In this document: piece after piece, positions 1 through 64,000 of the stretch
How the letters are laid out: every line of letters starts with the position of its first letter
How positions within the stretch are numbered: position 1 is the first letter of the stretch
DNA from: Clostridia bacterium
GTDB lineage: Bacteria > Bacillota > Clostridia > TANB77 > CAG-508
Direction of reading: 5' to 3'
NCBI GenBank assembly: GCA_017934475.1
Contig: JAGBJN010000007.1
Coordinates: 11,776-75,775, forward strand
DNA length: 64,000 bases
The notes under the pieces: model-generated
The model's database searches: none
What the model saw: only the letters and a program-made list of their open reading frames with translations
Told to the model about the DNA's origin: nothing
Made by a program: the position numbers and the translations under genes

Positions 1-3
1 TAG

Positions 4-32
4 TTGAAAGTCTCATGCTTTTATGTTAGAAT
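4..32 (+). promoter_or_regulatory. sigmaA-type promoter (TTGAAA-17-TGnTAGAAT)
   Basis: TTGAAA 4-9, 17-nt spacer, TAGAAT 27-32 with extended -10 TG; near-copy at 4834-4862. Confidence 0.6.
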
Positions 33-68
33 GTGTGTAGAAAATTTATAGAGAGAGGAAGTAATAAA

Positions 69-461
69 ATGGAAGAAGTTTATGAATTTTTAAAGAAATG
101 TGGAACATTTTATATAGCAACTATAGATGGAGATAAACCAAGAGTAAGATCTTTTGGAGTAGTAAATATATTTGAAGGGAAATTATATATTCAAACAGGA
201 AAATCAAAAAATGTATCAAAACAAATGCAGATAAACCCTAATGTTGAAATATGTAGTTTTATAGATGGAAGATGGATAAGACTTGAAGGAAAAGTTGTAA
301 GAGATGATAGAAGAGAAGCAAAGGCAAGTATGCTTGATGCAAATCCAGAGTTAAAGAGTATGTATTCAGCAGATGATGATAATACAGAAGTTTTATATTT
401 TGAAAGTGCAAAAGCAACATTCTGTTCATTTACAGAAGCACCAAGAGTTGTAGAGTTCTAG
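69..461 (+). CDS. pyridoxamine 5'-phosphate oxidase-like (NimA-type FMN-binding) protein
   Basis: FYIATIDGDKPRVR..LYIQTGKSKNVSKQM..NPNVEIC motifs; ATG 69 after GAGAGGA RBS. Confidence 0.75.
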   Translation: MEEVYEFLKKCGTFYIATIDGDKPRVRSFGVVNIFEGKLYIQTGKSKNVSKQMQINPNVEICSFIDGRWIRLEGKVVRDDRREAKASMLDANPELKSMYSADDDNTEVLYFESAKATFCSFTEAPRVVEF

Positions 462-504
462 TTAAATAAAACATTAAAAATAATTTATTTTTTGGAGGGA
501 TTAA

Positions 505-1248
505 ATGAACGAATATATTAATTTAAATTTAGAAAATATTGAAGATGAGCATATATGTTGTGCAATAGGTGATCCAAAACATCAGGTGGGTGTGGATTCT
601 AAAAAAGAATGGATAAAAAATAAATTAAAGGATGGACATGTATTTAGAAAATTAAATGCAAGAGGAAAAATATTTATTGAATATGAACCATTAGAGACAT
701 CATGGGTTCCTATTAGTGGTGAAAATTATGAATATATCTACTGCTTGTGGGTTGCAGGAAGTTTCAAAGAAAAAGGAATTGGAAAAGAATTATTAGAATA
801 TGCAATAAACGATTCTAAAGAAAAAGGAAGAAGCGGTATTTGCACTTTAGTTTCTAAAAAGAAGAAACCATTTTTAGGAGAAAAGAAATTTTTTGAACAT
901 TTTGGTTTTAAAGTAGTTGATAATATTGAAGATTATGAATTAATGGCATTGAAATTTGAAGAATCTGAAACACCAAAATTTAACGATAATGCAAGAAATA
1001 TGAAAATAGATGATGAAGATTTTACTATTTACTATAGTAACGAATGCCCTTATGTTGAATATGAAGTAAAAGAACTTTCAGATTATGCAAAAGAAAAAAA
1101 TATAAAACTAAATTTTATAAAAATAGATTCACTTGAAAAAGCAAAAAATGTACCATGTATATTTAACAACTGGGCTAACTTTTATAAAGGAAAATTTGTA
1201 TCAAATACAATATTAAATGCAAATGCTTTAGAAAAGTTATTAAAGTAG
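505..1248 (+). CDS. GNAT acetyltransferase with YoaP domain
   Basis: EHICCAI, YIYCLWVAGSFKEKGIGKELL, C-terminal ECPY..PCIFNNWANFY. Confidence 0.8.
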   Translation: MNEYINLNLENIEDEHICCAIGDPKHQVGVDSKKEWIKNKLKDGHVFRKLNARGKIFIEYEPLETSWVPISGENYEYIYCLWVAGSFKEKGIGKELLEYAINDSKEKGRSGICTLVSKKKKPFLGEKKFFEHFGFKVVDNIEDYELMALKFEESETPKFNDNARNMKIDDEDFTIYYSNECPYVEYEVKELSDYAKEKNIKLNFIKIDSLEKAKNVPCIFNNWANFYKGKFVSNTILNANALEKLLK

Positions 1249-1503
1249 GTGAAAATATTGAATAAAGAAATACTTCTAGAAAACATAGATAAAGTTCATA
1301 CAACCAAAATGGGAATAGATAGAATAAATAAAAACTTAAAACTAGAGACAAATGATGTAATAGAATATTGTAAGAATAAAGTGCTAGATAAGAATTGTAA
1401 TATATATAAACAAGGAAAGAACTGGTATTGTGAAATTGATAATATAATAATTACAATAAATTCATATAGTTACACAATAATCACAGCACATATAAAAAAA
1501 TAA
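1249..1503 (+). CDS. DUF3781-like small protein
   Basis: HTTKMGIDRI..KQGKNWY..ITINSYSYTIITAH pattern; GTG start. Confidence 0.65.
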   Translation: MKILNKEILLENIDKVHTTKMGIDRINKNLKLETNDVIEYCKNKVLDKNCNIYKQGKNWYCEIDNIIITINSYSYTIITAHIKK

Positions 1504-1522
1504 ATATATAAGGTGATAAATA

Positions 1523-2302
1523 ATGGAGTATAAGGATTTATTAAAGGCACATTTAAAATTTGGAACAACCAAAGAAGATATTATAAAAAGAAAAGGTTAT
1601 GAAAAAATATTGGAAAATGTTGTAATAGCACCTTGTTGGAAACATGATATATTTGCTAAATGTGGGTTTGAAGTCGAGCAAGTAGGAGAGAAAGTATTTA
1701 ATTTTTATAGTAATCAAATATCTTTTTCATATATTGAATTAAATAGAATTGGAGCACCTGCTATAACAGATTATATATTAGCACTAGGAGTTACAAAATG
1801 TAGAAATTTAATTTTTTTAGGGTCAGTAGGTTCGTTAGATGAAAATATAAAGATAGGAGATTTAATTGTTCCTAAATATTCTGTTTGTGGAGATGGAGCT
1901 TCTAGATATTTAAATGATAATTTAGAAGATGAAATCTTTAAAAAAGAATATCCATCTAAAGAGATTACTGATAATTTAATTGAAGTTTTTAAAGAAGAAA
2001 ATATAGGTTATCATTATGTTCCTAATTTTAGTGTTGATTCTATATTTGCACAATTTTATTTTATTGATAAAATTGTAGAATTAGGATGCAAAACAATTGA
2101 AATGGAAACAGCTAATTTGTTTAAGTGTAACCAATTAATTAATATTAATGTAACAGCACTATTCTGTGTTTCTGATAATACAGTATTGAATAAGTCTTTA
2201 TATAGTGGAAGAACTGAAGCAGAAGATGAATATAGGCATAAAGTTAGATATGAGGTTGTACCTAAAGTAGTAGTAAAATTATTTAAGAAATTAAATAAAT
2301 AA
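1523..2302 (+). CDS. nucleoside phosphorylase (PNP/UDP family)
   Basis: IGAP, LIFLGSVGSL, IGDLIVP, IEMETA, VSDN motifs. Confidence 0.8.
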   Translation: MEYKDLLKAHLKFGTTKEDIIKRKGYEKILENVVIAPCWKHDIFAKCGFEVEQVGEKVFNFYSNQISFSYIELNRIGAPAITDYILALGVTKCRNLIFLGSVGSLDENIKIGDLIVPKYSVCGDGASRYLNDNLEDEIFKKEYPSKEITDNLIEVFKEENIGYHYVPNFSVDSIFAQFYFIDKIVELGCKTIEMETANLFKCNQLININVTALFCVSDNTVLNKSLYSGRTEAEDEYRHKVRYEVVPKVVVKLFKKLNK

Positions 2303-2339
2303 AATATAGGACATCTTAAATGAAAGAAGAGTAATATAA

Positions 2340-2879
2340 ATGATTAAGAATAATGAAGAAATTTCTTATAACAAAATATATATTATAGGTCCTGTTGGTA
2401 GCGGAAAAACTACATTATCTAAAGTATTATCTGAAAAATATAATATTAAAAATTATGAGCTAGATAAAGTTGTATGGGATGATGATAACGGAAATATAAA
2501 AAGGACGGACGAAGAGATTAGTGAATTGTTTAACAAAATAATAGATAATGATTCATGGATTATTGAAGATGTTGGAAGAAAGAAATTTATTGATGGAATA
2601 AAAAAGGCAGATATAACTTATTATATAGATTTACCAAAAATTACAATTTATAAAAGATGTATTAAAAGATGGATAAAACAAAAAGCAGGTAAAGAAAAAT
2701 ACAATTACAAGCCTACTATAAAAGGGCTATTTGAAATGCTAAAATGGGCGAAACAAGATTTTAAAAACAAAGGTGAAAAAATCAAAAGAATTATTGATAA
2801 TTCAAAGGAATATAAAATTTTAAAAGACGAAGATATAAAAAATATAATTAAATTAACGAAAGGGAAAAATAATGAATAA
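2340..2879 (+). CDS. adenylate kinase-like / topology modulation (FlaR-type) P-loop protein
   Basis: IYIIGPVGSGKTT, ELDKVVW, WIIED. Confidence 0.75.
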   Translation: MIKNNEEISYNKIYIIGPVGSGKTTLSKVLSEKYNIKNYELDKVVWDDDNGNIKRTDEEISELFNKIIDNDSWIIEDVGRKKFIDGIKKADITYYIDLPKITIYKRCIKRWIKQKAGKEKYNYKPTIKGLFEMLKWAKQDFKNKGEKIKRIIDNSKEYKILKDEDIKNIIKLTKGKNNE

Positions 2880-3390
2880 TTTAAAAGAATTAAAAAACGA
2901 AGAAATAGTTAATTTAATAAAAAATGGAAAAGTAGAATTAGCCGACATTGTTGATTCAGGTATATGTCCTACTTGTTTTGATAAACAAAATCATCATGTT
3001 TTATATGGAGATAATACGGATAAAATGATTTTTGAAGATGATAAGTTTGAATGCTTTTTAGTTGGAAATCCAAGAGCAGAGGGACATACTGCTATAAGCA
3101 CAAAAATACATTATAAAGATATGATGGAAATAAATGATGAAACATGTAGTGAGATATTTGTACTAGCAAAAAGAATAATGAATGTATTAAAAAGTGTTTA
3201 TAATGCAGAAAGCGTATATTTATGTACAATGTGTGATGGACCAATGAATCATTTTCATATTCAATTAATTCCACGTTATTCTTTTGAAAAAAGAGGATCA
3301 AAGAATTTTGTAAAACCAAGATTTGAATATAAAGAGGATAAAGAAAAATTATTAGAATTGAGAAAGCAATTAAATTATAAGGAGAACTAA
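2872..3390 (+). CDS. HIT family nucleotide hydrolase
   Basis: CPTC, PRAEGH, HFHIQLIPR histidine-triad variant. Confidence 0.75.
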   Translation: MNNLKELKNEEIVNLIKNGKVELADIVDSGICPTCFDKQNHHVLYGDNTDKMIFEDDKFECFLVGNPRAEGHTAISTKIHYKDMMEINDETCSEIFVLAKRIMNVLKSVYNAESVYLCTMCDGPMNHFHIQLIPRYSFEKRGSKNFVKPRFEYKEDKEKLLELRKQLNYKEN

Positions 3391-3393
3391 ATA

Positions 3394-3690
3394 ATGGCTA
3401 CTTCAAAAGAGTATAAAGATTTTATATTAGAACAATTAGATTTATTAGATAATGTATCATGCAAGGCCATGATGGGAGAATTTTTGTTATATTATAATAA
3501 TATTTTATTTGGTGGTATTTATGATGATAGATTACTTGTAAAAAAAGTTGATACAAATAAAAAATATAATATGAAGGAACAAACACCTTATGAAGGTGCT
3601 AAACCAATGTATTTAGTAGATGACATAGATAATAAAGAATTATTACAAGAGATTGTAATTGAAACTTGTAAAGGATTAGAAAGTAAATAA
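3394..3690 (+). CDS. TfoX N-terminal domain protein
   Basis: KAMMGEFLLY..FGGIYDDRLLVK..PYEGAKPM. Confidence 0.75.
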   Translation: MATSKEYKDFILEQLDLLDNVSCKAMMGEFLLYYNNILFGGIYDDRLLVKKVDTNKKYNMKEQTPYEGAKPMYLVDDIDNKELLQEIVIETCKGLESK

Positions 3691-3717
3691 TGATTTATCA
3701 TTAGGATTGGAGAAAAA

Positions 3718-4146
3718 ATGATATTAATAAGTGCATGTTTAGTTGGTATGAATTGTAAATATAATGGTAAAAACAACTATAACGAAAAAGCATTAGAACT
3801 TGTGAAAAATGGACAAGCAATACCTATTTGTCCAGAACAATTAGGTGGACTATCAACACCAAGAGATCCATCTGAAATAAAAATAATTGATAATAAAAGA
3901 TATGTAATAAACAATAAAGGTATAGATGTAACAAGTGAATTTGTAAAAGGAGCAAACGAAGTATTAAGATTAGTTAAAGAGTTAAATATTGAAAAAGTTA
4001 TATTACAATCAAGAAGTCCATCTTGTGGAGTTGGTAAAATATATAGCGGAAACTTTGATGGAAAAATAATTGATGGAAATGGTATTTTAGCACAAATGCT
4101 TATAGATAATGGAATTGAAGTTGTAGATATTGAAGATTATAAGTAA
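3718..4146 (+). CDS. DUF523 / 2-thiouracil desulfurase family protein
   Basis: ISACLVG..CKYNG, ICPEQLGGLSTPR, SRSPSCG. Confidence 0.85.
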   Translation: MILISACLVGMNCKYNGKNNYNEKALELVKNGQAIPICPEQLGGLSTPRDPSEIKIIDNKRYVINNKGIDVTSEFVKGANEVLRLVKELNIEKVILQSRSPSCGVGKIYSGNFDGKIIDGNGILAQMLIDNGIEVVDIEDYK

Positions 4147-4175
4147 AAAATGAATAAAGGAGCATATTCTATAAA

Positions 4176-4754
4176 ATGAAAAATATAGATTTTGATGAAA
4201 TAGAGATTAAATATAAAGGTTTGATTGATATTGCTAAAAAAAATATGAGCAGCATTAATGATTTTGTACATGATGAAAATCACATGTATGATGTTGTTCA
4301 TTATACAAAAGAATTAATAAAAAGTATAAATGAAGAAGTTAATATAGATGCATGTATAATAAGTGCATATTGGCATGATGTTGGTAGAACCAAAATAAAT
4401 GAAGGACATGAAAAGTTATCTGCTGAAATGTTAAAAGAAGAAATGAAGAAACAAGGATATGATAATAATCTAATAAATAAATGTTATGAAGCAATTGAGT
4501 ATCATAAATGGAGTATGCAACCTAAAACTATCGAAGGGTTAATAGTTAAAGATGCTGATAAATTAGCTTGGCTAGGCATGGGAAGATGGAATGCTTGTAT
4601 TAACAATAATCAAAAGTTAGACAACATACTTGATTTATTGCCTAGACTAAGAAATGAGTTTTTGTATTTTGAAGAATCAAAACTAATATATGATATAGAA
4701 TGTGTAAATTTAATAAAATATTTATATAAGAAATATATTGATAAAATGAAATAA
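4176..4754 (+). CDS. HD-domain phosphohydrolase
   Basis: HDENH..SAYWHDVG..H..IEYH..DADKL. Confidence 0.8.
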   Translation: MKNIDFDEIEIKYKGLIDIAKKNMSSINDFVHDENHMYDVVHYTKELIKSINEEVNIDACIISAYWHDVGRTKINEGHEKLSAEMLKEEMKKQGYDNNLINKCYEAIEYHKWSMQPKTIEGLIVKDADKLAWLGMGRWNACINNNQKLDNILDLLPRLRNEFLYFEESKLIYDIECVNLIKYLYKKYIDKMK

Positions 4755-4818
4755 TGAAGTATATTTAAATGTAATAAAAAAAGAGAAGATTTTTTTATTA
4801 GTAAAAATGCATTTATAG

Positions 4819-4862
4819 AAAGCAAGTGATTTGTTGAAAACCACTTGCTTTTATGTTAAAAT
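4819..4862 (+). promoter_or_regulatory. overlapping intrinsic terminator and sigmaA promoter
   Basis: AAAGCAAGTG/CACTTGCTTT inverted repeat; TTGAAA 4834-39, 17-nt spacer, TGnTAAAAT ending 4862. Confidence 0.6.
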
Positions 4863-4903
4863 ATAGGAAATATTATGTTTTGAAAGAGGCCTAGTGAAAA
4901 TAT

Positions 4904-5263
4904 ATGGAAAATAAAAGAATATTAAGGTTAAAGAGTAAAATATATATTTTAATTATAGTAACTTTTTTAGGTTGTGCATTATTTGTTTTATCAGGCTGTT
5001 CTAGTATTAAATATGAAACTGATAGAGACAAGATTATACAATCACCTGATAATAGCTATTCAATAACTATTAGATATGACTATGTAAGTCGACCAGATAT
5101 TTATAAAGATGGTAAAATAATATTTAAATATGATGGAAGCGGATTTATGGAAAATGTAGATTGGGATGTAGAGTGGTTATCAGAAAAAGATATATTATTA
5201 TATATTAAATCACCACAAAAAGAAAAATATAATAAAGAAAAGTATTATATTACTATTAATTAA
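4904..5263 (+). CDS. putative lipoprotein
   Basis: basic N-terminus, hydrophobic stretch and LSGC lipobox. Confidence 0.6.
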   Translation: MENKRILRLKSKIYILIIVTFLGCALFVLSGCSSIKYETDRDKIIQSPDNSYSITIRYDYVSRPDIYKDGKIIFKYDGSGFMENVDWDVEWLSEKDILLYIKSPQKEKYNKEKYYITIN

Positions 5264-5326
5264 TGGATGTGGCTAACCAAATAAGTAACTATTTTTAGAA
5301 AATATTAAATAGAAAGAAGAAATATA

Positions 5327-5884
5327 ATGATAGATGTTATTGAAATAACTATAGAAGAATTTGAAAATGATATTTATGATAAATATATAGAATTATTTCC
5401 TGAAGAAGAACAAAGAGAATGGAATAAAATTGTCAAAACATCCAAAAAGGGAATAGAAAAGTTCTATAAAATTATCTACGAAAACAAGACTATTGGATTT
5501 TTCTTACTTGAAAAAATAAATGATGATTATCCTTTTTACATAGACTATTTTTCTATTTATAGGGAATACCAAAATCAAGGATATGGAACTAAAGCTATAA
5601 AAGTTTTATTAAGTAAAATTATAAATAAAAAGGGATTAATTGCTGAAATAGAAACAGAAAGTAAAGATAATCCTATTACTATTAAAAGATTCGAATTTTA
5701 TAAAAGATTAGGATTTAAAAAAATTAAATCAGAATATTTATTATATAATGTTTATTTCACACCAATATTATATAATGATTATAAAGAAATAAATAAAGAA
5801 AAATATGACAAAATATTTTTTGATTATTATGCAATCAATTGTGGGGAAAATGAAGTAAAGCGACATTGTAAAATTATAAAATAA
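5327..5884 (+). CDS. GNAT N-acetyltransferase
   Basis: YIDYFSI..YQNQGYGTK..RFEFYKRLGF. Confidence 0.8.
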   Translation: MIDVIEITIEEFENDIYDKYIELFPEEEQREWNKIVKTSKKGIEKFYKIIYENKTIGFFLLEKINDDYPFYIDYFSIYREYQNQGYGTKAIKVLLSKIINKKGLIAEIETESKDNPITIKRFEFYKRLGFKKIKSEYLLYNVYFTPILYNDYKEINKEKYDKIFFDYYAINCGENEVKRHCKIIK

Positions 5885-5962
5885 AACAAATATAAATTAT
5901 GATAAGTATTTATAAAAAAGATTTAAGATTATTAATAAACCGAAATAAATAGGAGAAAAAAT

Positions 5963-8380
5963 ATGGAAGATAAAAAAGTATATAAATATGATGCATTTAT
6001 AAGTTATAGACATTGTAAATTAGATAAATTTGTTGCAGAGAATTTACATAGAATTTTAGAGACTTATGAATTGCCTAAAAATATTAAAGAAAAATTAAAT
6101 ATAAAATCAAAAACAATAAGAAGAGTTTTTAGAGACCAAGAAGAACTACCTTTATCAAGTAATTTAGAAGATCCAATTATAAGTGCTCTAGAAGATTCAA
6201 AATATCTTATTGTTGTTTGTTCTCCAAGATTAAAAGACTCTTTATGGTGTAAAAAGGAGATAGAAACATTTAAAAAATTAAGAGGAAGAAAAAACATATT
6301 TTGTGTTCTAATTGAAGGTGAGCCAGAAGACTCTTTCCCAGAAGAAGTACTTTTTGATGAACAAGAAGTAACTCTAGAAAATGGAGAGAAAGCAGTAGAA
6401 AGAATAGAAGTAGAACCATTAGCAGCTGATGTAAGAGGTGAAACTGAAAAAGAAGTTCTTAAAAAAATTAAAGAAGAAAAGCTAAGATTAATAGCACCAA
6501 TGTATGGACTAGATTATGATGACTTAAGACAAAGACACAAATTAAGAAGACAAAAAAGAATATTAAATATTTCAATTATTACTGCAATAGCATGTTCTAT
6601 TTTTGCTATATATTCTTTAATAATGCTTATCAAAATAAATAGCCAACAAGATATATTAAAACATCATCAAGCATTAACACTTGCTTCTAAAGCAAATGAA
6701 TATATAAAAGAAGATAATAGATATGAAGCAGTAAAAAATGCGTACCAAGCACTTGTGGAATTTGAAGGAGTTAAAATGCCTTATACTCCAGAAGCGGAAT
6801 ATGCTTTATCAGAAAGTTTAGGAATATATGATATAGGTGCTTCATATAAAGCTGTATCACAAATAAATACCAAAGGAGTTGTTGATTTTGTAAAATCAAG
6901 TCCAAATGGTAAATATGCAGCAGTATATGATGAATCAGAGGAAATAACATTATTTGATACAAATACATTAAATATTATTTTAAAATATAATATAAATAAT
7001 ACGTATACAAATGATAAAATGTTTGGATTTGTAGGTAATGATATATTTGCCTTTATTAATAAAGATAAAAATATAAGTTTAGTTAAAACTGAAACAGGAG
7101 AACTATATACAGAGATAAATAATGAAGGAAGAGGCTTTATTTCATTAAGATGTAGTACAAATGGAGAATATTTAGCATATACAGATTATGAAAAAGTTTA
7201 TATTTATGATGTTAAAGAAAATAAGCAAATAGGTAGTATATCTGAAGAGGACAATTTCTTAAAAGATATATATTTTTCAGAAGATTGTAATTATGTGTTT
7301 GCTGCAACACTAAAAGAAAATTATGATATATATAAAGAAGATAGCATAACTATACATGTTATTGATGCAAAAGAAGGAAAAGAAATAAATAGTATTGATT
7401 TAACAGCAAGTGCCTTTTCAGGGGTAGTAACTAAAGATAATAATGCATACATCCTATTAAATAACAGAGTTGATACAGATGTAAGTATTGTTGTACTATC
7501 ATATGACTATATTAATGGAAATATTAATTGGACAAAGATTATTGAAAAGTCTTGGGGAAAGTTTATAACAAGATCATATGCTGAAAGCACAAATAATATT
7601 GCAATAGTAAACCAAGACAATGTAAATATATTAAATGCTGATAATGGAGAAATAGAAACTACATTTAACACAAGTAGTGAAATTTTGACTATATATACAT
7701 TTACAACTAGTGACTTATATATAACAGTATCAAGTGATGGATCTGTAGATTACATGGATGTAGAAAATAAAAATACTATTGAATATGATGGAAAATATGA
7801 GCTTAATTTAAATGAATATATAGATGTAGAAAAAACAGAAAATGGATTAATATTATTACCATATAATGAAAATAGATTAATAATATATGATGAAAAAGCT
7901 AATAAAGATGCAAAATTAGAAGATATAAGTCTTGATTATCCAAAAAAAGATAATGTTTCAGTTACAGAACAAAAACAGTTAATTGAAGATTATGATATTA
8001 TAAATAAAAATTTAATTAGTAATATTATTTATGATCAAGATAAGAAATTAATATTTGTAAATTATAAAAATGAAGATATTGCAATATATAATGTTGAAAC
8101 AAAAGAACTAATAAAATTATTAAACAATGTAGGAAAGATAAATCATTATTTTGGTAAAGACAAAAATGATAGAATTTATATAGGAGATATATCAGATACA
8201 TATATTCTAGATAAAGATTTCAATAAAGTTGGACATATAAAAAGTTTAAGAAAGTTAGAACAAGATAAAGTTATAATTGCAAATAATAGTAAATTTTATT
8301 CTTTAAAGATATATAATCTAAATGAACTATTAAATGAGGCAAAAGAACTAATTAATAACAAAAATAATGATAATAACTAA
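5963..8380 (+). CDS. TIR domain - transmembrane helix - beta-propeller-like protein
   Basis: YDAFISYRH..VFRD..ALEDSKYLIVVCSP..SLWCKKEI (TIR_2 with Glu); hydrophobic helix at about aa 200-222; WD40-like strands (SPNGKYA, STNGEYLA, FSEDCNYVF). Confidence 0.8.
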   Translation: MEDKKVYKYDAFISYRHCKLDKFVAENLHRILETYELPKNIKEKLNIKSKTIRRVFRDQEELPLSSNLEDPIISALEDSKYLIVVCSPRLKDSLWCKKEIETFKKLRGRKNIFCVLIEGEPEDSFPEEVLFDEQEVTLENGEKAVERIEVEPLAADVRGETEKEVLKKIKEEKLRLIAPMYGLDYDDLRQRHKLRRQKRILNISIITAIACSIFAIYSLIMLIKINSQQDILKHHQALTLASKANEYIKEDNRYEAVKNAYQALVEFEGVKMPYTPEAEYALSESLGIYDIGASYKAVSQINTKGVVDFVKSSPNGKYAAVYDESEEITLFDTNTLNIILKYNINNTYTNDKMFGFVGNDIFAFINKDKNISLVKTETGELYTEINNEGRGFISLRCSTNGEYLAYTDYEKVYIYDVKENKQIGSISEEDNFLKDIYFSEDCNYVFAATLKENYDIYKEDSITIHVIDAKEGKEINSIDLTASAFSGVVTKDNNAYILLNNRVDTDVSIVVLSYDYINGNINWTKIIEKSWGKFITRSYAESTNNIAIVNQDNVNILNADNGEIETTFNTSSEILTIYTFTTSDLYITVSSDGSVDYMDVENKNTIEYDGKYELNLNEYIDVEKTENGLILLPYNENRLIIYDEKANKDAKLEDISLDYPKKDNVSVTEQKQLIEDYDIINKNLISNIIYDQDKKLIFVNYKNEDIAIYNVETKELIKLLNNVGKINHYFGKDKNDRIYIGDISDTYILDKDFNKVGHIKSLRKLEQDKVIIANNSKFYSLKIYNLNELLNEAKELINNKNNDNN

Positions 8381-8452
8381 AAAGTATCAAAAATAACATA
8401 ATATTTGAAACTTAGTAATGATAGTTAAACTTTATAAAAACAGGAGAAATAT

Positions 8453-8518
8453 ATGATAAATGATTTTGATATGCTTATGAAATCATTATCAAATAAAAAA
8501 GGAAAAGAAAATGAATAG
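8453..8518 (+). pseudogene. 21-aa mini-ORF (MINDFDMLMKSLSNKKGKENE) carrying a copy of the RhuM-family gene 3' end
   Basis: 8461-8499 matches 12999-13037 at 38/39 nt in the same reading frame; AGGAG RBS at 8442; overlaps the Nudix ATG at 8511. Confidence 0.6.
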
Positions 8519-9128
8519 TAGGGAAATATTAGAAAAAATAAAAGCACTATCAAAAGAAGAAAAAAGAAAACTTAATTATGATAAATTAAAAGAAATAATG
8601 GAATATATGACTCCAGATGAAATAATAGAATTAAGTAATATAATAGGATATCCAGTATTTACAAGAATGTGTATGGGAGTGTTACAGCATAAATTTGTTT
8701 TATTACAAGATGGAGCTGCTGCAATAATTATTAATAATGAAGGAAAAATATTATTACAAAGTAGAGCAGATAGAGATTTATGGGGATTGCCAGGTGGGTG
8801 TCAGGAACTAGGAGAAAGATTCAAAGACACAATAATTAGAGAAGTCAAAGAAGAGACAAATTTGGATGTTGAAGAAAAAGATTTGGAACTAATTGATATA
8901 GTTTCAGGAAATAGTAGAAGAAATAGTTATCCAAATGGAGATGTTGTAATTAATAATACAGCATTATATTGTATAAGAAAATATTCTGGAGAATTGAGAT
9001 GGGATGAAGAATCAAAAGAGATGAAATTTTTTGATTTAAATAATTTACCTAAAAATCAAAATGATCCAGATTTAATAGAGATATACATGGAATATGAAAA
9101 AAGAAAATCAAAAGATTTTGAAAGATAA
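8511..9128 (+). CDS. Nudix hydrolase
   Basis: Nudix box GGCQELGERFKDTIIREVKEETNL. Confidence 0.85.
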   Translation: MNSREILEKIKALSKEEKRKLNYDKLKEIMEYMTPDEIIELSNIIGYPVFTRMCMGVLQHKFVLLQDGAAAIIINNEGKILLQSRADRDLWGLPGGCQELGERFKDTIIREVKEETNLDVEEKDLELIDIVSGNSRRNSYPNGDVVINNTALYCIRKYSGELRWDEESKEMKFFDLNNLPKNQNDPDLIEIYMEYEKRKSKDFER

Positions 9129-9145
9129 TAACATTAACAGAAAAA

Positions 9146-9280
9146 AAGGAAGTAAGTAATATGGAAGATAAAAAAGAAAAGTTGCCAAGTACAATGATTC
9201 AGTGCGATAAACCAATTTATATAAACATTAACTCAAACCTTTGAAAACACTGGAATTTTTATGTTGAGATTTTTACATTT
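9146..9280 (+). repeat. cassette junction J1 (rbgA-like 5' end | TG 9203-9204 | conserved right arm, type alpha)
   Basis: AAGGAAGT, ATG 9161 MEDKKEKLPSTMIQ-TG|CGATAAACCAATTT..; right arm matches J3 at 65/76 nt. Confidence 0.85.
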
Positions 9281-9328
9281 TTAATAAAAAATAAAATTAA
9301 TAGTTAAAAAAATATAGGAGACTATAAA

Positions 9329-10120
9329 ATGTGGGGAGCAATAATAGGAGATATAGCGGGGTCAATATATGAGTTTAAACAATTAAAAGAAGTAAAATAT
9401 ATAAAGTGTGATGAAATAATTCCAGAAAAAGGTTTTTTTAGTGATGATACAATACTTACAGTTGCAATTGCTAATGCTATTGAAACTGATAGAGATTATG
9501 AAAAATATCTGAAACTATATGCGAAAAAATATGAAAACTATAGACCTGATTTTGAACCATATTTTCGAAGTATTTTTTCACCAGGATTTATAAAATGGGT
9601 AAATGGGCAAAAAGATGGAAATAGCATAGGGAATGGCGCTATGATGAGAATATCACCTGTTGGATATATGTTTGATTCAGAAAAAGAAGTAATCGAAAAT
9701 GTAATACTTGCAACTAAACCATCACATAATTCAGAAGAAGCAATAGAATGTTCAAAAATCATAGCACTTATAATTTATTATGCGAGACAAGGATGGCCAA
9801 AAGATGAAATACTAAAAAAACTTAATATTCAGCTACAATATAAGTCTTTTGAAAAATTCAATGTTACTTGTAAGGAAACTATAGATAATTGTTTATATGC
9901 ATTATTTGCATCTAATAGTTTTGAAGAAAGTATAAAAAGGGTAATATCTTTTGGAGGAGATACAGATACAAATGCTTGTATAGTTGGTTCAATGGCTGAA
10001 GCTATGTATGGAATAAATCCAGTATTAATAGAAGAAGTAAAATTTAAAATACCAAAAGAATTTACAGATATAATAGAAAAAGGATATAAAATAAAAAAGA
10101 TAGAAGATAATGAAAGATAA
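9329..10120 (+). CDS. ADP-ribosylglycohydrolase (DraG/ARH family)
   Basis: GAIIGDIAGS, FSDDT, SIGNGAMMRISP, GGDTDTNACIVG. Confidence 0.9.
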   Translation: MWGAIIGDIAGSIYEFKQLKEVKYIKCDEIIPEKGFFSDDTILTVAIANAIETDRDYEKYLKLYAKKYENYRPDFEPYFRSIFSPGFIKWVNGQKDGNSIGNGAMMRISPVGYMFDSEKEVIENVILATKPSHNSEEAIECSKIIALIIYYARQGWPKDEILKKLNIQLQYKSFEKFNVTCKETIDNCLYALFASNSFEESIKRVISFGGDTDTNACIVGSMAEAMYGINPVLIEEVKFKIPKEFTDIIEKGYKIKKIEDNER

Positions 10121-10130
10121 AAGATAAAAT

Positions 10131-10247
10131 GAAGTGATATAGATGAACGATAATAAAACTAACATTAACTGGGGTATCGGTATTTAAGAAAACCCTGACT
10201 CAATGCATTGAAAATACTTACTTTTTTATGCTTAGATTTTTACACTT
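10131..10247 (+). repeat. cassette junction J2 (TG 10170-10171, right arm type beta)
   Basis: GAAGTGATATAG-ATG 10143 MNDNKTNIN-TG|GGGTATCGGTATTT..; aligns without gaps to the J1, J3 and J4 arms. Confidence 0.9.
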
Positions 10248-10277
10248 TTTTATAAAAAATAAGAGAAAGAGGAAAAA

Positions 10278-11318
10278 ATGAAATATATAGAAAGAACAAG
10301 CAAGTTAATTAAAGATTATTTTAGTATATTATCCCAAAACTATCCAGATTGGCTAGATGAATACATTGAAACAGAAAGAATGTTAAAACAGCAATATATA
10401 AGTGTTACATGTGGTAAGATTTATTCAAAATTATTTAATTATAATGATTATAGCTCATTAGATCATTCAATAGCAGTAGCATTAATAATTTGGAATTTTA
10501 CACATGATAAAAAGCAAACTTTATCAGGATTATTTCATGATATTGCAACACCTGCATTTAAGCATTGTATAGATTTCTTAAATGGTGATTATATGAACCA
10601 AGAATCGACAGAAGAATTGACGAAAACATTAATTAAAGATTCAAAAGACATAATGAAATTACTTGAAAGAGATAATATAGAATTAGATGAAGTTTGTGAC
10701 TATCATATTTATCCAATTGCAGATAATGATACACCAATGCTTTCTGCTGATAGATTAGAATATTCATTATCAAATGATTTAATAGTATTTAAAACAAATA
10801 CACTCGAAGATATTAGAGAAATATATAATGATATAGAAGTTCAAACAAATGAAAATGGAATTATAGAATTAGGTTTCAAAACAAAAAAGATAGCAAGACA
10901 ATTTGTGAAAAATACTTCTAGATTATCAGTAGCTTATCGAGATGATGCAACTAGATTTTATATGCAAGCTATTGCTGATATATTAAGAAAAGTAAGTGAA
11001 GATGGATTAATAAATAAGATAGATTTATACGAATTAAAGGAAAGTGAAGTAATAGATATTATAAAAAAATCAAACTATAGTGAAGCGTTTGAAGAATTAA
11101 TAAATGCAACAAAAGTACATACTTCAACCGAAGAACCAAAAGATGTTTACTATGTTAAGCATGGCGCAAAAGTAAGATATATAGATCCACTATTTAATGG
11201 AAAAAGAATATCTAAAGAATGTAAAATTGCACAAAAAATGATAGAAAAAAATTTATCATATAATATGGACAAGTATGTTTTTTTAGATAAAAGCTTAAAT
11301 ATATTAAATGAAAAATAA
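10278..11318 (+). CDS. HD-domain phosphohydrolase (dNTPase-like superfamily)
   Basis: SSLDHSIAV..GLFHDIATPAFKH..SADRLEY. Confidence 0.8.
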   Translation: MKYIERTSKLIKDYFSILSQNYPDWLDEYIETERMLKQQYISVTCGKIYSKLFNYNDYSSLDHSIAVALIIWNFTHDKKQTLSGLFHDIATPAFKHCIDFLNGDYMNQESTEELTKTLIKDSKDIMKLLERDNIELDEVCDYHIYPIADNDTPMLSADRLEYSLSNDLIVFKTNTLEDIREIYNDIEVQTNENGIIELGFKTKKIARQFVKNTSRLSVAYRDDATRFYMQAIADILRKVSEDGLINKIDLYELKESEVIDIIKKSNYSEAFEELINATKVHTSTEEPKDVYYVKHGAKVRYIDPLFNGKRISKECKIAQKMIEKNLSYNMDKYVFLDKSLNILNEK

Positions 11319-11323
11319 AGCGT

Positions 11324-11440
11324 AAGGAAGTGATATAGATGGAGAATAGTACAAACATTAACTGCGAAAAACCAATTTATAGAAACTTTTACTCAAAGCG
11401 TTGATAATACTGGATTTTTAATATTGAGATTTTTACATTT
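11324..11440 (+). repeat. cassette junction J3 (TG 11363-11364, right arm type alpha)
   Basis: AAGGAAGTGATATAG-ATG 11339 MENSTNIN-TG|CGAAAAACCAATTT.. Confidence 0.9.
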
Positions 11441-11460
11441 TTTATAGAAGGAGAAGAATT

Positions 11461-11898
11461 ATGGAAAATAAATATGAATTTTTTATAGCTGGAAGAAATA
11501 GAAATAAAGAAAATATATTAAAAATATGTGATTTATTTGATAAATATAATATATCTTATTATTGCTTTTTGAAAAATGAAGATAGTTGGGGATATGGAAA
11601 TAAAAATCAAACACAAGAAGAAAAGCAACGAGAATTTGAATCATTAGATTTAAAAAGTGATATTGTATTGAATTTGTTTAATCAAGATTTAGAAGGGGAA
11701 AAGAGTTCAAAAAACTTTTTACTAGTATTACCGGCTGGAAAAGCAGCACATATAGAATCAGGAATAGCATATGGACTAGGAAAAAAATGCTATGCTATTG
11801 GAGAATATGAAGCAACAGATACTTTATATAATATATTTGAAAAAATTTTTGATAATGAAAATCAATTAGAAGAATTTTTAAAAGAGTATAAAGGATAA
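11461..11898 (+). CDS. nucleoside 2-deoxyribosyltransferase-like protein
   Basis: FFIAG..DL..LLVLPAGKAAHIESGIAYGLGK (E-x-G-x-A motif). Confidence 0.6.
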   Translation: MENKYEFFIAGRNRNKENILKICDLFDKYNISYYCFLKNEDSWGYGNKNQTQEEKQREFESLDLKSDIVLNLFNQDLEGEKSSKNFLLVLPAGKAAHIESGIAYGLGKKCYAIGEYEATDTLYNIFEKIFDNENQLEEFLKEYKG

Positions 11899-11912
11899 GC
11901 TTAGATTAGAAT

Positions 11913-12029
11913 AAGGAAGTGATGGAAATGGAGAATAGTACAAACATTAACTGGGGTATCGGCATTTTAGAAAAACCTAGCTAAAAGTATTGGAAACACA
12001 CACTTTCTTAAAAATAGATTATTACATAT
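11913..12029 (+). repeat. cassette junction J4 (TG 11952-11953, right arm type beta)
   Basis: AAGGAAGTGA..ATG 11928 MENSTNIN-TG|GGGTATCGGCATTT..; left 24 nt identical to J3, right arm matches J2 at 56/76 nt. Confidence 0.9.
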
Positions 12030-12057
12030 TTAAGAAAAATATAAAAAGGAGGCAGTT

Positions 12058-13050
12058 ATGGATAATAAAAATGAAGTTTTGATTTATGAAGATAAAGATG
12101 GTATTACAAAAGTAAATGTAACATTCACTGATGAAGATATTTGGCTTACACAAAGTCAATTGGCAGAAATATATAAAACATCTCGTGAAAATATTACAAT
12201 GCATATTTCTAATATTTATAAAGATAATGAATTACCTAAAGATTCAACTTGTAAGAAATTCTTACAAGTTCAAAATGAAGGTGCAAGAAGCGTTAAAAGA
12301 AATATTGACCACTATAATTTAGATATGATAATTGCCTTAGGATATAGAGTTCAATCAGAAATAGCAGTTAGATTTAGAATATGGGCTACTCAAAGATTAC
12401 ACGAATACATACAAAAAGGTTTTACAATGGACGATGAAAGATTAAAACAAGGTGGCAATAGATACTTTAAAGAATTACTACAACGAATTAGAGATATTCG
12501 TTCAAGTGAAAGAAACTTTTATCAACAAGTAACAGATATATATGCAACAAGCATAGATTATGATCCAAGAGCAGATATAACTAAAAAGTTTTTTGCAACA
12601 GTTCAAAACAAACTACACTATGCAGTACATGAACATACAGCAGCAGAATTAATTTATGACAGAGTAGATAATGAAAAAACTTATGTTGGTATGACAAATT
12701 TTAAAGGAGATTATGTTACAATAGATGATGTAAAAATTGCCAAAAACTATTTATCAGAAATTGAATTACAAAGACTAAATTTACTAGTATCACAATTCTT
12801 AGATTTTGCAGAATTACAAGCGTTAGAACAAAGAACAATGAAAATGCAAGATTGGGTAGAAGAATTAGATAATCAAATATTACTTAATAGAAGAAAAATA
12901 TTAGAAGGTAATGGTAAAATATCACATGAAGAGGCAATAGCAAAAGCAGAAAAAGAATTTCAAATATATAGAGAAAGAGAAATGAAAGAATTACAAAGTG
13001 ATTTTGATATGCTTATGAAATCATTACCAAATAAAAATGAAAGTGAGTAA
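12058..13050 (+). CDS. RhuM-family (virulence protein) DNA-binding protein
   Basis: WLTQSQLAEIY..HISNIY..YNLDMIIALGYRV..FRIWAT..KGFTMDDERLK..IRDIRSSE. Confidence 0.85.
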   Translation: MDNKNEVLIYEDKDGITKVNVTFTDEDIWLTQSQLAEIYKTSRENITMHISNIYKDNELPKDSTCKKFLQVQNEGARSVKRNIDHYNLDMIIALGYRVQSEIAVRFRIWATQRLHEYIQKGFTMDDERLKQGGNRYFKELLQRIRDIRSSERNFYQQVTDIYATSIDYDPRADITKKFFATVQNKLHYAVHEHTAAELIYDRVDNEKTYVGMTNFKGDYVTIDDVKIAKNYLSEIELQRLNLLVSQFLDFAELQALEQRTMKMQDWVEELDNQILLNRRKILEGNGKISHEEAIAKAEKEFQIYREREMKELQSDFDMLMKSLPNKNESE

Positions 13051-13059
13051 GAAGTTAAT

Positions 13060-13449
13060 ATGAAAAAAATAATAATTGCTGGTTCTGCAAAGTTTTACAA
13101 AGAAGCACTAGAATTGAAAAAAGAATTAGAAAATATGAACTATAATGTAATAGATTATCCAAGAAATATAAATGCAAACATTGAAGAAGAATATAAACAA
13201 GCATATGAAAGATTTTATGATAGTTTAAATAAAACAGATGATTTAATTTTATTAAATTTAGATAAAAATGGAATAGAAGGTTATATAGGGTATGAATCAT
13301 TTGCAGAATTAAGTAATTTGGTGGTAAAGAAAATACAAGAAGATAATAATCATAAAATATATATCTACAAGATGCCAAGTAAAGAAGTTGGATGTTATGA
13401 TGAAATAAAACATTTCTTAGAACTAGGATATATTGAAATATTTAAATAA
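13060..13449 (+). CDS. hypothetical protein, NDT/flavodoxin-like fold candidate
   Basis: IIIAGS..D.LILLN..GYIGYESFAEL pattern. Confidence 0.45.
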   Translation: MKKIIIAGSAKFYKEALELKKELENMNYNVIDYPRNINANIEEEYKQAYERFYDSLNKTDDLILLNLDKNGIEGYIGYESFAELSNLVVKKIQEDNNHKIYIYKMPSKEVGCYDEIKHFLELGYIEIFK

Positions 13450-13591
13450 AGGAAGTGATAAAATGGCTAACAAAGATAATAATAAAGAAGGGTTTTCTAA
13501 AATGTCGATCAACTGGGATAGTACGAATTATCTAAACACTTCTGAAAAGTATTAGAAAATCAACATTTTTTGAAAATTTTAATCTTCGTGA
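13449..13591 (+). repeat. cassette junction J5 (TG 13514-13515, divergent right arm)
   Basis: AAGGAAGTGA..ATG 13463 MANKDNNKEGFSKMSIN-TG|GGATAG..; AAAGTATTAGAAA in register with J4 AAAGTATTGGAAA. Confidence 0.8.
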
Positions 13592-13641
13592 TTTAATATA
13601 AATTATATAAAATAAATTAGTAATCGAAAAAAGGAGAAGAA

Positions 13642-14181
13642 ATGGATAATTATATAATAATACATGGTAGTTTTGGATCAAAAGACGGAAATTGGTTTCC
13701 ATGGCTAAAAAATGAATTAGAAAAAGATAATAAAGATGTTGTTGTACCACAAATGCCAATTGGAGTAGAAAACCAGAATTTTGAAAATTGGTCCAAAGTG
13801 TTAAATGAATTGAATATAAATCATAATACTACTATAATTGCACATAGTATAGCGCCAATATTTGTATGCAAGTATTTAATTACAAATAAGATTAAAGTTA
13901 AAAAGCTTATATTTGTTTGTGGATTTAATAATTATTTAGGGATAGACAAAGAATTTGATGCAGTTAATGAACCAATGTTTATAGATAATTTTGAAGATAT
14001 AAAAGAATATTGTAACGATATTATTTGCTATTATTCAGATAATGATCCATATGTTAAATTTGAAACAGAAAAAGCATTTGCAGATGCTATTTCAAATAAT
14101 CAGTATGTAATAAAAAATGGTGGACATATAAATACTGAAAGCGGGTATACAAAATTTGAGGAAATATTGAGAGTACTATAG
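13642..14181 (+). CDS. RBBP9/YdeN-family alpha/beta hydrolase
   Basis: IIHG..NWFPWL..IAHSI..SDNDPYV..GGHIN. Confidence 0.85.
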   Translation: MDNYIIIHGSFGSKDGNWFPWLKNELEKDNKDVVVPQMPIGVENQNFENWSKVLNELNINHNTTIIAHSIAPIFVCKYLITNKIKVKKLIFVCGFNNYLGIDKEFDAVNEPMFIDNFEDIKEYCNDIICYYSDNDPYVKFETEKAFADAISNNQYVIKNGGHINTESGYTKFEEILRVL

Positions 14182-14196
14182 AAGGAGGAGAGGTTA

Positions 14197-15021
14197 ATGA
14201 CACTTTTAGCTTCTTGGGCTGCAATTGATACACATGGTACATCATCTGCTTATATTGTTTCTGATAGTAGAATAAGTTGGGGAAATAAAAAAAATTTTGA
14301 TTTTGGGAAAAAAGTATTTGCATCAAAAAAATATCCGGAAATATTTGGATATGCTGGAGATGTTTTATTTCCATCAATAGTCTTATCTCAAATAGTAGAT
14401 ATGATAGATACAGATGTACTATTCAATGAATCTATGAAATGTTCAGAAAAGAATAAGATTGTTTATGAAAAACTTCAGTATTCATTTTCAAAATATCCTG
14501 ATGTATATGGTGATAATCCAATTCAAATTATACATATATCAAGAGATACTATATTTGATAAATATCCAGTTTTTCATCATTATTTATTAACATGGAATAG
14601 AAAATATGGATGGAGCAAAGAAGAAAAAGTGTTTCCAACTAAATCTGGAATTTTGAATGTTTTAGGATCTGGAAAGGAAGAGTTTAATAAAAACTATAAT
14701 GAAAGATATCAACATTGTAGAAACAAATCTACAAGTAGAAATGTTTTTCATTGTTTTATAGATACATTGTATAATATACAGGATACTATGTGCGGAGGGC
14801 CGCCTCAATTGGTAGGAATATACAGAAAACCCAATACAGCTGCACAAAATTATGGAATTGTATATAATCAAAAAAGATTTTTGTTAGGAATGGAAGTTCC
14901 TAAAGAATCTATGTATAATAAAGTTGAATGGCGTAATGAAAATTTTGAATTATGTGATGGAGTATTAAAGAAAAAATTACAAAATGCTTCTAGTCAAAAA
15001 AATTTGATACGTCGAAATTAA
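14197..15021 (+). CDS. hypothetical protein with proteasome-beta/Ntn-hydrolase-like signature
   Basis: N-terminal M-T, SDSR, K..F, GYAG, LGSG, D..CGG motifs in the order seen in HslV, Anbu and proteasome beta subunits. Confidence 0.55.
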   Translation: MTLLASWAAIDTHGTSSAYIVSDSRISWGNKKNFDFGKKVFASKKYPEIFGYAGDVLFPSIVLSQIVDMIDTDVLFNESMKCSEKNKIVYEKLQYSFSKYPDVYGDNPIQIIHISRDTIFDKYPVFHHYLLTWNRKYGWSKEEKVFPTKSGILNVLGSGKEEFNKNYNERYQHCRNKSTSRNVFHCFIDTLYNIQDTMCGGPPQLVGIYRKPNTAAQNYGIVYNQKRFLLGMEVPKESMYNKVEWRNENFELCDGVLKKKLQNASSQKNLIRRN

Positions 15022-15142
15022 TTAAGGCAACTCCCTGGAAGCTATAAAAAGCTGCGAGGTGCTATGTCTATCTGGAGCAAATTGCTCCAGTAGACTACTA
15101 GGGTATTAACATAAAAATAATATAATTAGAAAGAAGGAATAT

Positions 15143-16357
15143 ATGATTAATATAAACAACAAAATTTGGGATAAATTAAGACTTAAAGATGTAGAAAAAT
15201 ATTTAGATACTATAGAAGATGATGAAACATTTTTTATGGAATTTAAGGAAGAAGATATAAGAAATGTACAATTAACAAAAGAAATTTCTGCATTTGCAAA
15301 TTCGTTTGGAGGGTATGTTTTTTTAGGCGTAAACGATTCTAAAAAAATTGTTGGATGTAGTAGCAAGTGGACAGAATTAAGAATAAATACAATAGTATGT
15401 AATGGAATTTCTCCTATTCCACAATTTGATATAAAAAAATTTAAGCTTAAAAATTCAAATACATTATATATTATAAAGGTAGAAGAGGGGGTAAATCCTC
15501 CATATATTACGAATGATGGATATATATATCATAGAGTATCATCTTCATCAGACAGAGTGAAAGATGCAAATACGCTTAATAATTTATACTTGAGAAATCA
15601 GAATAACATAAAAGATGTTGAAAATAAAATATATATTCCAGAAATATCAGGTACAATTCCAAATAATTTGTGCGGTTATGTTGATTTTGGATTTTCTTTA
15701 ATTTCTAAAAATATTGAAAAAACAAAAGAAAAAGTTAGAAAAGCTGATATTGAGAAGATATCAGAAAAATTAAAAGAATATAAACAAAAATATAGTATTT
15801 CAAAAGTAGGATATTCACTATCTATAACTATAGGTGAGCCTATAATGAAAATGGGAGATCAACCAATTTTAACAACTGGAGGACTTTCAAATTTTATGGA
15901 AATACTGCCAGATGGTAGTTTTAGGTGTAGAATAATTATTTGTTCAGAAAATGATAGCAGTATAGCAAATATTTCTTTAATAACTATGATACATTCGTTA
16001 TTTAAAGAAATATATGAAGTAGTATTTGGAAATAATTTTGTTTCGAATTTTATTCAAGCAAAAAAATATGAAAAGCTTACGGTTTTAAAACTGTTTCAAC
16101 CTAAAATAGTAGTAACAGGAGAATCAAAATATGTAGAAAGATTTAACAAGTTATTTAATGATCATATTATAAAATATGGTAATAATATAATTTCTACTAA
16201 TAATAGAATTCCTTTAAATGGGTTTGTTAATATAGATAAAAGCTTGTTTGATTTAAATAAAGTAAAATTTAATAATGATAACTTATATGGCCAATTGTTT
16301 TATACTAGTTATTTTTTACTTGGATATATTGATGATTTTTATATAGATAATGATTAA
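15143..16357 (+). CDS. AlbA_2 (Schlafen-like) domain protein
   Basis: ETFFMEFKE..KEISAFANSFGGYVFLGVND..PPY..YHRV. Confidence 0.8.
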   Translation: MININNKIWDKLRLKDVEKYLDTIEDDETFFMEFKEEDIRNVQLTKEISAFANSFGGYVFLGVNDSKKIVGCSSKWTELRINTIVCNGISPIPQFDIKKFKLKNSNTLYIIKVEEGVNPPYITNDGYIYHRVSSSSDRVKDANTLNNLYLRNQNNIKDVENKIYIPEISGTIPNNLCGYVDFGFSLISKNIEKTKEKVRKADIEKISEKLKEYKQKYSISKVGYSLSITIGEPIMKMGDQPILTTGGLSNFMEILPDGSFRCRIIICSENDSSIANISLITMIHSLFKEIYEVVFGNNFVSNFIQAKKYEKLTVLKLFQPKIVVTGESKYVERFNKLFNDHIIKYGNNIISTNNRIPLNGFVNIDKSLFDLNKVKFNNDNLYGQLFYTSYFLLGYIDDFYIDND

Positions 16358-16366
16358 GGAGTTTAA

Positions 16367-17572
16367 ATGGGATATAATGTAGCAGCATATTTGAGATTAT
16401 CAAAAGAAGATAATGAAAATATGGAATCAAATAGTATAATTAATCAAAGAGAATTAATAGAACAATATATTAGAAGTAAAAGTGATTTACAATTAGTAGA
16501 TTACTATATTGATGATGGGTATAGTGGTACTAATTTTAATAGACCAGGATTTAGAAGATTATTACAAGATATGAAAAATAAAAAGATTAATTGTATAATT
16601 GTAAAAGATTTATCAAGATTTGCAAGAAGTCATATAGAAGCGGATATGTATTTTGAAAATATCTTTCCTGCCTTGAATATTAGATTTATATCTGTGATAG
16701 AAAATATAGATAGTTTTGAAAATCCAGATTCAATGGACAACCTTATTGTTCCATTTAAAAACTTATTAAATGATGCTTATGCAAAAGATATATCTAAAAA
16801 GGTAAGAAGTGCATTATTAACTAAAAGATTAAATGGAGAATTTATTGGAACTTCTGCTACATATGGATATTTAAAAGATCCAAAAGATAAACATAAATTA
16901 ATAATTGATAAAGTTGCGTCAAAATATGTTATTCAAATATTTGATAGTGCGAAGAAAGGAAAAACTGCAAGTGAAATAGCAAATGAGTTAAATAAAAGTG
17001 ATGTATTAACACCATATACATATAAAGTCAAAAATGATAATATTGGAGTAGATAAAAAGTGGAATGCCAAAATGATTAATGTAATACTTCAAAATAGAGT
17101 ATACATTGGCGAATTAATTCAAGGTAAAAAGAAGGTAGAAAATTATCGTACACATAAACTGGTTTCAACCAATAAAGATGAATGGATAATAACTGAAAAT
17201 CACCATGAGCCAATTATATCTAAAGAAGATTTTGATAATGTTCAAGAAATAATTAAAAATAATAAATGTGCTAGAAGTAATAAAGAAAAAGATTTATTTT
17301 ATAGTTTTTTGAAGTGTGCAGATTGTGGAAGTGCATTCACATTAAGAAAAGTTAAAAATTATGAATACTATCATTGTACGTCGTATGTAAGAAATGGCTC
17401 ATGTACAAACCATTCTATAAGAAAAGATAAACTAGTTGGATTAGTAATTGAAGAACTAAATAAAAAGTTTAAAAGAAATAAAATTAATGTTTTAACAAGA
17501 GATATTTTATTAAAAAATATAAATAGTATCATTATATTTCAAAATGGAGAAGTTACAATAAATTTCAAATAA
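16367..17572 (+). CDS. large serine recombinase (resolvase + recombinase + zinc ribbon), short C-terminus
   Basis: AAYLRLS (catalytic Ser12), DDGYSGTNFNRPGF, VKDLSRFAR, YGY, HEPIIS, CADCG..C..C. Confidence 0.95.
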   Translation: MGYNVAAYLRLSKEDNENMESNSIINQRELIEQYIRSKSDLQLVDYYIDDGYSGTNFNRPGFRRLLQDMKNKKINCIIVKDLSRFARSHIEADMYFENIFPALNIRFISVIENIDSFENPDSMDNLIVPFKNLLNDAYAKDISKKVRSALLTKRLNGEFIGTSATYGYLKDPKDKHKLIIDKVASKYVIQIFDSAKKGKTASEIANELNKSDVLTPYTYKVKNDNIGVDKKWNAKMINVILQNRVYIGELIQGKKKVENYRTHKLVSTNKDEWIITENHHEPIISKEDFDNVQEIIKNNKCARSNKEKDLFYSFLKCADCGSAFTLRKVKNYEYYHCTSYVRNGSCTNHSIRKDKLVGLVIEELNKKFKRNKINVLTRDILLKNINSIIIFQNGEVTINFK

Positions 17573-17650
17573 AGGAGTGAATATAGATGGAGAAAGAACA
17601 AGAAAATAGTTATCACAAAATCAACCTTAACTGGTATCCAGGACATATGG
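17572..17650 (+). other. attR-like site: element-supplied rbgA RBS and N-terminus | TG | rbgA body
   Basis: AAGGAGTGAATATAG-ATG MEKEQENSYHKINLN-TG|GTATCCAGGACAT; same layout as the J1-J5 left arms. Confidence 0.75.
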
Positions 17651-18507
17651 CAAAAACTAAAAAACAAATAATAGAAGATTTGAAGTTAATAGATATAGTT
17701 GTAGAAATATTAGATGCAAGAATACCAAAGTCTAGTAGAAATCCTGATTTGGCTGTATGGACAAAAGGAAAGAAAAAGATAATAGTGTTAAATAAATATG
17801 ATTTAGCAGATGAGAAAGAAAATAAAAAATGGATTTCATATTTTCAAAAACAAGGGATGTCTGTTGTACTTACTAATTCTGTTTCAGGTGATGGAATAAA
17901 TAATGTAATAAAAGAAATAGAAAAAGTTGGTGAAGAAAATAAGACAAACTTTGCTCAAAAAGGTAGAACAGGTAGAGCATTAAGAGTAATGGTAACAGGA
18001 ATTCCTAATGTAGGTAAATCTTCTTTTATAAATAGAATAACAAAGAAAACATCAGCTGGTGTTGGAAATAAACCAGGCTTTACAAAACAAAAACAATGGA
18101 TAAGAGTTAATGAAAAGATAGATTTAATGGATACTCCAGGTATTTTATGGCCTAAATTAGAACCAGAAGAAGTTGCGATTAATTTAGCTATAACTGGTAC
18201 AATAAAAGACGAGATAATTGAAAAGATTGAGGTAGCATATTATTTACTAAAATATTTACTAGAAAATAATAGAGAAGAACTTTGCAACAGATATTCTTTA
18301 AAAATAGAAGATATTGATGAAATATTAAGTAATGAGAATCAAATGGAAAATGAAAATATAATGGAAGTATTATATTTAATAGGTAAAAAGAGAGGTGCTC
18401 TTGTATCAGGTGGACAAGTTGATGAAGACAAGGTTGCAAATCTTTTACTAGATGAATTTAGAAGCGGAAAACTTGGAAAAATAACTATTGAGAAAGTTGG
18501 AGATTAA
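17587..18507 (+). CDS. rbgA: ribosome biogenesis GTPase RbgA (YlqF)
   Basis: NWYPGHMAK, DARIP.SSRNP, NKYD, GIPNVGKSS, DTPG. Confidence 0.97.
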   Translation: MEKEQENSYHKINLNWYPGHMAKTKKQIIEDLKLIDIVVEILDARIPKSSRNPDLAVWTKGKKKIIVLNKYDLADEKENKKWISYFQKQGMSVVLTNSVSGDGINNVIKEIEKVGEENKTNFAQKGRTGRALRVMVTGIPNVGKSSFINRITKKTSAGVGNKPGFTKQKQWIRVNEKIDLMDTPGILWPKLEPEEVAINLAITGTIKDEIIEKIEVAYYLLKYLLENNREELCNRYSLKIEDIDEILSNENQMENENIMEVLYLIGKKRGALVSGGQVDEDKVANLLLDEFRSGKLGKITIEKVGD

Positions 18508-18914
18508 TGGAAGAATTAATAGAAAGAAAAAAGGATATATCAGAAGTAAAACTAATGCCACCTCTAGTATGGGCTTATGTTGGTGATAATGTATATGAAT
18601 TATTTATAAGAACATATCTTGTAAATAATTCAAAAATGAATCCACATAAACTACATGTAGAGGCTATTAAGTATGTTAAGGCACAAGCACAAGCAGAAAT
18701 ATTAGAAGAACTACAAGATTTTTTAACTGATGAAGAAAAAGATATAGTAAGAAGAGGAAGAAATGCTGAAAATCATCATCTTCCTAAAAATGCAAATATA
18801 GCAGATTATTCTCATGCAACAGCATTTGAAGCATTAATTGGTTATTTATATTTAACAAAACAAGATGAAAGATTAAAAGAAATATTTAATAAAATAAAGG
18901 AAATAAAAAAATAA
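18507..18914 (+). CDS. mrnC: Mini-ribonuclease III
   Basis: AYVGDNVYELFIR, YVKAQAQA, RRGRN, ATAFEALIGYLY. Confidence 0.93.
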   Translation: MEELIERKKDISEVKLMPPLVWAYVGDNVYELFIRTYLVNNSKMNPHKLHVEAIKYVKAQAQAEILEELQDFLTDEEKDIVRRGRNAENHHLPKNANIADYSHATAFEALIGYLYLTKQDERLKEIFNKIKEIKK

Positions 18915-18915
18915 A

Positions 18916-19668
18916 TTGGAAAGATATATTGATATATATAATAAAACAGAAAACTGCAATATAAAAGCAAAGATGTTCTATGATGATAAAAATAAAATTG
19001 AAAATGTCTTTGTTTTTTGTCATGGATTTTGTAGTGGAAAAGGAAGTAATTCAGTACAAGTAGTTGCAAATCGATTATTAGAATTAGGATATACATCTAT
19101 ATCCTTTGATTTCCCTGCACATATTGATAGTGAACAAAAGGAAGATAAACTAACAGTAAATGTTTGTGTTTCATACATTAATTCTGTTTTAGAATATATA
19201 AAAGAAACATATGGAAATAACGTAAAAATATCATTTTATGCAATAAGTTTTGGAGCATATATTTTAATGAATAAATTAATAGGGGATAATAATGAATATC
19301 AAAATATTATTTTAAGATCACCTGCATTTAATATGAAGGACATTTTAGTAAATTGTCTATTAAAAGACTCTTTTGAGAATTATAAAAATAATGGTATAGC
19401 AAAAGCTGGACATGAAGGAAAAATAGAAGTACCATATTCATTTTATGAAGATTTAATAAAGCATAATTTATATGAAATATATAAAGAAAAAAGAAAAATA
19501 TTAATTATACAAGGAAAACAAGATGATACTGCTTTAATTGAAGATACATATAGATTTATAAGTAATAGGAAAGAAATCGAATTAATTGAATTAGATGGTG
19601 TTAAACATCATATGAGTCCAGAAGAAATAAAAGAATCTGTTGAAATAATGATAAATAAATTAAAGTAA
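18916..19668 (+). CDS. alpha/beta hydrolase
   Basis: FCHGF, FDF.AH, AISFG, IIQG.QD, GVKH; TTG start. Confidence 0.75.
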   Translation: MERYIDIYNKTENCNIKAKMFYDDKNKIENVFVFCHGFCSGKGSNSVQVVANRLLELGYTSISFDFPAHIDSEQKEDKLTVNVCVSYINSVLEYIKETYGNNVKISFYAISFGAYILMNKLIGDNNEYQNIILRSPAFNMKDILVNCLLKDSFENYKNNGIAKAGHEGKIEVPYSFYEDLIKHNLYEIYKEKRKILIIQGKQDDTALIEDTYRFISNRKEIELIELDGVKHHMSPEEIKESVEIMINKLK

Positions 19669-19702
19669 AAAATATGTAAAAAATAGTGAGGTGTTACATA
19701 GT

Positions 19703-20818
19703 ATGGATAATAGAATAAATAAACTAGCTTCAAATTTATTAAAACATTCAGTAAAATTGCAAAAAGGTGAAAACATTTTAATAGAAATGTTAGGAACAGA
19801 TTGTTCAGATTTAGCTGATGAATTAATTAAACAAGCAAAAGAAATTGGAGCAAGCACAGAAATAACAATAACAGATTATAAAAAACTAAAAGAATTTTTA
19901 TTAGTTTGTAGTGAAGAAGAGTTAAAAGAATATGCTGAAACTGATTTAGAAAAGATGAAAAAAGCAGATGCATATATAGGAATTAGATCAGCTAATCCAA
20001 GAGAACTAGATGGTATACCTAAAGAAAAGATGGAAATGTATAATAAACTTTATCAAATGCCAGTACATTTTGAAGAAAGAGTAAAAAATACAAAATGGTG
20101 TATTTTAAGATATCCAAATGAGTGGCTAGCAAAACTTGCTAAAATGAGTTTAGAGGAATTTACTGATTATTTCTATAAAGTATGCACAGTTGATTATGAT
20201 AAAATGGAAAAGGCAATGGATCCTTTAAAAGAATTATTAAGCAATACAAAGAATGTACATATTATAGGACCTGGAACTGATTTAAGGTTTAGTGTTGAAG
20301 GAATACCTGCTGAAAAGTATTATGGAACATTTAATATTCCAGATGGAGAAGTAGCATCATGCCCAACCAAATACAGTGCTAATGGATATATAACATATAA
20401 TACTGAAACAGTATATAATGGGATTACATTTAATAATATTTATTTTGAATTAAAAGACGGGAAAATAATAAAAGCAGAAGCAGGTGAAAAAACAAATGAA
20501 CTAAATGAAATTCTAGATACTGATGAAGGTGCAAGATATATTGGAGAATTTGCATTTGGATTAAATCCATATGTAAAAAACACAATGGGAGATACTCTAT
20601 TTGATGAAAAAGTAGCAGGAAGTTTTCATTTTACACCCGGAACTGCACTAGAAGAAAGTGATAATGGTAATAGATCAAATATTCATTGGGATATAGTTTG
20701 TATACAAACTCCAGAATTTGGTGGAGGAGAAATATACTTTGATGATGTACTAATTAGAAAAGATGGAAGATTTATATTAGAAGAATTAAAAAAATTAAAT
20801 CCAGAAAATTTAATGTAA
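19703..20818 (+). CDS. M29 family aminopeptidase (AmpS-like)
   Basis: NIPDGEV, GEFAFG, TLFDEK..SFH, HWDIV. Confidence 0.9.
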   Translation: MDNRINKLASNLLKHSVKLQKGENILIEMLGTDCSDLADELIKQAKEIGASTEITITDYKKLKEFLLVCSEEELKEYAETDLEKMKKADAYIGIRSANPRELDGIPKEKMEMYNKLYQMPVHFEERVKNTKWCILRYPNEWLAKLAKMSLEEFTDYFYKVCTVDYDKMEKAMDPLKELLSNTKNVHIIGPGTDLRFSVEGIPAEKYYGTFNIPDGEVASCPTKYSANGYITYNTETVYNGITFNNIYFELKDGKIIKAEAGEKTNELNEILDTDEGARYIGEFAFGLNPYVKNTMGDTLFDEKVAGSFHFTPGTALEESDNGNRSNIHWDIVCIQTPEFGGGEIYFDDVLIRKDGRFILEELKKLNPENLM

Positions 20819-20849
20819 AAAAGAACTTTTCATAAGAAAAGTTCTTTTT
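20816..20849. terminator. bidirectional terminator, duplicated at 21845-21876
   Basis: AAAGAACTTTTC-ATAA-GAAAAGTTCTTT. Confidence 0.8.
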
Positions 20850-20857
20850 GTTAAGGG

Positions 20858-21700
20858 TTAACAATATTTATCTAATACTTTTGTACTCTCATCATTTTCT
20901 TTTTCTAATTGTTTCAGGCTTTTCTTTGGTGTAGGTAATTCTTCAGGCATAGTTCCTCCAAGTTTTTTAATAGTATTTCTAACAGCTTTTCCAACTTCAT
21001 GATGAGTAATGCAAGCTTTATTTTCTGTGTTTATTTTATCTCTTTTTAATTTAGATTCAGTTTGAGTTATACGGAATAGGTTAGCAGCTAATTCTTCGCT
21101 ACACATGTTGTCTAAAATATCTTCTCTATATCTTAGACCTTTTCTTTTTGCAATATCATCAGCAGTTTCTCCATTATATAATCCCTTATAACCTTCATTA
21201 TGAAACTTATCAAAGTTTTTAACACCTGCATTTCTTGCTGCAATATTTAGTGAATAATTACCTTTCTTTGTAAGATTTCTTTGATAGAATCGTTTTTCAT
21301 CTTCTGTAAGCATACTGTATTCTTTTTCTGTAAGTTCTTGCTTTCTAGTTTGTACTGCAAAATATGTTTGAGCTAGGGCAATTACTTTTTTTCTTGAATC
21401 ACCATTTTGAGCAATTAAGTAACATGCGTAACGAGTTAGTTTGTAATCTTTTATAATTTGTTCTCTACCTTTACCAGAAATTATTGGCTTGTCGGAGCCG
21501 ACAAAACAATCAAGTACATTTATACCACTGTTTTCACAAGCATCCATTGCTTTTGAAATTACACCTTCAAATTTTCTCCATTCAGAATATTGAAGTATCT
21601 TTTGTAATTCTCTTGCATACCAAAATTCTTTTCCTTCTTCATCTGTGTGTTTAATACTTTCAAAATCATTTGTGTAATTTGTTTCTAATTCTTTTTTCAT
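20858..21700 (-). CDS. dinD: DNA damage-inducible protein D family (BRO-N domain)
   Basis: FESIKH..EFWYAREL..LTRYACYLIAQNGDSRK..AQTYFAVQTR..GGTMPEELP. Confidence 0.88.
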   Translation of the reverse strand: MKKELETNYTNDFESIKHTDEEGKEFWYARELQKILQYSEWRKFEGVISKAMDACENSGINVLDCFVGSDKPIISGKGREQIIKDYKLTRYACYLIAQNGDSRKKVIALAQTYFAVQTRKQELTEKEYSMLTEDEKRFYQRNLTKKGNYSLNIAARNAGVKNFDKFHNEGYKGLYNGETADDIAKRKGLRYREDILDNMCSEELAANLFRITQTESKLKRDKINTENKACITHHEVGKAVRNTIKKLGGTMPEELPTPKKSLKQLEKENDESTKVLDKYC

Positions 21701-21844
21701 AAGAACCACTCCTTTATAATAGATTAGTTCTTACTACATTTATTGGTATATTATATATTACATTTATTATTACTTTTGAACTTATGTTTGTATTTTATCA
21801 TCTTGATATTTTATTGTCAAGTAAAACTTTACTATATATAAAAA

Positions 21845-21876
21845 TAAAAAAGAACTTTTCTTTTGAAAAGTTCTTT
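21845..21876. terminator. terminator downstream of tRNA-Glu
   Basis: AAAGAACTTTTC-TTTT-GAAAAGTTCTTT. Confidence 0.8.
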
Positions 21877-21880
21877 GAAT

Positions 21881-21955
21881 TGGTGACCCCTACGGGAATC
21901 GAACCCATGATTCAGCCTTGAGAGGGCTGCGTCTTAACCGCTTGACCAAGGGGCC
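21881..21955 (-). tRNA. tRNA-Glu (anticodon CTC)
   Basis: reverse complement GGCCCCTTGGTCAAGCGGTTAAGACGCAGCC-CTCTCAA-GGCTG..GGTTCGATTCC..ACCA forms a cloverleaf with encoded CCA. Confidence 0.95.
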
Positions 21956-22099
21956 ATATTTAATGCTTTTTAATAATAACATTTTTTTATTATTCTGTCA
22001 ATGATTATTATAGTAAAAAAATAAACAAATTTTGCCAAAACACTTGTATTTTAAAGAAAAAGTGTGTATAATATTACAAGTATACAAAATGAACTTAAG

Positions 22100-22125
22100 G
22101 AGAGCGGAAACAAATTCCGCTCTTA
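22100..22125 (+). promoter_or_regulatory. rimP leader hairpin
   Basis: GAGCGGAA-ACAAA-TTCCGCTCTT upstream of the rimP RBS. Confidence 0.5.
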
Positions 22126-22151
22126 TTCTATGTTTAAAGGAGGATGAATAT

Positions 22152-22604
22152 TTGGCAAGTATAGAAGATAGAGTTGAAGAATTAATTAAAAAGCCTATTG
22201 AAGATTTAGGATATTCACTTTATGACGTACAATATGCAAAAGAAGGAAAGGACTATTTTTTAAGAATATTCATAGATAATGAAAATGGAATTGACTTAAA
22301 TGATTGTGAAAAAGTATCTAATGGAATAAATGATTTATTAGATAGTGCAGATTATATTAAAGAACAATACTTTTTAGAAGTATCTTCACCAGGAGTTGAA
22401 AGAGTTCTTAGAAAAGATAATCACTTACAAGAGAATATTGGAAACGATGTAGAAATTAAATTATTTAAACCTTTAGATGGAAAAAAAGAATATATTGGAA
22501 CATTAAATAGTTTTGATGAATCAAATATATTTATTGAAGAAGACAGACTAATTACAATCGAAAGAAAAAATATATCATTAATAAAATTACATTACAATTG
22601 GTAA
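22152..22604 (+). CDS. rimP: ribosome maturation factor RimP
   Basis: LRIFID..IDLNDCEKVS..YFLEVSSPGVER; TTG start after AAGGAGG. Confidence 0.95.
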   Translation: MASIEDRVEELIKKPIEDLGYSLYDVQYAKEGKDYFLRIFIDNENGIDLNDCEKVSNGINDLLDSADYIKEQYFLEVSSPGVERVLRKDNHLQENIGNDVEIKLFKPLDGKKEYIGTLNSFDESNIFIEEDRLITIERKNISLIKLHYNW

Positions 22605-22629
22605 TAAATAAAAGGAGGAGTTTAGAAAA

Positions 22630-23772
22630 ATGAAGAAAAAAGTTACGAAACAAGGACCAGCAATCGATAGTACAGAATTAATACTTGCTATGGAGGAATT
22701 AGAAAAAGAAAGTGGAATTCAAAAAGAATACTTACTTGAATCTATAGAAACTGCACTAGTTACAGCATATAAGAAGAACTATGATTGTGAAGATGAAAAT
22801 GTAAAAATTACAATGGATAAAGATACTGGAGAAATCCATATTTATATGCAAAAAGAAATAGTAAAAGAAGTTGAAAATGATAAAACACAAATGTCATTAG
22901 AAGAAGCTAAAGCAATAGATAAGAAATACAAAGTTGGAGACGTATATGAAAAAGAATTAGTACCAAAGAACTTTGGTAGAATTGCAGCAGGAACAGCAAA
23001 ACAAGTTATTATCCAAAAAATTAGAGAAGCATCAAGAGAATACTTATACAATGAATTTAATGAAAGAAAAGGCGAAATAGTTTCTGGAATAGTTCAAAAA
23101 GCAGATGGTGGAGTAGTTGTAGTTGACTTAGGAAGATTAGAAGGAATAATGACAGTAAAAGAACAAATACCTACAGAAAAATATCACGTAAATGACAAAA
23201 TTAGAGCATGTGTTATAGATGTTGAAAAAGGATTAAAAGGAAGTACACAAGTAATGATTTCAAGAGCACATAATGATTTTGTAAGAAAATTATTTGAACT
23301 TGAAATACCAGAAATATATGAAGGTTTAATAGAAATTAAGAGTGTATCAAGAGATCCAGGAAATAGATGTAAAGTTGCAGTTTATTCACAAAATCCTAAC
23401 ATAGACCCAGTTGGTTCATGTGTAGGACAAAAAGGAATAAGAATTCAAAATATAATCAATGAATTAAATGGTGAAAAAATGGATGTTATTGAATGGAACG
23501 AAGATCCAGCAATATACATATCTGCAGCATTATTGCCAGCACAAGTTATGGCGGTTGATGTTAAAGACGAAGAACATTTTGCACAAGTAATTGTTCCAGA
23601 TGATCAATTATCTTTAGCAATTGGTAAATCAGGACAAAATGCAAGACTTGCAGCAAGATTAACAGGATGGAAAATAGATATTAAGAGTGAATCTCAATTC
23701 AGAGAAATGATTCAAGGTATGCAAAATGGAGAAGAGCCTGTAGAAGAAAAGGAAGAAGAAGTAGAAAAATAA
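22630..23772 (+). CDS. nusA: transcription factor NusA
   Basis: FGRIAA.TAKQVI, DPVGSCVG, LSLAIGKSGQNARLAA. Confidence 0.97.
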   Translation: MKKKVTKQGPAIDSTELILAMEELEKESGIQKEYLLESIETALVTAYKKNYDCEDENVKITMDKDTGEIHIYMQKEIVKEVENDKTQMSLEEAKAIDKKYKVGDVYEKELVPKNFGRIAAGTAKQVIIQKIREASREYLYNEFNERKGEIVSGIVQKADGGVVVVDLGRLEGIMTVKEQIPTEKYHVNDKIRACVIDVEKGLKGSTQVMISRAHNDFVRKLFELEIPEIYEGLIEIKSVSRDPGNRCKVAVYSQNPNIDPVGSCVGQKGIRIQNIINELNGEKMDVIEWNEDPAIYISAALLPAQVMAVDVKDEEHFAQVIVPDDQLSLAIGKSGQNARLAARLTGWKIDIKSESQFREMIQGMQNGEEPVEEKEEEVEK

Positions 23773-23781
23773 AATAAGGAC

Positions 23782-24042
23782 GTGAGGTTTTTGAAAAATA
23801 TACCACAGAGAACATGTATAGGTTGTAATGAGGTAAAAAATAAAAATGACTTAATCCGTATAGTAAAAGACAAAGAAGGAAATATTTTTGTAGATAAAAC
23901 AGGTAAAGCAAACGGAAGAGGTGCATATATATGTAATAATATAGAGTGCCTTGAGAAAATGATAAAAACAAAAAAATTAGAAAGAACATTTGAAGTAACT
24001 ATATCACCTGAAATTTACGAAAAATTAAGAGGTGAAATGTAG
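23782..24042 (+). CDS. ylxR: YlxR/RnpM family RNA-binding protein
   Basis: PQRTCIGC..LIRIV..GRGAYIC. Confidence 0.9.
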   Translation: MRFLKNIPQRTCIGCNEVKNKNDLIRIVKDKEGNIFVDKTGKANGRGAYICNNIECLEKMIKTKKLERTFEVTISPEIYEKLRGEM

Positions 24043-24365
24043 TGAATAATAAGATATATGGATTAATAGGACTAGCAAGACGTGCTGGAAAAATTAATTT
24101 TGGAACAGAAAGTTCGATAGAACTTGTAAAAAACAGAAAAGCAAAATTAGTTATTGTTGCAGAAGATGCAGCAGAAAGAACTAAGAAAAATTTTAAAATA
24201 GAATGTGAAAAAGAAAACATTCCATTTAGAATATATGGAACAATAGAAGAATTAAGCAATGCAGTTGGGCAAGACAATAAAGCTGTATATGCTATTAAAG
24301 ATGAAAATTTTGCAAAAGAATTAATAAAGAAAATTGATGGGGGTGAAATTATTGGGGAAGATTAA
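24042..24365 (+). CDS. ylxQ: L7Ae-family protein YlxQ
   Basis: [25 protein letters not shown]. Confidence 0.88.
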
Positions 24366-27180
24366 AGTGCATGAACTTGCAAAAGAATTAGGCTTAACCA
24401 GTAAAGAATTAATTGCAAAAGCAGAGGCTTTGGGAATAGAAGCAAAAACTCATATGAGTAGTCTTGAAGATGAAGATGTAGAAAGAATAAGAAAAGAAAG
24501 TACATCTTCTAAATCAGTAGAGAAGAAAACTCAAGAGAAAGCAAAAGAAGAAAAGAAACCAGCTGCACCAGTAATAATTAGAAGAGAAGTAATTATTGAA
24601 GATGAAGCAGATAAACAAAGAGAAAAGGAACAAAAACAAGCAGAACAAAAAAATAAACACGTTGGTTTTGTAGAAAGAAATAAAAATGCAGATTACAATA
24701 TTGTATATCGTAATAAACCTACAAAACCAATGACTGTTAGTGAATTATTTGGAATTGGTAAAAAAGAAGAAACTAAAAAAGAAGAAGTTAAAAAACAAGA
24801 GGTTTCTGTTCAAAAAGTTGAAAAAACAGATGTTGAAAAACCAGTTACTGAAGAACCAAAGAAGGTTGAAACACCAGCTCCAGTACAAGAAAGAAATAAT
24901 ACACGTAATTTTGATAATAATAGAAATAATAATTTTAGAAATGATAACAGAAATGGTTTCCAAAATAGAAATAATTTTAATAGAGATGGACAAAATAATA
25001 GAGGAAACTTCCAAAACAGAGATAATCGTTTTAATAATCAAAATAGAAACAATAATAATGGTGGAAACTTTAATAGAGAAAGAAGACCACTTGATAATAA
25101 AGGCATTGATAAAAACATAAAAGATATAATGGCAATAGATGTTCCTGAAAAAGAAAATCAAAGAGACTTTAGCTCAAAAGCAATAGATAAAGCTAAAAAT
25201 GAAAGAAAAGAAGAAAAAAATCAAAAAGCAGCAAGAAATAACAAAAAAGGTTCAAGATTTAATGAAGACTTTGATGGTGGAAAATTAAAAGGATTAAAAC
25301 AAGTTGATAGATTATCAAATATGTTTGACGACCAAGAAGGTGGAATGCTTGATTACTACGATTTAAGTTCATCAAGGGGAAAGAAAAACAAGAAGAAAGT
25401 TAAAGAAGAAAGCAAACAAAAAATATTCCAATTAACTGAAATAACAATTCCAGAAACAATTACAGTAAAAGACTTAGCAGTTGAATTAAAGAAAACTGCT
25501 GCAGAAGTTATTAAAAAATTATTTGGATATGGAATAATGGCTACAATAAATAATGAAGTAGATTTCGATACAGCATATTTAGTAGCAGAAGAGTTTGGAG
25601 TAACAGCTAAAAAGAAAGTTGAAGTAAAAGAAGAAGATATTCTATTTGATGATTCTGAAGATAAAGAAGAAGAATTACAAGATAGACCACCAGTAGTTGT
25701 TGTTATGGGGCACGTTGACCATGGTAAAACTTCGCTTCTAGATGCAATTAGAGAAACTAATGTAATAGAAGGAGAAGCAGGTGGAATTACTCAAGCAATT
25801 GGTGCATATAAGGTTAAAGTAAATGATAGAGAAATAACTTTCTTAGATACACCAGGACACGAAGCATTTACTTCAATGAGAGCAAGAGGCGCTCAAATTA
25901 CAGATATAGCTATTCTTGTTGTTGCAGCTAATGATGGTGTTATGCCTCAAACAGTTGAAGCTATTAACCATGCAAAAGCAGCAAATGTTCCAATTATAGT
26001 TGCTGTAAATAAAATAGACTTACCTGAAGCTAATGTAGATAAAGTAAAACAAGAATTAATGAATTATGAATTAGTACCAGAAGAATGGGGTGGCCAAACA
26101 ATATTTGTTCCTATCTCTGCAAAAAAACGTATGAATATAAATGACTTATTAGAGATGGTATTATTACAAGCAGATGTTATGGAATTAAAAGCAAACCCTA
26201 ATAAACAAGCAAAAGGCACTGTTATTGAAGCTAGACTTGATAAAGCAAAAGGACCTATAGCATCAATGCTTGTACAAAGAGGAACATTAAATCTTGGAGA
26301 TACTATAGTTGTTGGATCATCAATTGGTAGAATAAGAGCAATGAAAGATGATAAAGGACAAAAAGTTAAGAAAGCAGGACCTTCTACACCAGTAGAAGTA
26401 ATGGGATTAACAGAAGTGCCAGAATCTGGAGAAACATTCTATGAAGTTAAAGATGAAAAAATGGCTAAACACTTAATAGAGAGAAGAAAACGTACACAAA
26501 GAGAAAAAACAATGAATGCAATGACTAAAGTTACATTAGATAACTTATTTAGTCAAATGGAACAAGGTAACTTAAAACAATTAAATATAATTGTTAAAGC
26601 TGATGTTCAAGGTTCAGCAGAAGCATTAAAACAATCACTTGAAAAATTATCTGATGATGAAGTTAAAGTAAGAGTAATACACAGTGCAGCAGGTGCTGTT
26701 ACAGAATCTGATGTAACACTTGCTAAAGTTGCAAATGCTATTATAATTGCATTTAACGTTCGTCCAGTTGCAACTGCAAAAACGGCAGCTGAAAAAGATG
26801 AAGTTGAAATTAAACAATATTCAGTAATTTACCAAGCAATTGATGATGTAAAAGCCGCAATGAAAGGTATGCTTGATCCCGTATATGAAGAAAAAGTTAT
26901 TGGAAATGTTGAAGTAAGACAAACATTCAAAGTATCAAATGTTGGTACAATTGCAGGTGCATATGTACTTGATGGAAAAATTGAGAGAAATGCAGGAGTT
27001 CGTGTACTTCGTGAAAATGTTGTTATACATGAAGGTAAGCTTGTTTCATTAAAACGTTTCAAAGATGATGTTAAAGAAGTAGCAAAAGGATATGAATGTG
27101 GTATGCAAATTGAAAACTACAATGACCTTAAAGAAGGAGACATTATTGAAGTTTATATTATGGAAGAAGTTAAACGTTAG
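24352..27180 (+). CDS. infB: translation initiation factor IF-2
   Basis: [33 protein letters not shown]; probable TTG start at 24352. Confidence 0.98.
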
Positions 27181-27192
27181 AAGGAGGGCATT

Positions 27193-27540
27193 ATGCCAAA
27201 GAACGAAAATAGATTAAACAGAATTAATGAAGAATTAAAAAAAGAAATAAGTCAAATTATTTCTTTTGAACTTAAAAATCCTGATGCAACAGGTTTAATT
27301 AGTGTTACAAAAGTAAAGATTACACCTGACCTAAAATATGCAAAAGTATATGTTAGTATGTTAAATAGCAAAAGTAATGAAAAAACACTTGAAGCACTAA
27401 AAAAATCAGCAGGATATATAAGAAGTGAGATAGCAAAAAGAGTTAATTTAAGAATAACACCAGAATTAGTTTTTGAAGAAGATGATTCTATGGAATATGG
27501 TGAAAAAATAGACAAAATATTAAAAGACCTAAATAAGTAA
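27193..27540 (+). CDS. rbfA: ribosome-binding factor A
   Basis: VKITPDLKYAKVYVS..LRITPELVFEED. Confidence 0.95.
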   Translation: MPKNENRLNRINEELKKEISQIISFELKNPDATGLISVTKVKITPDLKYAKVYVSMLNSKSNEKTLEALKKSAGYIRSEIAKRVNLRITPELVFEEDDSMEYGEKIDKILKDLNK

Positions 27541-27554
27541 TCGAAAGGAGAAAA

Positions 27555-28508
27555 ATGATGACTACCTTAGATAATATTTTAGAAGAAGTAAAAAAAGCAA
27601 ATTCTATTGTTATACTTACTCATGAAAATCCTGATGGAGATGCAATAGGTAGTAGTTTAGCTGCATATATTGGTTTAAAAGAAATAAATAAAGATGTTGA
27701 AGTTATAATACCTGAATTACCTAGAGTTTTTAGTTTTTTACCATGTGCAGATGAAATAAAAAAAGAAGGTACTAGAGAAAATTATGATTTAGCAATTGCA
27801 TTAGACTGTGCATCTTTAAAGATGTTAAATGGTTGGGCACATTATTTTGAAAATGCAAAAGCTAAAGTAGTAATAGACCATCATAGTACAAATACAATGT
27901 ATGGAGATCACAATTTTGTTAATCCAGATTCTCCAGCGTGTGCACAAGTTTTAATTTCTATGTTTGAAAATTTTGAAATAAACATATCACAAGAAATGGG
28001 AACTTGCATATTAACTGGAATAATTACAGACACAGGAGGATTCCAATACTCAAGTGTAACACCTGAGACATTCGAATTTGCTGCAGAATTATTAAAAAGA
28101 GGAGTAAATGTTTCAGATATATATAAAAGAGTAATGGATACAAAATCAAGAGCTAATTTTGAATTAAGAAAAAGAACCCTTGATAGAATGGAATTTTTCG
28201 AAGATGGAAAAATTGCATTTACATATATTACAATGAAAGATTTAGAAGAAACAAATGCAGAGCCAGGTGATCATGAAGGAATAGTAAATGAAGGAAGAGC
28301 GATTGAAGGAGTTGAAGTATCAATTTTCTTAAGAGAAACTGAAAAAGGATTTAAAGCTTCTCTTCGCTCAAATGACTATTTAAATGTATCTGATGTTTGT
28401 ATGATATTTGGTGGTGGAGGACACTTCCACGCAGCAGGATGTACTATAGATACATCCTTAGAACAAGCAAAGGAAAGAATACTAAATCAAGTAAAAAATA
28501 ATTTATAG
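27555..28508 (+). CDS. nrnA: DHH-family oligoribonuclease/PAP phosphatase NrnA
   Basis: HENPDGDAIGS, IDHH, TDTGGF, GGGGH..AAG. Confidence 0.92.
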   Translation: MMTTLDNILEEVKKANSIVILTHENPDGDAIGSSLAAYIGLKEINKDVEVIIPELPRVFSFLPCADEIKKEGTRENYDLAIALDCASLKMLNGWAHYFENAKAKVVIDHHSTNTMYGDHNFVNPDSPACAQVLISMFENFEINISQEMGTCILTGIITDTGGFQYSSVTPETFEFAAELLKRGVNVSDIYKRVMDTKSRANFELRKRTLDRMEFFEDGKIAFTYITMKDLEETNAEPGDHEGIVNEGRAIEGVEVSIFLRETEKGFKASLRSNDYLNVSDVCMIFGGGGHFHAAGCTIDTSLEQAKERILNQVKNNL

Positions 28509-28510
28509 AT

Positions 28511-28537
28511 AAAAAGCGACTTTAAGGTCGTTTTTTA
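28511..28537 (+). terminator. intrinsic terminator
   Basis: AAAAGCGAC..GTCGTTTTTT. Confidence 0.7.
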
Positions 28538-28725
28538 TTTTACATTTATGAATTTTAAAATTGTTTCATTGAAAAATAACGCTTTGATTGTAAAGATTGT
28601 GGATGGTAAGATTATTATTGATTTTAATATGTAAGTATGAAAAAATATATAAAAAAATAAAAAAAGATTGAAAAAGAAATTCTGTTAAATTATAATAAAA
28701 GAAAAAGTACAAAAGAGGTAAAAAA

Positions 28726-30684
28726 ATGAGAATGAATAACCAAAGAGGAATTACTTTAGTAGCACTAGTAATAACTATTATAATATTAATAATATTAGCA
28801 GGAATTGGATTAAGTGTTGTTTTAGGAGAAAATGGGCTAATTGAAAAAGCAAAATCTGGTGCAGCATCATATCAAGATGAGTCAATTAAGGAAAAAATAA
28901 ATTTGGCTGTTATAAGTGCTAGTGCAAATTCAGAAGCAAAAGTAAATGAAAATGTATTGGAAAATGAGTTAGATAATGCATTGGGAAAAAATCAATATAC
29001 ATTTACAATAGATGAAGATAAAGGGGAAATAGTTGTAATATATAAAGAAAAAGAATACAAAATAAAAATTGGTGGAGTTGCTTCAATTGAAGATGATAGT
29101 GAAAAAACAGGAGGAATGTCAATACAAAATGATCCTGCAGGAAAAAATGAAATGGGATCAGATACAAGTTCTACAGAATGGGATAATAATGTGACACCTA
29201 AAACTGCAAAACTTGATTTAGGAGAAACTGTAAATTTAAGATTAAAGAAAGTAGCTGCACTTGCAAATGGAAAAACAGAAGCAGAAGTAAGTAGTTATAC
29301 AGTATATAATTCAGAAGATACATATATAAAATCAATAGTATGGAGCAATTCGGCTCCAACTACAGAACAAAAAGTAAAATATGGACAATTAGCAATGACA
29401 GCAGATTCTGTATTAGGAATGGATGTTGATGGAACAACAAATGAATTAATAGTAAGTAATGTGCCAATATGGGCGTGGTTTGATACAACAACAGGAACAA
29501 TGTATATATATAGTGAAGATTCAACAATAGATATGCATCCACATTCAGAAAGAATGTTCCAAGGAATGAAAAATTTGGAAACAATATCAGGATTAAGCCA
29601 TTTTGTTTCAAGTGAAGTTACATCAATGAGATGTATGTTTAAAGATACAAAAGTTTCTGATTTTACAACTATAAATGGTTGGGATGTAACAAAAGTTAAA
29701 ACAGCAATAAAAGCAAATGTAAATTTACCAGGAAATAATGGATTTTATTGGACATGTAATAATGTGACAGATCATAATCATCCATATTATACAACTGTAA
29801 AAGGTTGGTGGGATGATGAAGGTACATTACATAAGGATTTCAAAGATATACCATACACAATAGCAGGAATGAGAAAAAATTTATTGACTATTGATGGTAG
29901 AGAATACATAAAACAAGGATATGACAATTGTTTAGCTTTCAATTTAATTAATGATAATTATTGTTTCCCAATATTAGTTTCAACATCAGCAGATGGAGTA
30001 GGCTGTACAAATTCAGGATCTCCTTATGAAGGAACATATCAAATGCCAAATGGAGAAAGTAAAACATTTTATTGTAAAGTGCCATATGGATATGGAAAAA
30101 ATTATGAAAAGACAATGTATGCTGTAAGTGTTGATATACAATCAACTTTGCAACAGAACGATTATTTACAAATCGCAACTGCAGTAATAGATTCTTATGG
30201 TGCTGATAAATTCTTTGGAGAATTTAGTGAATGGTACTATAGCAATGAAATAGAAGATTATTATAAGATTGAAGCATCTGATTCGTATTATAATTCAAAT
30301 ATAACTTTTGTTGCTGGTCCTGTTGGTGCAGTTTATGATGATCCAGATAAAATTTGGCTTACAGAAAGTGGAAATTATGGAGAACATTGGTTAAAGATTG
30401 AATTTAAAAATCCTCAATGTATAAAAAGTTACTATTTAAATGGAGCTTTTACTAGCAGTGGACATCTTTACAAATTCTATATGCAAGCAAGTAATGATGG
30501 AACAAATTGGGTAAATATAGAAGGAGAAACAGTACATGATGGAGTTGACTATGATTCAGGCGTATTTAATATAGATATAGACAATAACACATCATATAAG
30601 TTTTATAGAATGTATTTCCCAGAAGGTGGATGGGCATCAGGAAACTCTGGATTTGCAATTAGACTTTTAAAACTATATAAATAG
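28726..30684 (+). CDS. pilin-like N-terminus surface protein with a BspA/DUF285-like repeat and a C-terminal discoidin (F5/8 type C)-like domain
   Basis: QRG|ITLVALVITIIILIILAG class III signal; MF..TSMRCMF..WDV repeat; WLKIEF..QASNDGTNW..YKFYR. Confidence 0.7.
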   Translation: MRMNNQRGITLVALVITIIILIILAGIGLSVVLGENGLIEKAKSGAASYQDESIKEKINLAVISASANSEAKVNENVLENELDNALGKNQYTFTIDEDKGEIVVIYKEKEYKIKIGGVASIEDDSEKTGGMSIQNDPAGKNEMGSDTSSTEWDNNVTPKTAKLDLGETVNLRLKKVAALANGKTEAEVSSYTVYNSEDTYIKSIVWSNSAPTTEQKVKYGQLAMTADSVLGMDVDGTTNELIVSNVPIWAWFDTTTGTMYIYSEDSTIDMHPHSERMFQGMKNLETISGLSHFVSSEVTSMRCMFKDTKVSDFTTINGWDVTKVKTAIKANVNLPGNNGFYWTCNNVTDHNHPYYTTVKGWWDDEGTLHKDFKDIPYTIAGMRKNLLTIDGREYIKQGYDNCLAFNLINDNYCFPILVSTSADGVGCTNSGSPYEGTYQMPNGESKTFYCKVPYGYGKNYEKTMYAVSVDIQSTLQQNDYLQIATAVIDSYGADKFFGEFSEWYYSNEIEDYYKIEASDSYYNSNITFVAGPVGAVYDDPDKIWLTESGNYGEHWLKIEFKNPQCIKSYYLNGAFTSSGHLYKFYMQASNDGTNWVNIEGETVHDGVDYDSGVFNIDIDNNTSYKFYRMYFPEGGWASGNSGFAIRLLKLYK

Positions 30685-30695
30685 AAGATATTAAT

Positions 30696-30748
30696 AAAAG
30701 AATAATTTCAATGGTTTAGTTGAAATTATTCTTTTATTTTGGTACAAT
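30696..30748 (+). promoter_or_regulatory. overlapping terminator and truB promoter
   Basis: AAAAGAATAATTTCAA/TTGAAATTATTCTTTT; TTGAAA 30720, 17-nt spacer, TACAAT 30743. Confidence 0.6.
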
Positions 30749-30767
30749 AATACACATGGAGAGAAAA

Positions 30768-31613
30768 ATGGAAAATATAAGTGGAATAATAATAATTAAT
30801 AAAGAGAAAGAATATACATCACATGATGTAGTAGCAAAAGTAAAGAAAATATTGAATATAAGTAAAGTGGGACATACAGGTACTTTAGATCCAAATGCTA
30901 CAGGAGTACTTCCACTTTTATTAAATGATGGAACAAAACTTTCAAAATATTTAATAAATCATGATAAGGAATATAAAGTAACATTAAAACTAGGAATAAA
31001 AACAGATACAGCAGATGGAGAAGGAAATGTTGTAGAAGAAAGAAATGTTGAGTTTGATGAATTAAATTCAGTAGAAGAAACGTTAAATTCATTTATAGGA
31101 AAACAAGAACAAGTTCCACCTATATATTCTGCAATAAAAGTAAAAGGCAAAAAGCTTTACGAATATGCAAGAGAAGGAAAAAATGTGGAAATCGCTCCGA
31201 GAAAAATAGAAATATATAATATTAAGTTAGAAAAAATAAATAAAGAAACAAATGAAATTGAATTTATAGTAGAATGTTCAAAAGGAACATATATAAGAAG
31301 CTTATGTGAAGATGTTGCTACAAGATTAGGTACAATAGGATATATGAAAGAACTTGAAAGAATAAAAGTTGGAGAGTTTGAGATAAGTAAAGCAATAACA
31401 ATTAATGATTTAGAAAATAATATTGAAAACTTAGATAAATATATAATTACAATGGAAGAATTGTTAAAAGATTATCCTGAAATAATTGTAAAAAACAAAG
31501 AACAAAAATTATTTTTGAATGGTGTAAACTTAAAAACTGACCAAGAGGATGGATTATATAGAATCTATTTTGAAAATGAAACTGAGTTTGTAGGAACTCG
31601 GAACAGTAAGTAA
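30768..31613 (+). CDS. truB: tRNA pseudouridine(55) synthase TruB; extreme C-terminus apparently frameshifted (continues in +1 frame to 31647)
   Basis: TSHDVV, KVGHTGTLDPNATGVL, QVPPIYSAIK, CSKGTYIRSL. Confidence 0.95.
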   Translation: MENISGIIIINKEKEYTSHDVVAKVKKILNISKVGHTGTLDPNATGVLPLLLNDGTKLSKYLINHDKEYKVTLKLGIKTDTADGEGNVVEERNVEFDELNSVEETLNSFIGKQEQVPPIYSAIKVKGKKLYEYAREGKNVEIAPRKIEIYNIKLEKINKETNEIEFIVECSKGTYIRSLCEDVATRLGTIGYMKELERIKVGEFEISKAITINDLENNIENLDKYIITMEELLKDYPEIIVKNKEQKLFLNGVNLKTDQEDGLYRIYFENETEFVGTRNSK

Positions 31614-31807
31614 TGGTAAGCTAAAGAGAGATATTATTTTAAAATAAAAAAAATAATGGATACAAACCACCAAATTCAATTTAATTTTAACATGAAAAAA
31701 TAAGTTAATCAAATAAGAAAAAATTAGATAAAATTAGAAAAAATGAGATTAAAAGAGATAAACATATCCTTAATATAAAATTTGAATAATTTTAAGCAAA
31801 TTTGGGG

Positions 31808-31836
31808 TTGAAATCCAAAAAATTATATGCTAATAT
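31808..31836 (+). promoter_or_regulatory. sigmaA promoter upstream of the 6S RNA
   Basis: TTGAAA, 17-nt spacer, TGcTAATAT. Confidence 0.55.
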
Positions 31837-31872
31837 ATAGATACCAAAAAGAAAAACAGAGAAAAATTAAAT

Positions 31873-32062
31873 AGAAAATCCCTGCGTGGTGCGTATAGAT
31901 CGAAATTTTTTTACCAACAAATTTTTAAGGGGAGTCTGCCTTTGGGAGTGGCGTGCAAGCTTGCATTTTATGTAAGAAGCCCAGGAGCTTTCAACAAGAC
32001 ACCCACCTGTGCAAACAGGTATAAAAATTTTCTTCATCCTACGGCTAAGGTGGGGTATTTTC
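31873..32062 (+). ncRNA. ssrS: 6S RNA (SsrS)
   Basis: about 190 nt, GC-enriched, with complementary ends (AGAAAATCCCT../..GGGGTATTTTCT) and Firmicute 6S-like motifs CCTG.GTGGTGCGT, GGGAG, ACCCACCT, ACGGC; ends approximate. Confidence 0.7.
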
Positions 32063-32146
32063 TTTTTTTTTAATGAAAAATTACCCATTAGGGACGTTTC
32101 CAAATGGGAAATCTGTTATTTTTTGGTAGTTTTATTTTCAGAGATT

Positions 32147-32176
32147 AAAAAAAGTCAAGTTTAACTTGACTTTTTT
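32147..32176. terminator. bidirectional terminator
   Basis: AAAAAAAGTCAAGT-TTA-ACTTGACTTTTTT. Confidence 0.8.
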
Positions 32177-32184
32177 ATAATGAA

Positions 32185-32463
32185 TTATTTTTTATTTACT
32201 TTGTCTTTTAAAGCTTTTCCTGCTTTGAATACAGGCATTGTAGAAGCTGCTATTTTGATTTCAGCACCAGTTTGTGGGTTTCTACCTTTTCTAGCTGCTC
32301 TTTTTCTTGTTTCGAAAGATCCAAATCCAACTAATTGAACTTTTCCACCTTTCTTTAATTCAGCTTCAACTGATTCGATTATAGCGTTTAATGAAGCTTC
32401 TGCTGCTTTTTTAGAAGCACCTGTTTTTGTAGCGATTGCTGCAACTAATTCTGCTTTGTTCAT
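32185..32463 (-). CDS. hup: DNA-binding protein HU
   Basis: [33 protein letters not shown]. Confidence 0.97.
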
Positions 32464-32651
32464 TATAAATTCCTCCTTTTCTAAATTTGATAAGATATTA
32501 TCACGAAAGATTTATAAAATCAATAGTTTTATTAAAATTTTAATAGAAAAAGTTGAAAAATGATGAATTTTGGAAGGTAAAAAAGATAAAATAATATTTG
32601 CATAAACCTAGATTTATGATATAATAACGAAAAAATAAAAGGAAGAAAGAT

Positions 32652-33395
32652 ATGCAAAAATTTTTTGTAGAAAATAATCAAATTTGTGATTCAAAGGTTT
32701 CAATAACAGGATCTGATATGAATCATATAGTAAATGTACTTAGAAAGAAAAAAAATGATACTGTTTTAATAGGAAACAAAGAAGATTCAAAAACATATAT
32801 AGCACAAATAGAACAAATAAATGCAGATGAAGTTATACTTAATATAACAGATGAACTTGATGAGACATCAGAACCAAATGTAGAAATAGATTTATACCAG
32901 GGGTTGCCTAAATTTGATAAAATGGAATTAATAATTCAAAAAACAACTGAACTTGGTATAAGCTCAATAATTCCACTAGATATGTCAAGATGTATTGTAA
33001 AGTTAGATGAAAAAGACTCTAAAAAGAAAATTGAAAGATGGCAAAAGATTGCTGAAGTTGCAGCAAAACAAAGTAAAAGAGGTAAAATACCTGAAATAAA
33101 AGACAAAATGAAACTAAAAGAAATATCAAACATTATAAAAGAATATGATGTTTTTATAGTTGCGTATGAAGAAGAGAATCAACAAACATTAAGACAAACA
33201 TTAAGAGAAATAGAAAAAAGAGAAAATTATAAAATTGGAATTTTGGTTGGACCAGAGGGTGGCATTTCAAATGAAGAAGTTGAAATATTAAAATCATTTG
33301 GATGTAAAAGTGTAAGTTTAGGAAAAAGAATTTTAAGAACTGAAACTGCACCTATTGCAATGACTTCTAATATTTTATATGAATTAGAAAAGTAG
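32652..33395 (+). CDS. rsmE: 16S rRNA m3U1498 methyltransferase
   Basis: HIVNVLR, QKTTELG, VGPEGG, LGKRILRTETA. Confidence 0.95.
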   Translation: MQKFFVENNQICDSKVSITGSDMNHIVNVLRKKKNDTVLIGNKEDSKTYIAQIEQINADEVILNITDELDETSEPNVEIDLYQGLPKFDKMELIIQKTTELGISSIIPLDMSRCIVKLDEKDSKKKIERWQKIAEVAAKQSKRGKIPEIKDKMKLKEISNIIKEYDVFIVAYEEENQQTLRQTLREIEKRENYKIGILVGPEGGISNEEVEILKSFGCKSVSLGKRILRTETAPIAMTSNILYELEK

Positions 33396-33407
33396 GAGGA
33401 TATTTTT

Positions 33408-34352
33408 ATGGCAGAAGAACCAAACGATAATAAAGAAAAAATGAAAAGTAGCACTGACATAAACGATTTAGTTGAAGAGGTAGAAAGACTTCTTAGGGAA
33501 GTAGAAGAAAAAGAAAAAATCGAAAATGAAAAAGATGGAAATAGAGATGATGATATTGCAGGAGAAATAAAAGCAATTTTAGAAAAGCCCGATAAGAAAC
33601 AAAGAAAAAGAAAAGAAGAAACACAAAAAGTAGATATAAAAAATGAAATTAAAGTTGAAGAAGAAGTTAAACAAAGAATAGAAACGCAAAAAAGAGGAAG
33701 AGGTAGACCTAAAAAAATAACTTATATTCAAGAAGAAAAAACTGAAGAAAATATATATGAAAAAAAAGAAGAAAAAATATTAATAGAAAAACCAATAATT
33801 GAAAAGAAAACTGATTCTTCTGAATTAATAACAATCAAAGGTGAAACGAAAGAAATAACAATAAGCAGAAAACAACTTGAAAAAATAGAAAACGAAATTA
33901 GAAAACAAAAAGATATTCCTAAACAGGATAGAGATATAATAAATAAGAAGATTTTTAAAAATATATTTATAGGTATACTTATTGTTCTTTATTTTATTTC
34001 ATTAAATCTAGGATTCTTGAAATTAAAAGAAGAAACATTTTTAAATGATATAAGAGTATTTAGTGGAATATTAATAGCTACAACTATTTTTATTTTTGAA
34101 AAAGCATATAGAAAAGAAAGTATAGAATTTACAGTTATGGGAATCGAATTTCTTGTTCTATCTATAGTTACATTACTTACAAATTACATTTATACTGAAT
34201 TTTATACAAGATTTCCATACATAATAAATACAGTATCAATGTTTTTTGCAATATATTATGTAGGAAAATCTATAATATCTTATATAAAAATGAGAAAAGC
34301 GGTTTTAAAGAAAATAAGTGATATTAGAAATATAATTAATAGGAGTAAATAA
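33408..34352 (+). CDS. membrane protein with a charged N-terminal region and an AT-hook motif
   Basis: KRGRGRPKK; about four C-terminal hydrophobic helices. Confidence 0.6.
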   Translation: MAEEPNDNKEKMKSSTDINDLVEEVERLLREVEEKEKIENEKDGNRDDDIAGEIKAILEKPDKKQRKRKEETQKVDIKNEIKVEEEVKQRIETQKRGRGRPKKITYIQEEKTEENIYEKKEEKILIEKPIIEKKTDSSELITIKGETKEITISRKQLEKIENEIRKQKDIPKQDRDIINKKIFKNIFIGILIVLYFISLNLGFLKLKEETFLNDIRVFSGILIATTIFIFEKAYRKESIEFTVMGIEFLVLSIVTLLTNYIYTEFYTRFPYIINTVSMFFAIYYVGKSIISYIKMRKAVLKKISDIRNIINRSK

Positions 34353-35227
34353 TGAAAAGTATGACAGGCTTTGGAAGAGCCAAATTAGAAAAAAATGATA
34401 GAATATATAATATAGAAATAAAATCTGTTAATCATAAATATTGTGATATATCTATAAAACTTCCAAGAAGTTTAAGTTATATGGAAGAAAAACTAAAAAA
34501 AGAAATTAGTGCAAATATTTCAAGAGGAAAAATAGATGTATTTGTTACATTTGAAAATTACAGTGAAGCTGGAAAAGAAATAATAATAAATAAAGAACTT
34601 GTAAAAGAATATATGGAAAAATTTACAGATATAGCAAAAGAAACTGGACTTAGTCTTGACCTCCCTGTTACAGAAATTACAAAACTTCCTGATGTACTTA
34701 CAATAAAAGAAACAGATGATGATGAAGAAATAATAGAAAATGAATTAATGGAATGTCTAAAAAATGCAATTGATAATTTTGTTTCTATGAGAGAAATAGA
34801 AGGAAATAAAATAAAAGTAGATTTAACTGAAAGAATAAATCGAATAGAGAAGGAAAAAGAAAAAATTTCTGAATATTCTACTAGACTTATTGACGAATAT
34901 GTAGTAAAATTAAAGGAAAGAGTTAGTAAACTCTTAAACACAGATATTATTGATGAATCAAGACTAGCAATGGAAGTAGTATTATATGCAGACAAATGCT
35001 CAGTAGAAGAAGAACTTACTAGATTAGACAGTCACATATATCAATTTAGAAACTTAATTGAAGAAGAGACACCAATAGGCAAGAAAATTGATTTTTTAAT
35101 TCAAGAAATGAATAGAGAAACAAATACAATGGGATCAAAATCTGGTAGTATTGAAATAACAAATGTAGTAGTAAATATAAAAACAGAATTAGAAGATATT
35201 AGAGAACAGATTCAAAATATCGAGTAA
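34352..35227 (+). CDS. yicC: YicC/YloC endoribonuclease
   Basis: [46 protein letters not shown]. Confidence 0.95.
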
Positions 35228-35237
35228 GGAGGTTTTT

Positions 35238-35489
35238 ATGAAACTGATTAGCATAGGTTTTGGTAATATTGTGTCCTCAGACAGAATTATTACTATTGTA
35301 AGTCCTGAGTCTGCACCTATAAAAAGAATTGTGCAGGATGCAAAAGAAAAGGGAACATTAATAGATTCTACATGTGGTAGAAAATCAAGAGCAGTTTTGG
35401 TTATGGATTCAGGTCATGTTATATTATCTGCAATTCAGCCAGATACAATAGCATCAAGATTAGAAAAAAATATTGAAATAGAAGATTAA
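35238..35489 (+). CDS. remA: RemA/DUF370 regulator
   Basis: [30 protein letters not shown]. Confidence 0.9.
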
Positions 35490-35503
35490 AGGAGGGAATA
35501 ATA

Positions 35504-35695
35504 ATGATAGTAAAACCTACAACAGCTGAACTATTAGAGAAGACAGGTGAAAATAAATTCTGCCTTGTTATTGCAACAGCAAAAAGAGCAAGACAAATTT
35601 CAAATGGATCAGAAAGATTAGTTAATTCTGATGAAAGATCAACTGTAACAGTTGCAGCAGAAGAATTAGCAGAAGGAAGGGTAAAAATATGTTAG
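35504..35695 (+). CDS. rpoZ: RNA polymerase omega subunit
   Basis: KP..ELL..NKFCLVIATAKRARQI..A.EEL. Confidence 0.85.
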   Translation: MIVKPTTAELLEKTGENKFCLVIATAKRARQISNGSERLVNSDERSTVTVAAEELAEGRVKIC

Positions 35696-36264
35696 TTCTA
35701 CTTTCAGGTGTTTCTGGTGCAGGAAAAGATACAATAAAAAAAGAATTAATTAAAAGAATGGATAATGTTATATCTCTTCCATCATATACTACAAGAGCAA
35801 TGAGAGAAGGAGATGTAGCAGGCGAAACTTATAATTTTGTTTCAAAAGAAGTATTTGAGCAAATGATTGAAAATGGTGAATTATATGAATATGATTTACA
35901 TCATGAAAATTATTATGGTACATCTAGAAAGCTTATGAATGAAAAAATTCAAAGTGGAAAAATAATAGTTAAAGATATGGATGTTAATGGAGTTGAAAAC
36001 TTAATTAATATTTTAAGGAAAGATACAAAGGTTGTTACTATATTTTTACGAGTTCCAAAAGATGTACTTGAAGCAAGATTAAGAAACAGAGTAGATGCAC
36101 CAAGTGATGAAGAAATAGAAATGAGACTTAGTAGATTTGAATATGAAGAATCTAAGATAAGTACATATGATTACATAATGAAAAACAATGACTTAGAAAA
36201 AAGTTTAGCAGTTATACAAACTATTATTGAAAAAGAATATAAATTAAAAGAAACAGAATTTTAA
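35689..36264 (+). CDS. gmk: guanylate kinase
   Basis: LSGVSGAGKDT, SYTTRAMREG, NYYGT. Confidence 0.92.
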   Translation: MLVLLSGVSGAGKDTIKKELIKRMDNVISLPSYTTRAMREGDVAGETYNFVSKEVFEQMIENGELYEYDLHHENYYGTSRKLMNEKIQSGKIIVKDMDVNGVENLINILRKDTKVVTIFLRVPKDVLEARLRNRVDAPSDEEIEMRLSRFEYEESKISTYDYIMKNNDLEKSLAVIQTIIEKEYKLKETEF

Positions 36265-36338
36265 AATTCTGTTTCTTTTAGTTTACATTAACTAAAAAAA
36301 ATGATATAATATCAAACATAGTTAGGGGAAGTGAGAAT

Positions 36339-38087
36339 ATGGATTTTATTAAAAGTCAAGAAGAAAAATTAAAAGGAATAATAAAAGAAAGTGGTTATGA
36401 GATAGAAAAAGTTACATTAGTGCCATCTTCAAGACCAGATCTTGGACAATATCAATTTAATGGAGTGATGGAACTTGCTAAAATAAATAAAATGAATCCA
36501 AGAATAATTGCAGACGCAATAGTAGAAAAAATGAAAGAATCATCAGACTATTCAGATGTTAATGTAGCAGGACCTGGATTTATAAATATAACTTTTTCAG
36601 ATGATGTTTTAAGTAGATATATAGATGAAATAAGAAAAGATGTAAATGTTAATATAGAAAAACAAGACAAAAAGAAAATTGTTATAGATTATGGTGGACC
36701 AAATGTTGCAAAAGCTCTTCATGTTGGACACTTAAGATCAGCAAATATTGGAGAAGCATTAAAAAGACTTGCAAGAGAAGTTAATTTTGAAGTAATTGGA
36801 GATATACATTTAGGCGATTGGGGAAGACCTTTAGGGTTAGTTATTCTTGAACTAAAGAAACGTTATCCAGATTGGGTATATTTTAATGAAAATTATGAAG
36901 GAGATTATCCAGAAACTTGCCCTATAGAAAATAAAGATTTAGAGGAAATTTATCCATATGCAAGTGCAAAAGCGAAAGAAGATGAAGAATACTTAGAGGA
37001 AGCAAGACTTATAACAACAAAATTACAACAAAAAGAAAAAGGTTATTACGATTTGTGGAAACAAATAGTTAAAATATCTTCAGATGAAGTAAAAAGAACA
37101 TATGATAAATTAAATGTTTCATTTGATTTATGGTATGGTGAGAGTGATGCTGATGAATATGTACAGCCAGTAATAAATTATTTAAAAGAAAAAGGATTAA
37201 CTTCTGAAAGCCAAGGAGCGCTTGTAATAGATGTTAGTTTGCCAGGAGATACTACTGAAATTCCTCCATTATTACTTGTAAAATCTAATGGTGCTGTATC
37301 TTATGAAACAACAGATTTAGCAACAATATGGCAAAGAATGAAGGATTTTAATCCAGATGAAATTTGGTATGTTGTAGATAAAAGACAAGAATTACATTTT
37401 GAACAAGTATTTAGAGCTGCATATAAATCAGGAATAGTACCTGAAAATGTTAAACTTGAATTTATTGGATTTGGAACAATGAATGGAAAAGATGGAAAAC
37501 CATTTAAAACAAGAGATGGTGGAGTAATGCGTCTTGCAGAGTTAATGGAAACAGTAAGAGAAGAAACATTAAAGAAGTTCAATCCAAATATTACAGGAAA
37601 AGAAAGAGATGAAATATCTGAACTTGTTTCAGTTGGTGCATTAAAATATGCTGACCTTTTGCCAAATAGATCAACAGATTACATATTTGATATAGAAAAA
37701 TTTAGTGATTTCAATGGAAAAACAGGTGTATATATCTTATATTCAACAGTAAGAATGAGATCATTATTATCTAAAGCAAAGGAAGCAGGAGAAGAAATAG
37801 GTTCTGTAACAAAATTTGCAAATGAAACAGATAGAAATGTAGCACTAAAATTACTAGAGATGCCATCAAGCATAAATGAAGCAATGTATGATAAATCACT
37901 TAGTGAAATATCTGAATATTTATATCAATTAATAAATACATATAATAATTTCTATAATGCTAATAAAGTATTAGGAGAAGAAGATGTAGAACTTAAAAAA
38001 TCATGGCTTGGACTTACAAAAGCAACATATAATGCAGTTTCAGTACTTTTAAATATATTAGGAATTGAAGAACCTGAAAAAATGTAA
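36339..38087 (+). CDS. argS: arginine--tRNA ligase
   Basis: AGPGFIN, PNVAKALHVGHLRS, GKPFKTRDG. Confidence 0.96.
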   Translation: MDFIKSQEEKLKGIIKESGYEIEKVTLVPSSRPDLGQYQFNGVMELAKINKMNPRIIADAIVEKMKESSDYSDVNVAGPGFINITFSDDVLSRYIDEIRKDVNVNIEKQDKKKIVIDYGGPNVAKALHVGHLRSANIGEALKRLAREVNFEVIGDIHLGDWGRPLGLVILELKKRYPDWVYFNENYEGDYPETCPIENKDLEEIYPYASAKAKEDEEYLEEARLITTKLQQKEKGYYDLWKQIVKISSDEVKRTYDKLNVSFDLWYGESDADEYVQPVINYLKEKGLTSESQGALVIDVSLPGDTTEIPPLLLVKSNGAVSYETTDLATIWQRMKDFNPDEIWYVVDKRQELHFEQVFRAAYKSGIVPENVKLEFIGFGTMNGKDGKPFKTRDGGVMRLAELMETVREETLKKFNPNITGKERDEISELVSVGALKYADLLPNRSTDYIFDIEKFSDFNGKTGVYILYSTVRMRSLLSKAKEAGEEIGSVTKFANETDRNVALKLLEMPSSINEAMYDKSLSEISEYLYQLINTYNNFYNANKVLGEEDVELKKSWLGLTKATYNAVSVLLNILGIEEPEKM

Positions 38088-38227
38088 AATAAATAAGGAA
38101 ATTATGAGAAATAAAATTAAAAAGTGATATAAAATATAAAACCACAACAAAATATTGTTGTGGTTTTATTGTGCAAAATAAAAATTTTTGATATACTAAT
38201 CTAAAGTTTTTAAGAAAGGAGAAAAAC

Positions 38228-40450
38228 ATGATTGCACAAGTTATATTAAACTCTAATGCAAAAGATTTAGATAGAACATTTGACTATGAAATACCAGAAG
38301 AAATGCAAGATAAAATAAAAATAGGTAATCGTGTTATAGTTCCTTTTGGAAGAAGAGTAGAAGAAGGGTTTATTGTTGGATTTGTTGATGAGTCTGAGTT
38401 TAAAACTAAACCAATAATTTCATTTGAAGAGAATGAATTTATAAATGAAGAAAAGATTGAGATGGCAAAATGGATTGCTAAAAGATATTTTGCAAATTTA
38501 TCAGATAGTTTAAAACTAATGTTACCACCTGGAACAACAAGTAAAAATTTTGATAATAGAGTCAAAGAAAAAACTGAAAAATTTGTATATTTAGTAAAAA
38601 CAAAAGATGAAATAGAAGAATTAATTTTGTCTAAAAAAATAAAATCTGAAAAACATATTAGAGCGTTAAGATTTTTATTTAGCAATAATGGAATAATGGT
38701 ATCAGAACTTGAAACACTTACGGATATTTCAAAAAGCATAATAAAAACGTTAGAAAGAAATGGTTATTTAGAAATAAAAGAAGAGCAAATAGACAGAAAT
38801 CCTTTTGCTAACAGGGCTGTAAAAAGAACAAAAAAATTAACACTTACGGAAGAACAAGATATAGCATTTAATAAAATAAAAATGAATGAATATAAAGAAT
38901 ACTTATTACTTGGAGTAACAGGCTCAGGAAAAACAGAAATATATATGCAACTAATAGAAGAAAATTTGAAAAATAATAAATCAAGCATAATGTTAGTTCC
39001 TGAAATTTCACTTACACCTCAAATGGTAGATAATTTTATGGCAAGATTTGGAGAAGAAAGAATAGCGCTATTACATAGTAAATTAAGTGTTGGTGAAAGA
39101 TTTGATACATGGAATAGAATTGTAAGAGGAGATGCTAAAATAATAATAGGAGCACGTTCTGCAATATTTGCTCCTGCAAAAGAAATAGGATTAATTATAA
39201 TTGATGAAGAACATGATAGTTCTTATCAATCAGAAATGACACCAAAATATAATGCTAAAGAAGTAGCAAGATATATTGCAAATAAAAATAATTGTCCACT
39301 TGTTTTAGGAAGTGCAACCCCTGATATGCTTTCATATAAAAAAGCATTAGAAGGGAAAATAGAATTATTAGAATTAACCAAAAGAGCTAATAATGCAAGT
39401 CTTCCTGAAGTAGAAATTGTTGATTTAAGAGATGAATTAGCACATGGAAATCATTCAATGATAAGTAGAAAACTAAAAGAAGAAATAGAAAAAAATCTTG
39501 AAAATAAAGAACAAACACTACTATTTTTAAATCGAAGAGGTTATTCAACTTTCATAATGTGCAGAGATTGTGGATATACAGTTAAATGTAAGAATTGTAA
39601 TATAACAATGACATATCATTTAAAACAAGATAAATTGAAATGTCACTATTGTGGATATGAAACAAAAAGAGTAACAATTTGCCCAGAATGTTCAAGTACA
39701 AATATAAGATATTTTGGAACAGGAACTCAGAAATTAGAACAAGAAATAAACAAACTATTTCCAAGTGCAAGTACAATAAGAATGGACATAGATACAGTTA
39801 CAAAAAAGAATTCTCATGAAGAAATATTAAATAAGTTTAAAAATGAAAATATTGATATTTTAATAGGAACACAAATGATAGTAAAAGGACATCATTTCTC
39901 AAATGTGTCATTAGTTGGAGTTATAGCAGCAGATAGTTCATTAAATATAGAAGATTTCAGAGCAAATGAAAGAACATTCCAACTATTAACACAAGTAGAA
40001 GGAAGAGCAGGAAGAGAAAAAAAGAAAGGAAGAGTTATTGTTCAAACATATAATCCAGATAGTGTTGCAATTGAACTTGCAAAAGAACAAAATTATAAAG
40101 AATTCTATGAGAGTGAGGTTGGTATAAGAAAACAATTGAAATATCCTCCTTTTTGTGATATAATAATGCTTAGTTTTAGCTCTTCATATGAGCAAGATGT
40201 AATAAATCAAAGCAAGAAAATTTACCAATATTTAAAGAAAAGAGTTATTGAAGAAAATATAGGAATAATATTATATAGTCCAGTACCTTCTCCAATTGAT
40301 AAAATAAAGAATAAATTTAGATGGAGAATAATAATTAAATGCTTATATGAAGATAATATAAATAAATTATTACAAGATATGTTAGAAGAAAATGAGATTA
40401 AGAAAAATGTTAGAATTTCAATTGAAATTAATCCATATAATATGATGTAA
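38228..40450 (+). CDS. priA: primosomal protein N' (PriA)
   Basis: GVTGSGKTE, DEEH, NRRGY with CxxC pairs, GTQM. Confidence 0.97.
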   Translation: MIAQVILNSNAKDLDRTFDYEIPEEMQDKIKIGNRVIVPFGRRVEEGFIVGFVDESEFKTKPIISFEENEFINEEKIEMAKWIAKRYFANLSDSLKLMLPPGTTSKNFDNRVKEKTEKFVYLVKTKDEIEELILSKKIKSEKHIRALRFLFSNNGIMVSELETLTDISKSIIKTLERNGYLEIKEEQIDRNPFANRAVKRTKKLTLTEEQDIAFNKIKMNEYKEYLLLGVTGSGKTEIYMQLIEENLKNNKSSIMLVPEISLTPQMVDNFMARFGEERIALLHSKLSVGERFDTWNRIVRGDAKIIIGARSAIFAPAKEIGLIIIDEEHDSSYQSEMTPKYNAKEVARYIANKNNCPLVLGSATPDMLSYKKALEGKIELLELTKRANNASLPEVEIVDLRDELAHGNHSMISRKLKEEIEKNLENKEQTLLFLNRRGYSTFIMCRDCGYTVKCKNCNITMTYHLKQDKLKCHYCGYETKRVTICPECSSTNIRYFGTGTQKLEQEINKLFPSASTIRMDIDTVTKKNSHEEILNKFKNENIDILIGTQMIVKGHHFSNVSLVGVIAADSSLNIEDFRANERTFQLLTQVEGRAGREKKKGRVIVQTYNPDSVAIELAKEQNYKEFYESEVGIRKQLKYPPFCDIIMLSFSSSYEQDVINQSKKIYQYLKKRVIEENIGIILYSPVPSPIDKIKNKFRWRIIIKCLYEDNINKLLQDMLEENEIKKNVRISIEINPYNMM

Positions 40451-40497
40451 TAAATAATATAAAACAATAAAAAAGAATAATGAAAGGAGTAATAAAA

Positions 40498-40974
40498 GTG
40501 GCAATTAGAGAAATAAGAAATGAACAAGATGAAATATTAAGAAAAAAATCAAGAGAAGTAGAAGTTGTTGATGATAAAATAAGGGAACTTTTAAATGATA
40601 TGGTTGATACAATGCATAAATATAATGGTGTTGGCTTAGCAGCCGTTCAAGTAGGAGTTTTAAAGAGAGTAATAGTAATAGACTTATATGATGATAAAGG
40701 AATATACAAATTAGTAAATCCAGTAATAGTTAAGGAAAAAGGAGAACAAGAGTGTGAAGAAGGTTGTCTAAGTTTTCCTAATAAATATGCACAAGTTGTA
40801 AGACCGATGGAAGTAACTGTTGAAGCATTAGATGAAAATGGAAAGAAAATAAAAGTAAAAGGAAAAGGTCTTTTAGCACAAGCACTATCACATGAGATAG
40901 ATCACTTAAATGGTGTACTATTTGTAGATAAGATGTTACCAGGAACAATGCAATATGTAGAACCAGAAAAGTAA
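40498..40974 (+). CDS. def: peptide deformylase
   Basis: GVGLAAVQ, EGCLS, HEIDHLNG; GTG start. Confidence 0.96.
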   Translation: MAIREIRNEQDEILRKKSREVEVVDDKIRELLNDMVDTMHKYNGVGLAAVQVGVLKRVIVIDLYDDKGIYKLVNPVIVKEKGEQECEEGCLSFPNKYAQVVRPMEVTVEALDENGKKIKVKGKGLLAQALSHEIDHLNGVLFVDKMLPGTMQYVEPEK

Positions 40975-40990
40975 TGAAAGAAGTGATTAT

Positions 40991-41974
40991 ATGAATATAT
41001 TATTTATGGGAACACCTGACTTTGCTTTAGAGTCTTTAAAGGCTCTAGTAGAAGCAAACTACAATATTATAGGTGTTGTAACAAACCCAGATAAACCAAA
41101 AGGAAGAGGAATGAAAATGATTCCTCCTGAGGTAAAAGAATATGCCTTAGAAAGAAATATTCCAGTATACCAACCTGTAAGAGTAAAAAATAATACTGAA
41201 TTTATAGACAAAATGAAAGAATTAAATCCTGATGTAATATGTGTTGTGGCTTATGGAAAAATATTACCAAAAGAAATCTTAGATATTCCTAAATATGGAT
41301 GTATAAATGTACATGGTTCAATACTTCCAAAATATAGAGGAGCAGCTCCAATACAATGGGCAGTATTAAACGGAGATAAAGAGACTGGAGTTACAACAAT
41401 GTTTATGGATATTGGAATGGATACTGGAGATATTATAGATATTGAAAAAACAGAAATTGGAACAGACGAAACTACAGGAGAGCTTTGGGATAGACTTGCA
41501 ATAATGGGAGGAAAACTTTTAGTTCAAACTTTAAAGGAAATTGAGGAAGGTACAGTTACAAGAACTAAACAAGGTGAAGATTTTTCAATGGCTCCAATGC
41601 TAAATAAAGAAATGGCAAAAATAGATTGGGAAGAAAAGACAGCAGAAGAGATTCATAATTTAGTAAGAGGGTTAAATCCAATTATGGGAGCAGTGACTTT
41701 TCTTGGAGAAAAGAAAATAAAGTTTTGGAAGGTTCAAGTTGTAACAGTTGATGATTTAATAACATGGTTTCCTGAACTTGAAGAATATAGTTACAAAATA
41801 AATGAATTAACTCCAGGATGTGTAATGTTTGCATCAGATAAAAAAGGTCTATTTATAAAGGCAAATGAAGGAATAATAAGTGTACTTGAAATTCAAGGTG
41901 AAAATGCAAAAAGAATGCCAATAGGTGATTTTTTAAGAGGAAATGAAATAATGGCAGGAGAAATATTTGAATAA
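40991..41974 (+). CDS. fmt: methionyl-tRNA formyltransferase
   Basis: FMGTPDFA, INVHGSILPKYRGAAPIQ, MDTGD. Confidence 0.97.
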   Translation: MNILFMGTPDFALESLKALVEANYNIIGVVTNPDKPKGRGMKMIPPEVKEYALERNIPVYQPVRVKNNTEFIDKMKELNPDVICVVAYGKILPKEILDIPKYGCINVHGSILPKYRGAAPIQWAVLNGDKETGVTTMFMDIGMDTGDIIDIEKTEIGTDETTGELWDRLAIMGGKLLVQTLKEIEEGTVTRTKQGEDFSMAPMLNKEMAKIDWEEKTAEEIHNLVRGLNPIMGAVTFLGEKKIKFWKVQVVTVDDLITWFPELEEYSYKINELTPGCVMFASDKKGLFIKANEGIISVLEIQGENAKRMPIGDFLRGNEIMAGEIFE

Positions 41975-42140
41975 ATAAAGAAAGAGGATTAAAGTGGAAT
42001 AAATTGAAACACATATTAATCTTCTTTTTTTTTGTATTATTGACTAAATTTACATAAGATGATATAATTTTATAAATTTAAGTTAAAATGTAATAGTGGA
42101 CAAAATAAATTTTAAATAAAATTATTTAGGAGGACAGCTT

Positions 42141-42788
42141 ATGGCAAAAACGGAACGGAATGAAATAAAAGAAATTATAGGTAGGAATAATTACAGCACT
42201 GAGATAGAAAAATATGATGACTCTGATGAGGAAACTTTTGATGTTGGACTAACTGCAGGAATTGGCGACATTATGTATTTTTTAAATATTGTTGCAGATA
42301 AACATGTATTTGAGAAAAGCGGAAAAATCCAAATAGATGAAAAAAATTCTAGAATTTTTAGAGTGAAAATATGCTATATCGAATATAAGTCAACATACAA
42401 TTCTGTAATAATGGTAGGAAAAGATGATTATGGGAGAAAAATAAAGTGCACTCAGGAGTATTTTTTCCAGACATACGAAGATGCAAAAAATGCGTTAGCA
42501 GAATTGATAAGGCTATTCGATAAAGAAGATAAGTCCAGTGATATTTATGAAGATTTTGAGAAAGCCATAAAAATAAAGTATACATATGCCATGCATTTTA
42601 CAGTTAAACCGTTTGATATATTGCTAGAAAAAGAAAATCATTATACGGTGATTGGGGTAGAAGTAGATATTTATGAAGACAATTCATCAAGATTTGGAGT
42701 TATTCCAGCTGCAGATCATATGTATATTAGGAACAAAAGAGTTATACCTGGATTAAAATTTATTCCGTACAAAATTACTAAATTGTAA
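42141..42788 (+). CDS. hypothetical protein (solitary insertion)
   Basis: 215-aa ORF with AGGAGG RBS and its own terminator at 42791-42826. Confidence 0.6.
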   Translation: MAKTERNEIKEIIGRNNYSTEIEKYDDSDEETFDVGLTAGIGDIMYFLNIVADKHVFEKSGKIQIDEKNSRIFRVKICYIEYKSTYNSVIMVGKDDYGRKIKCTQEYFFQTYEDAKNALAELIRLFDKEDKSSDIYEDFEKAIKIKYTYAMHFTVKPFDILLEKENHYTVIGVEVDIYEDNSSRFGVIPAADHMYIRNKRVIPGLKFIPYKITKL

Positions 42789-42790
42789 CT

Positions 42791-42826
42791 AAAAGAAGAC
42801 AGCTAAATTAAGGCTGTCTTCTTTTA
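42791..42826 (+). terminator. intrinsic terminator
   Basis: AAAAGAAGACAGC..GCTGTCTTCTTTT. Confidence 0.75.
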
Positions 42827-42932
42827 TCAAATTTTGAAAATTTTTTATTAAAAGTGTTGTAAAAAATAGAACTTATTGTTATACTAATAGTATTAAAAAA
42901 CAATAAATAAAACAAATTAAGGAGGTTTTATT

Positions 42933-43331
42933 ATGGAAAACGAAGAAGTAAAAGAAGAAGTTATATCAGTAGAGAATGGAAATGAAGTAAGAATAGCAGA
43001 TGAAGTAGTTGCTGTAATATCAGGAATTGCTGTATCAGAAGTACCTGGAGTTTCAGAAATGGCTGGAGGTTTTGCTGGAGGAATTACTGAAGTATTAAGT
43101 GGTAAGAAAAATCTTGCAAAAGGTATAAAAGTTGAAGTTGGAGATAAAGAAACAAAAATAGATGTTAATATTATAGTAGATTATGGAGTTAGAATTCCAG
43201 ATGTGGCATTTGAAATTCAAAACAGAGTTAAAAAAGCAGTTGAATCAATGACAGGATTAAATGTTGTAGAAGTAAACGTTCATGTACAAGGCGTTAATAC
43301 AGATACAAACGATGAGAAAACAGAAGAATAA
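42933..43331 (+). CDS. Asp23/Gls24 family protein
   Basis: IADEVVAVISG..KGIKVEV..YGVRIPDVA..MTGL.V.EVNVHV. Confidence 0.92.
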   Translation: MENEEVKEEVISVENGNEVRIADEVVAVISGIAVSEVPGVSEMAGGFAGGITEVLSGKKNLAKGIKVEVGDKETKIDVNIIVDYGVRIPDVAFEIQNRVKKAVESMTGLNVVEVNVHVQGVNTDTNDEKTEE

Positions 43332-43393
43332 TTTGTATGCAAAAGGGTGCGGCTATTCGTACCCTTTGTTATAGAAAAACGGAGGAATATTTC

Positions 43394-43954
43394 ATGAAAA
43401 TTTTAGATAGAATAGGATTAATAGTTTTCGCAGATCTTATACTTATAATATCTGTACTAATTTGCCTTCTTATATTTGGATGGTTATCTCCAGAAACAGT
43501 TTATGAATTTACTAAAATAGCACTAAATGATCAAGTTACTACTAATATAGTACTTGGAATATGCATTGTTTGTATACTACTTGCGTTAAAATGTATATTC
43601 TTTAGTTCAGATAAAGATAGAATAAATGGAATTAAAGATGGAATATTATTAGAAAATTCTGACGGTCAACTAGTTATATCTAAAGCATCACTTGAAGATT
43701 TAGTTACAAAAGTAGTTAAAGGTTTTGATAGTGCTCAAGATATAAATACAAAAATTATAGTAGACCAAGAGAGAAAATTAGTGGTATATGTTACGTTAAA
43801 TGTAAAAGATAATGCAGTAATAAAAGAATTATCAACAAATTTACAAAATAAAATAAAAAGTACAATTAAAAGAACTTCAGATTTAGAGGTAAAAGAAGTA
43901 AATATAAGCATTAAGGAATTACAACCACAAATAACACAAAAAATAGATAACTAG
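43394..43954 (+). CDS. amaP: alkaline shock response membrane anchor AmaP-like protein
   Basis: two N-terminal TM helices, G.LVIS..LQ.KIK..V.EVNI; synteny with asp23. Confidence 0.7.
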   Translation: MKILDRIGLIVFADLILIISVLICLLIFGWLSPETVYEFTKIALNDQVTTNIVLGICIVCILLALKCIFFSSDKDRINGIKDGILLENSDGQLVISKASLEDLVTKVVKGFDSAQDINTKIIVDQERKLVVYVTLNVKDNAVIKELSTNLQNKIKSTIKRTSDLEVKEVNISIKELQPQITQKIDN

Positions 43955-43984
43955 ACATGTGTTTTTGGAAAGGAAATAATTAAA

Positions 43985-44188
43985 ATGGAAGAGATAAAGA
44001 ACTTTTTAATTAAATATAAAGGTGCAATTATAGGAGGTATTATTGCCATTCTTATTTTATGTACAGGTTTTTATAAACTAATGATAGGAATTATCTTGAT
44101 TGGTATGGGAATATATTTTGGAAATTATATTCAACAAAATAAAGATGAAGTTAAAGATAGAATAAAATCGTTTATTGATAAACTATAA
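43985..44188 (+). CDS. DUF2273 small membrane protein
   Basis: GAIIGGIIAILIL.TGF; synteny. Confidence 0.7.
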   Translation: MEEIKNFLIKYKGAIIGGIIAILILCTGFYKLMIGIILIGMGIYFGNYIQQNKDEVKDRIKSFIDKL

Positions 44189-44199
44189 AAGGGGTTATT

Positions 44200-44619
44200 A
44201 TGAAAAGAACTGAAATAAGGGAATTAACTTTTAGACTAATATATAGCACAGAAATACAAAAAAGTATGGATGATGAACAAAAGGATATATATATAGAGGA
44301 AAGTGAAATAAAAAATAATGAGGAAATTGAATACATAAATTATGTTTATAATGGAATAAAAGAAAACAAAGAAAAAATAGAAAAATTGATTTCTGAAAAT
44401 TTAAAAGAAAAATGGACTATTGAAAGAATATCTAAAATAGATATTGCGATTCTTAAAGTAGCTATATATGAACTTATTTATTCAGAATTACCATATAAAA
44501 TTGTTATAAATGAGGCTGTTGAGCTTGCAAAAAAATACGGAGATGACTCTTCAAGAGCATTTGTTAATGGTGTACTTGCAAGTGTTGTAAAAAAAGAAAA
44601 ATTAGCAGATGAGGAGTAA
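44200..44619 (+). CDS. nusB: transcription antitermination factor NusB
   Basis: W..ERI..ID.AIL, INEAVELAKKYG, FVNGVL. Confidence 0.95.
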   Translation: MKRTEIRELTFRLIYSTEIQKSMDDEQKDIYIEESEIKNNEEIEYINYVYNGIKENKEKIEKLISENLKEKWTIERISKIDIAILKVAIYELIYSELPYKIVINEAVELAKKYGDDSSRAFVNGVLASVVKKEKLADEE

Positions 44620-44622
44620 AAA

Positions 44623-45810
44623 ATGACACCTAATCCTATTAGTGTTACAGAATTAAATTTATATATAAAAGATAGATTCCAAAAAGATGAGTATTTAAAT
44701 AATGTATTAATTAAGGGAGAAATTTCAAATTTTAAGAACCATTATACTGGTCATATGTATTTTACATTAAAAGATGAAAACTCTCTTATTAAATGTGTAA
44801 TGTTTAAAGGATATACAGCAAATCTTGGATTCATGCCTAAAGATGGAATGAAGGTTATAGTATTTGGAACAGTTTCTGTATTTGAAAGAGATGGAGTTTA
44901 CCAAATATATGCAAAAGGAATGAAGCAAGAAGGTATGGGAGATTTACATGAAGAATTTGAAAAATTAAAATTGAAATTAGAGCAAGAAGGTTTGTTTGAT
45001 AAATCACATAAGAAGTCAATACCTGTTATGCCAAAATGTATAGGGGTACTTACATCAAATACAGGTGCAGTAATAAGAGATATAATTAATGTTTCAACAA
45101 GAAGAAATCCAAATGTATATATAAAACTTTTGCCAGTTCCGGTACAAGGTGCTGGAGCAAGTGAGAAAATTGCAAAAGCAATAGAAATAATGAATGAACA
45201 AAAACTAGCAGATGTAATTATAGTTGCAAGAGGTGGAGGATCATTAGAGGATTTATGGCCTTTTAATGAAGAAATTGTTGCTCGAGCAATATACGCATCA
45301 GAACTTCCAGTTATTTCAGCAGTAGGTCATGAAACAGACTTTACAATTGCAGATTTTGTTGCAGACTTAAGAGCACCAACACCATCTGCAGCAGCAGAAC
45401 TTGCAGTACCAAACATTTTGGATTTAGTTCAAAAGATACAAAATAATGAAAGAAGACTTCAAAATGGGTTAAAGAAAAAAGCTGAAATAATGAGACTTAG
45501 ATATGAAAAGTGTATGTCATCAAAAGCCTTTACAGATCCATTAGATAGAATTAATAAAAATTATATGCTTCTTGACAAGCAAATAAAAAGAATAGAAAGT
45601 TCAACAAATATGAAGGTAAAAGAAAAGAAAACATATATGGTTGAATGGATTGCAAAATTAGATACATTAAGTCCATTAAAAACATTAACAAGAGGTTACT
45701 CAATTGTTGAAAAAAATGGAAAAATGGTAAAAAGTATAAATGATTTAAATTCAAAAGATAAAATAAGTATAAAATTAACTGACGGTGAAAAACAAGCTGA
45801 GATTTTGTAA
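44623..45810 (+). CDS. xseA: exodeoxyribonuclease VII large subunit
   Basis: GEISNF, GHMYFTLKD, RGGGSLEDLW.FN, GHETDFT, PTPSAAAE. Confidence 0.97.
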   Translation: MTPNPISVTELNLYIKDRFQKDEYLNNVLIKGEISNFKNHYTGHMYFTLKDENSLIKCVMFKGYTANLGFMPKDGMKVIVFGTVSVFERDGVYQIYAKGMKQEGMGDLHEEFEKLKLKLEQEGLFDKSHKKSIPVMPKCIGVLTSNTGAVIRDIINVSTRRNPNVYIKLLPVPVQGAGASEKIAKAIEIMNEQKLADVIIVARGGGSLEDLWPFNEEIVARAIYASELPVISAVGHETDFTIADFVADLRAPTPSAAAELAVPNILDLVQKIQNNERRLQNGLKKKAEIMRLRYEKCMSSKAFTDPLDRINKNYMLLDKQIKRIESSTNMKVKEKKTYMVEWIAKLDTLSPLKTLTRGYSIVEKNGKMVKSINDLNSKDKISIKLTDGEKQAEIL

Positions 45811-45827
45811 ATTTGGAGGAATTAAAA

Positions 45828-46310
45828 ATGAAAAAAGTAATATGGATTTTAATTGCTATTGTAGTTGTAGTTGGAATTTCTTATTTCGCTACAAGAGAGT
45901 TAAATAAAGCAGAAAAAAATGAAAATAATATAACTAATACTTCTAGTACAATAACTAAGAAAGATAGTAAAGAAAATAAAGTAAATGAAACTTCAAATGT
46001 ACAAAAAAATACAGTAGAAAACAATATAGAAAATACAACAAATAAAGAAAATACAGTTGAGAATACAATAGTAGAGGAAAACAGTACAAAGGATTCTGAA
46101 ACAGTACCACAAACGGAAGAAGAAAAAGCAATTAGTATTGTAAAAAAAGACTGGGGAGCAAATGATGTAAATGTCAAAATTGCCATAGAAGGGATCAATG
46201 AAGATGGAACTTACATTGTAACTGTAAGGGATTCATCAACAACAGAAGCAATGGCCTTTTATAAGGTAAATGTAAAAAATAATAGTTTTGATAAAACAGA
46301 AATGTATTAA
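45828..46310 (+). CDS. secreted/membrane-anchored low-complexity protein between xseA and xseB
   Basis: N-terminal TM helix, Asn/Thr/Glu-rich linker, small C-terminal domain. Confidence 0.6.
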   Translation: MKKVIWILIAIVVVVGISYFATRELNKAEKNENNITNTSSTITKKDSKENKVNETSNVQKNTVENNIENTTNKENTVENTIVEENSTKDSETVPQTEEEKAISIVKKDWGANDVNVKIAIEGINEDGTYIVTVRDSSTTEAMAFYKVNVKNNSFDKTEMY

Positions 46311-46330
46311 TGAAAGGAAAGTAAAATAAA

Positions 46331-46555
46331 ATGGAAGAAATGAACTTTGAAGAAGCAATGGAAGCATTAGAAAAAATTGCAACAGAACTTGAAAAAGGAG
46401 ATTTAAGTTTAGAAGAATCTGTAGCAAAATTTGAAGAAGGAATTGCATTATCAAAAAAATGCTCTGATATAATAGAAAAAGCAGAAAAGAAAATAACTAT
46501 GTTATTACAAAAAGATGGAAAGTTAGAAGAAGAAAATTTTACAGTAGAGGAATAG
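46331..46555 (+). CDS. xseB: exodeoxyribonuclease VII small subunit
   Basis: FEEAM..LE.G.LSLEES...FEEG..L.K.C. Confidence 0.93.
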   Translation: MEEMNFEEAMEALEKIATELEKGDLSLEESVAKFEEGIALSKKCSDIIEKAEKKITMLLQKDGKLEEENFTVEE

Positions 46556-46567
46556 AAGAGGTAATAG

Positions 46568-47002
46568 ATGGATTTTTTTAATGATTACAAGTATTTAATA
46601 GTTCCATTTGGAGTATGGGGTGCAATTCAAATATTCAAAGTTTTATGGGACTTAGTTTCAACACATAAGTTTAATTTTAAAAGAATATTAGGAGCAGGAG
46701 GAATGCCAAGTTCACATTCAGCTGTTGTTACTTCTCTTGCTACAATGATTGCCAAAACAGAAGGTGTAAATTCAAAATTATTTGCGCTTGCTGTTGTTTT
46801 CGCATGCGTTGTAATGTATGATGCGGCAGGTGTAAGAAGAGCCGCAGGAAAACAAGCAAAATTATTAAATAAAATAGTGGAAACACCTGGAATGACTAAT
46901 TTACAAGTACAAGAAAAACTTGTTGAAGTATTAGGACATACTCCAATACAAGTTTTTGTTGGTGCAGTAGTAGGTGTTGTAGTTGGATTTATGTTTGGAT
47001 AA
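46568..47002 (+). CDS. divergent PAP2 family (DUF212) protein
   Basis: GGMPSSHSA, VMYDAAGVRRAAG, LGHTP. Confidence 0.9.
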   Translation: MDFFNDYKYLIVPFGVWGAIQIFKVLWDLVSTHKFNFKRILGAGGMPSSHSAVVTSLATMIAKTEGVNSKLFALAVVFACVVMYDAAGVRRAAGKQAKLLNKIVETPGMTNLQVQEKLVEVLGHTPIQVFVGAVVGVVVGFMFG

Positions 47003-47104
47003 TATTAAACAAGATTATAATAAAAATCGGAAGAAATTCCGATTTTTTTGTTGATAAATAATTAGTTTTAATGTATATTTATTAAAGAAAAGTAGGTGAA
47101 TGAT

Positions 47105-48733
47105 ATGGAAAATATAATAAATATTGCAAATAAAATAGGAATAAATGAAGAAAATGTTGAACAATATGGAAAATATAAAGCTAAAATTTCATTAAATGAA
47201 TATAAAAAGTTAAGTGCTAATAATGATGGAAAATTAATATTAGTTACAGCAATTAATCCAACACCTTTAGGTGAAGGCAAAACAACAGTATCAATTGGAC
47301 TTTGTGATGGATTAAATAGTATTGGAAAGAAAGCAATTGCTACACTTAGAGAACCATCATTAGGTCCTGTATTTGGCGTAAAAGGCGGAGCGACAGGTGG
47401 TGGAAAATCAAGTATTGAACCAAGTGATGAAATTAATTTACATTTTACAGGAGATATACATGCAATAACAACTGCAAATAATTTGCTTTCTGCAATAATC
47501 GATAATCATATATTTCAAGGAAATGAATTAAATATTAAGGACGTTACTTGGAAAAGATGTATGGATGTAAATGACAGACAGTTAAGAAAAATTAATACTG
47601 GTTTATCTGGCGAAAAGAAAATAGTAGAAAGAATTGATGGATTTGATATAACAGCAGCATCTGAGATAATGGCAATTCTATGTTTATCAGAAGATGAAAA
47701 AGACTTAAAAAGAAGACTTGGTAATATAATTATAGGATTTAATAATATTGGAAAGCCTGTTACTGCAAATGATTTAAAAGCGGCAGGAGCATTAACTGCA
47801 CTTCTTAAAGATGCTATAAAACCTAATCTAGTACAAACATTAGAAGCATCACCAGTATTAATACATGGTGGACCTTTTGCAAATATTGCACATGGATGTA
47901 ATAGTATAGTTGCTACAAAAATGGGATTAAAGCTTGCAGATTATGTTGTTACAGAAGCAGGATTTGGTGCAGACTTAGGAGCAGAAAAATTCCTAGATAT
48001 AAAAACAAGAAAACTACCTAAAAATCCAGATGCAGTTGTAATAGTTGCAACAATAAGAGCGCTAAAATATCATGGTGGTGTTGGAAAGGAAAATGTTCAA
48101 ATCGAGAATATTGATGCATTAGTAAAAGGAAGTAAAAATTTATTAAAACATATAGAAAATATAAAAGATGTATTTGGACTAAATGCAATAGTTGCTATAA
48201 ACAAATTTGATACAGATACTGAAAAAGAAATAAGTGTATTAAAAGAAATATTAAATGAAAACAATGTTGAACTAAGTCTTGTAGAATGTTATACAAAAGG
48301 ATCAAAAGGATCAAAGGATTTAGCAGAAAAAGTAGTAACTATTTGTGATAAAGAGAATAATTTTAAATTTGCATATTCAGTTGAAGATAGCATAACTGAA
48401 AAAATAGAGAAAATATCTAAGAATATTTATGGAGCTTTAGAAGTAGAATATAGTGATGAAGCAAAAATCCAAATAAAACAAATTGAAGAATTAGGATATT
48501 CAAGCTTACCAATATGTATTGCAAAAACACAATATTCACTTTCAGATGATGATAAAAATTTGGAATGTGAAAAAGAATTTAATATTCATATAAAAGAGGT
48601 AAAATTAAAAGCAGGAGCAGAGTTTATAGTAGTACTTACAGGAAAAATTATGACAATGCCAGGACTTTCAAAACATCCTGCATATGAAAATATAAATTTA
48701 GATGAAAACGGAGATATAATTGGAATATTTTAG
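47105..48733 (+). CDS. fhs: formate--tetrahydrofolate ligase
   Basis: PTPLGEGKTT, KGGATGGG, HGGPFANIAHG, TEAGFGADLGAEKF. Confidence 0.97.
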   Translation: MENIINIANKIGINEENVEQYGKYKAKISLNEYKKLSANNDGKLILVTAINPTPLGEGKTTVSIGLCDGLNSIGKKAIATLREPSLGPVFGVKGGATGGGKSSIEPSDEINLHFTGDIHAITTANNLLSAIIDNHIFQGNELNIKDVTWKRCMDVNDRQLRKINTGLSGEKKIVERIDGFDITAASEIMAILCLSEDEKDLKRRLGNIIIGFNNIGKPVTANDLKAAGALTALLKDAIKPNLVQTLEASPVLIHGGPFANIAHGCNSIVATKMGLKLADYVVTEAGFGADLGAEKFLDIKTRKLPKNPDAVVIVATIRALKYHGGVGKENVQIENIDALVKGSKNLLKHIENIKDVFGLNAIVAINKFDTDTEKEISVLKEILNENNVELSLVECYTKGSKGSKDLAEKVVTICDKENNFKFAYSVEDSITEKIEKISKNIYGALEVEYSDEAKIQIKQIEELGYSSLPICIAKTQYSLSDDDKNLECEKEFNIHIKEVKLKAGAEFIVVLTGKIMTMPGLSKHPAYENINLDENGDIIGIF

Positions 48734-48752
48734 TTATATAATGAATATATAT

Positions 48753-48780
48753 AATAGCAGTCAGTATGACTGCTATTTTT
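48753..48780 (+). terminator. hairpin between fhs and groES with CIRCE-like arms
   Basis: AATAGCAGTCA-GTA-TGACTGCTATTTTT. Confidence 0.6.
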
Positions 48781-48799
48781 ATGTCTATGGGAGGTATAT

Positions 48800-50721
<1,922 letters not shown>

Positions 50722-50742
50722 ATATCAATTTTTTAAAAATAC

Positions 50743-50771
50743 TTGTAAATTATTGAAATATGTGTTAATAT
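50743..50771 (+). promoter_or_regulatory. pheST promoter
   Basis: TTGTAA, 17-nt spacer, TGtTAATAT. Confidence 0.55.
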
Positions 50772-50799
50772 AGTAACATGTAAAATGATTAAAAAAATT

Positions 50800-51048
50800 C
50801 CAATTAAAAAGCAAAGTATGTGATTTAGAAAATGTATTATAGAGAAAATGGTCATCGGCTGAAAGCCATTTATACATAAATTACAGAAATTTCACTTTTT
50901 AGGACTATTTTTGAAATAGCAGTAGGAAATAGCGTATGCCTGCGTTAAAGGTAAATTGAGGTTAACTTTTTATTGTTAATAAATTTAGGTGGTACCACGG
51001 AATATTAACTCTGTTTCGTCCTATTATAGGATGAAATAGAGTTTTTTT
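50800..51048 (+). promoter_or_regulatory. T-box riboswitch (Phe)
   Basis: AGAGA and GGCTGAAA stem-I motifs, probable TTC specifier 50891-93, T-box AATTTAGGTGGTACCACGG 50982-51000, terminator 51007-51048. Confidence 0.9.
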
Positions 51049-51064
51049 GATAGAGGAGGAAAAT

Positions 51065-52099
51065 ATGAAAGAACAAATTGAACAAATTAAAGAAAATGCT
51101 ATTCAAGAATTACAAGAGGTAAAAGATGCAAAAGAGCTAAATGATGTTAAAGTTAAGTATTTAGGTAAAAAAGGTGAACTTACAGAAGTATTAAGAGGAA
51201 TGGGAGGATTATCTCCAGAAGAAAGACCAATAATTGGAAGTCTTGTTAATGTAGTTCGTGATGAAATTGAAAAAATTATAAGTGAAAAAGAAGAAGAATA
51301 CAAACAAGAAGAATTAAATAAAAAATTAAAAACAGAAAAAATTGATATAACTCTTCCAAGTGAAAAAGTAAAAAGAGGAAGTAAACATCCATTAAATAGA
51401 ATAATAGAAGAAGTAGAAGATTTATTCGTATCAATGGGATATGATGTAGTTGATGGACCAGAGCTTGAAACAGATGAATATTGTTTTGAAAGATTAAATC
51501 TTCCAAAAGATCATCCTGCAAGAGACATGCAAGATAGTTTCTATATTACACCAGAATATTTACTTAGAACTCAAACTTCAGCTGTTCAAGCGAGAGTTAT
51601 GATGAATAATGAGGAAAAAACTCCTATAAGGGTTATATGTCCTGGTAAAGTATACAGAAGAGATGAAGATGCAACACACTCTCATCAATTTGCACAAGTT
51701 GAAGGATTAGTTATAGACAAAGATATTAGTCTTGCTGATTTAAAAGGTACTTTAGAAGTATTTATGAAAAAAATGCTTGGAGAGAATACTAAATTAAGAT
51801 TTAGACCAAGTTATTTCCCATTTACAGAACCAAGTTATGAAGTAGATGTAACATGTTTCAAATGTGGAGGAAAAGGATGCAATTTATGTAAGCAAACAGG
51901 ATGGATTGAACTTTTAGGTTCTGGTATGGTTCATCCAAATGTGCTTGAAATGAATGGATATGATCCAAAAGTATATACTGGATTTGCATTTGGTACAGGC
52001 CTTGATAGACTTGCAATGTTCAAATATGGAATAACAGATATTAGACTTTTATATCAAAATGATGTAAGATTTTTAAATCAATTTGATCGTATGGACTAA
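51065..52099 (+). CDS. pheS: phenylalanine--tRNA ligase alpha subunit
   Basis: [36 protein letters not shown]. Confidence 0.97.
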
Positions 52100-52128
52100 A
52101 TTTTAATAAAAAGTAAAGGAGAAAAATT

Positions 52129-54495
52129 ATGAAATTAAGTACAAATTTTGTTAAAGACTATGTAGATATAGATGTAGATGTAAAAAAATTAGCAGAAGAT
52201 ATGACTTCAGTTGGAAATGAATATGATTCAGCACAAGCTTTAATTAATGCTACTAAATTAGTAGTAGGTGAAGTTGTAGAGTGTGAAATGCATCCAGATT
52301 CAGATCACTTACATGTATGTAAAGTTAATGTGGGAGATGAAGTATTACAAATAGTTTGTGGTGCACCAAATGTTAGAAAAGGATTAAAAGTTATAGTTGC
52401 ATTAGATGGAGCAGTTCTTCCTGGAGATTTCAAAATCAAAAAAGGAAGTATTCGTGGAGTTGAATCTAATGGAATGTTATGTTCAATTGCAGAACTTGGA
52501 CTGGAGAGCAAATTCCTAAAACCAGAAGATAAAGAAGGAATTCATGAATTACCTGAAAATGCTAAGCCAGGTGAAGATCCTATAAAATTAATTGAAATGG
52601 ATGATGATGTAATAGATTTCGAACTTACAGCAAATAGAGGAGATTTATTAAGTATACTTGGTATGGCATATGAAATTGGTGCAATTTATGATAAAAAAGT
52701 AAAAGACATAGATTTAAGCCATAGTGAAAATAGTGAAGATATAAATAATAGTTTTAAAGTAGTTAGAAATACTGATAATTGTTCAATATTTTTAGCAAAG
52801 AAAGTTGAGAATGTAGAAATAAAAGAAAGCCCAACTTTCATAAAAAATAGACTGATAGCATCAGGAATAAGACCAATAAACAATGTAGTAGATATTTCAA
52901 ACTATGTAATGCTTGAAACAGGTCAACCTTTACATTATTATGATGCTGATACTTTAAAAGGAATGCTTGAAGTAAGAATGGCAAAACAAGGAGAAAAATT
53001 AATAACACTTGATGAAATAGAAAGAACGTTATCTGAAGATGATATAGTAATTTCAGATGGAGAAAAGGCTATAGGTTTAGCAGGTGTTATGGGAGGATTA
53101 GAAACAGAAATTACTGAAAATACAAAGAATATCATAATAGAAGCGGCTATATTTAATCCTGGAAAAATCAGAAGAACAGCAAATGCAATTTTAAGAAGTG
53201 AAGCAAGTACAAGATTTGAAAAAGGTTTAGATTCAAATAGAACTTATATGGCAGTTGAAAGAAGCTGTAATTTGCTTGAAAAATATGCAGGTGCAACAAT
53301 TGTTGGTGGACTTGTTAAAGAAGATACTACATCAAAAGAAGATAAGGAAATAGAAATAAGATTTGAAAAAATAAATAAAGTTTTAGGAACAATAATTCCA
53401 AAAGAAGATGTTTGTGATGTATTTAGAAGACTTGATTTTAAATATGAAGCAAGTGAAGAAAAAGCGAAAGTTTTTGTTCCTAAAAGAAGAATTGATATTT
53501 CAATAGAAGAAGATTTAATAGAAGAAGTTGGAAGAATATATGGAGTAGATAACATAGAAGGAAAACTACCAGAACTTCCAATAAAAACAGGAAGCTATGA
53601 TAAAACAGCAAGAAATATAAGAAATAAGATGGTTGATTTAGGATTAAATGAAACTTTATCATACATATTAGTAAATGATAAAGAAGCTAAAAACTTTACA
53701 TCTGATGATGCAGAAATAATTTCGCTTTTAGCACCTATGACAGAAGATAGAAATGCATTAAGACAATCAATTCTGCAAGCGTTATATAGAATTTATGAAT
53801 ATAACAAAGCACATTATAACAAAGATGTAAATATATTCGAAATAGGTAAAACTTTCAAAAAAGTAAATGAAGAATATATAGAAGAAAGAAAAATAGCTTG
53901 TCTAATGACTGGAGAATATTATTTAGGAATAAATAATAAGAAAAATGTAGATTTCTATGTTATAAAAGGAATTGCAGAAGAATTATTAGATTATTTAGGA
54001 TATGGTAACAGATATAGCTTTGTAGTAAATGAAAGTATACCTACAACATTCCATCCAGGACAAAGTGCAGCAATAAGTGTTAATAATGATATAGTTGGTT
54101 ATATTGGAAGAACGCATCCAGCATTTTGTAAAGACGCAGTATATGCTATGGAAATTAATTTAGACAAATTATTAGATAAGAAAACAGGAAAAATGAAATA
54201 TAAAGAAATTTCAAAATATCCAAGTATAAAGAAGGACTTAGCAATAGTAGTAGACAAAGACGTTCAATCAAGTGAAATTGCAAATATAATCAAAAAAGCA
54301 GCAGGATCATTATTACTTGGAACTCAAATATTTGATGTATATCAAGGTGAAGGATTAGAAGAAAATAAAAAGAGTCTTGCATATTCATTAGAATTTGGAA
54401 CAAACGATAGAACTCTAACAGATGAAGAAATAAATACAGTACTAGAAAAAGTAATTTCATCAGTTGAAAAACAAGGTTGGAGTTTAAGAAAATAA
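52129..54495 (+). CDS. pheT: phenylalanine--tRNA ligase beta subunit
   Basis: HPDSDHL, IVCGAPNV, TANRGD, NNVVDISNYVMLE, RTLTDEEI. Confidence 0.97.
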   Translation: MKLSTNFVKDYVDIDVDVKKLAEDMTSVGNEYDSAQALINATKLVVGEVVECEMHPDSDHLHVCKVNVGDEVLQIVCGAPNVRKGLKVIVALDGAVLPGDFKIKKGSIRGVESNGMLCSIAELGLESKFLKPEDKEGIHELPENAKPGEDPIKLIEMDDDVIDFELTANRGDLLSILGMAYEIGAIYDKKVKDIDLSHSENSEDINNSFKVVRNTDNCSIFLAKKVENVEIKESPTFIKNRLIASGIRPINNVVDISNYVMLETGQPLHYYDADTLKGMLEVRMAKQGEKLITLDEIERTLSEDDIVISDGEKAIGLAGVMGGLETEITENTKNIIIEAAIFNPGKIRRTANAILRSEASTRFEKGLDSNRTYMAVERSCNLLEKYAGATIVGGLVKEDTTSKEDKEIEIRFEKINKVLGTIIPKEDVCDVFRRLDFKYEASEEKAKVFVPKRRIDISIEEDLIEEVGRIYGVDNIEGKLPELPIKTGSYDKTARNIRNKMVDLGLNETLSYILVNDKEAKNFTSDDAEIISLLAPMTEDRNALRQSILQALYRIYEYNKAHYNKDVNIFEIGKTFKKVNEEYIEERKIACLMTGEYYLGINNKKNVDFYVIKGIAEELLDYLGYGNRYSFVVNESIPTTFHPGQSAAISVNNDIVGYIGRTHPAFCKDAVYAMEINLDKLLDKKTGKMKYKEISKYPSIKKDLAIVVDKDVQSSEIANIIKKAAGSLLLGTQIFDVYQGEGLEENKKSLAYSLEFGTNDRTLTDEEINTVLEKVISSVEKQGWSLRK

Positions 54496-54545
54496 TAGCA
54501 CATAAGAATTAATCTCACATATTATATGTTATAGGAGGCATATAT

Positions 54546-54899
54546 ATGTGGGATTTTTTATTTAATACAATACTTTGGACTCTTGCTTTATATGGATTAT
54601 TTGAAATAATAAAATCGGTTATAAATATTTATACATATACAAATTTAAAATCAAATGGAATCTACTTAATAGTGGCTGTTAAAAATCAGGAAGATAAAAT
54701 TGAAGGATTTATAAGAAATTTTTTATTTAGAATAATATATGGAAATGAAGAAAATATAAAAAATATAATAATAACAGATTTAGATTCTTCAGATGAAACT
54801 CCAATGATAATTAATAACATTTCAAAAGAGAATGAAAAAATAAGAGTTACTAATTGGAAGGATTGTAAAGAAGTAATAGAAAGTATAAAAAATGTGTAA
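54546..54899 (+). CDS. hypothetical protein (N-terminal TM helix, GT-A-like fragment)
   Basis: LIVAVKNQEDKIEG..IIITDLDSSDET. Confidence 0.55.
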   Translation: MWDFLFNTILWTLALYGLFEIIKSVINIYTYTNLKSNGIYLIVAVKNQEDKIEGFIRNFLFRIIYGNEENIKNIIITDLDSSDETPMIINNISKENEKIRVTNWKDCKEVIESIKNV

Positions 54900-55017
54900 A
54901 AATAGTTATTTTCTTTTGATAATGAAATGTAACAGAAAAATAATATAAATGAAACACAATATGGGATTTTTAATGTTATACTAAATATGGAGTATTATAT
55001 AAAAAGGAGATTTATAA

Positions 55018-56103
55018 ATGGGAGTAGAAGATGAAAATAGAAAATTAGAGCAAGAATTAAAAAAAATTATGAATAATACATATAAATCATTTAATGAAGT
55101 TTTAAAAGAAGGATATGTTACTGAAGAACAAAAAAAGCAAATAGAGAAAAAAATAAATGATATATTAGATGAGTATAGAAAAGAATATCAAAAAATCACA
55201 GAAAAAATGAGTGGAACTAAAAAGGATGCAGACATTAAGATTATAGAAAGTAAAGTAGAAAAGCAAATTGCAGAGTTAGAAAAAAATTATGAAATAGATA
55301 AATCAGAAAGTGTACAAGATTTTTTAAAATCAATAAAAAATGCAAATTTAGATGAAAATAGCAATAGTTATGAAGAACCAAATGGAGAGTTTAAGAAAGA
55401 TGGAGCTGATCCTAGAACAAAACAAGAAGCGGAACTTACTGATTTTATGGATGAATCTTTGGAAAATTTTGATAAATTATTAGATATTCAAAGTACAGAT
55501 GATTTAGATAAAAATATAATTGGAAAAAGCGTAGCAAAAGCAATAGCAATCTATGAAAATAAATTTAAAGATATGTCAGAAAAAATAGATGGAAGATATA
55601 GAAATCCAAATATATTAGAAAAAGAAAATCAAATGAAAGAAAAAATAGAAGATTTAAAATCTAGATATAACATAGAATCAAAAGAGGAGGAAAAAGCAAA
55701 GGATGAAACTAAAAATAGCGATAAGGAAGATATTGAAAATATTGCTAATAAATCCCAAAAGGCTGAAGGAAAATTCCAAATAAATGAATATGGGGAAATA
55801 ATAAGAGAAGAGAAAGAAAGCATTAGAGATGAAGTTGGGAAACAAAAACAAGAAAAAGATATAGAAAAGGAAAATGAAAGATCTCAAGATGAAATAGTAT
55901 GGAATGAAAGATTTAAAGATGCGGATAGTAGAGTTCAAGAAATGTCAGATGGAGCTAAAAGGAAAGATGAAACATTAAAAAGTATAAAAGAGGTAAAAGA
56001 TAAAGAGAGTCAAAAACAACAATACAATGAAAAAGAACAAAAAAGAATTGAACAAGAGGAAGAAGAAGAGGAATTTATGAGAAGACATGGAAGAAGATTT
56101 TAG
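55018..56103 (+). CDS. hypothetical charged coiled-coil protein
   Basis: 361-aa Glu/Lys-rich ORF with AAGGAG RBS. Confidence 0.55.
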   Translation: MGVEDENRKLEQELKKIMNNTYKSFNEVLKEGYVTEEQKKQIEKKINDILDEYRKEYQKITEKMSGTKKDADIKIIESKVEKQIAELEKNYEIDKSESVQDFLKSIKNANLDENSNSYEEPNGEFKKDGADPRTKQEAELTDFMDESLENFDKLLDIQSTDDLDKNIIGKSVAKAIAIYENKFKDMSEKIDGRYRNPNILEKENQMKEKIEDLKSRYNIESKEEEKAKDETKNSDKEDIENIANKSQKAEGKFQINEYGEIIREEKESIRDEVGKQKQEKDIEKENERSQDEIVWNERFKDADSRVQEMSDGAKRKDETLKSIKEVKDKESQKQQYNEKEQKRIEQEEEEEEFMRRHGRRF

Positions 56104-56111
56104 GAGGAAAG

Positions 56112-56561
56112 ATGGAAGAAAAATATAAAGAAGCATTTGCTGAAATGAGTGAAATATTTAAATTAATGCCTCAAAGTATGGTTAATAAAATACCAAAGGG
56201 ATTTAGAGATATAATTGAAAAGGAAAAATCAACGACATTTGAAACAAATATAAAAGAACCATTTGAGAAATGCAAATTAAAGGAAGAAACTGTAATTCTT
56301 ATGGCTTTAATATATAGAGATTTCTTATGTCCTGAAGAAGAAAGAAAAGAATTACAAAAAAGAGATGCAGAAGAATTAAAAAAAGCAGAGGAAGAATTAA
56401 GAGAAAAATACAGTACAGACAAGTTGTTTAAAAGAAATAATGAAGTAAATGCAAGCAATAAAATAGTAGAAACTCAAGAAAAAGCATTAGTTGAAGTAAA
56501 AGAAGAAAAATGGTATCATAAAATATTTAATCTAATAAAAGGAATATTTGGAAAAAAATAG
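56112..56561 (+). CDS. hypothetical protein
   Basis: 149-aa ORF with AGGAGG RBS; amphipathic C-terminus. Confidence 0.55.
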   Translation: MEEKYKEAFAEMSEIFKLMPQSMVNKIPKGFRDIIEKEKSTTFETNIKEPFEKCKLKEETVILMALIYRDFLCPEEERKELQKRDAEELKKAEEELREKYSTDKLFKRNNEVNASNKIVETQEKALVEVKEEKWYHKIFNLIKGIFGKK

Positions 56562-56565
56562 AATG

Positions 56566-56603
56566 AAAGAAAGATTGCATAAATCTTTCTTTTTTGATAG
56601 AAT
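56566..56603 (+). promoter_or_regulatory. overlapping terminator and recD2 promoter
   Basis: AAAGAAAGATT/AATCTTTCTTT; TTGCAT 56575, 17-nt spacer, TAGAAT 56598. Confidence 0.55.
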
Positions 56604-56634
56604 AATGAAAAGTTTTTTAGAAAGAGGACAGATT

Positions 56635-58839
56635 TTGGAAATAACAGGAGAAGTTACAGATATTATTTATCAAAATGAATTAAATAGCTATACTGTTGCT
56701 GAATTTGAGACAGAGGAAGGAGAAATTACAATAGTAGGATATCTTCCTTTTATTAGTGTTGGAGATACTTTAAAACTTATAGGAAAAGTTGTAACACACC
56801 AAGATTATGGAGAACAGTTTAAAGTAGAAACTTATGAGAAACTAATGCCTCAAAGTTTGTCTGCTCTTGAAAGATTTTTAGCAAATGGAACAATAAAAGG
56901 AATTGGACCAGCAACTGCAAAGAAGATCATAAATACATTTAAAGATGAGACAATACATGTTCTAAAATTCGAACCAGAAAAACTTGCACAAATAAAAGGA
57001 ATAAATTATGATAAAGCTTTAAGTATATCAGAAACATTTAATGAAAACATGGAACTATGGCAAATAGTTGGGTATTTAGAAAAGTTTGGAATAGGTGTAC
57101 AAAATGCAAAAAATGTGCATTCAAAATTAGGTGTAAATGCAATAGAAGAAATTGAAAAAAATCCTTATATTCTTATAGATATAGCAAATAATGTAGATTT
57201 TAAAAAATTAGATAAAATGGCTCTTGAAAATGGTGTTGCAATTAATTATAGGGAAAGAATAAAAAGTGGAATAAAATATGCCATGATAAGTGCTTCAGTA
57301 AATGGTAATTGTAGAGTGCAAAAAGAAAATTTAATGATTTATTGTAAAGAATTACTTGGAGTGACAGAAGATGAGATAGATGAAAACATTATAGAACTTA
57401 AAGTGCTAAATCAAATAATAGAAGAAGATGGATGGGTATATCTAACTGCATTTTATACTGCTGAAAAAAACATAGCTGAAAGATTAGTGTTTCTGAAAAA
57501 TTCTCCAAATTTTAATAAAGTAAGTAATATAAAAAAAGAGTTAAAAAGAATTGAAAAAAATTCAGAAATAGAATTATCTAAAATGCAAAAAGAAGCAATT
57601 GAAGAGATTAATGAAAATAATGTGTGCGTAATAACAGGTGGACCAGGTACTGGAAAAACTACAATTATAAAAGCAATAATAGATATTTATGAATCTCATA
57701 ATAAAAAAGTAGTACTATGTGCTCCAACAGGTAGAGCAGCAAAAAGAATGACTGAAACAACAGGAAAAGAAGCAAAAACGTTACATAGAATGCTTGAAAT
57801 AGGGAAAATAGAGGATGAAAATAAAATAGATACAATAGATAAAAATGTAGAACCAATAAGTGCTGATATTGTAATAGTAGATGAAATGTCAATGGTTGAT
57901 ATTTTTCTTATGAACTATTTAGTTAAAGCACTATTCCAAGGAACAAAGCTAGTACTTGTAGGTGATGTTGATCAATTGCCATCTGTTGGGCCTGGAAGCA
58001 TTTTAAAAGATATAATTAATTCTGAAAAGATTAATACAATTACATTAACAGAAATATTTAGACAAGCTGCTAAAAGTAAAATAATACTTAATTCTCATAG
58101 AGTTAATCAAGGTGAAAAGTTTTTAAAGAAAGAAGAAATAGAAGATGAAGAAATAGAAGATGATTTCTTTTACATAAATGAAACAAATCAAGAAAAAATA
58201 CTAAATCAAGTTGTTTCTTTATGTAATGGAAGACTTCAAAGTTATGGAGATTATGATTTCTTTAAAAATATACAAGTTCTTACTCCAACTAAGAAAGGTA
58301 TGCTTGGAACTAAAGAGTTAAATAAAACCTTGCAGAAATATTTGAATCCAGAAAAAAAATATTTAAAAGAAAAACAATTCGGTGAAATAGTATTTAGAGA
58401 AAATGATAGAGTAATGCAAGTAAAAAATAACTATGATATTATTTGGGAAAAAGATAATGGAGAACATGAGATAGGTGCTGGTGTATTTAATGGTGAACTT
58501 GGTACAATAGAAAGAATAGATGATGAAGAAAGACAAATTCAAATAAGATTTGATGATGATAAAGTTGCGTTATATCAATATTCAGATTTAGATCAAATAG
58601 AACACTCGTATAGTATTACTATTCATAAGGCTCAAGGAAGCGAATTTGATGTTGTAATAATGGTAGTTCCTCAGTCAGCGCCTGTATTGCTTACTCGAAA
58701 TTTACTATATACTGGAATGACAAGAGCTAAAAAAATGTTAATAGTTATAGGAAATAATAGTGTTATTGATTTCATGATAAATAATATTGATATAAAGAAG
58801 AGAAATACAGGCTTAGAAGAAAAAATAAAAAATATTTAA
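56635..58839 (+). CDS. recD2: RecD2-like ATP-dependent helicase
   Basis: IKGIGP.TA, TGGPGTGKTT, APTGRAAKR, DEMSM, GDVDQLPSVG, TIHKAQGSE; probable TTG start. Confidence 0.93.
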   Translation: MEITGEVTDIIYQNELNSYTVAEFETEEGEITIVGYLPFISVGDTLKLIGKVVTHQDYGEQFKVETYEKLMPQSLSALERFLANGTIKGIGPATAKKIINTFKDETIHVLKFEPEKLAQIKGINYDKALSISETFNENMELWQIVGYLEKFGIGVQNAKNVHSKLGVNAIEEIEKNPYILIDIANNVDFKKLDKMALENGVAINYRERIKSGIKYAMISASVNGNCRVQKENLMIYCKELLGVTEDEIDENIIELKVLNQIIEEDGWVYLTAFYTAEKNIAERLVFLKNSPNFNKVSNIKKELKRIEKNSEIELSKMQKEAIEEINENNVCVITGGPGTGKTTIIKAIIDIYESHNKKVVLCAPTGRAAKRMTETTGKEAKTLHRMLEIGKIEDENKIDTIDKNVEPISADIVIVDEMSMVDIFLMNYLVKALFQGTKLVLVGDVDQLPSVGPGSILKDIINSEKINTITLTEIFRQAAKSKIILNSHRVNQGEKFLKKEEIEDEEIEDDFFYINETNQEKILNQVVSLCNGRLQSYGDYDFFKNIQVLTPTKKGMLGTKELNKTLQKYLNPEKKYLKEKQFGEIVFRENDRVMQVKNNYDIIWEKDNGEHEIGAGVFNGELGTIERIDDEERQIQIRFDDDKVALYQYSDLDQIEHSYSITIHKAQGSEFDVVIMVVPQSAPVLLTRNLLYTGMTRAKKMLIVIGNNSVIDFMINNIDIKKRNTGLEEKIKNI

Positions 58840-58961
58840 TTATTTTATAATTTAATATTGACTTATTGGTTAAATTATACTATATTATTTATAGTATAAT
58901 TTTGATAGTATTTTTATATTTAATATAACTACTATATTTTTTTAGAAAGGAGGTAAAACTA

Positions 58962-59435
58962 ATGGAAGAAATAACACTTAAAGATATATTAGATATATTG
59001 GTAGATATAAAAGTAGAAATAAATGGAATAAAAGATGAACAAACAGGAATGAAGCAAGAACAAAAAGGTTTGAGACAAGAAATGCAAGAAATGAAAAAAG
59101 AGCAACAAGAAATGAAAAAAGAGCAACAAGAAATGAAAAAAGAGCAACAAGAAATGAAAAAAGAGCAGCAAGAAATGAAAAAAGAGCAGCAAGAAATAAA
59201 ACAGGAAATGCAAGAAATGAAGCAAAAAATGCAAGAAATGGACGAAAAAATAGATAGAAATTTTGAAGAGACAAAAAATATGATATTAAAACTACAACAA
59301 GATGTAACAGAAGAAAATATATGGATTGTAAAAAAGTTGGGTGAACATGATAGAAGATTAACTGTTATAGAGCAAAAATTAGAGATAAAGAAAACAAAAG
59401 GAAAAATAGTGGAATTCAAAGGAAAAAATGAATAA
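58962..59435 (+). CDS. heptad-repeat coiled-coil protein
   Basis: (QEMKKEQ)x5; AAGGAGGT RBS. Confidence 0.7.
   Translation: MEEITLKDILDILVDIKVEINGIKDEQTGMKQEQKGLRQEMQEMKKEQQEMKKEQQEMKKEQQEMKKEQQEMKKEQQEIKQEMQEMKQKMQEMDEKIDRNFEETKNMILKLQQDVTEENIWIVKKLGEHDRRLTVIEQKLEIKKTKGKIVEFKGKNE
59085..59231 (+). repeat. 21-bp tandem repeat: 5 near-perfect plus 2 degenerate units
   Basis: CAAGAAATGAAAAAAGAGCA(A/G) starting at 59085, 59106, 59127, 59148, 59169. Confidence 0.9.
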
Positions 59436-59476
59436 ATATAGAATAATACAATAAGGGCTTAAGAAAGGAAGTAATA

Positions 59477-60142
59477 ATGTTACTTAGAAAAGCTCTTATT
59501 TTTTTTATGGATTTTATATATCCTCCATGTTGTTTGATTTGTGGAAAGATTAACAAAAATAATTTATGTGAGGAATGTGAAAGACTAATATATTCTAAGG
59601 CAAAGTTTAAAAAAAGTATTAAATTAAAAAGAAAAATTTATTTTAAAAAGCAAATATATATTTTTAAATATGAAGATGTGGTAAGAAAGCTAATAATAGA
59701 TTATAAATTTAGAGATAAATCACATTTATATAAGCTTTTTTCAGAAATTATAATAAAAAATAAAAAAATATGTAGAAATTTAAAAAGTTATGATATAATA
59801 ATCCCAGTTCCAATACATCATAAAAGAAAAAAAGAAAGAGGATTTAATCAAAGTGAACTAATTGCTAAGTATTTAGCGACAAAACTAGATAGTATAAAAT
59901 TAGAAAATAAAGTAATAATTAAAAAAATAAATAATAAAAAACAAAGCAAATTAAAAAAATCAGAAAGAATTGAAAATGTAAAAAATGTATATGAAATAAT
60001 AAATAAAGAAAAAATAGTTAATAAAAGAATAATTCTTTTTGATGATATATATACAACAGGAAATACAGTAAATGAAATTTCTAAATTATTGAAAGAAAAT
60101 GGGGCAAAAGAGATAATAGTGCTAACAATAGCAAAGGATTAA
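59477..60142 (+). CDS. comFC: ComF family phosphoribosyltransferase-like competence protein
   Basis: YPPCCLIC..CEEC, IPVPIH..RGFNQS, LFDDIYTTG.T. Confidence 0.88.
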   Translation: MLLRKALIFFMDFIYPPCCLICGKINKNNLCEECERLIYSKAKFKKSIKLKRKIYFKKQIYIFKYEDVVRKLIIDYKFRDKSHLYKLFSEIIIKNKKICRNLKSYDIIIPVPIHHKRKKERGFNQSELIAKYLATKLDSIKLENKVIIKKINNKKQSKLKKSERIENVKNVYEIINKEKIVNKRIILFDDIYTTGNTVNEISKLLKENGAKEIIVLTIAKD

Positions 60143-60163
60143 TAAAATAGAAGAGGTGAAAGT

Positions 60164-62146
60164 ATGGAAGACTTAGTAGAAAGCATATTAGATTACATTA
60201 GAGCAGACTACACAGACTATGCAATTATGATTAATGGCGAATGGGGAAGTGGAAAGACATATTTCTGGAATCATAAAATTCGTAATAAAATAGAAAATAT
60301 GGAACTTAACGGAAAAAGATATAAAACTATATATATGTCTCTATATGGAATATCTAACCTTGAAGAAATAAGTAAAAAGATATTTATCGAAACCACTCAA
60401 CTAATGGATAAAAATCTAAAAAAATATATGAATTCAAATGGACAGGTAACAATTCCTGAATATGCCAAAACAGGTCTTGATATGGCAAATCTATTTGGCG
60501 TTACACAAAATGGAGATAAACTAGATTATGCAGATTTCTTTGCAACGGATGATAAAGTTCTTTGTTTTGATGATTTGGAAAGAGCAAATGTAGATGTTAT
60601 AGATATACTTGGATATATTAATAACTTTGTTGAACATGATCATATAAAAACGATTATTATTTGTAATGAGAAAGAATTATCTAATAAATTAAAAAGCAGT
60701 AATCTTGAAATGAAAACGTTTATTGCCACTTACCTACTAGATAAAGAAGGAAGCTTAGTTAAAAAAACTGATAAACCAATGGTAGAAAGAATTCAAGATA
60801 CTATTGAATATGTTTTTGATAAAGCAAATGATTATGAAAGAATAAAAGAAAAACTAATAGGTGAAACATTTGAATATGCTCCAGAATTCAATTATATTAT
60901 AAATGGAATTTTGATGAGATATGAAAAATATCCTGAACTAATAAGATTTTTAAGAGAAAACACAAATCTGATTATTTCAACATTTAACAAAAGTGGAACA
61001 AGAAACCTAAGAATATTAAAACATGCATTAAATGACTTTAAGAAAATATTTGATATGGTAAATAAGTCATACCCTAATACGAACAATAGAGTAATGCAAA
61101 CTATGTTAATATTCACAATAGCTGTTTCTTTTGAAATTAAAGCAGGAAAAGTCACTAAAGATAAATTTATAAATATTAATAGTAATGAAGAATACAAAGC
61201 AATACTTGTTTCATCAAGAGTATTTATGGATAATAGACAATTCTATATAAAAGAATTTGACAACAATTATTATTATAATTTTAAAGCAGACTATCGTTTC
61301 TTTAAATTTATAGAAATATATATACGTACACGTATATTTGATATGAAGGTATTTAAAGATAATATGGATGTTATCATAAATACAGTAGATACAGATAAAT
61401 TACCAGCATATAAAAGACTTCTTACAGAAGAATATTGGAAAATTGCAGATGACCAATTTGATAGTGTAATTGAATTTGTATTAGATGATGTAAAAAATGG
61501 TAGAATAAAACCAATTGAAATAGTTAAAATATTTGCATATTTTAGTTACTTTATAAAAAGACGATTAATTAGTTATGATATAAAAGCAATGAAAAGTGTA
61601 TTTATAAATGGAATAAACATAGCATCATTAAATGCAGAATATTGTGCAAATGTAGAAGAAGAACTAGATACAATTTCAGTTAGAGAAGTTGGACCAGATA
61701 TGGATGAAATTGTAAAATATTTTAACGAAACAAATGAAACATTGAAAGACAAAATGTATACAGAAAAAGCTGACGAATTATTCAAATGTATTCCTATGAA
61801 AATGGAATTATTCTTTGATAAATTTGCAAAAGAATGCATGGATGTTCCAATTTTTAAATATTATGATGAATTCCAATTATTCCAAAGAATATCTTGTGCA
61901 AGCAATGAAGATATAGTGGCTATAAAAGAAGTAATGGTTGATAGGGCAAAGAAATATACAAAGCAAATAGAACCAGAGGTAAAAAATATTAAAAAATTAA
62001 AACAAGTTATTGATGATTATATTGAAGGTAAAGAACCTACAATAAAAAATATAATGCTTGAAGAATTCTCTAAGGAACTTGAAAAGATAATAGATTTATA
62101 TAAGCCTAATTTCTTAACCAAGAGAGATGATTATTTGACAAATTAA
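60164..62146 (+). CDS. KAP-family P-loop NTPase
   Basis: AIMINGEWGSGKT, VLCFDDLER, EKLIG, NLR. Confidence 0.8.
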   Translation: MEDLVESILDYIRADYTDYAIMINGEWGSGKTYFWNHKIRNKIENMELNGKRYKTIYMSLYGISNLEEISKKIFIETTQLMDKNLKKYMNSNGQVTIPEYAKTGLDMANLFGVTQNGDKLDYADFFATDDKVLCFDDLERANVDVIDILGYINNFVEHDHIKTIIICNEKELSNKLKSSNLEMKTFIATYLLDKEGSLVKKTDKPMVERIQDTIEYVFDKANDYERIKEKLIGETFEYAPEFNYIINGILMRYEKYPELIRFLRENTNLIISTFNKSGTRNLRILKHALNDFKKIFDMVNKSYPNTNNRVMQTMLIFTIAVSFEIKAGKVTKDKFININSNEEYKAILVSSRVFMDNRQFYIKEFDNNYYYNFKADYRFFKFIEIYIRTRIFDMKVFKDNMDVIINTVDTDKLPAYKRLLTEEYWKIADDQFDSVIEFVLDDVKNGRIKPIEIVKIFAYFSYFIKRRLISYDIKAMKSVFINGINIASLNAEYCANVEEELDTISVREVGPDMDEIVKYFNETNETLKDKMYTEKADELFKCIPMKMELFFDKFAKECMDVPIFKYYDEFQLFQRISCASNEDIVAIKEVMVDRAKKYTKQIEPEVKNIKKLKQVIDDYIEGKEPTIKNIMLEEFSKELEKIIDLYKPNFLTKRDDYLTN

Positions 62147-62163
62147 AAAGATTAAGCTATAAT
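62135..62163 (+). promoter_or_regulatory. consensus sigmaA promoter
   Basis: TTGACA 62135-40, 17-nt spacer, TATAAT 62158-63. Confidence 0.8.
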
Positions 62164-62169
62164 AGTAAC

Positions 62170-62300
62170 ATATTTAAGAGTTTACCTAGAATTTTATTCG
62201 AGCGGTAAAGGGTAATGAAAATTACCTACACTTAAAAGTAAGATAATTAAAAGTCTTGCAAAAGGAGTCTTAAAGAATTCTTTGCAAGGCTTTTTTGTTT
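62170..62300 (+). ncRNA. candidate structured leader/attenuator or sRNA ending in a terminator
   Basis: TTTACC/GGTAAA stem, GGTAAT-GAAA-ATTACC hairpin, terminator GTCTTGCAAA..TTTGCAAGGC-T6. Confidence 0.5.
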
Positions 62301-62343
62301 TTTTACAAAAAAAGAAATAAAAAAAGAAAGAAGGTAAATAAAA

Positions 62344-62907
62344 ATGAAGTATTTTAAAAAATTAGAAGGAGAAAAAAATTATTTATCACCAATGAATGCA
62401 GAAGATGCAGAAATGTATGTAAAATGGTTAAATGATTTTAAAACAACAGATGGAGTGGGACATAGTAAAAATTTAATTAACATAGAATCTGAAAGAGAAT
62501 GGATTGAAGATTCATTGAAAAAGGGTAATTTCAATTTTGCAATTGTAAAACTTGAAAATGATGAATTAATAGGAAACTGTGGAATAGATAGTATAGATTA
62601 TACAGATAGACATGCAACTTTAGGAATATTTATTGGAGAAGAAGAAAATAGAAGCAAAGGCTATGGAGCAGAAGCTCTTAAATTACTTTTAGATTATGGA
62701 TTTAATTATTTAAATATGCATAATATAATGCTTCAAGTAAAATCATTTAATGAAAGAGCAATAGCATGTTATAAAAAAGTTGGATTTAAAGAATTTGGAA
62801 GAAGAAGAGAAAGTTATTTCTTAAATGGAAAATACTATGATGATGTATCTATGGATATATTAGAAGATGAATTTAAAAGTGACTATATTAAAAATAAAAA
62901 TGTATAA
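62344..62907 (+). CDS. GNAT (RimJ/SpeG-like) acetyltransferase
   Basis: LGIFIGE..RSKGYG.EAL..N.RAI.CYKKVGF. Confidence 0.85.
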   Translation: MKYFKKLEGEKNYLSPMNAEDAEMYVKWLNDFKTTDGVGHSKNLINIESEREWIEDSLKKGNFNFAIVKLENDELIGNCGIDSIDYTDRHATLGIFIGEEENRSKGYGAEALKLLLDYGFNYLNMHNIMLQVKSFNERAIACYKKVGFKEFGRRRESYFLNGKYYDDVSMDILEDEFKSDYIKNKNV

Positions 62908-62932
62908 AATATATTGTATATAGGAGATAAAA

Positions 62933-63421
62933 ATGAAAAAAGTAATTGTTATAGGAAGTCCAGGAGCAGGTAAAAGTGTATTTTCTAAAAAATTAAGTAA
63001 TGTCACCAATTTGCCAATATATCATATAGATATGATATATCATAATTCTGATGGTACACATATATCAAGAGAAGAACTAAAAAAAGAATTTGAAAAGATA
63101 TTTGAAAAAGAAAATTGGATTATTGATGGTAATTATCAAAAAACTTTGGAAATGAGAATTAAAGAGTGTGATACAGTATTTTTATTAGATTTTCCAACAG
63201 AAGTATGTATTTCTGGAGCATACGAAAGAATAGGACAAGAAAGAGAAGATTTACCTTGGAAAGAAGAAAAATTAGACGAGAATTTTAAACAAGTAATTCT
63301 TAATTTTTCAAAAGAAAAATTGCCTGAAATATATGAATTACTTGAAAGATATAAAGAAAACAAAGATATTATTATTTTTAAATCTAGAAAAGAAGCGGAT
63401 GATTATATAGAAAAAATATAA
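62933..63421 (+). CDS. adenylate kinase-like / topology modulation protein
   Basis: VIGSPGAGKS, HID, WIIDGNY. Confidence 0.8.
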   Translation: MKKVIVIGSPGAGKSVFSKKLSNVTNLPIYHIDMIYHNSDGTHISREELKKEFEKIFEKENWIIDGNYQKTLEMRIKECDTVFLLDFPTEVCISGAYERIGQEREDLPWKEEKLDENFKQVILNFSKEKLPEIYELLERYKENKDIIIFKSRKEADDYIEKI

Positions 63422-63489
63422 ATCATATTTGTAAAAAGTAGAGGAAGAAAAGAAGTATGAAAAAGTGGATTTTTAGTAAAAGACTATCA

Positions 63490-63526
63490 AAAAAGATTAT
63501 TCTAGATTAATTAGAATAATCTTTTT
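63490..63526 (+). terminator. intrinsic terminator
   Basis: AAAAGATTATTCTA..TAGAATAATCTTTT. Confidence 0.7.
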
Positions 63527-63620
63527 AATTTTGTTTTTAAAACAAAATTCGAAAATTCGTATAAATTTTCCTTTTTTAGAAACAATAAAAATAAAAAGAA
63601 AATTTAAGGAGGAAATTTAT

Positions 63621-64000
63621 ATGAAAGCAACAGGAGTTGTAAGAAGAATAGATGATTTAGGACGTATTGTTATTCCAAAAGAAATAAGAAAAACACTTCG
63701 CATAAAAGAAGGAGATCCTTTAGAAATATTTACAGATAGAGAAGGGCAAGTAATACTGAAGAAGTATTCACCAATAGGAGAACTTTCTGAATTTGCAACT
63801 GAATATGCAGAAACACTTGCAAAAACAACAGGACATATAGCATGTATTACAGATAAAGATACAGTAATTGCAGTATCAGGAGGGTCAAAAAAGGAATTTC
63901 TAGAACAAAGTATTAGTAAAGATTTAGAAAGAATAATTGATGATAAAGAAGTATATATTAGTAAAGAAAATAATGATGTATCAGTTCCAATTACTCAAGC
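63621..64000 (+). CDS. spoVT: stage V sporulation protein T (runs off the window end)
   Basis: MKATGVVRRIDDLGRIVIPKEIRKTLRIKEGDPLEIF..ILKKYSPIGEL. Confidence 0.95.
   Translation, partial: MKATGVVRRIDDLGRIVIPKEIRKTLRIKEGDPLEIFTDREGQVILKKYSPIGELSEFATEYAETLAKTTGHIACITDKDTVIAVSGGSKKEFLEQSISKDLERIIDDKEVYISKENNDVSVPITQ

Follow-up and report, generated by a model that had tools for sequence, protein, structure and literature searches.

The DNA upstream of rbgA (ribosome biogenesis GTPase A; 17587..18507, forward strand) in the window, the 64,000-nt stretch of a Clostridia genome analyzed here, is in our judgment likely to be a locus where genes are captured site-specifically by a large serine recombinase of short length. 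In uncultured gut Clostridia, small cassettes, most of them with a single gene, pile up at the start of this essential gene, which is present in 96 of 100 family genomes; the means is apparently an unusually short serine recombinase that acts somewhat as in an integron.

Five junctions upstream of the gene share a layout of RBS, ATG, short leader, TG and arm, and this layout, the TG positions and the unit lengths are all as the first-pass annotation had described them. The junctions, on the forward strand, are J1 (9146..9290; ATG 9162, spare 5' end MEDKKEKLPSTMIQ, TG 9203-9204; arm-profile E 2.2e-17), J2 (10121..10257; MNDNKTNIN, TG 10170-10171; E 2.9e-16), J3 (11319..11450; MENSTNIN, TG 11363-11364; E 5e-19), J4 (11899..12039; MENSTNIN, TG 11952-11953; E 3e-15) and J5 (13450..13601; MANKDNNKEGFSKMSIN, TG 13514-13515). 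Their leaders comprise 14, 9, 8, 8 and 17 codons, respectively, and end in I-Q or I-N, and the units measure 967, 1193, 589, 1562 and 4118 bp. The RBS at J2 reads GAAGTGA and not AAGGAAGTG as given earlier. The live attachment site (17573..17650, forward strand) is composed of an RBS, ATG 17587, the leader MEKEQENSYHKINLN derived from unit 5, TG 17632-17633 and the native W-Y-P-G-H-M codons; its left half is that of the five junctions, as had been claimed. The junction TG supplies the opening two bases of the Trp codon in rbgA. Each unit consists of an arm, cargo and a spare rbgA RBS, ATG and leader, and the units are joined head to tail at the invariant TG. The left half of J1 is of a common cassette-borne leader type and is not necessarily the original chromosomal rbgA start.

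The arms are similar without gaps and J5 is the most diverged, as first annotated, but the conserved length is about 80-90 bp rather than 76. In ungapped comparisons over the 80 nt after the TG, the J1 and J3 arms are 85% identical and the J2 and J4 arms 72% (78% over 40 nt); the J5 arm, which is of the recombinase-unit type, shows 46-54% identity to the other four, and the rbgA coding sequence 31-44% identity to the arms. The J5 arm is still picked up by the iterated arm profile (E = 1.9e-7). On both strands of the 1,543,275-bp genome only the five junctions match this profile at E < 0.1, the next-best matches having E = 0.12 and 0.38. Folded as single strands, none of the five arms does better than shuffled sequence (z = -0.65 to +0.16), so that the sites are presumably double-stranded.

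All cargo genes of the five units lie on the forward strand. Unit 1 encodes an ADP-ribosylglycohydrolase (9329..10120; PF03747, ADP_ribosyl_GH, 3e-36), unit 2 an HD-like protein (10278..11318) whose PF01966 match is weak and below cut-off (E 0.0029), and unit 3 a small protein (11461..11898) that is possibly nucleoside 2-deoxyribosyltransferase-like (look-alike clusters 0.93). The cargo of unit 4 is RhuM (12058-13050; PF13310, 2.5e-108; PADLOC PDC-S05), followed without an intervening arm by a second small protein (13060-13449). Unit 5 contains a serine hydrolase (13642-14181; Pfam Ser_hydrolase), a protein with no assigned family (14197-15021), a G+C-rich hairpin (15018-15125), a Schlafen/AlbA_2 protein (15143-16357; Pfam SLFN_AlbA_2) and the recombinase (16367..17572). 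The earlier labels NDT-like and Ntn-like have no significant Pfam match and derive from language-model look-alikes only.

The 401-aa recombinase, judged by its sequence and predicted model, belongs to the large serine recombinase family, with the catalytic motif, Recombinase and zinc-ribbon features expected of it. Its domains are Resolvase (PF00239, 5.9e-22), Recombinase (PF07508, 5.2e-22) and Zn_ribbon_recom (PF13408, 6.9e-15); R10 and S12, as well as the zinc-ribbon residues C317, C320, C337 and C346, do not vary among 13 clade members. The best solved relative of the catalytic domain is TnpX (2mhc, E 1.1e-25), and the SPbeta, phiC31, Bxb1 and LI integrases were on top when the predicted model was compared by Foldseek. 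The long coiled coil of phage-type serine integrases is absent by the SPbeta alignment, the clade lengths and the predicted model. The protein aligns to residues 14-392 of the 545 residues of SPbeta integrase and ends 13 residues past the aligned part, clade members are 397-412 aa long, and in the model (mean pLDDT 67; C-terminal blocks 82-93) the zinc ribbon is followed by helices 353-368 (16 residues) and 378-384 (7 residues) and then a hairpin. Natural coiled-coil deletion mutants of phage integrases (phiC31) reportedly have poor or no function. The recombinase clade is dedicated to the rbgA site: the rbgA start is 60-4242 bp downstream in 20 of 26 loci with the recombinase's C-terminus, versus 3 of 54 other matches. 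In the genome holding the window (G000) the 401-aa protein is the sole large serine recombinase. Short recombinases were found in only 5 of 101 sampled family genomes and broken copies occur in G074 (internal TGA), L105, L120, L136, L145 and L197, so many arrays may be inactive.

The TG was at the predicted place in 36 of 38 profile matches, while the base 3' of it varies (G 61, C 18, A 4, T 3; n = 86), as does the preceding triplet. We compared 60-nt junction halves in 3540 inter-locus pairs, taking at least 90% as alike and at most 55% as unlike. The right halves were alike and the left unlike in 34 pairs, the reverse held for 13, and in none were both sides alike. The identical run past the TG was 0 nt in 20 of the 34 right-alike pairs, which argues that these switches are not a product of homologous recombination, and 0-1 nt in 11 of the 13 left-alike pairs. 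With 30-nt halves placed at the TG, 49 + 24 pairs were discordant and 1 concordant; shifting the halves 30 nt to the right of the TG gave 2 + 6 discordant and 42 concordant pairs. Left and right junction halves therefore assort independently among genomes and switch at the TG. In silico, the invariant TG, the variable flanks and the switch of halves at the TG make the TG a putative two-bp core; two invariant bases amid variable ones fit the core of a serine recombinase and not the 6-8-bp overlap region of a tyrosine recombinase. Of 86 internal spare ends, 68 retain an RBS and an ATG in frame with the TG, free of stops, versus 8 and 2 in the other two frames.

When 53 family loci were surveyed with the arm profile, 15 had arms upstream of rbgA; these carry as many as 11 junctions, and their cargo differs. 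Cassette number, order and content differ among these relatives and the breakpoints lie at the TG, as the first-pass annotation had expected of such a scan. In the densest case up to 11 junctions fall within 12 kb. No recombinase match was present in the stretch covered for 11 of the 15 family arrays, and G059, a 100%-complete genome, has no close recombinase homologue anywhere. In an enlarged set with metagenome and genome-collection loci (44 loci, 85 units), units span 0.4-5.5 kb, the smallest being 381-700 bp; 38 of the 85 have a single ORF, and the cargo is on the rbgA strand in about 83. The 193 cargo ORFs fall into 104 clusters, with GNAT the commonest family, and no relaxase or T4SS families are among the 25 commonest of the 110 Pfam families matched by 93 cargo representatives. 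Arms within one array are more alike than arms across genomes, for example in G074. Some of the genes within units lack an arm of their own, and recombinase units differ between loci by gene gain or loss in which arms are not involved.

The recombinase clade, as sequence comparison between loci shows, moves between hosts inside its own cassette, 3.5-5.5 kb long. Recombinases are 81-94% identical across hosts in which RbgA is only 51-64% identical. Unit 5 is 90.5% identical over 4 kb to its counterpart in L098 (rbgA, 80%), the L098 unit and that of L131 share 96.7% identity from 3 nt before the TG (rbgA, 77%), and L098 and L107, although unrelated upstream of the unit, match at 99.3% identity from its start on. 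Among assembled metagenome contigs placed at 88% likeness, ruminant-gut contigs have boundaries at 10167, 11364, 13520 and 17633. X5 contigs end at 10167 (J2) and one at 11364 (J3), one X7 contig diverges at 11951 (J4), X7 and X6 contigs begin at 13520 (J5), and one ruminant-gut contig of 4122 nt corresponds to unit 5. Positions 17627-17633 are found joined to alternative leaders and to an arm, and one contig runs from 17633 into an arm. The left half of J2 is joined to the J5 arm across a common AACTGG; the key metagenome joint has only 26 letters on one side, against a caution line of 30. No circle or excision product was seen among the contigs placed at this likeness.

Cargo ORFs also swap independently of arms, which is not simple cassette logic. 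Shared cargo ORFs are 87-92% identical and their arms only 53-75%, and homology stops at the RBS or stop codon, not at the TG. The unit 3 ORF is 87% identical to an ORF in the L132 unit 4581-5295, and the RhuM ORF of unit 4 is 92% identical to that in the G059 unit 6465-7609, with homology ending at the stop codon. Metagenome contigs link arm ends to other ORFs, so the locus is also reshuffled by recombination outside the TG. Joints fall in blocks conserved at arm ends and RBSs: 11442-11446 is linked to 10266, 12044 and 9139, and 13451 to 10131 with 9 letters in common.

The relatives, the TG breakpoints and the link between recombinase and site support the original proposal of serial units, each of right arm, cargo and spare rbgA 5' end, inserted at the Trp codon. 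A circular unit would carry an attP-like site made of spare 5' end, TG and arm. The recombinase would cut both partners at the TG and integrate the circle at the live start of rbgA; translation of the gene would from then on begin in the spare 5' end of that unit, and the old start would stay as an internal junction. In phage serine integrases the coiled coil imposes direction. Since each internal junction is a complete site and the enzyme has no such coiled coil, any two junctions could recombine without a directionality factor, and one or several cassettes might be excised, lost or re-inserted, those without a recombinase in trans. The cassettes are probably expressed by read-through, because they lie in an operon, are almost all co-oriented and have no terminators; a promoter scan was at chance level (79 found, 79 expected), and no terminator-like site was found. 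Over time arms may be deleted, fixing cargo as ordinary genes, and the recombinase cassette may often be lost or broken.

A different history, which we consider unlikely, is tandem accretion of complete recombinase-bearing elements at rbgA, with deletions leaving stumps like streptococcal CIMEs and with small units never mobile alone. Units of L067 and L143 do contain recombinase fragments (residues 145-219 and 229-401 in L067, 270-401 in L143), so some units are decayed autonomous elements; deletions are evident from a RhuM tail remnant and from the fusion of a TIR gene with a spare start, and the arm-less gene gain and loss in recombinase units points the same way. Decay of full-length elements, which the first-pass annotation had set against its own reading, thus applies to a few units elsewhere but not to units 1-4 of the window, which have no recombinase match and are 74-88% covered by intact ORFs, leaving no room for remnants. 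Nor does accretion sit well with the many single-ORF units of minimal size, the difference between small-cassette arms (J1-J4 type) and the recombinase-unit type (J5), the preservation of most internal spare ends, or the arrays of G005 (11 junctions) and G059 (7), neither of which has a recombinase.

We regard as less probable still that the array is a fossil reshuffled by homologous recombination or gene conversion at repeats, its recombinase inactive or integrating only its own unit. The joints at arm ends and RBS blocks, the ORF-level cargo swaps and the likeness of arms within arrays such as G074 would follow from such a process, but the TG-precise switches without flanking identity would not, and the window recombinase ORF is intact and conserved, with near-identical units in distant hosts whose left boundary is at the TG. 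That another enzyme, a tyrosine integrase or a host Xer-type system, makes the junctions and the serine recombinase is mere cargo seems very improbable. Streptococcal ICEs with a tyrosine integrase do insert at the 5' end of rbgA (PMC4701971), and G000 has 12 matches to tyrosine recombinases (PF00589); however, all 12 are on contigs other than that of the window (C9), two invariant bp with variable flanks fit a serine enzyme, and the short serine recombinase clade is tied to the rbgA site.

The view that no such system had been described was too strong, and the serine-recombinase capture locus proposed here is best compared with the SCC elements of staphylococci, which CcrAB or CcrC integrate at the rlmH 3' end. 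SCCmec composite islands are the closest known counterpart, and the rbgA system is not unprecedented: a preprint reports that such islands unite a large serine recombinase with an attachment site in protein-coding sequence and with tandem cassettes that lack a recombinase and are moved by Ccr (bioRxiv 10.1101/2023.03.17.533233). In both, the attachment site lies within a conserved housekeeping gene and the element substitutes for the end of that gene, and tandem elements are bounded by repeated attachment sequences with recombinase-less neighbours (mobilised by Ccr in SCC, whose cargo is also reported to include defence genes). The rbgA target, however, is a 5' end and not a 3' end, which obliges every unit to carry an RBS, a start codon and a leader for an essential gene. 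The rbgA units are 0.4-5.5 kb, often with one ORF, versus roughly 10-60 kb for SCC, their cargo is co-oriented inside an operon, and one short enzyme without a coiled coil replaces Ccr proteins of 450-560 aa.

Integrons resemble the rbgA arrays in having small co-oriented cassettes that mostly hold one ORF and differ widely in function, in arms homogeneous within an array, in the occurrence of arrays without a recombinase (CALINs, attC arrays lacking integrase) and probably in one recombinase serving many recombinase-less cassettes. They differ in using the tyrosine integrase IntI, in attC sites that fold as hairpins, and in insertion at attI beside the integrase gene rather than at an essential-gene codon; moreover, the rbgA-array recombinase is itself on a cassette, and the chance-level scan identified no Pc-type promoter.

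The TnpX/TndX enzymes (Tn4451, Tn5397), to which the catalytic domain is related through TnpX, excise and insert circles without a directionality factor at a 2-bp core; they are 530-700 aa, with a GA core and many target sites. The rbgA system differs in its single conserved target, TG core and arrays of non-autonomous cassettes. Prochlorococcus tycheposons target tRNA genes, mostly with tyrosine recombinases, and their elements are larger than the rbgA units. Hot-spot islands formed by tandem integration, with recombinase-less satellites, are likewise reported for them (bioRxiv 10.1101/2020.12.28.424599). Streptococcal rbgA ICEs, among ICE/IME/CIME elements, use the same gene end and supply its upstream sequence, and tandem accretion leaves att-flanked elements without recombination genes (PMC4701971). 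They differ in their tyrosine enzyme; the rbgA units are smaller by one to two orders of magnitude, with no conjugation or mobilisation modules among the 25 commonest of 110 cargo Pfam families.

The inserted region, first given as 9146-17650, is in fact much larger. The conserved left-flank gene, encoding a membrane protein (G000 C9:3622-4149), is 25.3 kb upstream of the live TG; across 48 loci this hot-spot gap extends from 24 bp, with leader MNINW, up to 9.2 kb. The co-oriented accessory genes at 1..9128 (forward strand; 13 small ORFs, without arms or arm-profile match) belong to this 25.3-kb insertion and are probably fossil cassettes. The RhuM 3' tail remnant lies here, at about 8466-8503, and the start of the TIR gene (5963) has 20 nt in common with the J1-type spare start.

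Positions 9000-18000 were read with the TG positions 9203, 10170, 11363, 11952 and 13514 as anchors, and the five junctions described in the first-pass annotation (J1-J5) proved to be real. In each, a ribosome-binding site (RBS) is followed by an ATG and a leader (8-17 codons, with I-N or I-Q at its end), and this by the dinucleotide TG and an arm rich in A+T. At the live rbgA start (TG 17632) the left half is the same as in J1-J5 and then, as had been described, the sequence goes on with GTATCCAGGACATATG (W-Y-P-G-H-M). The left half of a junction is thus a spare rbgA start and the arm its right half, and a unit, or cassette, runs from TG to TG as arm, cargo and spare start. In ungapped comparisons over 80 nt, the arms of J1 and J3 are 85% identical and those of J2 and J4 72%, while the J5 arm shares 46-54% with the other four and any arm shares 31-44% with the rbgA sequence. 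The left halves of J3 and J4 are 90% identical over 30 nt whereas their arms are 47-55% identical, so that the two sides of the TG are unlinked already inside the window.

An nhmmer arm profile, seeded with J1-J4 and iterated on related loci, picked up J5 (E 1.9e-7) and on both strands of the whole 1.54-Mb source assembly (G000) matched at J1-J5 only (E < 0.1). It replaced a strict regular expression for the junction core, which missed the CAG-TG and TCA-TG types and was too loose within genes; self-BLAST of the upstream region served as a pointer only. The proximal arm consensus CGAtTTATggAAAc looks, on visual comparison only, like the rbgA sequence GGACATATGGCAAAAAC after the TG, a likeness that points to an origin of the arms in the target or to recognition of both by the same protein surface. 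At about +68 to +76 from the TG there is a distal block, TTTTTACAT, whose conservation equals that of the core-proximal part. This block lies far beyond the usual half-site of a serine recombinase and may be a promoter element or a site for an accessory protein. Folding of the arms gave no single-strand structure, and the sites are therefore presumably double-stranded.

RbgA was found in 96 of 100 sampled family genomes and about 12 kb upstream was fetched for 60. A regular expression for the WYPGHM start was passed by 49 of these loci, which with the window and three loci fetched earlier made 53; the 11 loci without a match (L042, L047, L049, L050, L069, L071, L072, L075, L092, L094 and L095) were left out. 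Scanning upstream of rbgA in these relatives with the profile detected junctions in 15 of the 53 loci, with number and order varying as the first-pass annotation had predicted and with different cargo: by the arm profile there are 11 junctions in genome G005, 7 in G059, at least 4 in G074 and 3 in G063. Including metagenome contigs and species-representative genomes, and leaving out L151 and L138 as duplicates of L036 and L035, we collected 44 loci with 85 units of 381-5484 bp.

The TG was present at the predicted place in 36 of 38 profile matches. Hits without TG (position 3539 of L065 and 10860 of L074) and junctions within 60-150 nt of a locus start were left out of the TG statistics and of the count of spare starts. 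In the resulting 86 junctions the base after the TG is G in 61, C in 18, A in 4 and T in 3, and the triplet before it is variable (AAC 55, AAT 12, CAG 7, TCA 4, and others). We then compared 60-nt halves in 3540 inter-locus pairs, calling a pair discordant when identity was at least 90% on one side of the TG and at most 55% on the other, and concordant when it was at least 90% on both. In 34 pairs only the right halves were alike and in 13 only the left halves, and no pair was alike on both sides, which bears out the claim that breakpoints fall at the TG. The run of identity past the TG was 0 nt in 20 of the 34 right-alike pairs and 0-1 nt in 11 of the 13 left-alike pairs. With 30-nt halves anchored at the TG, 49 + 24 pairs were discordant and 1 concordant; when the anchor was moved 30 nt rightward as a control, the values were 2 + 6 and 42. 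In 68 of the 86 internal left halves the RBS and ATG are in frame with the TG with no intervening stop, as against 8 and 2 for the other two frames, showing that unused spare starts are kept intact.

The cargo is small and diverse. Exactly one ORF of at least 60 aa is present in 38 of the 85 units, and in all except about two units the cargo lies on the rbgA strand. Clustering of the 193 ORFs gave 104 clusters, of which 77 are singletons. Among 93 cluster representatives the commonest family is that of GNAT acetyltransferases (8), followed by NUDIX, ASCH and peptidase S51 (3 each); RhuM recurs in 10 loci and KilA-N in 9, and Bro-N, UDG-like, SWIM with trypsin-like, AAA_21 and YhcG nuclease proteins are also recurrent. 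Part of the cargo matches PADLOC candidate defence families, and the GNAT, NUDIX, RhuM, KilA-N/Bro-N, TIR-like and nuclease genes suggest a reservoir of defence and detoxification functions. Within the window, Pfam bore out most of the original cargo labels and the domains of the recombinase; 'NDT-like' and 'Ntn-like' stand as leads only. The carriers are labelled as uncultured gut Clostridia, Clostridium sp. (e.g. CAG:575) and some Bacilli/Tenericutes MAGs.

The region upstream of rbgA is variable well beyond the recognisable arrays. Its left border, identified by ORF clustering in 48 loci, is a conserved membrane-protein gene of ~160 aa, whose stop codon is separated from the live TG by 24-351 bp in 15 loci, 707-1668 bp in 9 and 2.2-9.2 kb in 24; the leaders MNINW and MSINW accompany the shortest gaps. 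Nine loci with gaps of 2.9-9.2 kb gave no match to the arm profile and may hold other arm families or arm-less cargo. In the source genome the membrane-protein gene (3622-4149 of C9, the contig holding the window) is 25.3 kb from the live TG. The interval between them (C9:4150-29407, i.e. window 1-17632 and 7.6 kb upstream of the window) contains small genes throughout, nearly all on the + strand, and recognisable junctions only in the 8.4 kb nearest rbgA. Two features suggest that the arm-less part also descends from cassettes. A remnant of a RhuM 3' end at 8466-8503, just upstream of a NUDIX gene, matches 12998-13035 at 37 of 38 nt and is presumably the trace of a deleted cassette body. The start (5945-5980) of a TIR-WD40 gene (5963-8380, TIR_2/ThsB_TIR with a beta-propeller) reads RBS-ATGGAAGATAAAAAAG, the same 20 nt as in a J1-type spare rbgA start, and looks as if a spare start codon had been fused onto the next cargo gene upon loss of the arm. 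By eye, the interval also includes apparently housekeeping candidates (an RsgA-like GTPase, a cytidine deaminase and a TrpB-like protein). In 14 of the 96 genomes a contig ends at most ~700 bp upstream of the rbgA match (e.g. 0 bp in G036 and G068, 33 bp in G094, 64 bp in G070, and contig starts in G061, G086, G014, G090, G037, G071, G030 and G010), suggesting that repeats or strain heterogeneity break assemblies here.

The recombinase of the last unit of the window (unit 5, 13514-17632) is encoded at 16367-17572 and has 401 aa, with resolvase, recombinase and zinc-ribbon domains (Pfam). Residues R10 and S12 and four Cys are invariant in its clade, and among solved structures TnpX is nearest to the catalytic domain. 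In phage integrases a long coiled coil is located after the zinc ribbon. In the alignment with the 545-aa SPbeta integrase the window protein covers residues 14-392 and stops there; beyond the zinc ribbon its AlphaFold model (mean pLDDT 67, C-terminal blocks 82-93) has no more than a hairpin and two short helices, and its Foldseek neighbours, the SPbeta, phiC31, Bxb1 and LI integrases, have 486-596 residues. Thirteen intact relatives have 397-412 aa and a conserved C-terminus. The source genome encodes no second large serine recombinase; none of its 12 tyrosine recombinases is on C9. A search of 185,579 species genomes retrieved 80 recombinase loci, 26 of them with a match reaching the C-terminus. 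In 20 of these 26 an rbgA start follows on the same strand at a distance of 60-4242 bp; of the other six, four reach a contig end or further cassettes and two are L194 and L195. An rbgA start is present in 3 of the remaining 54 loci. In locus L034 of G074 a recombinase 70% identical (11095-12303) has an internal TGA, and its unit is not the last in the array, being followed by a 929-bp unit with a minus-strand ORF.

The recombinase unit has moved between organisms. Organisms with RbgA proteins 51-64% identical to that of the source genome have the enzyme at 81-94% identity, and 13610-17597 matches locus L098 at 90.5% over 4 kb while the adjoining rbgA matches at 80%. The J5 arm is of a distinct type common to recombinase units, most of which carry a KilA-N gene directly after the arm; the window copy has none. 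In L098 and L131 the unit is 96.7% identical from 3 nt before the TG, with rbgA at 77%. Between L098 and L107 identity is 99.3% over a stretch that begins ~100 nt left of the unit, where they have one leader type in common, and reaches 7 kb past rbgA; farther upstream the two are unrelated. L137 and L139 share a 95% block that starts 7 nt ahead of the junction TG, spans the unit and extends ~830 nt into rbgA, with downstream genes at ~78%; here the target gene seems to have travelled along with the element.

Contigs of four ruminant-gut metagenome assemblies (X5, X6, X7 and X9, from four studies) were aligned to the window at a likeness of at least 88%, and interpretation was confined to the parts that they cover; four other sequencing runs, X1-X4, contain the entire window but may be its source. 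All four contain near-identical pieces, with contig ends at 10167, 11364, 13520 and 17633, and one 4122-nt contig corresponds to unit 5. One joint places the J2 left half next to the J5 arm, with AACTGG common to both and a side of 26 letters, below the caution line of 30; joints with 21-letter sides (e.g. 8866 to 14703 and 11854 to 17275) were disregarded as unreliable. Another contig continues from 17633 into an arm instead of rbgA, and further contigs place other leaders at 17627-17629. These contigs represent alternative neighbourhoods in other populations, not in vivo excision. No same-species contig was found in the RbgA scan of metagenome contigs, the best match having 64% identity.

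Several observations depart from a simple cassette model. The RhuM ORFs of the window and G059 are 92% identical with arms at 53-57%, and their homology ends at the stop codon; the ORF of unit 3, the 589-bp unit after J3, is 87% identical to its counterpart in L132 with arms at 70-75%. In metagenome contigs an arm end (11442-11446) can abut the RBS of a different ORF (10266, 12044, 9139), away from any TG. Genes without an arm of their own occur in the window (13060-13449) and in L098, where a NUDIX gene (9462-9962) lies between recombinase and spare start and KilA-N (4665-5519) right after the arm. ORF-level swaps, breaks away from the TG and arm-less genes together indicate that recombination at arm ends and RBS blocks, and deletions, also remodel the locus. 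A near homologue of this NUDIX protein, with the same start MEKRDLYD, is encoded by the first gene after the membrane-protein gene of the source genome (C9:4212-4712). The short-type enzyme is present in 5 of 101 sampled genomes, several copies being broken; no recombinase match was detected in the fetched stretch of 11 of the 15 family arrays, and the complete genome of G059, with 7 junctions, has no close homologue of the recombinase. The first-pass annotation named the alternative that each unit is a decayed full-length element with recombinase remnants; such remnants do occur, in a few units (L067 and L143).

Taken together, these data can be joined in one model, a 'serine integron', for and against which we find the case evenly balanced. 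In it, a coiled-coil-less enzyme of ~400 aa, working without a directionality factor, would act in trans on single-gene cassettes, taking them up, cutting them out and reordering them at a 2-bp core that lies in the start of an essential gene. The cassettes would bring replacement starts and target-derived, target-mimicking arms and be expressed by read-through, and horizontal transfer would have carried the system into many genera of gut Clostridia with small genomes and into neighbouring lineages. The binding sites of the enzyme probably consist of the leader end on the left and, on the right, either rbgA codons or an arm. Cleavage and strand exchange would take place at the TG, so that a circular unit enters the live start and hands over its spare start. 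Every internal junction would then be a complete site. In phage integrases attL x attR is blocked by the coiled coil; as the window enzyme has none, recombination may be possible between any two junctions. In one report, LI integrase lacking the coiled coil recombined both substrate types at low efficiency and phiC31 integrase lacking it was inactive (PMC10754689). In unoccupied genomes only 24 bp separate the membrane gene from rbgA, which indicates that the cassettes interrupt an operon. Expression could be by operon read-through, with which the co-orientation of the cargo and the lack of terminator-like sites (0 found, 1.1 expected, a weak deficit) fit; a promoter scan was uninformative (79 sites found, 79 expected). 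The locus shows how the start of an essential gene can accept insertions, since each insert has to bring the translation start back.

The first-pass annotation knew of no described system of this kind. Our full-text literature search, outside which most subscription journals and supplements lie, returned no serine-recombinase cassette arrays at rbgA, but the SCC composite island is a close described system, indeed the closest, with large serine recombinases and a coding attachment site; one preprint describes tandem cassettes beside SCCmec moved by Ccr (bioRxiv 10.1101/2023.03.17.533233). New here are the 5'-end target with an obligatory replacement start, the long arrays of single-gene units, the naturally coiled-coil-less enzyme of ~400 aa on its own cassette, and the host group. 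The cassette logic is like that of integrons, whereas the enzyme and the folded attC are not, and membership among them was rejected in the absence of IntI and a folded attC. A prophage or ICE was likewise rejected, no such modules being seen (for ICE modules, among the 25 most frequent of 110 cargo Pfam families). Tyrosine-integrase ICEs have the same end of rbgA as their target (PMC4701971). If active, the system would be a second, mechanistically independent answer to the integron problem, a store of swappable single-gene cassettes in uncultured gut Firmicutes, among which integrons are rare, and it would rest on double-stranded sites and on a recombinase of the serine instead of the tyrosine type. 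A compact and possibly bidirectional recombinase of ~400 aa with a natural library of site variants could also serve genome engineering.

The recombinase unit of the window contains one further feature, a G+C-rich stretch at 15018-15125 in a genome of 26.6% G+C, between the ORF at 14197-15021 and the AlbA_2 gene. It folds with a perfect 13-bp hairpin (MFE -32 kcal/mol, z = -4.15, 0 of 200 shuffles as good). Rfam gave no match at E <= 1 in 8300-18000, this hairpin included, which lies inside the block 90.5% identical to L098.

Follow-up and report, generated by a model that had tools for sequence, protein, structure and literature searches.

A tandem array of small, probably mobile units at the 5' end of ylqF, with junction arms exchanged at a TG dinucleotide

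A 64,000-nt stretch of a Clostridia genome (the window; all coordinates are positions within it, and J denotes a junction) carries a series of related junctions in which a left arm and a right arm meet at a TG dinucleotide. What are these arms, and what process joins them in changing combinations? The five junctions are as follows.

9146..9300, + strand: J1; left arm (RBS and short ORF, ATG 9161), TG 9203-9204, alpha right arm
10131..10265, + strand: J2; left arm, TG 10170-10171, beta right arm
11323..11452, + strand: J3; left arm the same as in J4 over 24 nt, TG 11363-11364, alpha right arm
11913..12047, + strand: J4; left arm, TG 11952-11953, beta right arm
13450..13612, + strand: J5; left arm, TG 13514-13515, gamma right arm; left end of the recombinase-bearing unit

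The initial annotation had described J1 to J4 and had proposed that their arms assort independently across the TG. The 24-nt left arm common to J3 and J4 indeed occurs exactly twice in the window (11339-11362 and 11928-11951), each time followed by TG, and the right arms joined to it are unlike (42/76 identical, and 11 of the first 26 nt). Conversely, J1 and J3 share the alpha right arm (65/76 and 23/26) behind left arms that differ (14/24). The beta right arm reported as common to J2 and J4 was found as well, but the counts given for it needed correction, from 56/76 and 22/26 to 57/76 and 23/26; the left arms of this pair are identical at 18/24 positions. Direct reading confirmed the order alpha-beta-alpha-beta along J1 to J4. 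Because chance identity is so low (mean 24.3, sd 4.4, maximum 43 for 20,000 random 76-mer pairs from the window), the four right arms are all homologous, with the alpha and beta pairs far above background. Two further copies had been overlooked, namely J5 (TG 13514) and the working 5' end of ylqF (TG 17632). Within the window's own genome the junction family is confined to the array, with five nhmmer matches at E ≤ 2.6e-21 on a single contig and next-best matches at E 3.3 and 9.9. Gamma right arms also stand before recombinase units in three other genomes (G019, G011, and G188) and one unit farther upstream in G063.

The five junctions and the working site delimit five complete units, and a recombinase gene occurs in the last of these only. 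The genes in and beside the units are listed below.

8455..8507, + strand: short ORF, a remnant copy of the RhuM C-terminal tail (direct repeat D8)
8511..9128, + strand: NUDIX hydrolase gene of the unit upstream of J1 (PF00293, E 5e-16; PADLOC PDC-S07, E 4e-11)
9329..10120, + strand: ADP-ribosylglycohydrolase cassette gene (Pfam PF03747, E 3e-36)
10278..11318, + strand: HD-like cassette gene, 346 aa (weak Pfam HD match, E 0.003)
11461..11898, + strand: o145, a cassette gene with no family match, 145 aa
12058..13449, + strand: two-gene unit, with a RhuM family gene (12058-13050) and a 129-aa ORF (13060-13449)
13642..16357, + strand: cargo of the recombinase unit, with serine hydrolase (13642-14181), 274-aa ORF (14197-15021), and Schlafen AlbA_2 (15143-16357) genes (Pfam)
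16367..17572, + strand: large serine recombinase, 401 aa, apparently without a coiled-coil insert (Pfam Resolvase, Recombinase, Zn_ribbon_recom)

The recombinase unit spans 13516-17631, with its recombinase gene adjoining the substitute ylqF 5' end, and the other units measure 0.6-1.6 kb and carry one or two genes and no recombinase. Tandem units at one attachment site, each bounded by recombination sites and some of them devoid of a recombination gene, fit the concept of tandem accretion with cis-mobilizable units (CIME), and the same layout recurs in other genomes. Cargo comprises NUDIX, ADP-ribosylglycohydrolase, RhuM, Schlafen-like, KilA-N/Bro-N, and uracil-DNA-glycosylase-like genes. The RhuM gene has strong matches (Pfam PF13310, E 2.5e-108; PADLOC PDC-S05, E 1e-141), and its tail recurs in D8 (8458-8515 and 12996-13053, 84% identical). 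Candidate-defence families of PADLOC were matched by two cargo genes, 10 of the 12 island proteins had no PADLOC match, and o145 matched nothing in Pfam, NCBIfam, or PADLOC. All ORFs of 4904-18507 lie on the + strand.

The origin of the left arms is evident from the gene at the downstream end of the array.

4823..4874, + strand: hairpin and promoter-like site (TTGAAA-17-TAAAAT with TG; site at 4834-4862; 10/12 match in the promoter scan)
17573..17633, + strand: working ylqF 5' end (RBS AAAGGAGTGA, ATG 17587, 15 codons, TG of Trp-16 at 17632-17633)
17587..18507, + strand: ylqF/rbgA, ribosome biogenesis GTPase (NCBIfam TIGR03596, E 2e-100, 335.6 bits against a cutoff of 208.2)

The left arms of the junctions are displaced ylqF/rbgA 5' ends, each with an RBS, an ATG, and codons ending N-I-N; the layout RBS-ATG-...AAC|TG is common to them and to the working ylqF start, and each junction, left and right arm together, reads as an orphan ORF of 14-30 codons. 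The left arms also match working ylqF 5' ends of other genomes, as in the junctions of G055 and the ylqF gene of G056. The Trp-16 codon, which opens the conserved W-Y-P-G-H-M motif of ylqF/rbgA, begins with the TG. Among 31 ylqF 5' regions compared, sequence 3' of this TGG is conserved and sequence 5' of it is hypervariable in both composition and length; likewise, between-genome similarity of the ylqF body stops 3 to 6 nt before TG 17632. The working 5' end is carried by the recombinase unit, and TG 17632-17633 is the live insertion site. At the other end of the array, 4823..4874 probably marks the left edge of the inserted DNA and retains the original upstream sequence of ylqF, a role suggested by GCTTGCTTTTATGTTAAAATA within it, which also stands immediately 5' of ylqF in G003 and G047; blastn of this region gave 89-92% matches at two other loci. 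A parallel origin of the right arms from decayed ylqF body is unsupported, since their ungapped identity to it (24-33/76) is about that of random pairs (24.3 ± 4.4). The junction consensus GGAtTTATGG and the ylqF sequence GGaCATATGG, one base off register, may reflect common recognition.

Several lines of evidence place the exchange point at the TG, most of them from a set of 70-76 junctions in 32 genomes. First, aligned junctions have T in 75/75 and G in 73/75 cases, flanked by C59/T8/G6 at position -1 and G58/C12/T3/A2 at position +2. Second, the arms are independent. Trees had been called for; in an equivalent test, with arm types defined by 80% single linkage (231 same-left and 49 same-right pairs), six pairs agreed on both sides, compared with 4.6 ± 2.3 in 2000 permutations, 30% of which gave at least six, whereas within the right arm linkage persists, with 35 same-both pairs where about 8 are expected. 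Similarly, identity of at least 85% over the 24 nt left of the TG is found in 84 pairs, and in the 27 nt to the right only 6 of these reach 85% and 71 fall below 65%, although such pair counts are inflated by kinship and shared descent. Third, two pairs bracket the exchange to the TG itself, as had been predicted for the crossover core: position -1 moves with the left arm (tcg|TG and aac|TG ahead of one right arm), and position +2 moves with the right arm (TG|g and TG|c behind one left arm). Finally, in a strict scoring of between-genome similarity blocks ending within 150 nt of a TG, with each pair counted from both sides, 25 of 56 block ends fell between -6 and +6. A maximum chi-square scan of 2415 pairs gave 16 informative cases, 12 of them between -8 and +6 and the others at -21, +29, +29, and +30, an estimate blurred because the core is conserved; segment identities were also correlated over all pairs, with Spearman coefficients near zero throughout and uninformative. 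Arm assortment and TG bracketing together support the proposal of site-specific exchange over tandem duplication, which is excluded because the units carry unrelated genes and single units recur in other families at 96-100% protein identity.

Not every breakpoint lies at the TG. Five strict block ends fell at +40 to +69 and seven at +90 to +129. Highly similar blocks also start at about +45 to +65 or +90 to +130 in the right arm, and less sharp mosaic boundaries were seen at the former position and at the RBS boxes. A further exchange process must therefore be at work, and this second, fuzzier boundary within the right arm is unaccounted for by exchange at the TG.

How far the junctions and units have spread bears on what moves. 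Because a plain DNA search was nearly empty (J3 gave one clear match in 41 relatives), junctions were detected with a covariance model, which was more sensitive than nhmmer run on fetched loci. Of 151 genomes of the order, 51 had matches, representing 18 of 28 genera and every one of the five families sampled, and most genomes with several matches had them clustered on one contig; one genus match (G015:C135) aligned unlike a junction and was left out. The host organisms of these arrays have no cultured members. Single units have been transferred between bacterial families. The o145 protein is identical at 145/145 residues in G130, a member of a different family, and DNA identity continues across the left arm to AACTGGG and then ends. 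The HD unit matches that of G093, of another genus, at 96% in protein and 95.6% in DNA over 10227-11367, with identity ending 4 nt past the TG. G043 and G063, again from different families, are 94% identical across 3853 nt.

Similar units were also seen in Logan contigs from four other ruminant-gut runs, which are assemblies of mixed communities matched at 90% likeness or more. One contig of 4122 nt (X7, record 24) matches 13520-17633 along its whole length and so spans the interval between consecutive TGs; in X5, record 1 begins at 10167 and record 2 finishes at 11364; and contigs end near the TG of J4 at 11951 (X7) and 11947 (X9). A joint in X7 (10166->13511, six shared letters, with 26 letters on the short side) links the J2 left arm with the J5 right arm, and one contig has a foreign right arm after 17633. 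Stretches of the window that these contigs leave uncovered do not count as absent, and the evidence draws on these four runs, leaving aside others that contain 0.21-0.39 of the words.

Could homologous recombination or gene conversion among the conserved boxes (the RBS GGAAGTGAT, the AAYATHAAC-TGG core, and the TTGAGATTTTTACA box) after DNA uptake produce these mosaics with no dedicated TG recombinase? The block boundaries away from the TG would be expected of such exchange, including those of the o145 and HD blocks, which begin about 57 nt 3' of the upstream TG. So would two Logan joints off the TG, one in the RBS box (13451->10131, nine shared letters) and one at 11444->10266, and a serine hydrolase gene that is shared alone at 91%, from ATG to stop, between unlike flanks. 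However, the sequence common to both partners at the switch is as short as 2 to 4-5 bases (TG; AACTG; TGGG), too few for homologous exchange, and identity falls from about 100% to about 50% at the TG. The 25 central block ends, moreover, occupy a 13-nt span at the TG rather than spreading across conserved boxes of 10-25 nt, and a clade of recombinases is tied to exactly this ylqF site. We therefore regard homologous exchange as an improbable source of the array.

The candidate enzyme for exchange at the TG is the 401-aa serine recombinase. Its catalytic domain is clear (PF00239, E 5.9e-22; alignment of the TnpX catalytic domain to residues 6-116, E 1e-25), the nucleophile S12 is invariant in eight aligned homologues, and recombinase and zinc-ribbon domains follow (PF07508, E 5e-22; PF13408, E 7e-15). 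Foldseek matched it to SprA, Bxb1, PhiC31, and LI integrase at E 1e-16 to 3e-10. The best NCBIfam match was CcrB (E 7e-33, 114 bits), with CcrC at 72.7 bits, but the protein is not a Ccr because both scores fall far short of the cutoff of 900. In an AF2 model of middling confidence (mean pLDDT 67.7, 80-91 in the zinc-ribbon part), helices 353-367 and 378-384 are separated by only about 10 residues, and the coiled-coil motif of the zinc-ribbon domain of large serine recombinases appears to be missing. Among the best 150 relatives, the majority have 510-570 aa and their alignment stops near residue 370; full-length alignment was obtained for nine clusters of 403-433 aa. The coiled-coil motif controls the pairing of sites, and to our knowledge it sets directionality in all large serine integrases studied, and its apparent absence here may free the reaction from directionality control. 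In a study of LI integrase, an engineered enzyme with the coiled coil deleted had no intermolecular integration activity (PMC3783163), so a natural enzyme of this kind would need another synapsis route for insertion.

The clade of short recombinases is linked to ylqF. In loci found by recombinase similarity alone, ylqF lies co-directionally within 2.5 kb in 32 of the 43 short ORFs with downstream room. By hand count, 25 of 29 intact ORFs of 396-424 aa are linked to ylqF, 10 of them abutting it, and all 39 junction matches in recombinase-selected loci are on the recombinase strand. In many lineages the short recombinase is the last gene of its unit, immediately 5' of the substitute ylqF end, although it can also end up inside the array, as in G179, G147, and G172.

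This placement weighs against a second alternative, in which site-specific exchange does occur at the TG but is performed by a different enzyme, either a tyrosine integrase or one of the many 520-560-aa serine recombinases encoded elsewhere in these genomes, and the 401-aa gene is only cargo or a relic. There is precedent in streptococcal ICEs that enter the 5' end of rbgA by means of tyrosine integrases (PMC4701971). In addition, no recombinase of the short clade was found by tblastn (1e-5) within 8-20 kb of the arrays of G041, G022, G055, and G027; other large serine recombinases occur in 31 of 41 genomes of the genus; and some long relatives also precede ylqF, 9 of 66 abutting it. Serine recombinases make 2-bp staggered cuts, whereas tyrosine enzymes act over a 6-8-bp overlap. 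An invariant, non-palindromic 2-bp core with variable neighbors is accordingly of the serine type, and none of the 14 ORFs of 4904-18507 had a tyrosine-integrase Pfam match. A different catalyst thus seems quite unlikely.

We consider it probable that the array consists of small mobile units inserted serially at the ylqF TG, with the neighboring 401-aa recombinase as the most likely catalyst. This enzyme would most likely make a 2-bp staggered cut at the TG and insert circular units at the working ylqF site. Each unit closes with a substitute ylqF 5' end, composed of an RBS (AAGGAAGTGA), an ATG, and 4-35 codons ending N-I-N, and insertion would therefore restore an intact ylqF. The old 5' end would be pushed upstream and joined at the TG to the right arm of the newcomer, which is conserved over about 100 nt, so that each junction combines the left arm of the upstream unit with the right arm of the downstream unit and arms assort independently. 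Recombination between any two junctions would delete units, units lacking a recombinase would move in trans, and the array may be read through from the upstream ylqF promoter.

That the junctions are instead chiefly regulatory modules (a leader peptide with a promoter or leader), made modular by selection on expression, is very improbable, because the retained RBS and synonymously varying N-I-N codons (ATT/ATC/ATA, AAC/AAT) of the short ORFs are expected of descendants of working ylqF 5' ends, and the sharp switch at the TG and the transfer of units between families are left unexplained. Conservation of the right arm over about 100 nt, beyond the needs of a 25-30-bp half-site, and a count of zero terminator-like sites in 4700-17700 (1.3 ± 1.2 in shuffles) favor a regulatory reading, which may apply partly to the outer right arm. 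Searches for such elements were negative: Rfam at gathering thresholds had no match in the junctions (elsewhere in the window only T-box, 6S RNA, and tRNA), folding energies of the five junctions were no better than those of shuffles (z -1.75 to +1.38), no inverted repeat was common to the five, and promoter-like sites were not enriched (105, compared with 111.8 ± 11.5).

In a literature search that stopped short of subscription journals and supplementary files, no such array was described. Serine-recombinase insertion at the end of an essential gene and tandem build-up are already known from SCC and the Dehalococcoides ssrA islands. What is new is the one-gene unit with conserved arms that supplies an RBS, start codon, and N-terminal codons for ylqF, together with the target, a ylqF 5' end that every insertion restores, and a recombinase that appears to lack the coiled coil. 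The N-terminus of an essential GTPase is in this way a record of past insertions. If the ~400-aa enzyme is active in both directions with no partner protein, it bears on how the pairing of sites is controlled. A recombinase of this small size and with a defined 2-bp core would also have practical value. Candidate-defence cargo and moves between families in animal and human guts make the array a plausible exchange point for accessory and defence genes.

How does the array compare with known systems? In SCC and SCCmec, the large serine recombinases CcrAB or CcrC insert at the 3' end of rlmH and preserve its reading frame, and composite SCC islands consist of tandem units of tens of kb, with and without recombinase, separated by direct repeats of the target. 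The array resembles them in having a serine recombinase at the end of a housekeeping gene and tandem units of mixed recombinase content. It differs in targeting the 5' end of ylqF rather than the 3' end of rlmH, in its units of 0.6-4 kb with one to four genes, in its single 401-aa enzyme, apparently without a coiled coil and below the Ccr cutoff, and in that each unit must supply the RBS, start codon, and N-terminal codons of the target gene.

Two published systems share other features. The Dehalococcoides ssrA islands are likewise tandem at a single-copy essential gene, with direct repeats of the target and a CcrB-like integration module, and some lack the module and were proposed to be cis-mobilizable (McMurdie et al., 2011, PMC3146451), just as some units of the ylqF array lack a recombinase. 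Those islands are large, however, and their target, with a 20-bp repeat, is the 3' end of the tmRNA gene, where there is no coding 5' end to rebuild; their module encodes a 540-aa integrase, a second small recombinase, and four more genes (PMC3146451). Some streptococcal ICEs share both the gene and its 5' end with the array, leaving a usable N-terminus and sometimes replacing the upstream region (Ambroset et al., 2016, PMC4701971), and Tn5253 is integrated in rbgA (Santoro et al., 2018, PMC6079316). By contrast, these elements rely on tyrosine integrases, have 12-54-bp direct repeats, and are conjugative elements of large size rather than arrays of single-gene units. No tyrosine integrase or conjugation gene was detected by Pfam in 4904-18507.

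Integrons provide the final comparison. They combine the tyrosine recombinase IntI, an attI site, and cassettes whose attC sites are imperfect inverted repeats with a folded single-stranded form. The array is similar in that co-directional, mostly single-gene, recombinase-poor units adjoin a recombinase gene, with a single promoter region upstream, are common to distant hosts, and would gain new members at one fixed site. Integron cassettes are promoterless and are expressed from the platform; for the array, the observations are + strand ORFs throughout, a promoter-like site at 4834-4862 (of a kind not enriched here), and no terminator-like site in the scan. It differs in that the only recombinase found is of the serine type, with no IntI-type enzyme; in that its sites lack a folded-hairpin signature (no common inverted repeat and unremarkable fold z); and in that the insertion site is inside an essential gene and the recombinase itself belongs to a mobile unit and may turn internal. 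As a tentative and broader possibility, the array could be a serine-recombinase counterpart of the integron, a chromosomal platform for gene capture widespread in small low-GC gut Clostridia, in which a ~400-aa enzyme without a coiled coil or directionality factor inserts, excises, and reshuffles single-gene cassettes at the TG of ylqF, each bringing the piece that restores this gene and all being transcribed together with it.

Between 8.4 and 18.5 kb, all genes in the window are co-directional on the + strand, and the spacers between them are homologous and 140–200 nt long. Five units, or cassettes, lie between consecutive TG dinucleotides, running from the TG of the first repeated junction (J1) through those of J2–J5 to that of the working ylqF (rbgA) gene:

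9203–10170, + strand, ADP-ribosylglycohydrolase unit, TG to TG, 967 bp
10170–11363, + strand, HD-like gene unit, TG to TG, 1193 bp
11363–11952, + strand, 145-aa ORF unit, TG to TG, 589 bp
11952–13514, + strand, RhuM and 129-aa ORF unit, TG to TG, 1562 bp
13514–17632, + strand, a single unit with serine hydrolase, 274-aa ORF, Schlafen-AlbA_2 protein and recombinase, TG to TG, 4118 bp

As the initial annotation had described, the 24-mers that precede the TG (left arms) of J3 and J4 are identical (11339–11362 and 11928–11951) but the sequences after it (right arms) differ. We counted only 42 of 76 matching positions in these right arms. J1 and J3 agree at 65/76 positions after the TG versus 14/24 before it, and J2 and J4 agree at 57/76 versus 18/24. 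Random 76-mer pairs from the AT-rich window match at 24.3 ± 4.4 positions, with a maximum of 43 among 20,000 pairs. We found an additional fifth junction at 13450–13612, with its TG at 13514. The junction family had no other occurrence in the 1.54-Mb genome outside the array, and the junctions gave no sign of an RNA family, fold or hairpin; across the window, only a T-box leader (50794–51026, 110 bits), 6S RNA (31876–32060, 97 bits) and a tRNA (21884–21955, minus strand) exceeded the Rfam gathering score. In one relative (locus L051 of genome G027, 9795–10030), two back-to-back junctions have cores 110 nt apart with no gene between them, and the second reads TA rather than TG; this pair looks like an empty or decayed unit.

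Every junction starts with the same layout, in which a ribosome-binding site (AAGGAAGTGA), an ATG and a few codons ending in N-I-N are followed by TG(G). The gene at 17587–18507 is ylqF/rbgA (TIGR03596, E 2e-100, exceeding the cutoff), and its working start has this layout as well, with a ribosome-binding site, ATG and 15 codons leading to ...AAC|TG|GTATCCAGGACATATG, which encodes W-Y-P-G-H-M. Because ylqF opens with the junction layout, the TG can be assigned to the start of ylqF Trp-16. A genome from another family has an identical layout at its ylqF start, and junctions precede ylqF there too. Comparison of 31 ylqF 5' regions (30 belonging to the genus and one to that other family) showed conserved DNA after TGG and, before it, DNA hypervariable in both sequence and length (4 to ~35 codons). 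Several junction left arms equal the 5' ends with which the working ylqF begins elsewhere, in other genomes. Judged by these sequence comparisons, the left arms are displaced ylqF starts.

Multiple observations support the interpretation, also proposed in the initial annotation, that exchange occurs at the TG. First, in an alignment of 76 junction matches from 32 genomes, T was present in 75/75 and G in 73/75 aligned junctions, with a variable base before the TG (C59/T8/G6) and after it (G58/C12/T3/A2). Crossover by a serine recombinase leaves an invariant, non-palindromic 2-bp core with variable neighbors. Second, the two arms assorted independently, as had been claimed. This linkage test used 70 full junctions and left out six truncated rows (three working ylqF 5' ends or contig run-offs and three rows without a left arm). 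Of 84 pairs at least 85% identical from –24 to –1, six were at least 85% identical and 71 were below 65% from +2 to +28; the same adjacent-segment measure inside the right arm gave 17/48 and 18/33. Single linkage at 80% yielded 37 left and 43 right types, with 231 same-left, 49 same-right and six same-both pairs, compared to 4.6 ± 2.3 same-both pairs in permutations; within the right arm, there were 35 same-both pairs versus ~8 expected. Third, when all loci were compared to each other by strict megablast and block ends within 150 nt of a TG were counted, 25/56 fell between –6 and +6, a count in which each pair is scored from both sides and relatives are non-independent. Blocks beginning near the TG start at –6, –3, +3 or +6, and blocks ending there stop at +1 or +3. 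Finally, two pairs of genomes bracket the exchange point. G041 and G023 have a common right arm (98.8% over 243 nt) and unrelated left arms that differ up to –1 (aac|TG versus tcg|TG). G019 and G093 have in common a 560-nt stretch of recombinase 3' end and left arm (92.9% identity) and diverge directly after the TG, where the ylqF body follows in one genome and an alpha right arm in the other. A locus of G023 (L050) carries the same right arm twice (TGs at 9154 and 10053, ~900 nt apart, 96–100% identical) after unrelated left arms, one of which ends in TCG instead of AAC and resembles the working ylqF 5' ends of genomes G057 and G018.

Some features fit less neatly. Similar blocks also begin approximately +45 to +65 or +90 to +130 after the upstream TG, and contig joints also occur in the ribosome-binding-site box and just before the ribosome-binding site of a gene. 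The left arm and the first 28–57 nt of the right arm (alpha, beta and gamma types) are therefore exchangeable relative to the gene they flank, for which the simplest reading is putative homologous exchange in conserved boxes. In several genomes, gamma right arms mark where recombinase units begin on the left, and four arrays have no nearby recombinase of this clade.

Comparisons of individual units show that they are transferred independently. The protein of the 145-aa ORF is matched at 145/145 positions in G130, which belongs to a different family. The DNA there is near-identical starting 43 nt ahead of the ATG and continuing across the gene, ribosome-binding site and entire left arm to AACTGGG, after which identity falls to ~50%. 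Another genus has a counterpart of the HD unit with 95.6% identity, the likeness stopping 4 nt past the TG. In genomes G043 and G063, which belong to different families, 3853 nt including a 416-aa recombinase are 94% identical, as if a whole array end had recently passed from one family to another; this stretch (L046 7235–11058 and L158 1502–5332) comprises a junction and the genes for a serine hydrolase, a 316-aa ORF and the near-identical short recombinase, as well as the ylqF start. Rearranged forms were present in Logan contigs from four runs of four other studies (at least 90% likeness), which, being assembled from mixed communities, show the existence of such forms and not their frequency. 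One entire 4122-nt contig matches 13520–17633, the recombinase unit from TG to TG, and others start at 13520 and 10167 or end at 11364, 11951 and 11947. At a joint from 10166 to 13511, where six letters fit both flanks, the left arm of J2 runs directly into the right arm of J5, with three units gone. In one contig, the left arm of the recombinase unit (17633) leads into a foreign right arm in place of ylqF, the layout that a further unit inserted at the working site would be expected to leave.

The gene directly before the working ylqF 5' end encodes a large serine recombinase of 401 aa, which has Resolvase, Recombinase and Zn-ribbon domains. Its closest solved relatives are large serine integrases, and its catalytic domain resembles that of TnpX (E 1e-25). 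This protein and seven homologues from other arrays are 396–416 aa long, and an AF2 model has ~10 residues between two zinc-ribbon helices at the site of the LI integrase coiled-coil. Most of the best 150 cluster representatives are 510–570 aa and aligned only to approximately residue 370; nine clusters of 403–433 aa among them align end to end. In loci fetched by recombinase similarity alone, ylqF was co-directional within 2.5 kb for 32 of 43 short recombinase ORFs with room downstream and, by hand count, for 25 of 29 intact ORFs of 396–424 aa, ten of these 25 having the Trp codon 35–93 nt past the recombinase stop. For ORFs longer than 435 aa, ylqF was within 2.5 kb in 21/66 and abutting in 9/66. 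All 39 junction matches in the recombinase-fetched loci (29 loci) were on the recombinase strand, and where a gap divides recombinase from ylqF, a junction often comes after the recombinase stop. Two tandem recombinase genes of this clade followed by ylqF occur in Bacilli, Erysipelotrichia and Bacillota MAGs (loci L177, L185–L187, L217, L220, L223, L225 and L228), with the upstream gene appearing to encode 520–560 aa; ylqF targeting seems older than coiled-coil loss. In genome G015 (L055/L093, G015:C5), the ylqF-adjacent short recombinase is a broken copy, as two TAA codons inside the match leave pieces of 184 and 236 aa. In a study of LI integrase, engineered deletion of the coiled-coil left site binding normal and abolished intermolecular integration, yielding an unregulated intramolecular resolvase moderately efficient on attL × attR (PMC3783163). 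The naturally short enzyme may, by analogy, act on any pair of junctions and need no directionality factor.

Upstream of J1 are a NUDIX gene, a RhuM-tail remnant, and genes for a TIR-WD40 protein, a GNAT protein and a 119-aa ORF. To their left, a hairpin and promoter-like site at 4823–4874 has a sequence that, in two genomes of the genus, lies right before ylqF. The TIR-WD40 protein (5963–8380, 805 aa), in the variable stretch upstream of the array, combines an N-terminal TIR domain (TIR_2, E 1.5e-10; ThsB_TIR, E 3.7e-06) with WD40 β-propeller repeats and had no PADLOC match. The final RhuM codons (12996–13053) are repeated with 84% identity at 8458–8515, in a tiny ORF just before the NUDIX gene, which suggests the loss or overwriting of an earlier RhuM unit at this place. 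At 3394–4754, before the putative native ylqF promoter, are genes of the TfoX_N, 2-thiouracil desulfurase and HD-domain families; TfoX_N and 2-thiouracil desulfurase also occur beside junctions in other genomes (L040 and L047), and the variable region may therefore extend leftward beyond 4823. Homologues of the HD-like cassette gene (60–62% identical) lie between the 158-aa backbone gene and hpt in G019, G011, G043 and G041 (L040, L043, L045 and L048, respectively), have no recognizable junctions in these loci, and may be fixed former cassettes.

A sequence-only covariance model matched junctions in 12 of 42 genomes of the genus, where the array is set between a conserved backbone (GGDEF, IreB, RuvX, DUF1292 and the 158-aa gene) on one side and ylqF followed by mini-RNase III on the other. 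A second junction model had matches in 51 of 151 sampled genomes of the order, and these represent 18 of 28 genera and every one of the five sampled families; in most multi-match genomes, junctions clustered on one contig, with up to six matches. By their record titles, related loci came from uncultured Clostridia, Clostridium sp. and Bacilli MAGs of human, ruminant, rabbit and chicken guts. Four runs, all of a single animal-gut study, contained the whole window, and 15 runs of eight other studies contained parts of it.

Streptococcal ICEs insert into the 5' end of rbgA by means of tyrosine integrases (PMC4701971), and the attB of Tn5253 is placed in rbgA (PMC6079316). We found no description of an array like the present one in the literature searched, which lay mostly outside subscription journals. 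A Ccr system was rejected (114 bits versus a cutoff of 900), as was an integron, because no tyrosine recombinase was matched at 4904–18507 and the sites showed no folding signal. Staphylococcal SCC composites are tandem serine-recombinase islands at an essential single-copy gene, and some of their units lack integration genes. The same arrangement, including units without integration genes, is described for Dehalococcoides (PMC3146451). The present array works like these tandem islands but differs from both in having another target, ylqF, in its single-gene units with conserved arms, in that every insertion has to restore a coding 5' end, and in an enzyme predicted by its structural model to lack the coiled-coil.

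Follow-up and report, generated by a model that had tools for sequence, protein, structure and literature searches.

A tandem array of probable serine-recombinase mobile units at the tryptophan codon that begins the conserved RbgA body in a Clostridia genome

Six leaders, each with a ribosome-binding site (RBS) and ATG, occupy 9161..17650 of the window (the whole 64,000-nt stretch of Clostridia contig JAGBJN010000007.1 that was analyzed). They are probably the 3' ends of mobile units inserted serially by site-specific recombination, through a serine recombinase, at the TG of a tryptophan codon in the fifth-codon region of rbgA. The spare rbgA starts resemble scars of insertion that leave the gene functional, not a library built for a purpose. 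This reading is based on the anatomy of the array, the frames of its leaders, the link between one clade of large serine recombinases (LSRs) and rbgA, hypervariable RbgA N-termini, an empty site in a relative, and cassette genes that are common to bacterial families.

The TG shared by the six leaders occupied codon positions 1-2 of a Trp codon, the first codon of the conserved RbgA body (WYPGHM). All leaders were on the forward strand and ran from RBS through ATG and leader to TG: L1, MEDKKEKLPSTMIQ (ATG 9161, TG 9203; span 9161..9204); L2, MNDNKTNIN (ATG 10143, TG 10170; to 10171); L3, MENSTNIN (ATG 11339, TG 11363; to 11364); L4, MENSTNIN (ATG 11928, TG 11952; to 11953, with an extra in-frame ATG at 11922); L5, MANKDNNKEGFSKMSIN (ATG 13463, TG 13514; to 13515); and the live L6, MEKEQENSYHKINLN (ATG 17587, TG 17632; to 17633). 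An 81% identical version of L1 stood behind another gene in L059. ATG-to-TG distances, with positions recomputed by script, were 42, 27, 24, 24, 51, and 45, all multiples of three, so TG always fell at codon positions 1-2, as originally noted. A Shine-Dalgarno-like box (GGAAGT, GAAGTGA, or GGAGTGA; repeat family D2) preceded each ATG by 5-9 nt. Every unit, with its RBS and in-frame ATG, bears a working rbgA start and, judged from this geometry, any TG-to-TG deletion should leave rbgA in frame, both of which had been proposed. Read in place, the five internal leaders opened mini-ORFs of 27, 14, 21, 18 (20 from 11922), and 30 aa, matching the 14-30 aa read-through products originally noted; that of L2 was exactly 10143-10187.

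TG was the sole dinucleotide common to the six junctions, J1 and J3 reading TG-CG and the rest TG-GG or TG-GT. On the 3' side of every internal TG lay a conserved ~90-nt module (repeat family D1), found at these five places only in the 1.54-Mb assembly. All array junctions resembled one site type, with GTTTT/AAAAC outer motifs ~20 nt from TG, one per side, and weak dyad symmetry around TG (complementarity 0.395 at shift 0 vs ~0.25 at shifts of 3-4 nt). No conserved hairpin was found in the module (RNAalifold, 0 conserved pairs among 28 module sequences), and window positions 1-20000 had no Rfam match.

Each unit began at TG with a conserved ~90-nt arm, continued with cargo, and closed with RBS, start, and leader up to the next TG; the units were arranged head to tail, all on the forward strand. 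Four of the units were recombinase-less cassettes (0.6-1.6 kb) and the fifth was a 4.1-kb LSR-bearing element, with three unrelated arm types among them. The left part of the array was decayed: a 3'-terminal remnant of a RhuM-type cassette gene (8445..8515, +) lay upstream of a Nudix hydrolase gene, and 58 nt of it (8458-8515) matched the terminal stretch of the intact RhuM gene (12996-13053) at 84% identity (family D4). The Nudix gene (8511..9128, +; Pfam NUDIX 5.1e-16; PADLOC candidate PDC-S07 4.4e-11) was the cargo before L1, and a contig from run X6 had a type-C junction module ahead of it. Cassette A (9203..10171) comprised TG, a type-A arm and conserved module (to ~9295), an ADP-ribosylglycohydrolase gene (9329-10120), and L2. 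Cassette B (10170..11364) had a type-B arm and module, an HD-like 346-aa gene (10278-11318) with a homologue in L032 and L033 (61-62% aa), and L3. Cassette C (11363..11953) joined a type-A arm and module to a 145-aa gene (p145; 11461-11898) that had no family match, and L4. Cassette D (11952..13515) contained a type-B arm and module, a RhuM-family gene (12058-13050; PADLOC PDC-S05 9.6e-142), a 129-aa gene (p129; 13060-13449), and L5. Recombinase element E (13514..17633) had a type-C arm and module, followed by genes for a serine hydrolase (13642-14181), a 274-aa protein (14197-15021), a Schlafen/AlbA_2 protein (15143-16357), and the LSR (16367-17572), and ended with the live leader (17587-17633). 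The same arm type bounded LSR elements in L032, L033, L059, L069, and L132, and a 4122-nt contig from run X7 covered exactly 13520-17633.

The candidate catalyst is the 401-aa LSR (16367..17572, +) just upstream of rbgA, the only LSR-like gene in the assembly. It had the domain order of its family, a resolvase-type catalytic domain (Resolvase PF00239 5.9e-22, residues 5-158) followed by recombinase (Recombinase PF07508 5.2e-22, 185-299) and zinc-ribbon (Zn_ribbon_recom PF13408 6.9e-15, 311-365) domains, and the serine nucleophile S12 was invariant across 19 short LSRs. The best solved structure for the catalytic domain was TnpX (2mhc_A, E 1.1e-25, 93.5 bits, residues 6-116), and Foldseek matched the SPbeta, Bxb1, and phiC31 integrases (E 1.7e-18 to 1.2e-14). 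The long coiled-coil of the zinc-ribbon domain was absent: LSR residues 3-365 aligned to 4-372 and 362-401 to 472-512 of a 532-aa paralogue, whose residues 373-471 (~100) had no counterpart, and in the AF2 model the only predicted helices in place of a coiled-coil were short ones at 353-367 and 378-384. Among 27 full-length short LSRs (397-419 aa), 22 had a co-oriented rbgA 54-4674 nt downstream, and the available sequence ended within 114-2270 nt for the other five. Some LSR-to-rbgA intervals contained no recognizable module.

Under the preferred reading, successive units would insert at one TG, that of the Trp codon where the RbgA body begins. Because this site lies within an essential gene, an insertion would be viable only if the unit's left att arm also provided an RBS, a start codon, and a leader that is in frame and finishes with (I/L)(N/Q). 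Each new insertion would strand the previous leader before the newcomer's right arm, leaving a short dead-end ORF. The recombinase would be the 401-aa LSR, from which the coiled-coil responsible for attP/attB selectivity and unidirectional action has been lost. According to section 17 of PMC5499577, the coiled-coil in the zinc-ribbon is the basis of that selectivity and directionality in serine integrases, and LI integrase without it "becomes promiscuous", with PxB and LxR activity alike. Given the lost coiled-coil and array sites that would all be of one kind (leader arm, TG, and a right arm resembling rbgA sequence), we infer that this LSR recombines any pair of sites. It would then both insert circles and delete between direct repeats, with crossover presumably exactly at TG, would mobilize the recombinase-less cassettes in trans, much the way an integron integrase works, and may do so at present. 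The engineered coiled-coil-less LI integrase gave inefficient intermolecular recombination in the same source, so cassette insertion by the 401-aa LSR is not assured. This LSR would be the natural counterpart of that promiscuous deletion mutant, and a compact 401-aa enzyme without the coiled-coil, working on one-kind sites of roughly 50 bp, would interest serine recombinase engineers.

More tentatively, and as a single proposal that may well not hold in full, a natural coiled-coil-less LSR could be running a two-way, integron-like gene-capture platform whose site forms part of the beginning of an essential gene. Each cassette would double as the rbgA RBS, start, N-terminal peptide, and possibly promoter; loss of the platform would be lethal; and shuffling would alter the RbgA N-terminus and perhaps its level, with the leader peptide under purifying selection.

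It is unlikely that the cassettes are instead stripped, once-complete recombinase elements (CIME-type decay after tandem accretion) that are no longer moved singly, with the array changing through whole-element insertion and deletion only. Such a history would fit the LSR fragments and pseudogenes in relatives' arrays (L035, L058, L061, L083, L086, L105, L137, L141) and the RhuM remnant at 8445-8515, and integrated elements decay to CIMEs, followed by accretion, in the cited portion of PMC5704250. However, cassettes A-D contained no recombinase remnant and were all built to one compact plan, in which an arm and module precede one or two genes and a leader. Arm types also stayed linked to particular cargo genes across genomes, the right arms traveling with the downstream gene while upstream leaders varied (clusters c5, c12, c17). 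The same cargo occupied differing array positions, terminal ones included, both in metagenome contigs and in the arrays of other genomes, where nucleotide identity was 83-91% for the p145, RhuM, and Ser-hydrolase genes. A p145 copy at 83% identity stood between an LSR and rbgA in a genome of another family (L057), and in L038 rbgA was immediately preceded by a RhuM gene at 84% identity. Contigs from other studies, which were matched at 90% likeness with sides of 21-41 nt and show arrangements in other organisms rather than this strain's activity, broke or re-joined at junctions; no excision product or circle was seen among them. One joined 10166 to 13511, and others had the LSR leader-TG before another arm or p129 with a different leader before rbgA. 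For the preferred reading, the tie between leader and upstream gene was loose, which makes a strict TG-to-TG unit a poorer fit and implies extra exchange, e.g. through the common RBS box.

Junctions in other arrays were collected with an nhmmer profile seeded on the window junctions and iterated, which gave 81 hits across 114 sequences (1.31 Mb). Seven loci were dropped as the same contigs as others, and 72 hits were kept, 69 with TG and three that had lost it. An open in-frame start with an RBS was present at 56/69 TG junctions vs 3/69 and 7/69 in the control frames, in relatives that are non-independent samples; the 56 is a lower bound, since at least one "failure" (L085) was intact with an RBS variant missed by the search pattern. 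The six window leaders are homologous, so six of six in frame is not an independent-trials statistic and the comparative frame control is the better one. Outside the window 51/64 junctions were open, in frame, and had an RBS, so leaders elsewhere are not often out of frame or without an RBS.

The target, rbgA (ylqF; 17587..18507, +), is an essential gene whose product is a 50S assembly GTPase. The live copy was intact and scored above the curated YlqF equivalog cut-off (TIGR03596, 335.6 bits vs 208.2, residues 14-302), the family model starting at residue 14. No further copy was found in the assembly; a second match in G000 was another GTPase, 29% identical. In pairwise comparisons of 22 genomes from the genus, RbgA identity averaged 0.22 at residues -10..-3, 0.74 at -2..-1, and 0.88 from Trp to +20, which is the predicted hypervariability before N-W and conservation after it. 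Leader families crossed family boundaries while the RbgA body tracked phylogeny, and the internal-junction leader families MNENKTNIN, MDMYQKR..KSLPSTSIN, and ..NSYHKINLN were live RbgA N-termini in other genomes. One relative, G002 (L042), had an empty site, in which a conserved 158-aa upstream gene was directly followed by AGGAGG and then GTG-AAT-ATT-AAT-TGG-TAT-CC; its RbgA (GTG-N-I-N-W) had only four residues before Trp. An insertion site this early in the gene would explain the hypervariability of the N-terminus, a puzzling feature in a GTPase that is otherwise conserved. Annotators of these genomes should be aware that the start codon and N-terminus of RbgA come from mobile elements.

These data also bear on the suggestion that the array is maintained as a functional library, in which rearrangement retunes the RbgA N-terminus and expression (phase or dosage variation) with the mini-ORFs taking part. 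We consider this quite improbable. Leaders did vary in length (8-17 aa in the window, up to ~30 aa elsewhere) and charge, and the MDMYQKR.. family showed coding-type constraint (pN/pS 0.48 in frame, 0.23 at codons 8-14, vs 0.86 and 1.22 in shifted frames). No terminator-like site was found in 8300-18000, so rbgA may depend on transcription from the array. However, there was no sign that RbgA function varies with leader, and the extension looks dispensable given the four-residue empty site and a family model that starts at residue 14. Past service of a leader as the live terminal copy would account for the peptide constraint equally well. Internal leaders decayed, about a fifth (13/69) failing the open-frame test and 3/72 lacking TG, as expected if selection acts on the terminal copy only. 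Translational coupling into the next cassette, the role originally suggested for the mini-ORFs, is unlikely with 56-90 nt between mini-ORF stop and next start in the window and a median of 93 nt over 51 junctions (≤10 nt in 1/51). A "stored library" as a selected function is not borne out: nothing shows function, and the leaders are a necessary residue of serial one-site insertion.

A history in which the rbgA 5' region was duplicated or recombined homologously, with no site-specific recombinase involved, is already disfavored and deserves almost no credence: right arms resemble rbgA after TG (e.g. TGGTAT..GACTTATGGAAAAC vs TGGTATCCAGGACATATGGCAAAAAC) and leaders share an RBS box (D2), but every breakpoint fell on one dinucleotide, one array held three unrelated arm types, the cargo was unrelated and common to different bacterial families, and the tie to one LSR clade was close (22/27).

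In the paper collection searched, we found no published description of such an rbgA cassette array, and serial insertion of mobile units, our preferred reading, has parallels in several known systems. SCC/SCCmec of staphylococci, with Ccr LSRs at the 3' end of rlmH/orfX, shares an LSR, tandem stacks at one site inside a conserved gene, unit-bounding repeats that rebuild the gene end, and recombinase-less units beside a recombinase-bearing one; three pairs of long LSRs directly upstream of rbgA (L063, L065, L075) recall ccrAB. SCC units are tens of kb, whereas the rbgA units measured 0.6-1.6 kb and carried one or two genes each. The single recombinase was a short LSR that lacks the coiled-coil and fell outside Ccr (NCBIfam CcrB 114 bits and CcrC 72.7 bits vs cut-offs of 900). 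The rbgA array is also at the 5' rather than the 3' end of its target, which obliges each unit to bring its own RBS, start, and N-terminus, unlike SCC. Defense-type cargo is common to both, as far as the cited part of PMC11470126 describes it. Tn5253/Tn5252-type ICEs of streptococci and enterococci likewise target the rbgA 5' end and restore the CDS. In the sections cited, the duplication at insertion restores the rbgA CDS with a modified predicted product in E. faecalis (PMC8571831; PMC4701971), and the integrases are tyrosine integrases (PMC4701971). Those are large conjugative elements that, from the same sections, usually leave the N-terminus unchanged, in contrast to the LSR, tiny cassette stacks, and hypervariable N-terminus here; no tyrosine recombinase/integrase or conjugation genes were found among the 35 region proteins scanned.

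CIME-ICE/IME accretion (Streptococcus thermophilus ICESt1/3 and others) shares serial insertion into a gene-end att site and recombinase-less, att-flanked arrays, and here too recombinase-less A-D were in tandem with recombinase-bearing E at the same target. The units of that system, in the portion of PMC5704250 cited, are decayed conjugative or mobilizable elements, most of which use tyrosine integrases and occupy the 3' ends of genes; the compact uniform design here suggests cassettes rather than wrecks. The clostridial LSRs TnpX and TndX (Tn4451, Tn5397) resemble this LSR in that TnpX was the best structure match of its catalytic domain, but they are not known to target rbgA or form cassette arrays. 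They are ~530-710 aa, excise and insert without a known directionality factor, and move transposon-like elements to GA-centered sites.

Integrons (IntI, attI/attC) share co-oriented, mostly single-gene cassettes at one site beside a recombinase, sites of one kind between cassettes, and arrays with and without the recombinase. The rbgA array differs in having no tyrosine recombinase and no conserved hairpin, its sites appearing from their sequence to be double-strand LSR-type with a TG core, and in ending inside an essential gene whose start is replaced by each cassette. The hosts of these arrays are small-genome uncultured gut and rumen Firmicutes, from which we know of no integrons. If the platform proposal is true, integron-like arrays would have a second route of origin with an unrelated mechanism, based on a double-strand serine-recombinase site rather than a folded attC, and the position of that site among the opening codons of an essential gene would provide a built-in check of correct recombination.

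The best explanation of the six leaders upstream of rbgA (L1–L6) is that they are left att arms, belonging to units that a large serine recombinase (LSR) inserted one after another. Since the insertion site lies inside an essential gene, these units must encode an rbgA start. Positions 9161–17650 contained five internal junctions (J1–J5) and one live junction (J6), all of the same build: a Shine-Dalgarno-like box (GGAAGT, GAAGTGA, or GGAGTGA), an ATG 5–9 nt on, a short leader ending in (I/L)(N/Q), and a TG. On the forward strand the ATG and TG were at 9161 and 9203 in L1 (42 nt apart), 10143 and 10170 in L2 (27 nt), 11339 and 11363 in L3 (24 nt), 11928 and 11952 in L4 (24 nt, with a second in-frame ATG at 11922), 13463 and 13514 in L5 (51 nt), and 17587 and 17632 in L6, the live rbgA start (45 nt). 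The distance was divisible by three in 6/6 leaders. TG was the sole dinucleotide shared by the six junctions because the next two bases are CG at J1 and J3 and GG or GT at the other four. L6 read into TGG-TAT-CCA-GGA-CAT-ATG, the W-Y-P-G-H-M of RbgA, and the internal leaders read in situ through 5–13 further codons to a stop, forming mini-ORFs of 14–30 aa. The original prediction described the leaders correctly in every checkable detail, including the exact mini-ORF example at 10143–10187, and the frame is kept on excision by arithmetic, as any leader joined at TG to the rbgA body is in frame.

A conserved module of ~90 nt followed each internal TG, with its first ~22 nt constituting the right arm. 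The window had three right arm types: A at J1 and J3, B at J2 and J4, and C at J5. Each unit continued from the module into a cargo of one or two genes and closed with the RBS and leader of the following junction. Recombinase-less unit A carried an ADP-ribosylglycohydrolase, unit B an HD-like protein, unit C a 145-aa protein without a family match, and unit D a RhuM-family protein (PADLOC candidate PDC-S05) and a 129-aa protein (p129). Element E, adjoining rbgA, contained a serine hydrolase, a 274-aa protein, a Schlafen/AlbA_2 protein, and the 401-aa LSR, whose stop codon was 15 nt ahead of the live rbgA ATG. A Nudix gene was found 5′ of J1, preceded by 58 nt left over from the end of a RhuM gene, and these remains indicate that the left part of the array has decayed. 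Across the assembly (1.54 Mb, 86% complete), five copies of the module were found, all in this array, and no second array or second LSR-like gene was found. rbgA was single-copy, with the other GTPase match just 29% identical.

The module stretch from ~+25 to +90 past each internal TG (e.g., 9228–9295) was conserved further than an LSR half-site would extend and carried CTCAAAC, TTTTTACA, and in many relatives a CTTATAAAATAAG-like palindrome. This stretch could be a promoter, operator, or accessory site. A consensus scan for a promoter in the module was uninformative in AT-rich DNA, with 79 sites vs 79.0 expected. RNAalifold found 0 conserved pairs in the module across 28 sequences, no Rfam family matched at E up to 0.1 in 1–20000, and no terminator-like site was found in 8300–18000. 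Within the recombinase element, a G+C-rich 120-nt spacer (15018–15145) that separates the 274-aa gene from the Schlafen-like gene folded well into a strong hairpin (MFE −33.9 kcal/mol, z −3.65) and was also without an Rfam match.

The conserved 158-aa gene upstream and rbgA were separated by 25.2 kb in the window's genome, with array features only from ~8445 on. We rejected the whole 25.2 kb as a single array: the left 16.7 kb had tight intergenic spacers, no leaders or modules, and ordinary-looking genes (RsgA, cytidine deaminases, a PALP enzyme, and a cation-efflux protein). Upstream of the window, spacers of 340 and 483 nt (contig C9 9827–10166 and 11325–11807; locus L066) flanked a PALP (TrpB-like) gene in a row of co-oriented genes that were otherwise closely spaced. 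Just 5′ of the recognizable array, 5963–8380 encoded an 805-aa TIR and WD40/beta-propeller protein with a ThsB-like TIR (3.7e-06) and no PADLOC match. This gene opens with MEDKK, its first 15 nt identical to leader 1, which could be a fused leader or could be chance.

Recombinase. The LSR had resolvase, recombinase, and zinc-ribbon domains and matched SPbeta, Bxb1, and phiC31 integrase structures, with the catalytic domain closest to TnpX. Residues 3–365 aligned to 4–372 of a 532-aa paralogue (53% identity) that is itself upstream of an rbgA, and residues 362–401 aligned to its 472–512 (32%, E 0.012). Compared with this paralogue, ~100 residues were absent from the 401-aa LSR exactly at the usual position of the coiled-coil. 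In the AlphaFold model (mean pLDDT 70.7, C-terminal blocks 84–92), the sole helices before the two final strands were 353–367 and 378–384. Among 27 full-length short LSRs (397–419 aa) in the loci examined, 22 had a co-oriented rbgA 54–4674 nt downstream, and for the remaining five the sequence ended 114–2270 nt past the gene. Six of 57 long LSRs were upstream of rbgA, as three tandem pairs. At four loci, long LSRs (about 550 and 530 aa) were paired in tandem in a ccrA/ccrB-like arrangement, with rbgA directly 3′ of the pair in L063, L065, and L075, and the contig ending before any rbgA in L064.

The left arms (leader ends) and right arms had weak dyad symmetry around TG, with complementarity of 0.395 at register 0 and about 0.25 at registers of 3–4 nt. 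The outer motifs, GTTTT on the left and AAAAC on the right, each lay ~20 nt from TG. Many right arms resembled the rbgA sequence itself, so the sites all appear to be of a single kind and not distinct attP and attB. LI integrase without its coiled-coil is reported to be promiscuous, to treat PxB and LxR alike, and to be inefficient between molecules (PMC5499577). By analogy, the short LSR would recombine array sites in any pairing and in both directions. Several arrays had one to four units between the LSR and rbgA, which means that units also insert between the recombinase and rbgA.

We compared the RbgA loci of 30 genomes within the same order, of which 28 had a readable N-terminus; L008, where a contig end cuts the locus, and L020, where the motif was unmatched, were left out. 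Hypervariability before the Trp and conservation after it had been anticipated, and mean pairwise identity in the 22 genomes of the genus was 0.22 at −10 to −3, 0.74 at −2 to −1, and 0.88 from Trp to +20. The same genomes had 19 distinct 10-mers before the Trp vs 10 distinct 21-mers after, and the sequence downstream was near-invariant across the genus (YPGHMAKTKKQI). Leader families recurred across bacterial families, with the KSLPSTSINW leader ahead of both WYPGHMAK and WFPGHMVK bodies, while the RbgA body tracked phylogeny. Genome G002 had an empty site, with AGGAGG and GTG-AAT-ATT-AAT-TGG (M-N-I-N-W) directly after the 158-aa gene, and the YlqF equivalog model begins at residue 14 of the window's RbgA. 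Together these indicate that the N-terminal extensions are add-ons.

The live rbgA start of L014/L038 (G017) was MSNNKKENQELFSKVSIN-EENKTNIN-W, which looks like two leaders fused in frame with apparent loss of the intervening arm and cargo. In L037 (G009), an LSR-type leader (NNSYHKINLNW) was the live start with no LSR present, and a 275-nt spacer with long inverted repeats separated it from the conserved upstream gene. Many relatives (e.g., G001, G005, G014, G021, G023, G025, G035, and G039) had a contig end no more than a few hundred bases from rbgA, consistent with assemblies breaking where the junction modules repeat.

An iterated profile search that started from the window's junctions returned 81 matches in 114 sequences (1.31 Mb), with up to six per locus, all on the rbgA/LSR strand because that strand alone was searched. 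Dropping seven loci that were the same contigs as others left 72 matches, three of which had lost the TG. An open in-frame start with an RBS was present in 56/69 TG junctions (51/64 without the window's five) and in 3/69 and 7/69 junctions in the control frames. Because the genomes are related and the profile is window-derived, these counts describe a family and not independent trials. Leaders in other arrays were thus mostly in frame with an RBS, as the original prediction required. At least one scored failure was an intact leader whose RBS variant escaped the pattern; others have stop codons, and about one fifth of internal leaders look decayed.

In the MDMYQKR..SIN leader family, 18 distinct 84-nt members differed mostly at third codon positions. 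Pooled pN/pS was 0.48, and 0.23 in codons 8–14, compared with 0.86 and 1.22 in the shifted frames, as a rough, tree-blind estimate on related sequences. The estimate suggests that the leader is translated and mildly constrained. Such constraint is expected of a leader that has frequently been the live N-terminus of RbgA, and is not by itself proof of a function for diversity. The idea that selection acts on cassettes to bring a functional start, with excision keeping the frame, was supported; its framing as a stored library of alternative RbgA N-termini was not. Translational coupling of the mini-ORFs to the next gene was rejected on the mini-ORF-to-gene distances.

The units were also modular across genomes. 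Right arms remained with the downstream gene while the preceding leader varied (clusters c5, c12, and c17). Strict linkage of leaders to upstream cargo was rejected, as the association was weak and leaders were only loosely tied to the upstream gene. The 145-aa gene of unit C recurred at 83% nt identity in L057, where it lies between an LSR and rbgA and the genome belongs to another family. The RhuM gene recurred at 84% identity directly 5′ of rbgA in L038, and the serine hydrolase gene at 91% in L059, where an L1-like leader trails it. We also compared assembled metagenomic contigs of bovine and sheep gut, taken from four further studies, at 90% likeness with short sides, taking joints with sides <30 nt as hints only and excluding thin-cover parts and depth differences as evidence. 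A 4122-nt contig spanned exactly 13520–17633, which is the 4.1-kb element E from arm to TG. Another joined 10166 to 13511 (6 letters shared), placing leader 2 ahead of a type-C arm. Single contigs had the LSR leader and TG followed by another arm in place of rbgA, the p129 gene and a different leader ahead of rbgA, and a type-C module ahead of the Nudix gene. As assembled sequence, these contigs document how the array is arranged differently in other organisms and do not demonstrate activity in the window's strain.

We found no published account of serine-recombinase cassette arrays at rbgA in the literature outside subscription-only papers. Among the closest known systems, SCC composite islands are likewise LSR-driven, rebuild a gene end, and include recombinase-less units, but they use Ccr enzymes and the 3′ end of the gene. 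Tn5253-type ICEs use the same gene and the same end but have tyrosine integrases (PMC4701971). CIME accretion (PMC5704250) is also among the closest systems. Integrons share the same logic and differ in chemistry.

Follow-up and report, generated by a model that had tools for sequence, protein, structure and literature searches.

Background

The closest characterised relatives, by sequence, of the recombinase which we describe here are TndX and TnpX, found in Tn5397 and Tn4451 of clostridia and enterococci. TnpX and TndX enzymes carry out both excision and insertion alone. Their elements are not known to be specific for rbgA, the gene next to which our recombinase is found. Annotated tndX of Enterococcus plasmids is 38.6% identical to it over residues 5–360 (E 7e-79); these alignments end at residue 360, before the end of its zinc-ribbon domain. 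Its matches in collections of phages and plasmids are all less than 60% identical, and of the 24 listed none reaches its C-terminus: the furthest one stops at residue 386.

The phage serine integrases (LI/A118, phiC31, Bxb1 and SPbeta) have the same three-domain fold. Their coiled coil promotes the pairing of attP with attB, and it keeps attL and attR locked as long as no RDF acts. The effect of removing it is described for LI integrase in two papers: deletions of the coiled coil lose directionality for excision (PMC5499577, PMC3783163). The construct Int-deltaCC excises attL × attR at 62%, versus 0 for the wild type, and integrates at 0.97 versus 35 (PMC5499577); in another assay it has no intermolecular activity on any pairing and its excision is moderately efficient (PMC3783163). 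A 2013 paper stated that the coiled-coil helices are predicted to be similarly long among these enzymes. In a search of the open literature we have found no description of a natural large serine recombinase lacking them.

CcrA, CcrB and CcrC, with the SCC elements at rlmH of staphylococci, resemble our locus in several features: a large serine recombinase, cassettes at the end of a ribosome-related gene and tandem elements separated by direct repeats. In SCCmec the Ccr enzymes can recombine sites in many pairings, and it may be that they have no RDF (PMC12286644). CcrB is the best NCBIfam match of our protein, yet it scores 114 bits versus a cut-off of 900 (CcrC 72.7 versus 900), so that our protein is not a Ccr; it matches only positions 8–369 of the 542 in the CcrB profile. 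Unlike SCC, the element here targets rbgA at its 5' end and takes the place of the start of the gene.

The 5' end of rbgA is already known as a target, of tyrosine integrases: streptococcal ICEs use the same gene and the same end (PMC4701971). Those ICEs are large conjugative elements with tyrosine integrases, whereas here we find a serine recombinase and cassettes of 0.6–4 kb. Integrons are similar by their co-oriented array of small promoter-poor cassettes beside one resident recombinase. They differ by having a tyrosine recombinase and folded attC sites, instead of a serine recombinase and double-stranded hybrid sites which come from the 5' end of a gene.

The recombinase and its island

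By the window we mean the whole stretch of 64,000 nucleotides which was analysed (C9:11776–75775). It belongs to a genome of 1.54 Mb, 86% complete, in which there is only one recombinase of this kind. The main features are the following; all are on the forward (+) strand.

16367–17572, +: gene of a 401-aa large serine recombinase without coiled coil (ORF and three Pfam domains)
16379–16840, +: resolvase-type catalytic domain, residues 5–158, with nucleophile S12 (PF00239, E 5.9e-22)
16919–17263, +: Recombinase domain, residues 185–299 (PF07508, E 5.2e-22)
17297–17461, +: Zn_ribbon_recom, residues 311–365, with C317, C320, C337 and C346 (PF13408, E 6.9e-15)
17474–17482, +: residues 370–372, the position of the coiled-coil insert of about 100 residues in long relatives (alignment gap)
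17498–17566, +: C-terminal helix 378–384 and beta-hairpin 385–400, found 3' of the coiled coil in long relatives (alignment, model)
17587–18507, +: rbgA, ribosome biogenesis GTPase A, the target gene (MMR_HSR1 and other GTPase domains in Pfam)
13642–16357, +: cargo, namely a serine hydrolase, a 274-aa ORF and a Schlafen/AlbA_2 protein (Pfam)

The ORF call confirms the length of only 401 aa given in the preliminary description, which was based on the letters of the window; 52 residues are left after the last zinc-ribbon histidine. Resolvase, Recombinase and Zn_ribbon_recom are the only Pfam families found at E 0.01 or better. The nearest solved chain by sequence is the catalytic domain of TnpX, 2mhc (E 1.1e-25); SPbeta integrase is also matched (E 2.4e-16, residues 4–388 of the query versus 14–392). 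In an alignment of 150 sequences S12, D81, R84, R87, C317 and C320 are invariant, while R10, C337, C346, H349 and I388 are conserved in at least 90%. The protein has the catalytic domain, the Recombinase domain, the four-ligand zinc ribbon and a fold like that of the solved enzymes: by homology and fold it is a large serine recombinase of the TnpX/TndX branch.

The stop codon of the recombinase is 14 nt away from the start of rbgA. Seven genomes of the genus lack the recombinase, and in these a homologue of C9:3622–4149 is the immediate upstream neighbour of rbgA, so that the approximately 25 kb which lie between the two here are an island, which extends 7.6 kb beyond the start of the window. 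The islands in G208 and G214 have lengths of 6.7 and 7.2 kb. No remnant of the 5' end of rbgA is present at the left border of the island (C9:4150–4230). In positions 1–17572 there are 20 ORFs of at least 100 aa, all in the + strand except for one overlapping frame. Promoter-like sites in 8300–17700 are at chance level (77 versus 76.0 ± 7.5 expected) and terminator-like sites in the same region are 0 versus 1.0 expected; neither figure is informative. In the 21 upstream neighbouring ORFs which were scanned there is no recognisable relaxase or replication gene, as had been described before. RDFs do not form a conserved family (PMC12286644). The 274-aa ORF (14197–15021) has no family in Pfam, NCBIfam or PADLOC.

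Absence of the coiled coil

The alignment contains the query and 149 relatives: 40 close homologues of 395–420 aa, 11 short cluster representatives and 98 sequences of 505–581 aa. In it a single large gap interrupts the query: it lies at residues 370–372 and measures 106+14 columns. From H349 to I388 the spacing is bimodal: 31–57 residues, mostly 38, in 52 rows and 106–149 residues in the other 98. The inserts of 97 long rows measure 93–119 residues, and the close long relatives (510–580 aa) have these extra residues at the place where the query has a loop. Their composition is 12.6% each of E and K, 10% L, 0.8% P and 2.1% G, and they are also rich in I. When the long relative G175b was searched against the sequences of solved structures, the N-terminal domains alone were matched and the insert was not covered; its identification as a coiled coil rests on position, composition and published structures. 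The terminal segment of the query, LTRDILLKNINSIIIF..VTINFK, corresponds to the C-terminal helix and hairpin which come after the insert in the long relatives; the counterpart is formed by the last 25 residues of the query.

A first structure prediction, from an alignment of 15 sequences, was poor (pLDDT 57.4) and has been superseded by an AlphaFold2 model based on the 150 sequences. The latter has a mean pLDDT of 85.3, and the blocks in 311–401 score 83–92. Its C-terminal part consists of a helix of 15 residues (353–367), a loop (368–377), a helix of 7 residues (378–384) and two strands (385–390 and 396–400). There is no long helical hairpin in the model of the 401-aa protein. It overlays phage integrases end to end: with SPbeta integrase 9dxh_A we find Z 21.3 and 374 of 535 residues aligned (model range 1–401), with Bxb1 9iu2_A Z 18.6 and 367 of 486 aligned (model range 3–401). 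Residues 144–401 overlay the C-terminal region of LI integrase, 4kis_A (134–452), with Z 13.7, rmsd 3.2 and 219 residues aligned. In these structural overlays the unaligned remainder of each solved target is taken to include its coiled coil.

Thus the 401-aa recombinase has neither the coiled-coil motif embedded in the zinc-ribbon domain, which is a hallmark of phage-type integrases, nor the insert of at least about 100 residues after the zinc ribbon which is present in full-length TnpX/TndX. Gap and model confirm that the coiled coil is absent, while the other domains and the C-terminal hairpin are kept. The preliminary description had come to the same view of the directionality coiled coil, and had read one short helix running straight into the terminal segment; the model gives a helix of 15 residues, a loop, a short helix and the hairpin. 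It had also proposed a structure prediction, in which a coiled coil would have spoken against its view: none is predicted. The natural protein resembles the laboratory construct Int-deltaCC. It is unlike phage integrases, whose attP × attB synapsis depends on the coiled coil and whose attL × attR reaction is blocked by it: here the loss of the coiled coil is natural, conserved and selected.

A conserved lineage of short recombinases

With a word-indexed search 7217 proteins reached an E value of 0.001 or better. Among the 119 other homologues listed, 79 have 395–420 aa, with identities of 52–94%. In a search of cluster representatives most of the 150 matches listed have 505–581 aa, and the match stops near residue 365–370; about 20 of the representatives listed end 48–91 residues after H349, with the terminal hairpin intact. 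The short lineage keeps the same length down to about 41–45% identity. Compared with its orthologues in G208 and G214 the recombinase has dN/dS 0.13–0.19, while the value for rbgA itself is 0.19. Since most of the close homologues listed are equally short, the alternative raised in the preliminary description, an inactive internal deletion among full-length close homologues, did not hold: the data support a conserved lineage under purifying selection. P0115, with 516 aa, was considered as a full-length close relative and rejected: it is a short form with a second resolvase domain. A separate counterpart of the coiled coil is not found near the gene either. The inserts of the 97 long relatives, searched against the genome, gave only two weak matches (E 0.002 and 0.005), both on other contigs.

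Among the 29 genomes of the genus with rbgA there are five with a recombinase homologue directly upstream: the present one (G000), G208 (84% identity), G214 (87%), G096 (45%) and G211, whose copy is frameshifted. For six of the remaining 24, less than 1 kb of the contig is available on the upstream side of rbgA. Beyond the genus, the short recombinase of G045 also abuts rbgA, while in G040 the contig ends too soon to judge. The copy in G074 has a nonsense codon and lies 1.9 kb away from rbgA; a 342-aa ORF and a repeat separate the two. Two recombinases which do have the coiled coil, in G175 (532 aa, 53% identical to the query) and in G188, are also found directly upstream of rbgA; thus the gene adjoins recombinase homologues in G096, G045, G175, G188, G208, G214 and G211.

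We have built a FastTree tree of 146 rows on the shared core, after removal of ten fragments or fusions; 11 of the rows carry no label. The query lies within a group of 11 short rows with support 93, and nine further short rows are scattered among the long ones, some of them beside long sisters, as it is the case for P0213 next to P0244. Parsimony requires 10 changes between short and long forms, and at least four are forced by well-supported branches. The scatter of short rows indicates that loss of the coiled coil has been recurrent among the relatives. A quick IQ-TREE search with 41 rows, to which proteins read from the genomes were added, places all rbgA-adjacent recombinases in one group of 20 rows (support 68; 91 for a subset of 18). 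This group contains the short G000, G208, G214, G096 and G045, together with the long G175b with P0125 and G188 with P0148. Its 16 short rows lie on one side of a branch in the best tree, with a support of only 16. Within the rbgA-linked lineage the sequences are compatible with a single loss. The suggestion that recombinases without coiled coil form a clade always adjacent to rbgA is not supported, given the several origins of the short form, the presence of the coil-bearing G175 and G188 at the same gene, and the damaged copy of G074 at a distance from it.

Hybrid sites in the array

Five repeats of 140–200 nt are found between the cassettes upstream of the recombinase. They match a common profile, with E values from 2e-33 to 9e-21 (nhmmer). 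Together with the junction at rbgA they are as follows.

17573–17660, +: live rbgA junction, with RBS, ATG, 14 element-linked codons, AACTGG at 17629–17634 and the conserved rbgA body
13450–13641, +: hybrid site, left bound of the recombinase unit, AACTGG at 13511–13516 (nhmmer E 8.7e-21)
9129–9328, +: array repeat 1, CAGTGC at 9200–9205 (E 5.7e-27)
10121–10277, +: array repeat 2, AACTGG at 10167–10172 (E 2e-33)
11319–11460, +: array repeat 3, AACTGC at 11360–11365 (E 2e-31)
11899–12057, +: array repeat 4, AACTGG at 11949–11954 (E 2.5e-30)

All five lie within 9.1–13.6 kb of the window. The profile has no further matches elsewhere in the genome, and there are no such repeats in the left 16 kb of the island. 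Their mutual identity is 63–83%. Each of them starts with an RBS and an ATG, from which a few codons lead up to and include AACTG(G/C), or CAGTGC in the 9129 copy, followed by a common non-coding arm. A short-word blastn search of the window with the 5' end of rbgA gave only noise, in DNA which is AT-rich.

In 28 rbgA loci of the genus the sequence downstream of AACTGG is constant; upstream there are discrete, unrelated types. The left parts of several array repeats belong to types with which rbgA begins, as a live gene, in other species. For the 13450 site, it is the live 5' end of rbgA in another species (L060) to which the left arm is similar. The five repeats are decayed copies of the rbgA start, and at AACTG(G/C) each of them passes into the cassette end which they have in common. 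In the four recombinase-bearing genomes compared, the 80 nt from the start of rbgA are 95–98% identical, versus 72–80% deeper in the gene.

The 13450 left arm has another peculiarity: it is an inverted copy of the right (cassette) arms of 10121 and 11899, with 19–20 matches out of 26, counted outward from TG. The value expected by chance is 7.8 ± 2.4, and none of 20,000 draws exceeded 18. The remaining left arms are of a separate type and match the right arms at chance level (6–11 of 26). Having an rbgA-like arm and an element arm, the array sites are built like attL-type hybrids, similar but not identical, and the heterogeneity of the half-sites makes their description as equivalent only approximate.

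Signs of exchange

G000, G208 and G214 carry different cargo in the interval from the last repeat to the recombinase, next to recombinases which are 84–87% identical. In G096 the serine-hydrolase ORF is 91.3% identical in nucleotides to that of G000, yet the recombinases are only 45% identical, and the homology ends at the ends of the ORF. Synonymous divergence of the recombinase between distant hosts is 0.48–0.58, about half of that of rbgA (1.07–1.12); between close hosts it is larger than that of rbgA (0.375 and 0.274). At synonymous sites the divergence of the recombinase is decoupled from that of the gene beside it.

We have also compared the region 4000–20000 with contigs from four ruminant-gut runs of four studies (Logan assemblies of related strains, at least 90% similarity). 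An X7 contig of 4122 nt spans exactly 13520–17633, from its first to its last letter, and an X6 contig likewise begins at 13520. In another junction, from X7, position 10166 is connected with 13511 by way of the AACTGG which both places share. In X6, position 17633 is followed by 25 letters similar to a cassette arm and then by 11390. What the contigs document are alternative junctions, located where they had been predicted, and not recombination events as such; the same contig table contains many short joints, which we take as likely noise.

Possible function

As most likely function we propose active, RDF-independent recombination of the similar sites of the array, with deletion and formation of circles as the easy reactions; on balance we lean towards it. 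The recombinase is the resident enzyme of a small unit which occupies about 13.5–17.63 kb of the window and has rbgA, at its 5' end, as insertion point; the right end of the unit gives this gene a new RBS, start codon and first codons. Crossover would take place at or beside the TG of AACTGG. The upstream array is made of cassettes of one or two genes without recombinase, placed between sites of the same build. With sites of one kind there is no need to discriminate between attP and attB, and an enzyme freed from autoinhibition by the lack of the coiled coil should recombine any two of them without RDF. Cassettes would then be deleted, circularised and, less efficiently, re-inserted, as Ccr handles SCC at rlmH. 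We infer catalytic activity, lack of directionality and mobilisation of the cassettes in trans. Several observations count against this proposal: the half-sites are heterogeneous, the left 16 kb of the island are free of such repeats, the copies of G074 and G211 are damaged, and the recombinase abuts rbgA in all five genomes of the genus which have the gene, and in G045, an arrangement which would be lost if new cassettes were simply inserted at the junction with rbgA.

The preliminary description went further, with recombination of equivalent hybrid sites in either direction without RDF. In part this agrees with the similar sites of hybrid type, in direct orientation, which are arrayed at the start of rbgA, and with the loss of excision directionality in the LI deletions. 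Extending it to insertion is unsafe, since the engineered deletions are very poor at intermolecular integration. By analogy with them, insertion by an enzyme without coiled coil is doubtful unless synapsis is strengthened elsewhere. The strongest form of this reading is that the coil-less lineage alone runs an integron- or SCC-like array at rbgA, in both directions and free of RDF, mobilising in trans single-gene cassettes which have no recombinase and supplying rbgA with a start again each time. We hold it as a tentative possibility; if true, synapsis would depend on the catalytic domains alone.

A restriction to excision or resolution appears unlikely. The enzyme would carry out intramolecular deletion or inversion, and new cassettes would be inserted by incoming coil-bearing relatives which target the rbgA site. 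Candidates for this role exist, since recombinases of the same lineage with the coiled coil are directly upstream of rbgA in G175 and G188, and this division of labour would correspond to LI Int, which excises and hardly integrates when its coiled coil is removed (PMC5499577 and PMC3783163). However, in the 86%-complete genome only one recombinase of this kind was found, and several species have the unit itself, whose history does not follow that of rbgA, which requires insertion. The junctions in the metagenomes are divided: the X7 joint from 10166 to 13511 is a product of deletion type, while the X6 contig joins the right end of the unit to a cassette arm, as expected from a circle or a re-insertion.

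It is quite improbable that the recombinase is a relic, inactive or being lost, in an array which would be a frozen record of insertions by full-length ancestors. The low dN/dS, similar to that of rbgA, the catalytic residues and zinc ligands, invariant or nearly so in 150 sequences, the constant length of the short lineage down to about 41–45% identity and the 95–98% identity of the junction region across species all speak against it, in spite of the two damaged related copies (the nonsense codon in G074 and the frameshift in G211), the limited mutual identity of the array repeats (63–83%) and the repeated origin of short forms beside long sisters such as P0244 for P0213. Least probable of all is that directionality is kept by another device, either a partner such as the 274-aa ORF, which has no family in the three collections, or the spacing of the half-site in the rbgA body, whose AAAC motif, read by eye, is displaced outwards by about 2 nt in comparison with the cassette arms. 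G000, G208 and G214 do not share the cargo ORFs next to the recombinase, which makes a dedicated partner there unlikely.

Conclusions

A natural and selected enzyme without coiled coil is a ready-made test of the coiled-coil model of directionality. As it has coil-bearing relatives at the same target gene, a comparison on identical sites would show the part of the coiled coil in synapsis and in direction. With 401 residues, and possibly free of RDF, the recombinase is a compact candidate tool. The locus itself represents a way to build variable islands of accessory, defence-like genes at an essential gene, while its translation is kept.

Gene content of the island

The island of about 25 kb takes up the entire interval from a conserved gene (3622–4149 of C9, the contig JAGBJN010000007.1) to rbgA. 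It covers positions 1–16357 of the window and, upstream of the window, 4150–11775 of C9, and it is made up of small accessory genes on the + strand. Several of those inside the window are defence-like. The genes found there include:

GNAT, PNP, HIT, HD, NUDIX, ADP-ribosylglycohydrolase and Schlafen/AlbA_2 genes
a TIR-WD40 protein of 805 aa
RhuM (PADLOC PDC-S05)

Immediately upstream of the NUDIX gene, positions 8445–8515 hold what is left of the 3' end of another RhuM gene copy; this stretch is 84% identical to positions 12996–13053. In three other species (loci L063–L065) the start of rbgA is directly preceded by an intact RhuM 3' end.

The serine-hydrolase ORF at 13641–14180 has 91.3% nucleotide identity with an ORF of G096, a genome of the same genus (locus L069), and the homology stops at the ORF borders. 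In G096 this ORF makes up a cassette by itself, and a repeat containing AACTGC comes after it; in the window it has become part of a fused unit of three genes.

Downstream of rbgA there is an inverted repeat of 30 nt (20820–20849 and 21847–21876, 97% complementary). It flanks 997 nt in which a BRO-N protein is encoded (20858–21709), by the sole gene on the − strand in this region. This segment adjoins a tRNA-Glu (21881–21955), and around it the GC skew falls to 0.04 (20001–22000).

Other rbgA loci

In locus L034 (G175:C12:15000–34999, positions 25–16985) two tandem coil-bearing serine recombinases of 553 and 532 aa are found directly upstream of rbgA. They are preceded by an Eco57I/MmeI-type restriction-modification protein (1207 aa), a MazF toxin and a DUF6870 protein.

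Five rbgA genes (L040, L042, L043, L052 and L061) share a common type of 5' extension, long and lysine-rich, ahead of the hexamer; the extension may have come from the end of an upstream cassette, fused in frame to rbgA. In six genomes of the genus (L040, L046, L049, L052, L057 and L064) the contig ends less than 1 kb upstream of rbgA, a pattern which would be expected if assemblies break at the variable, repeat-bearing island.
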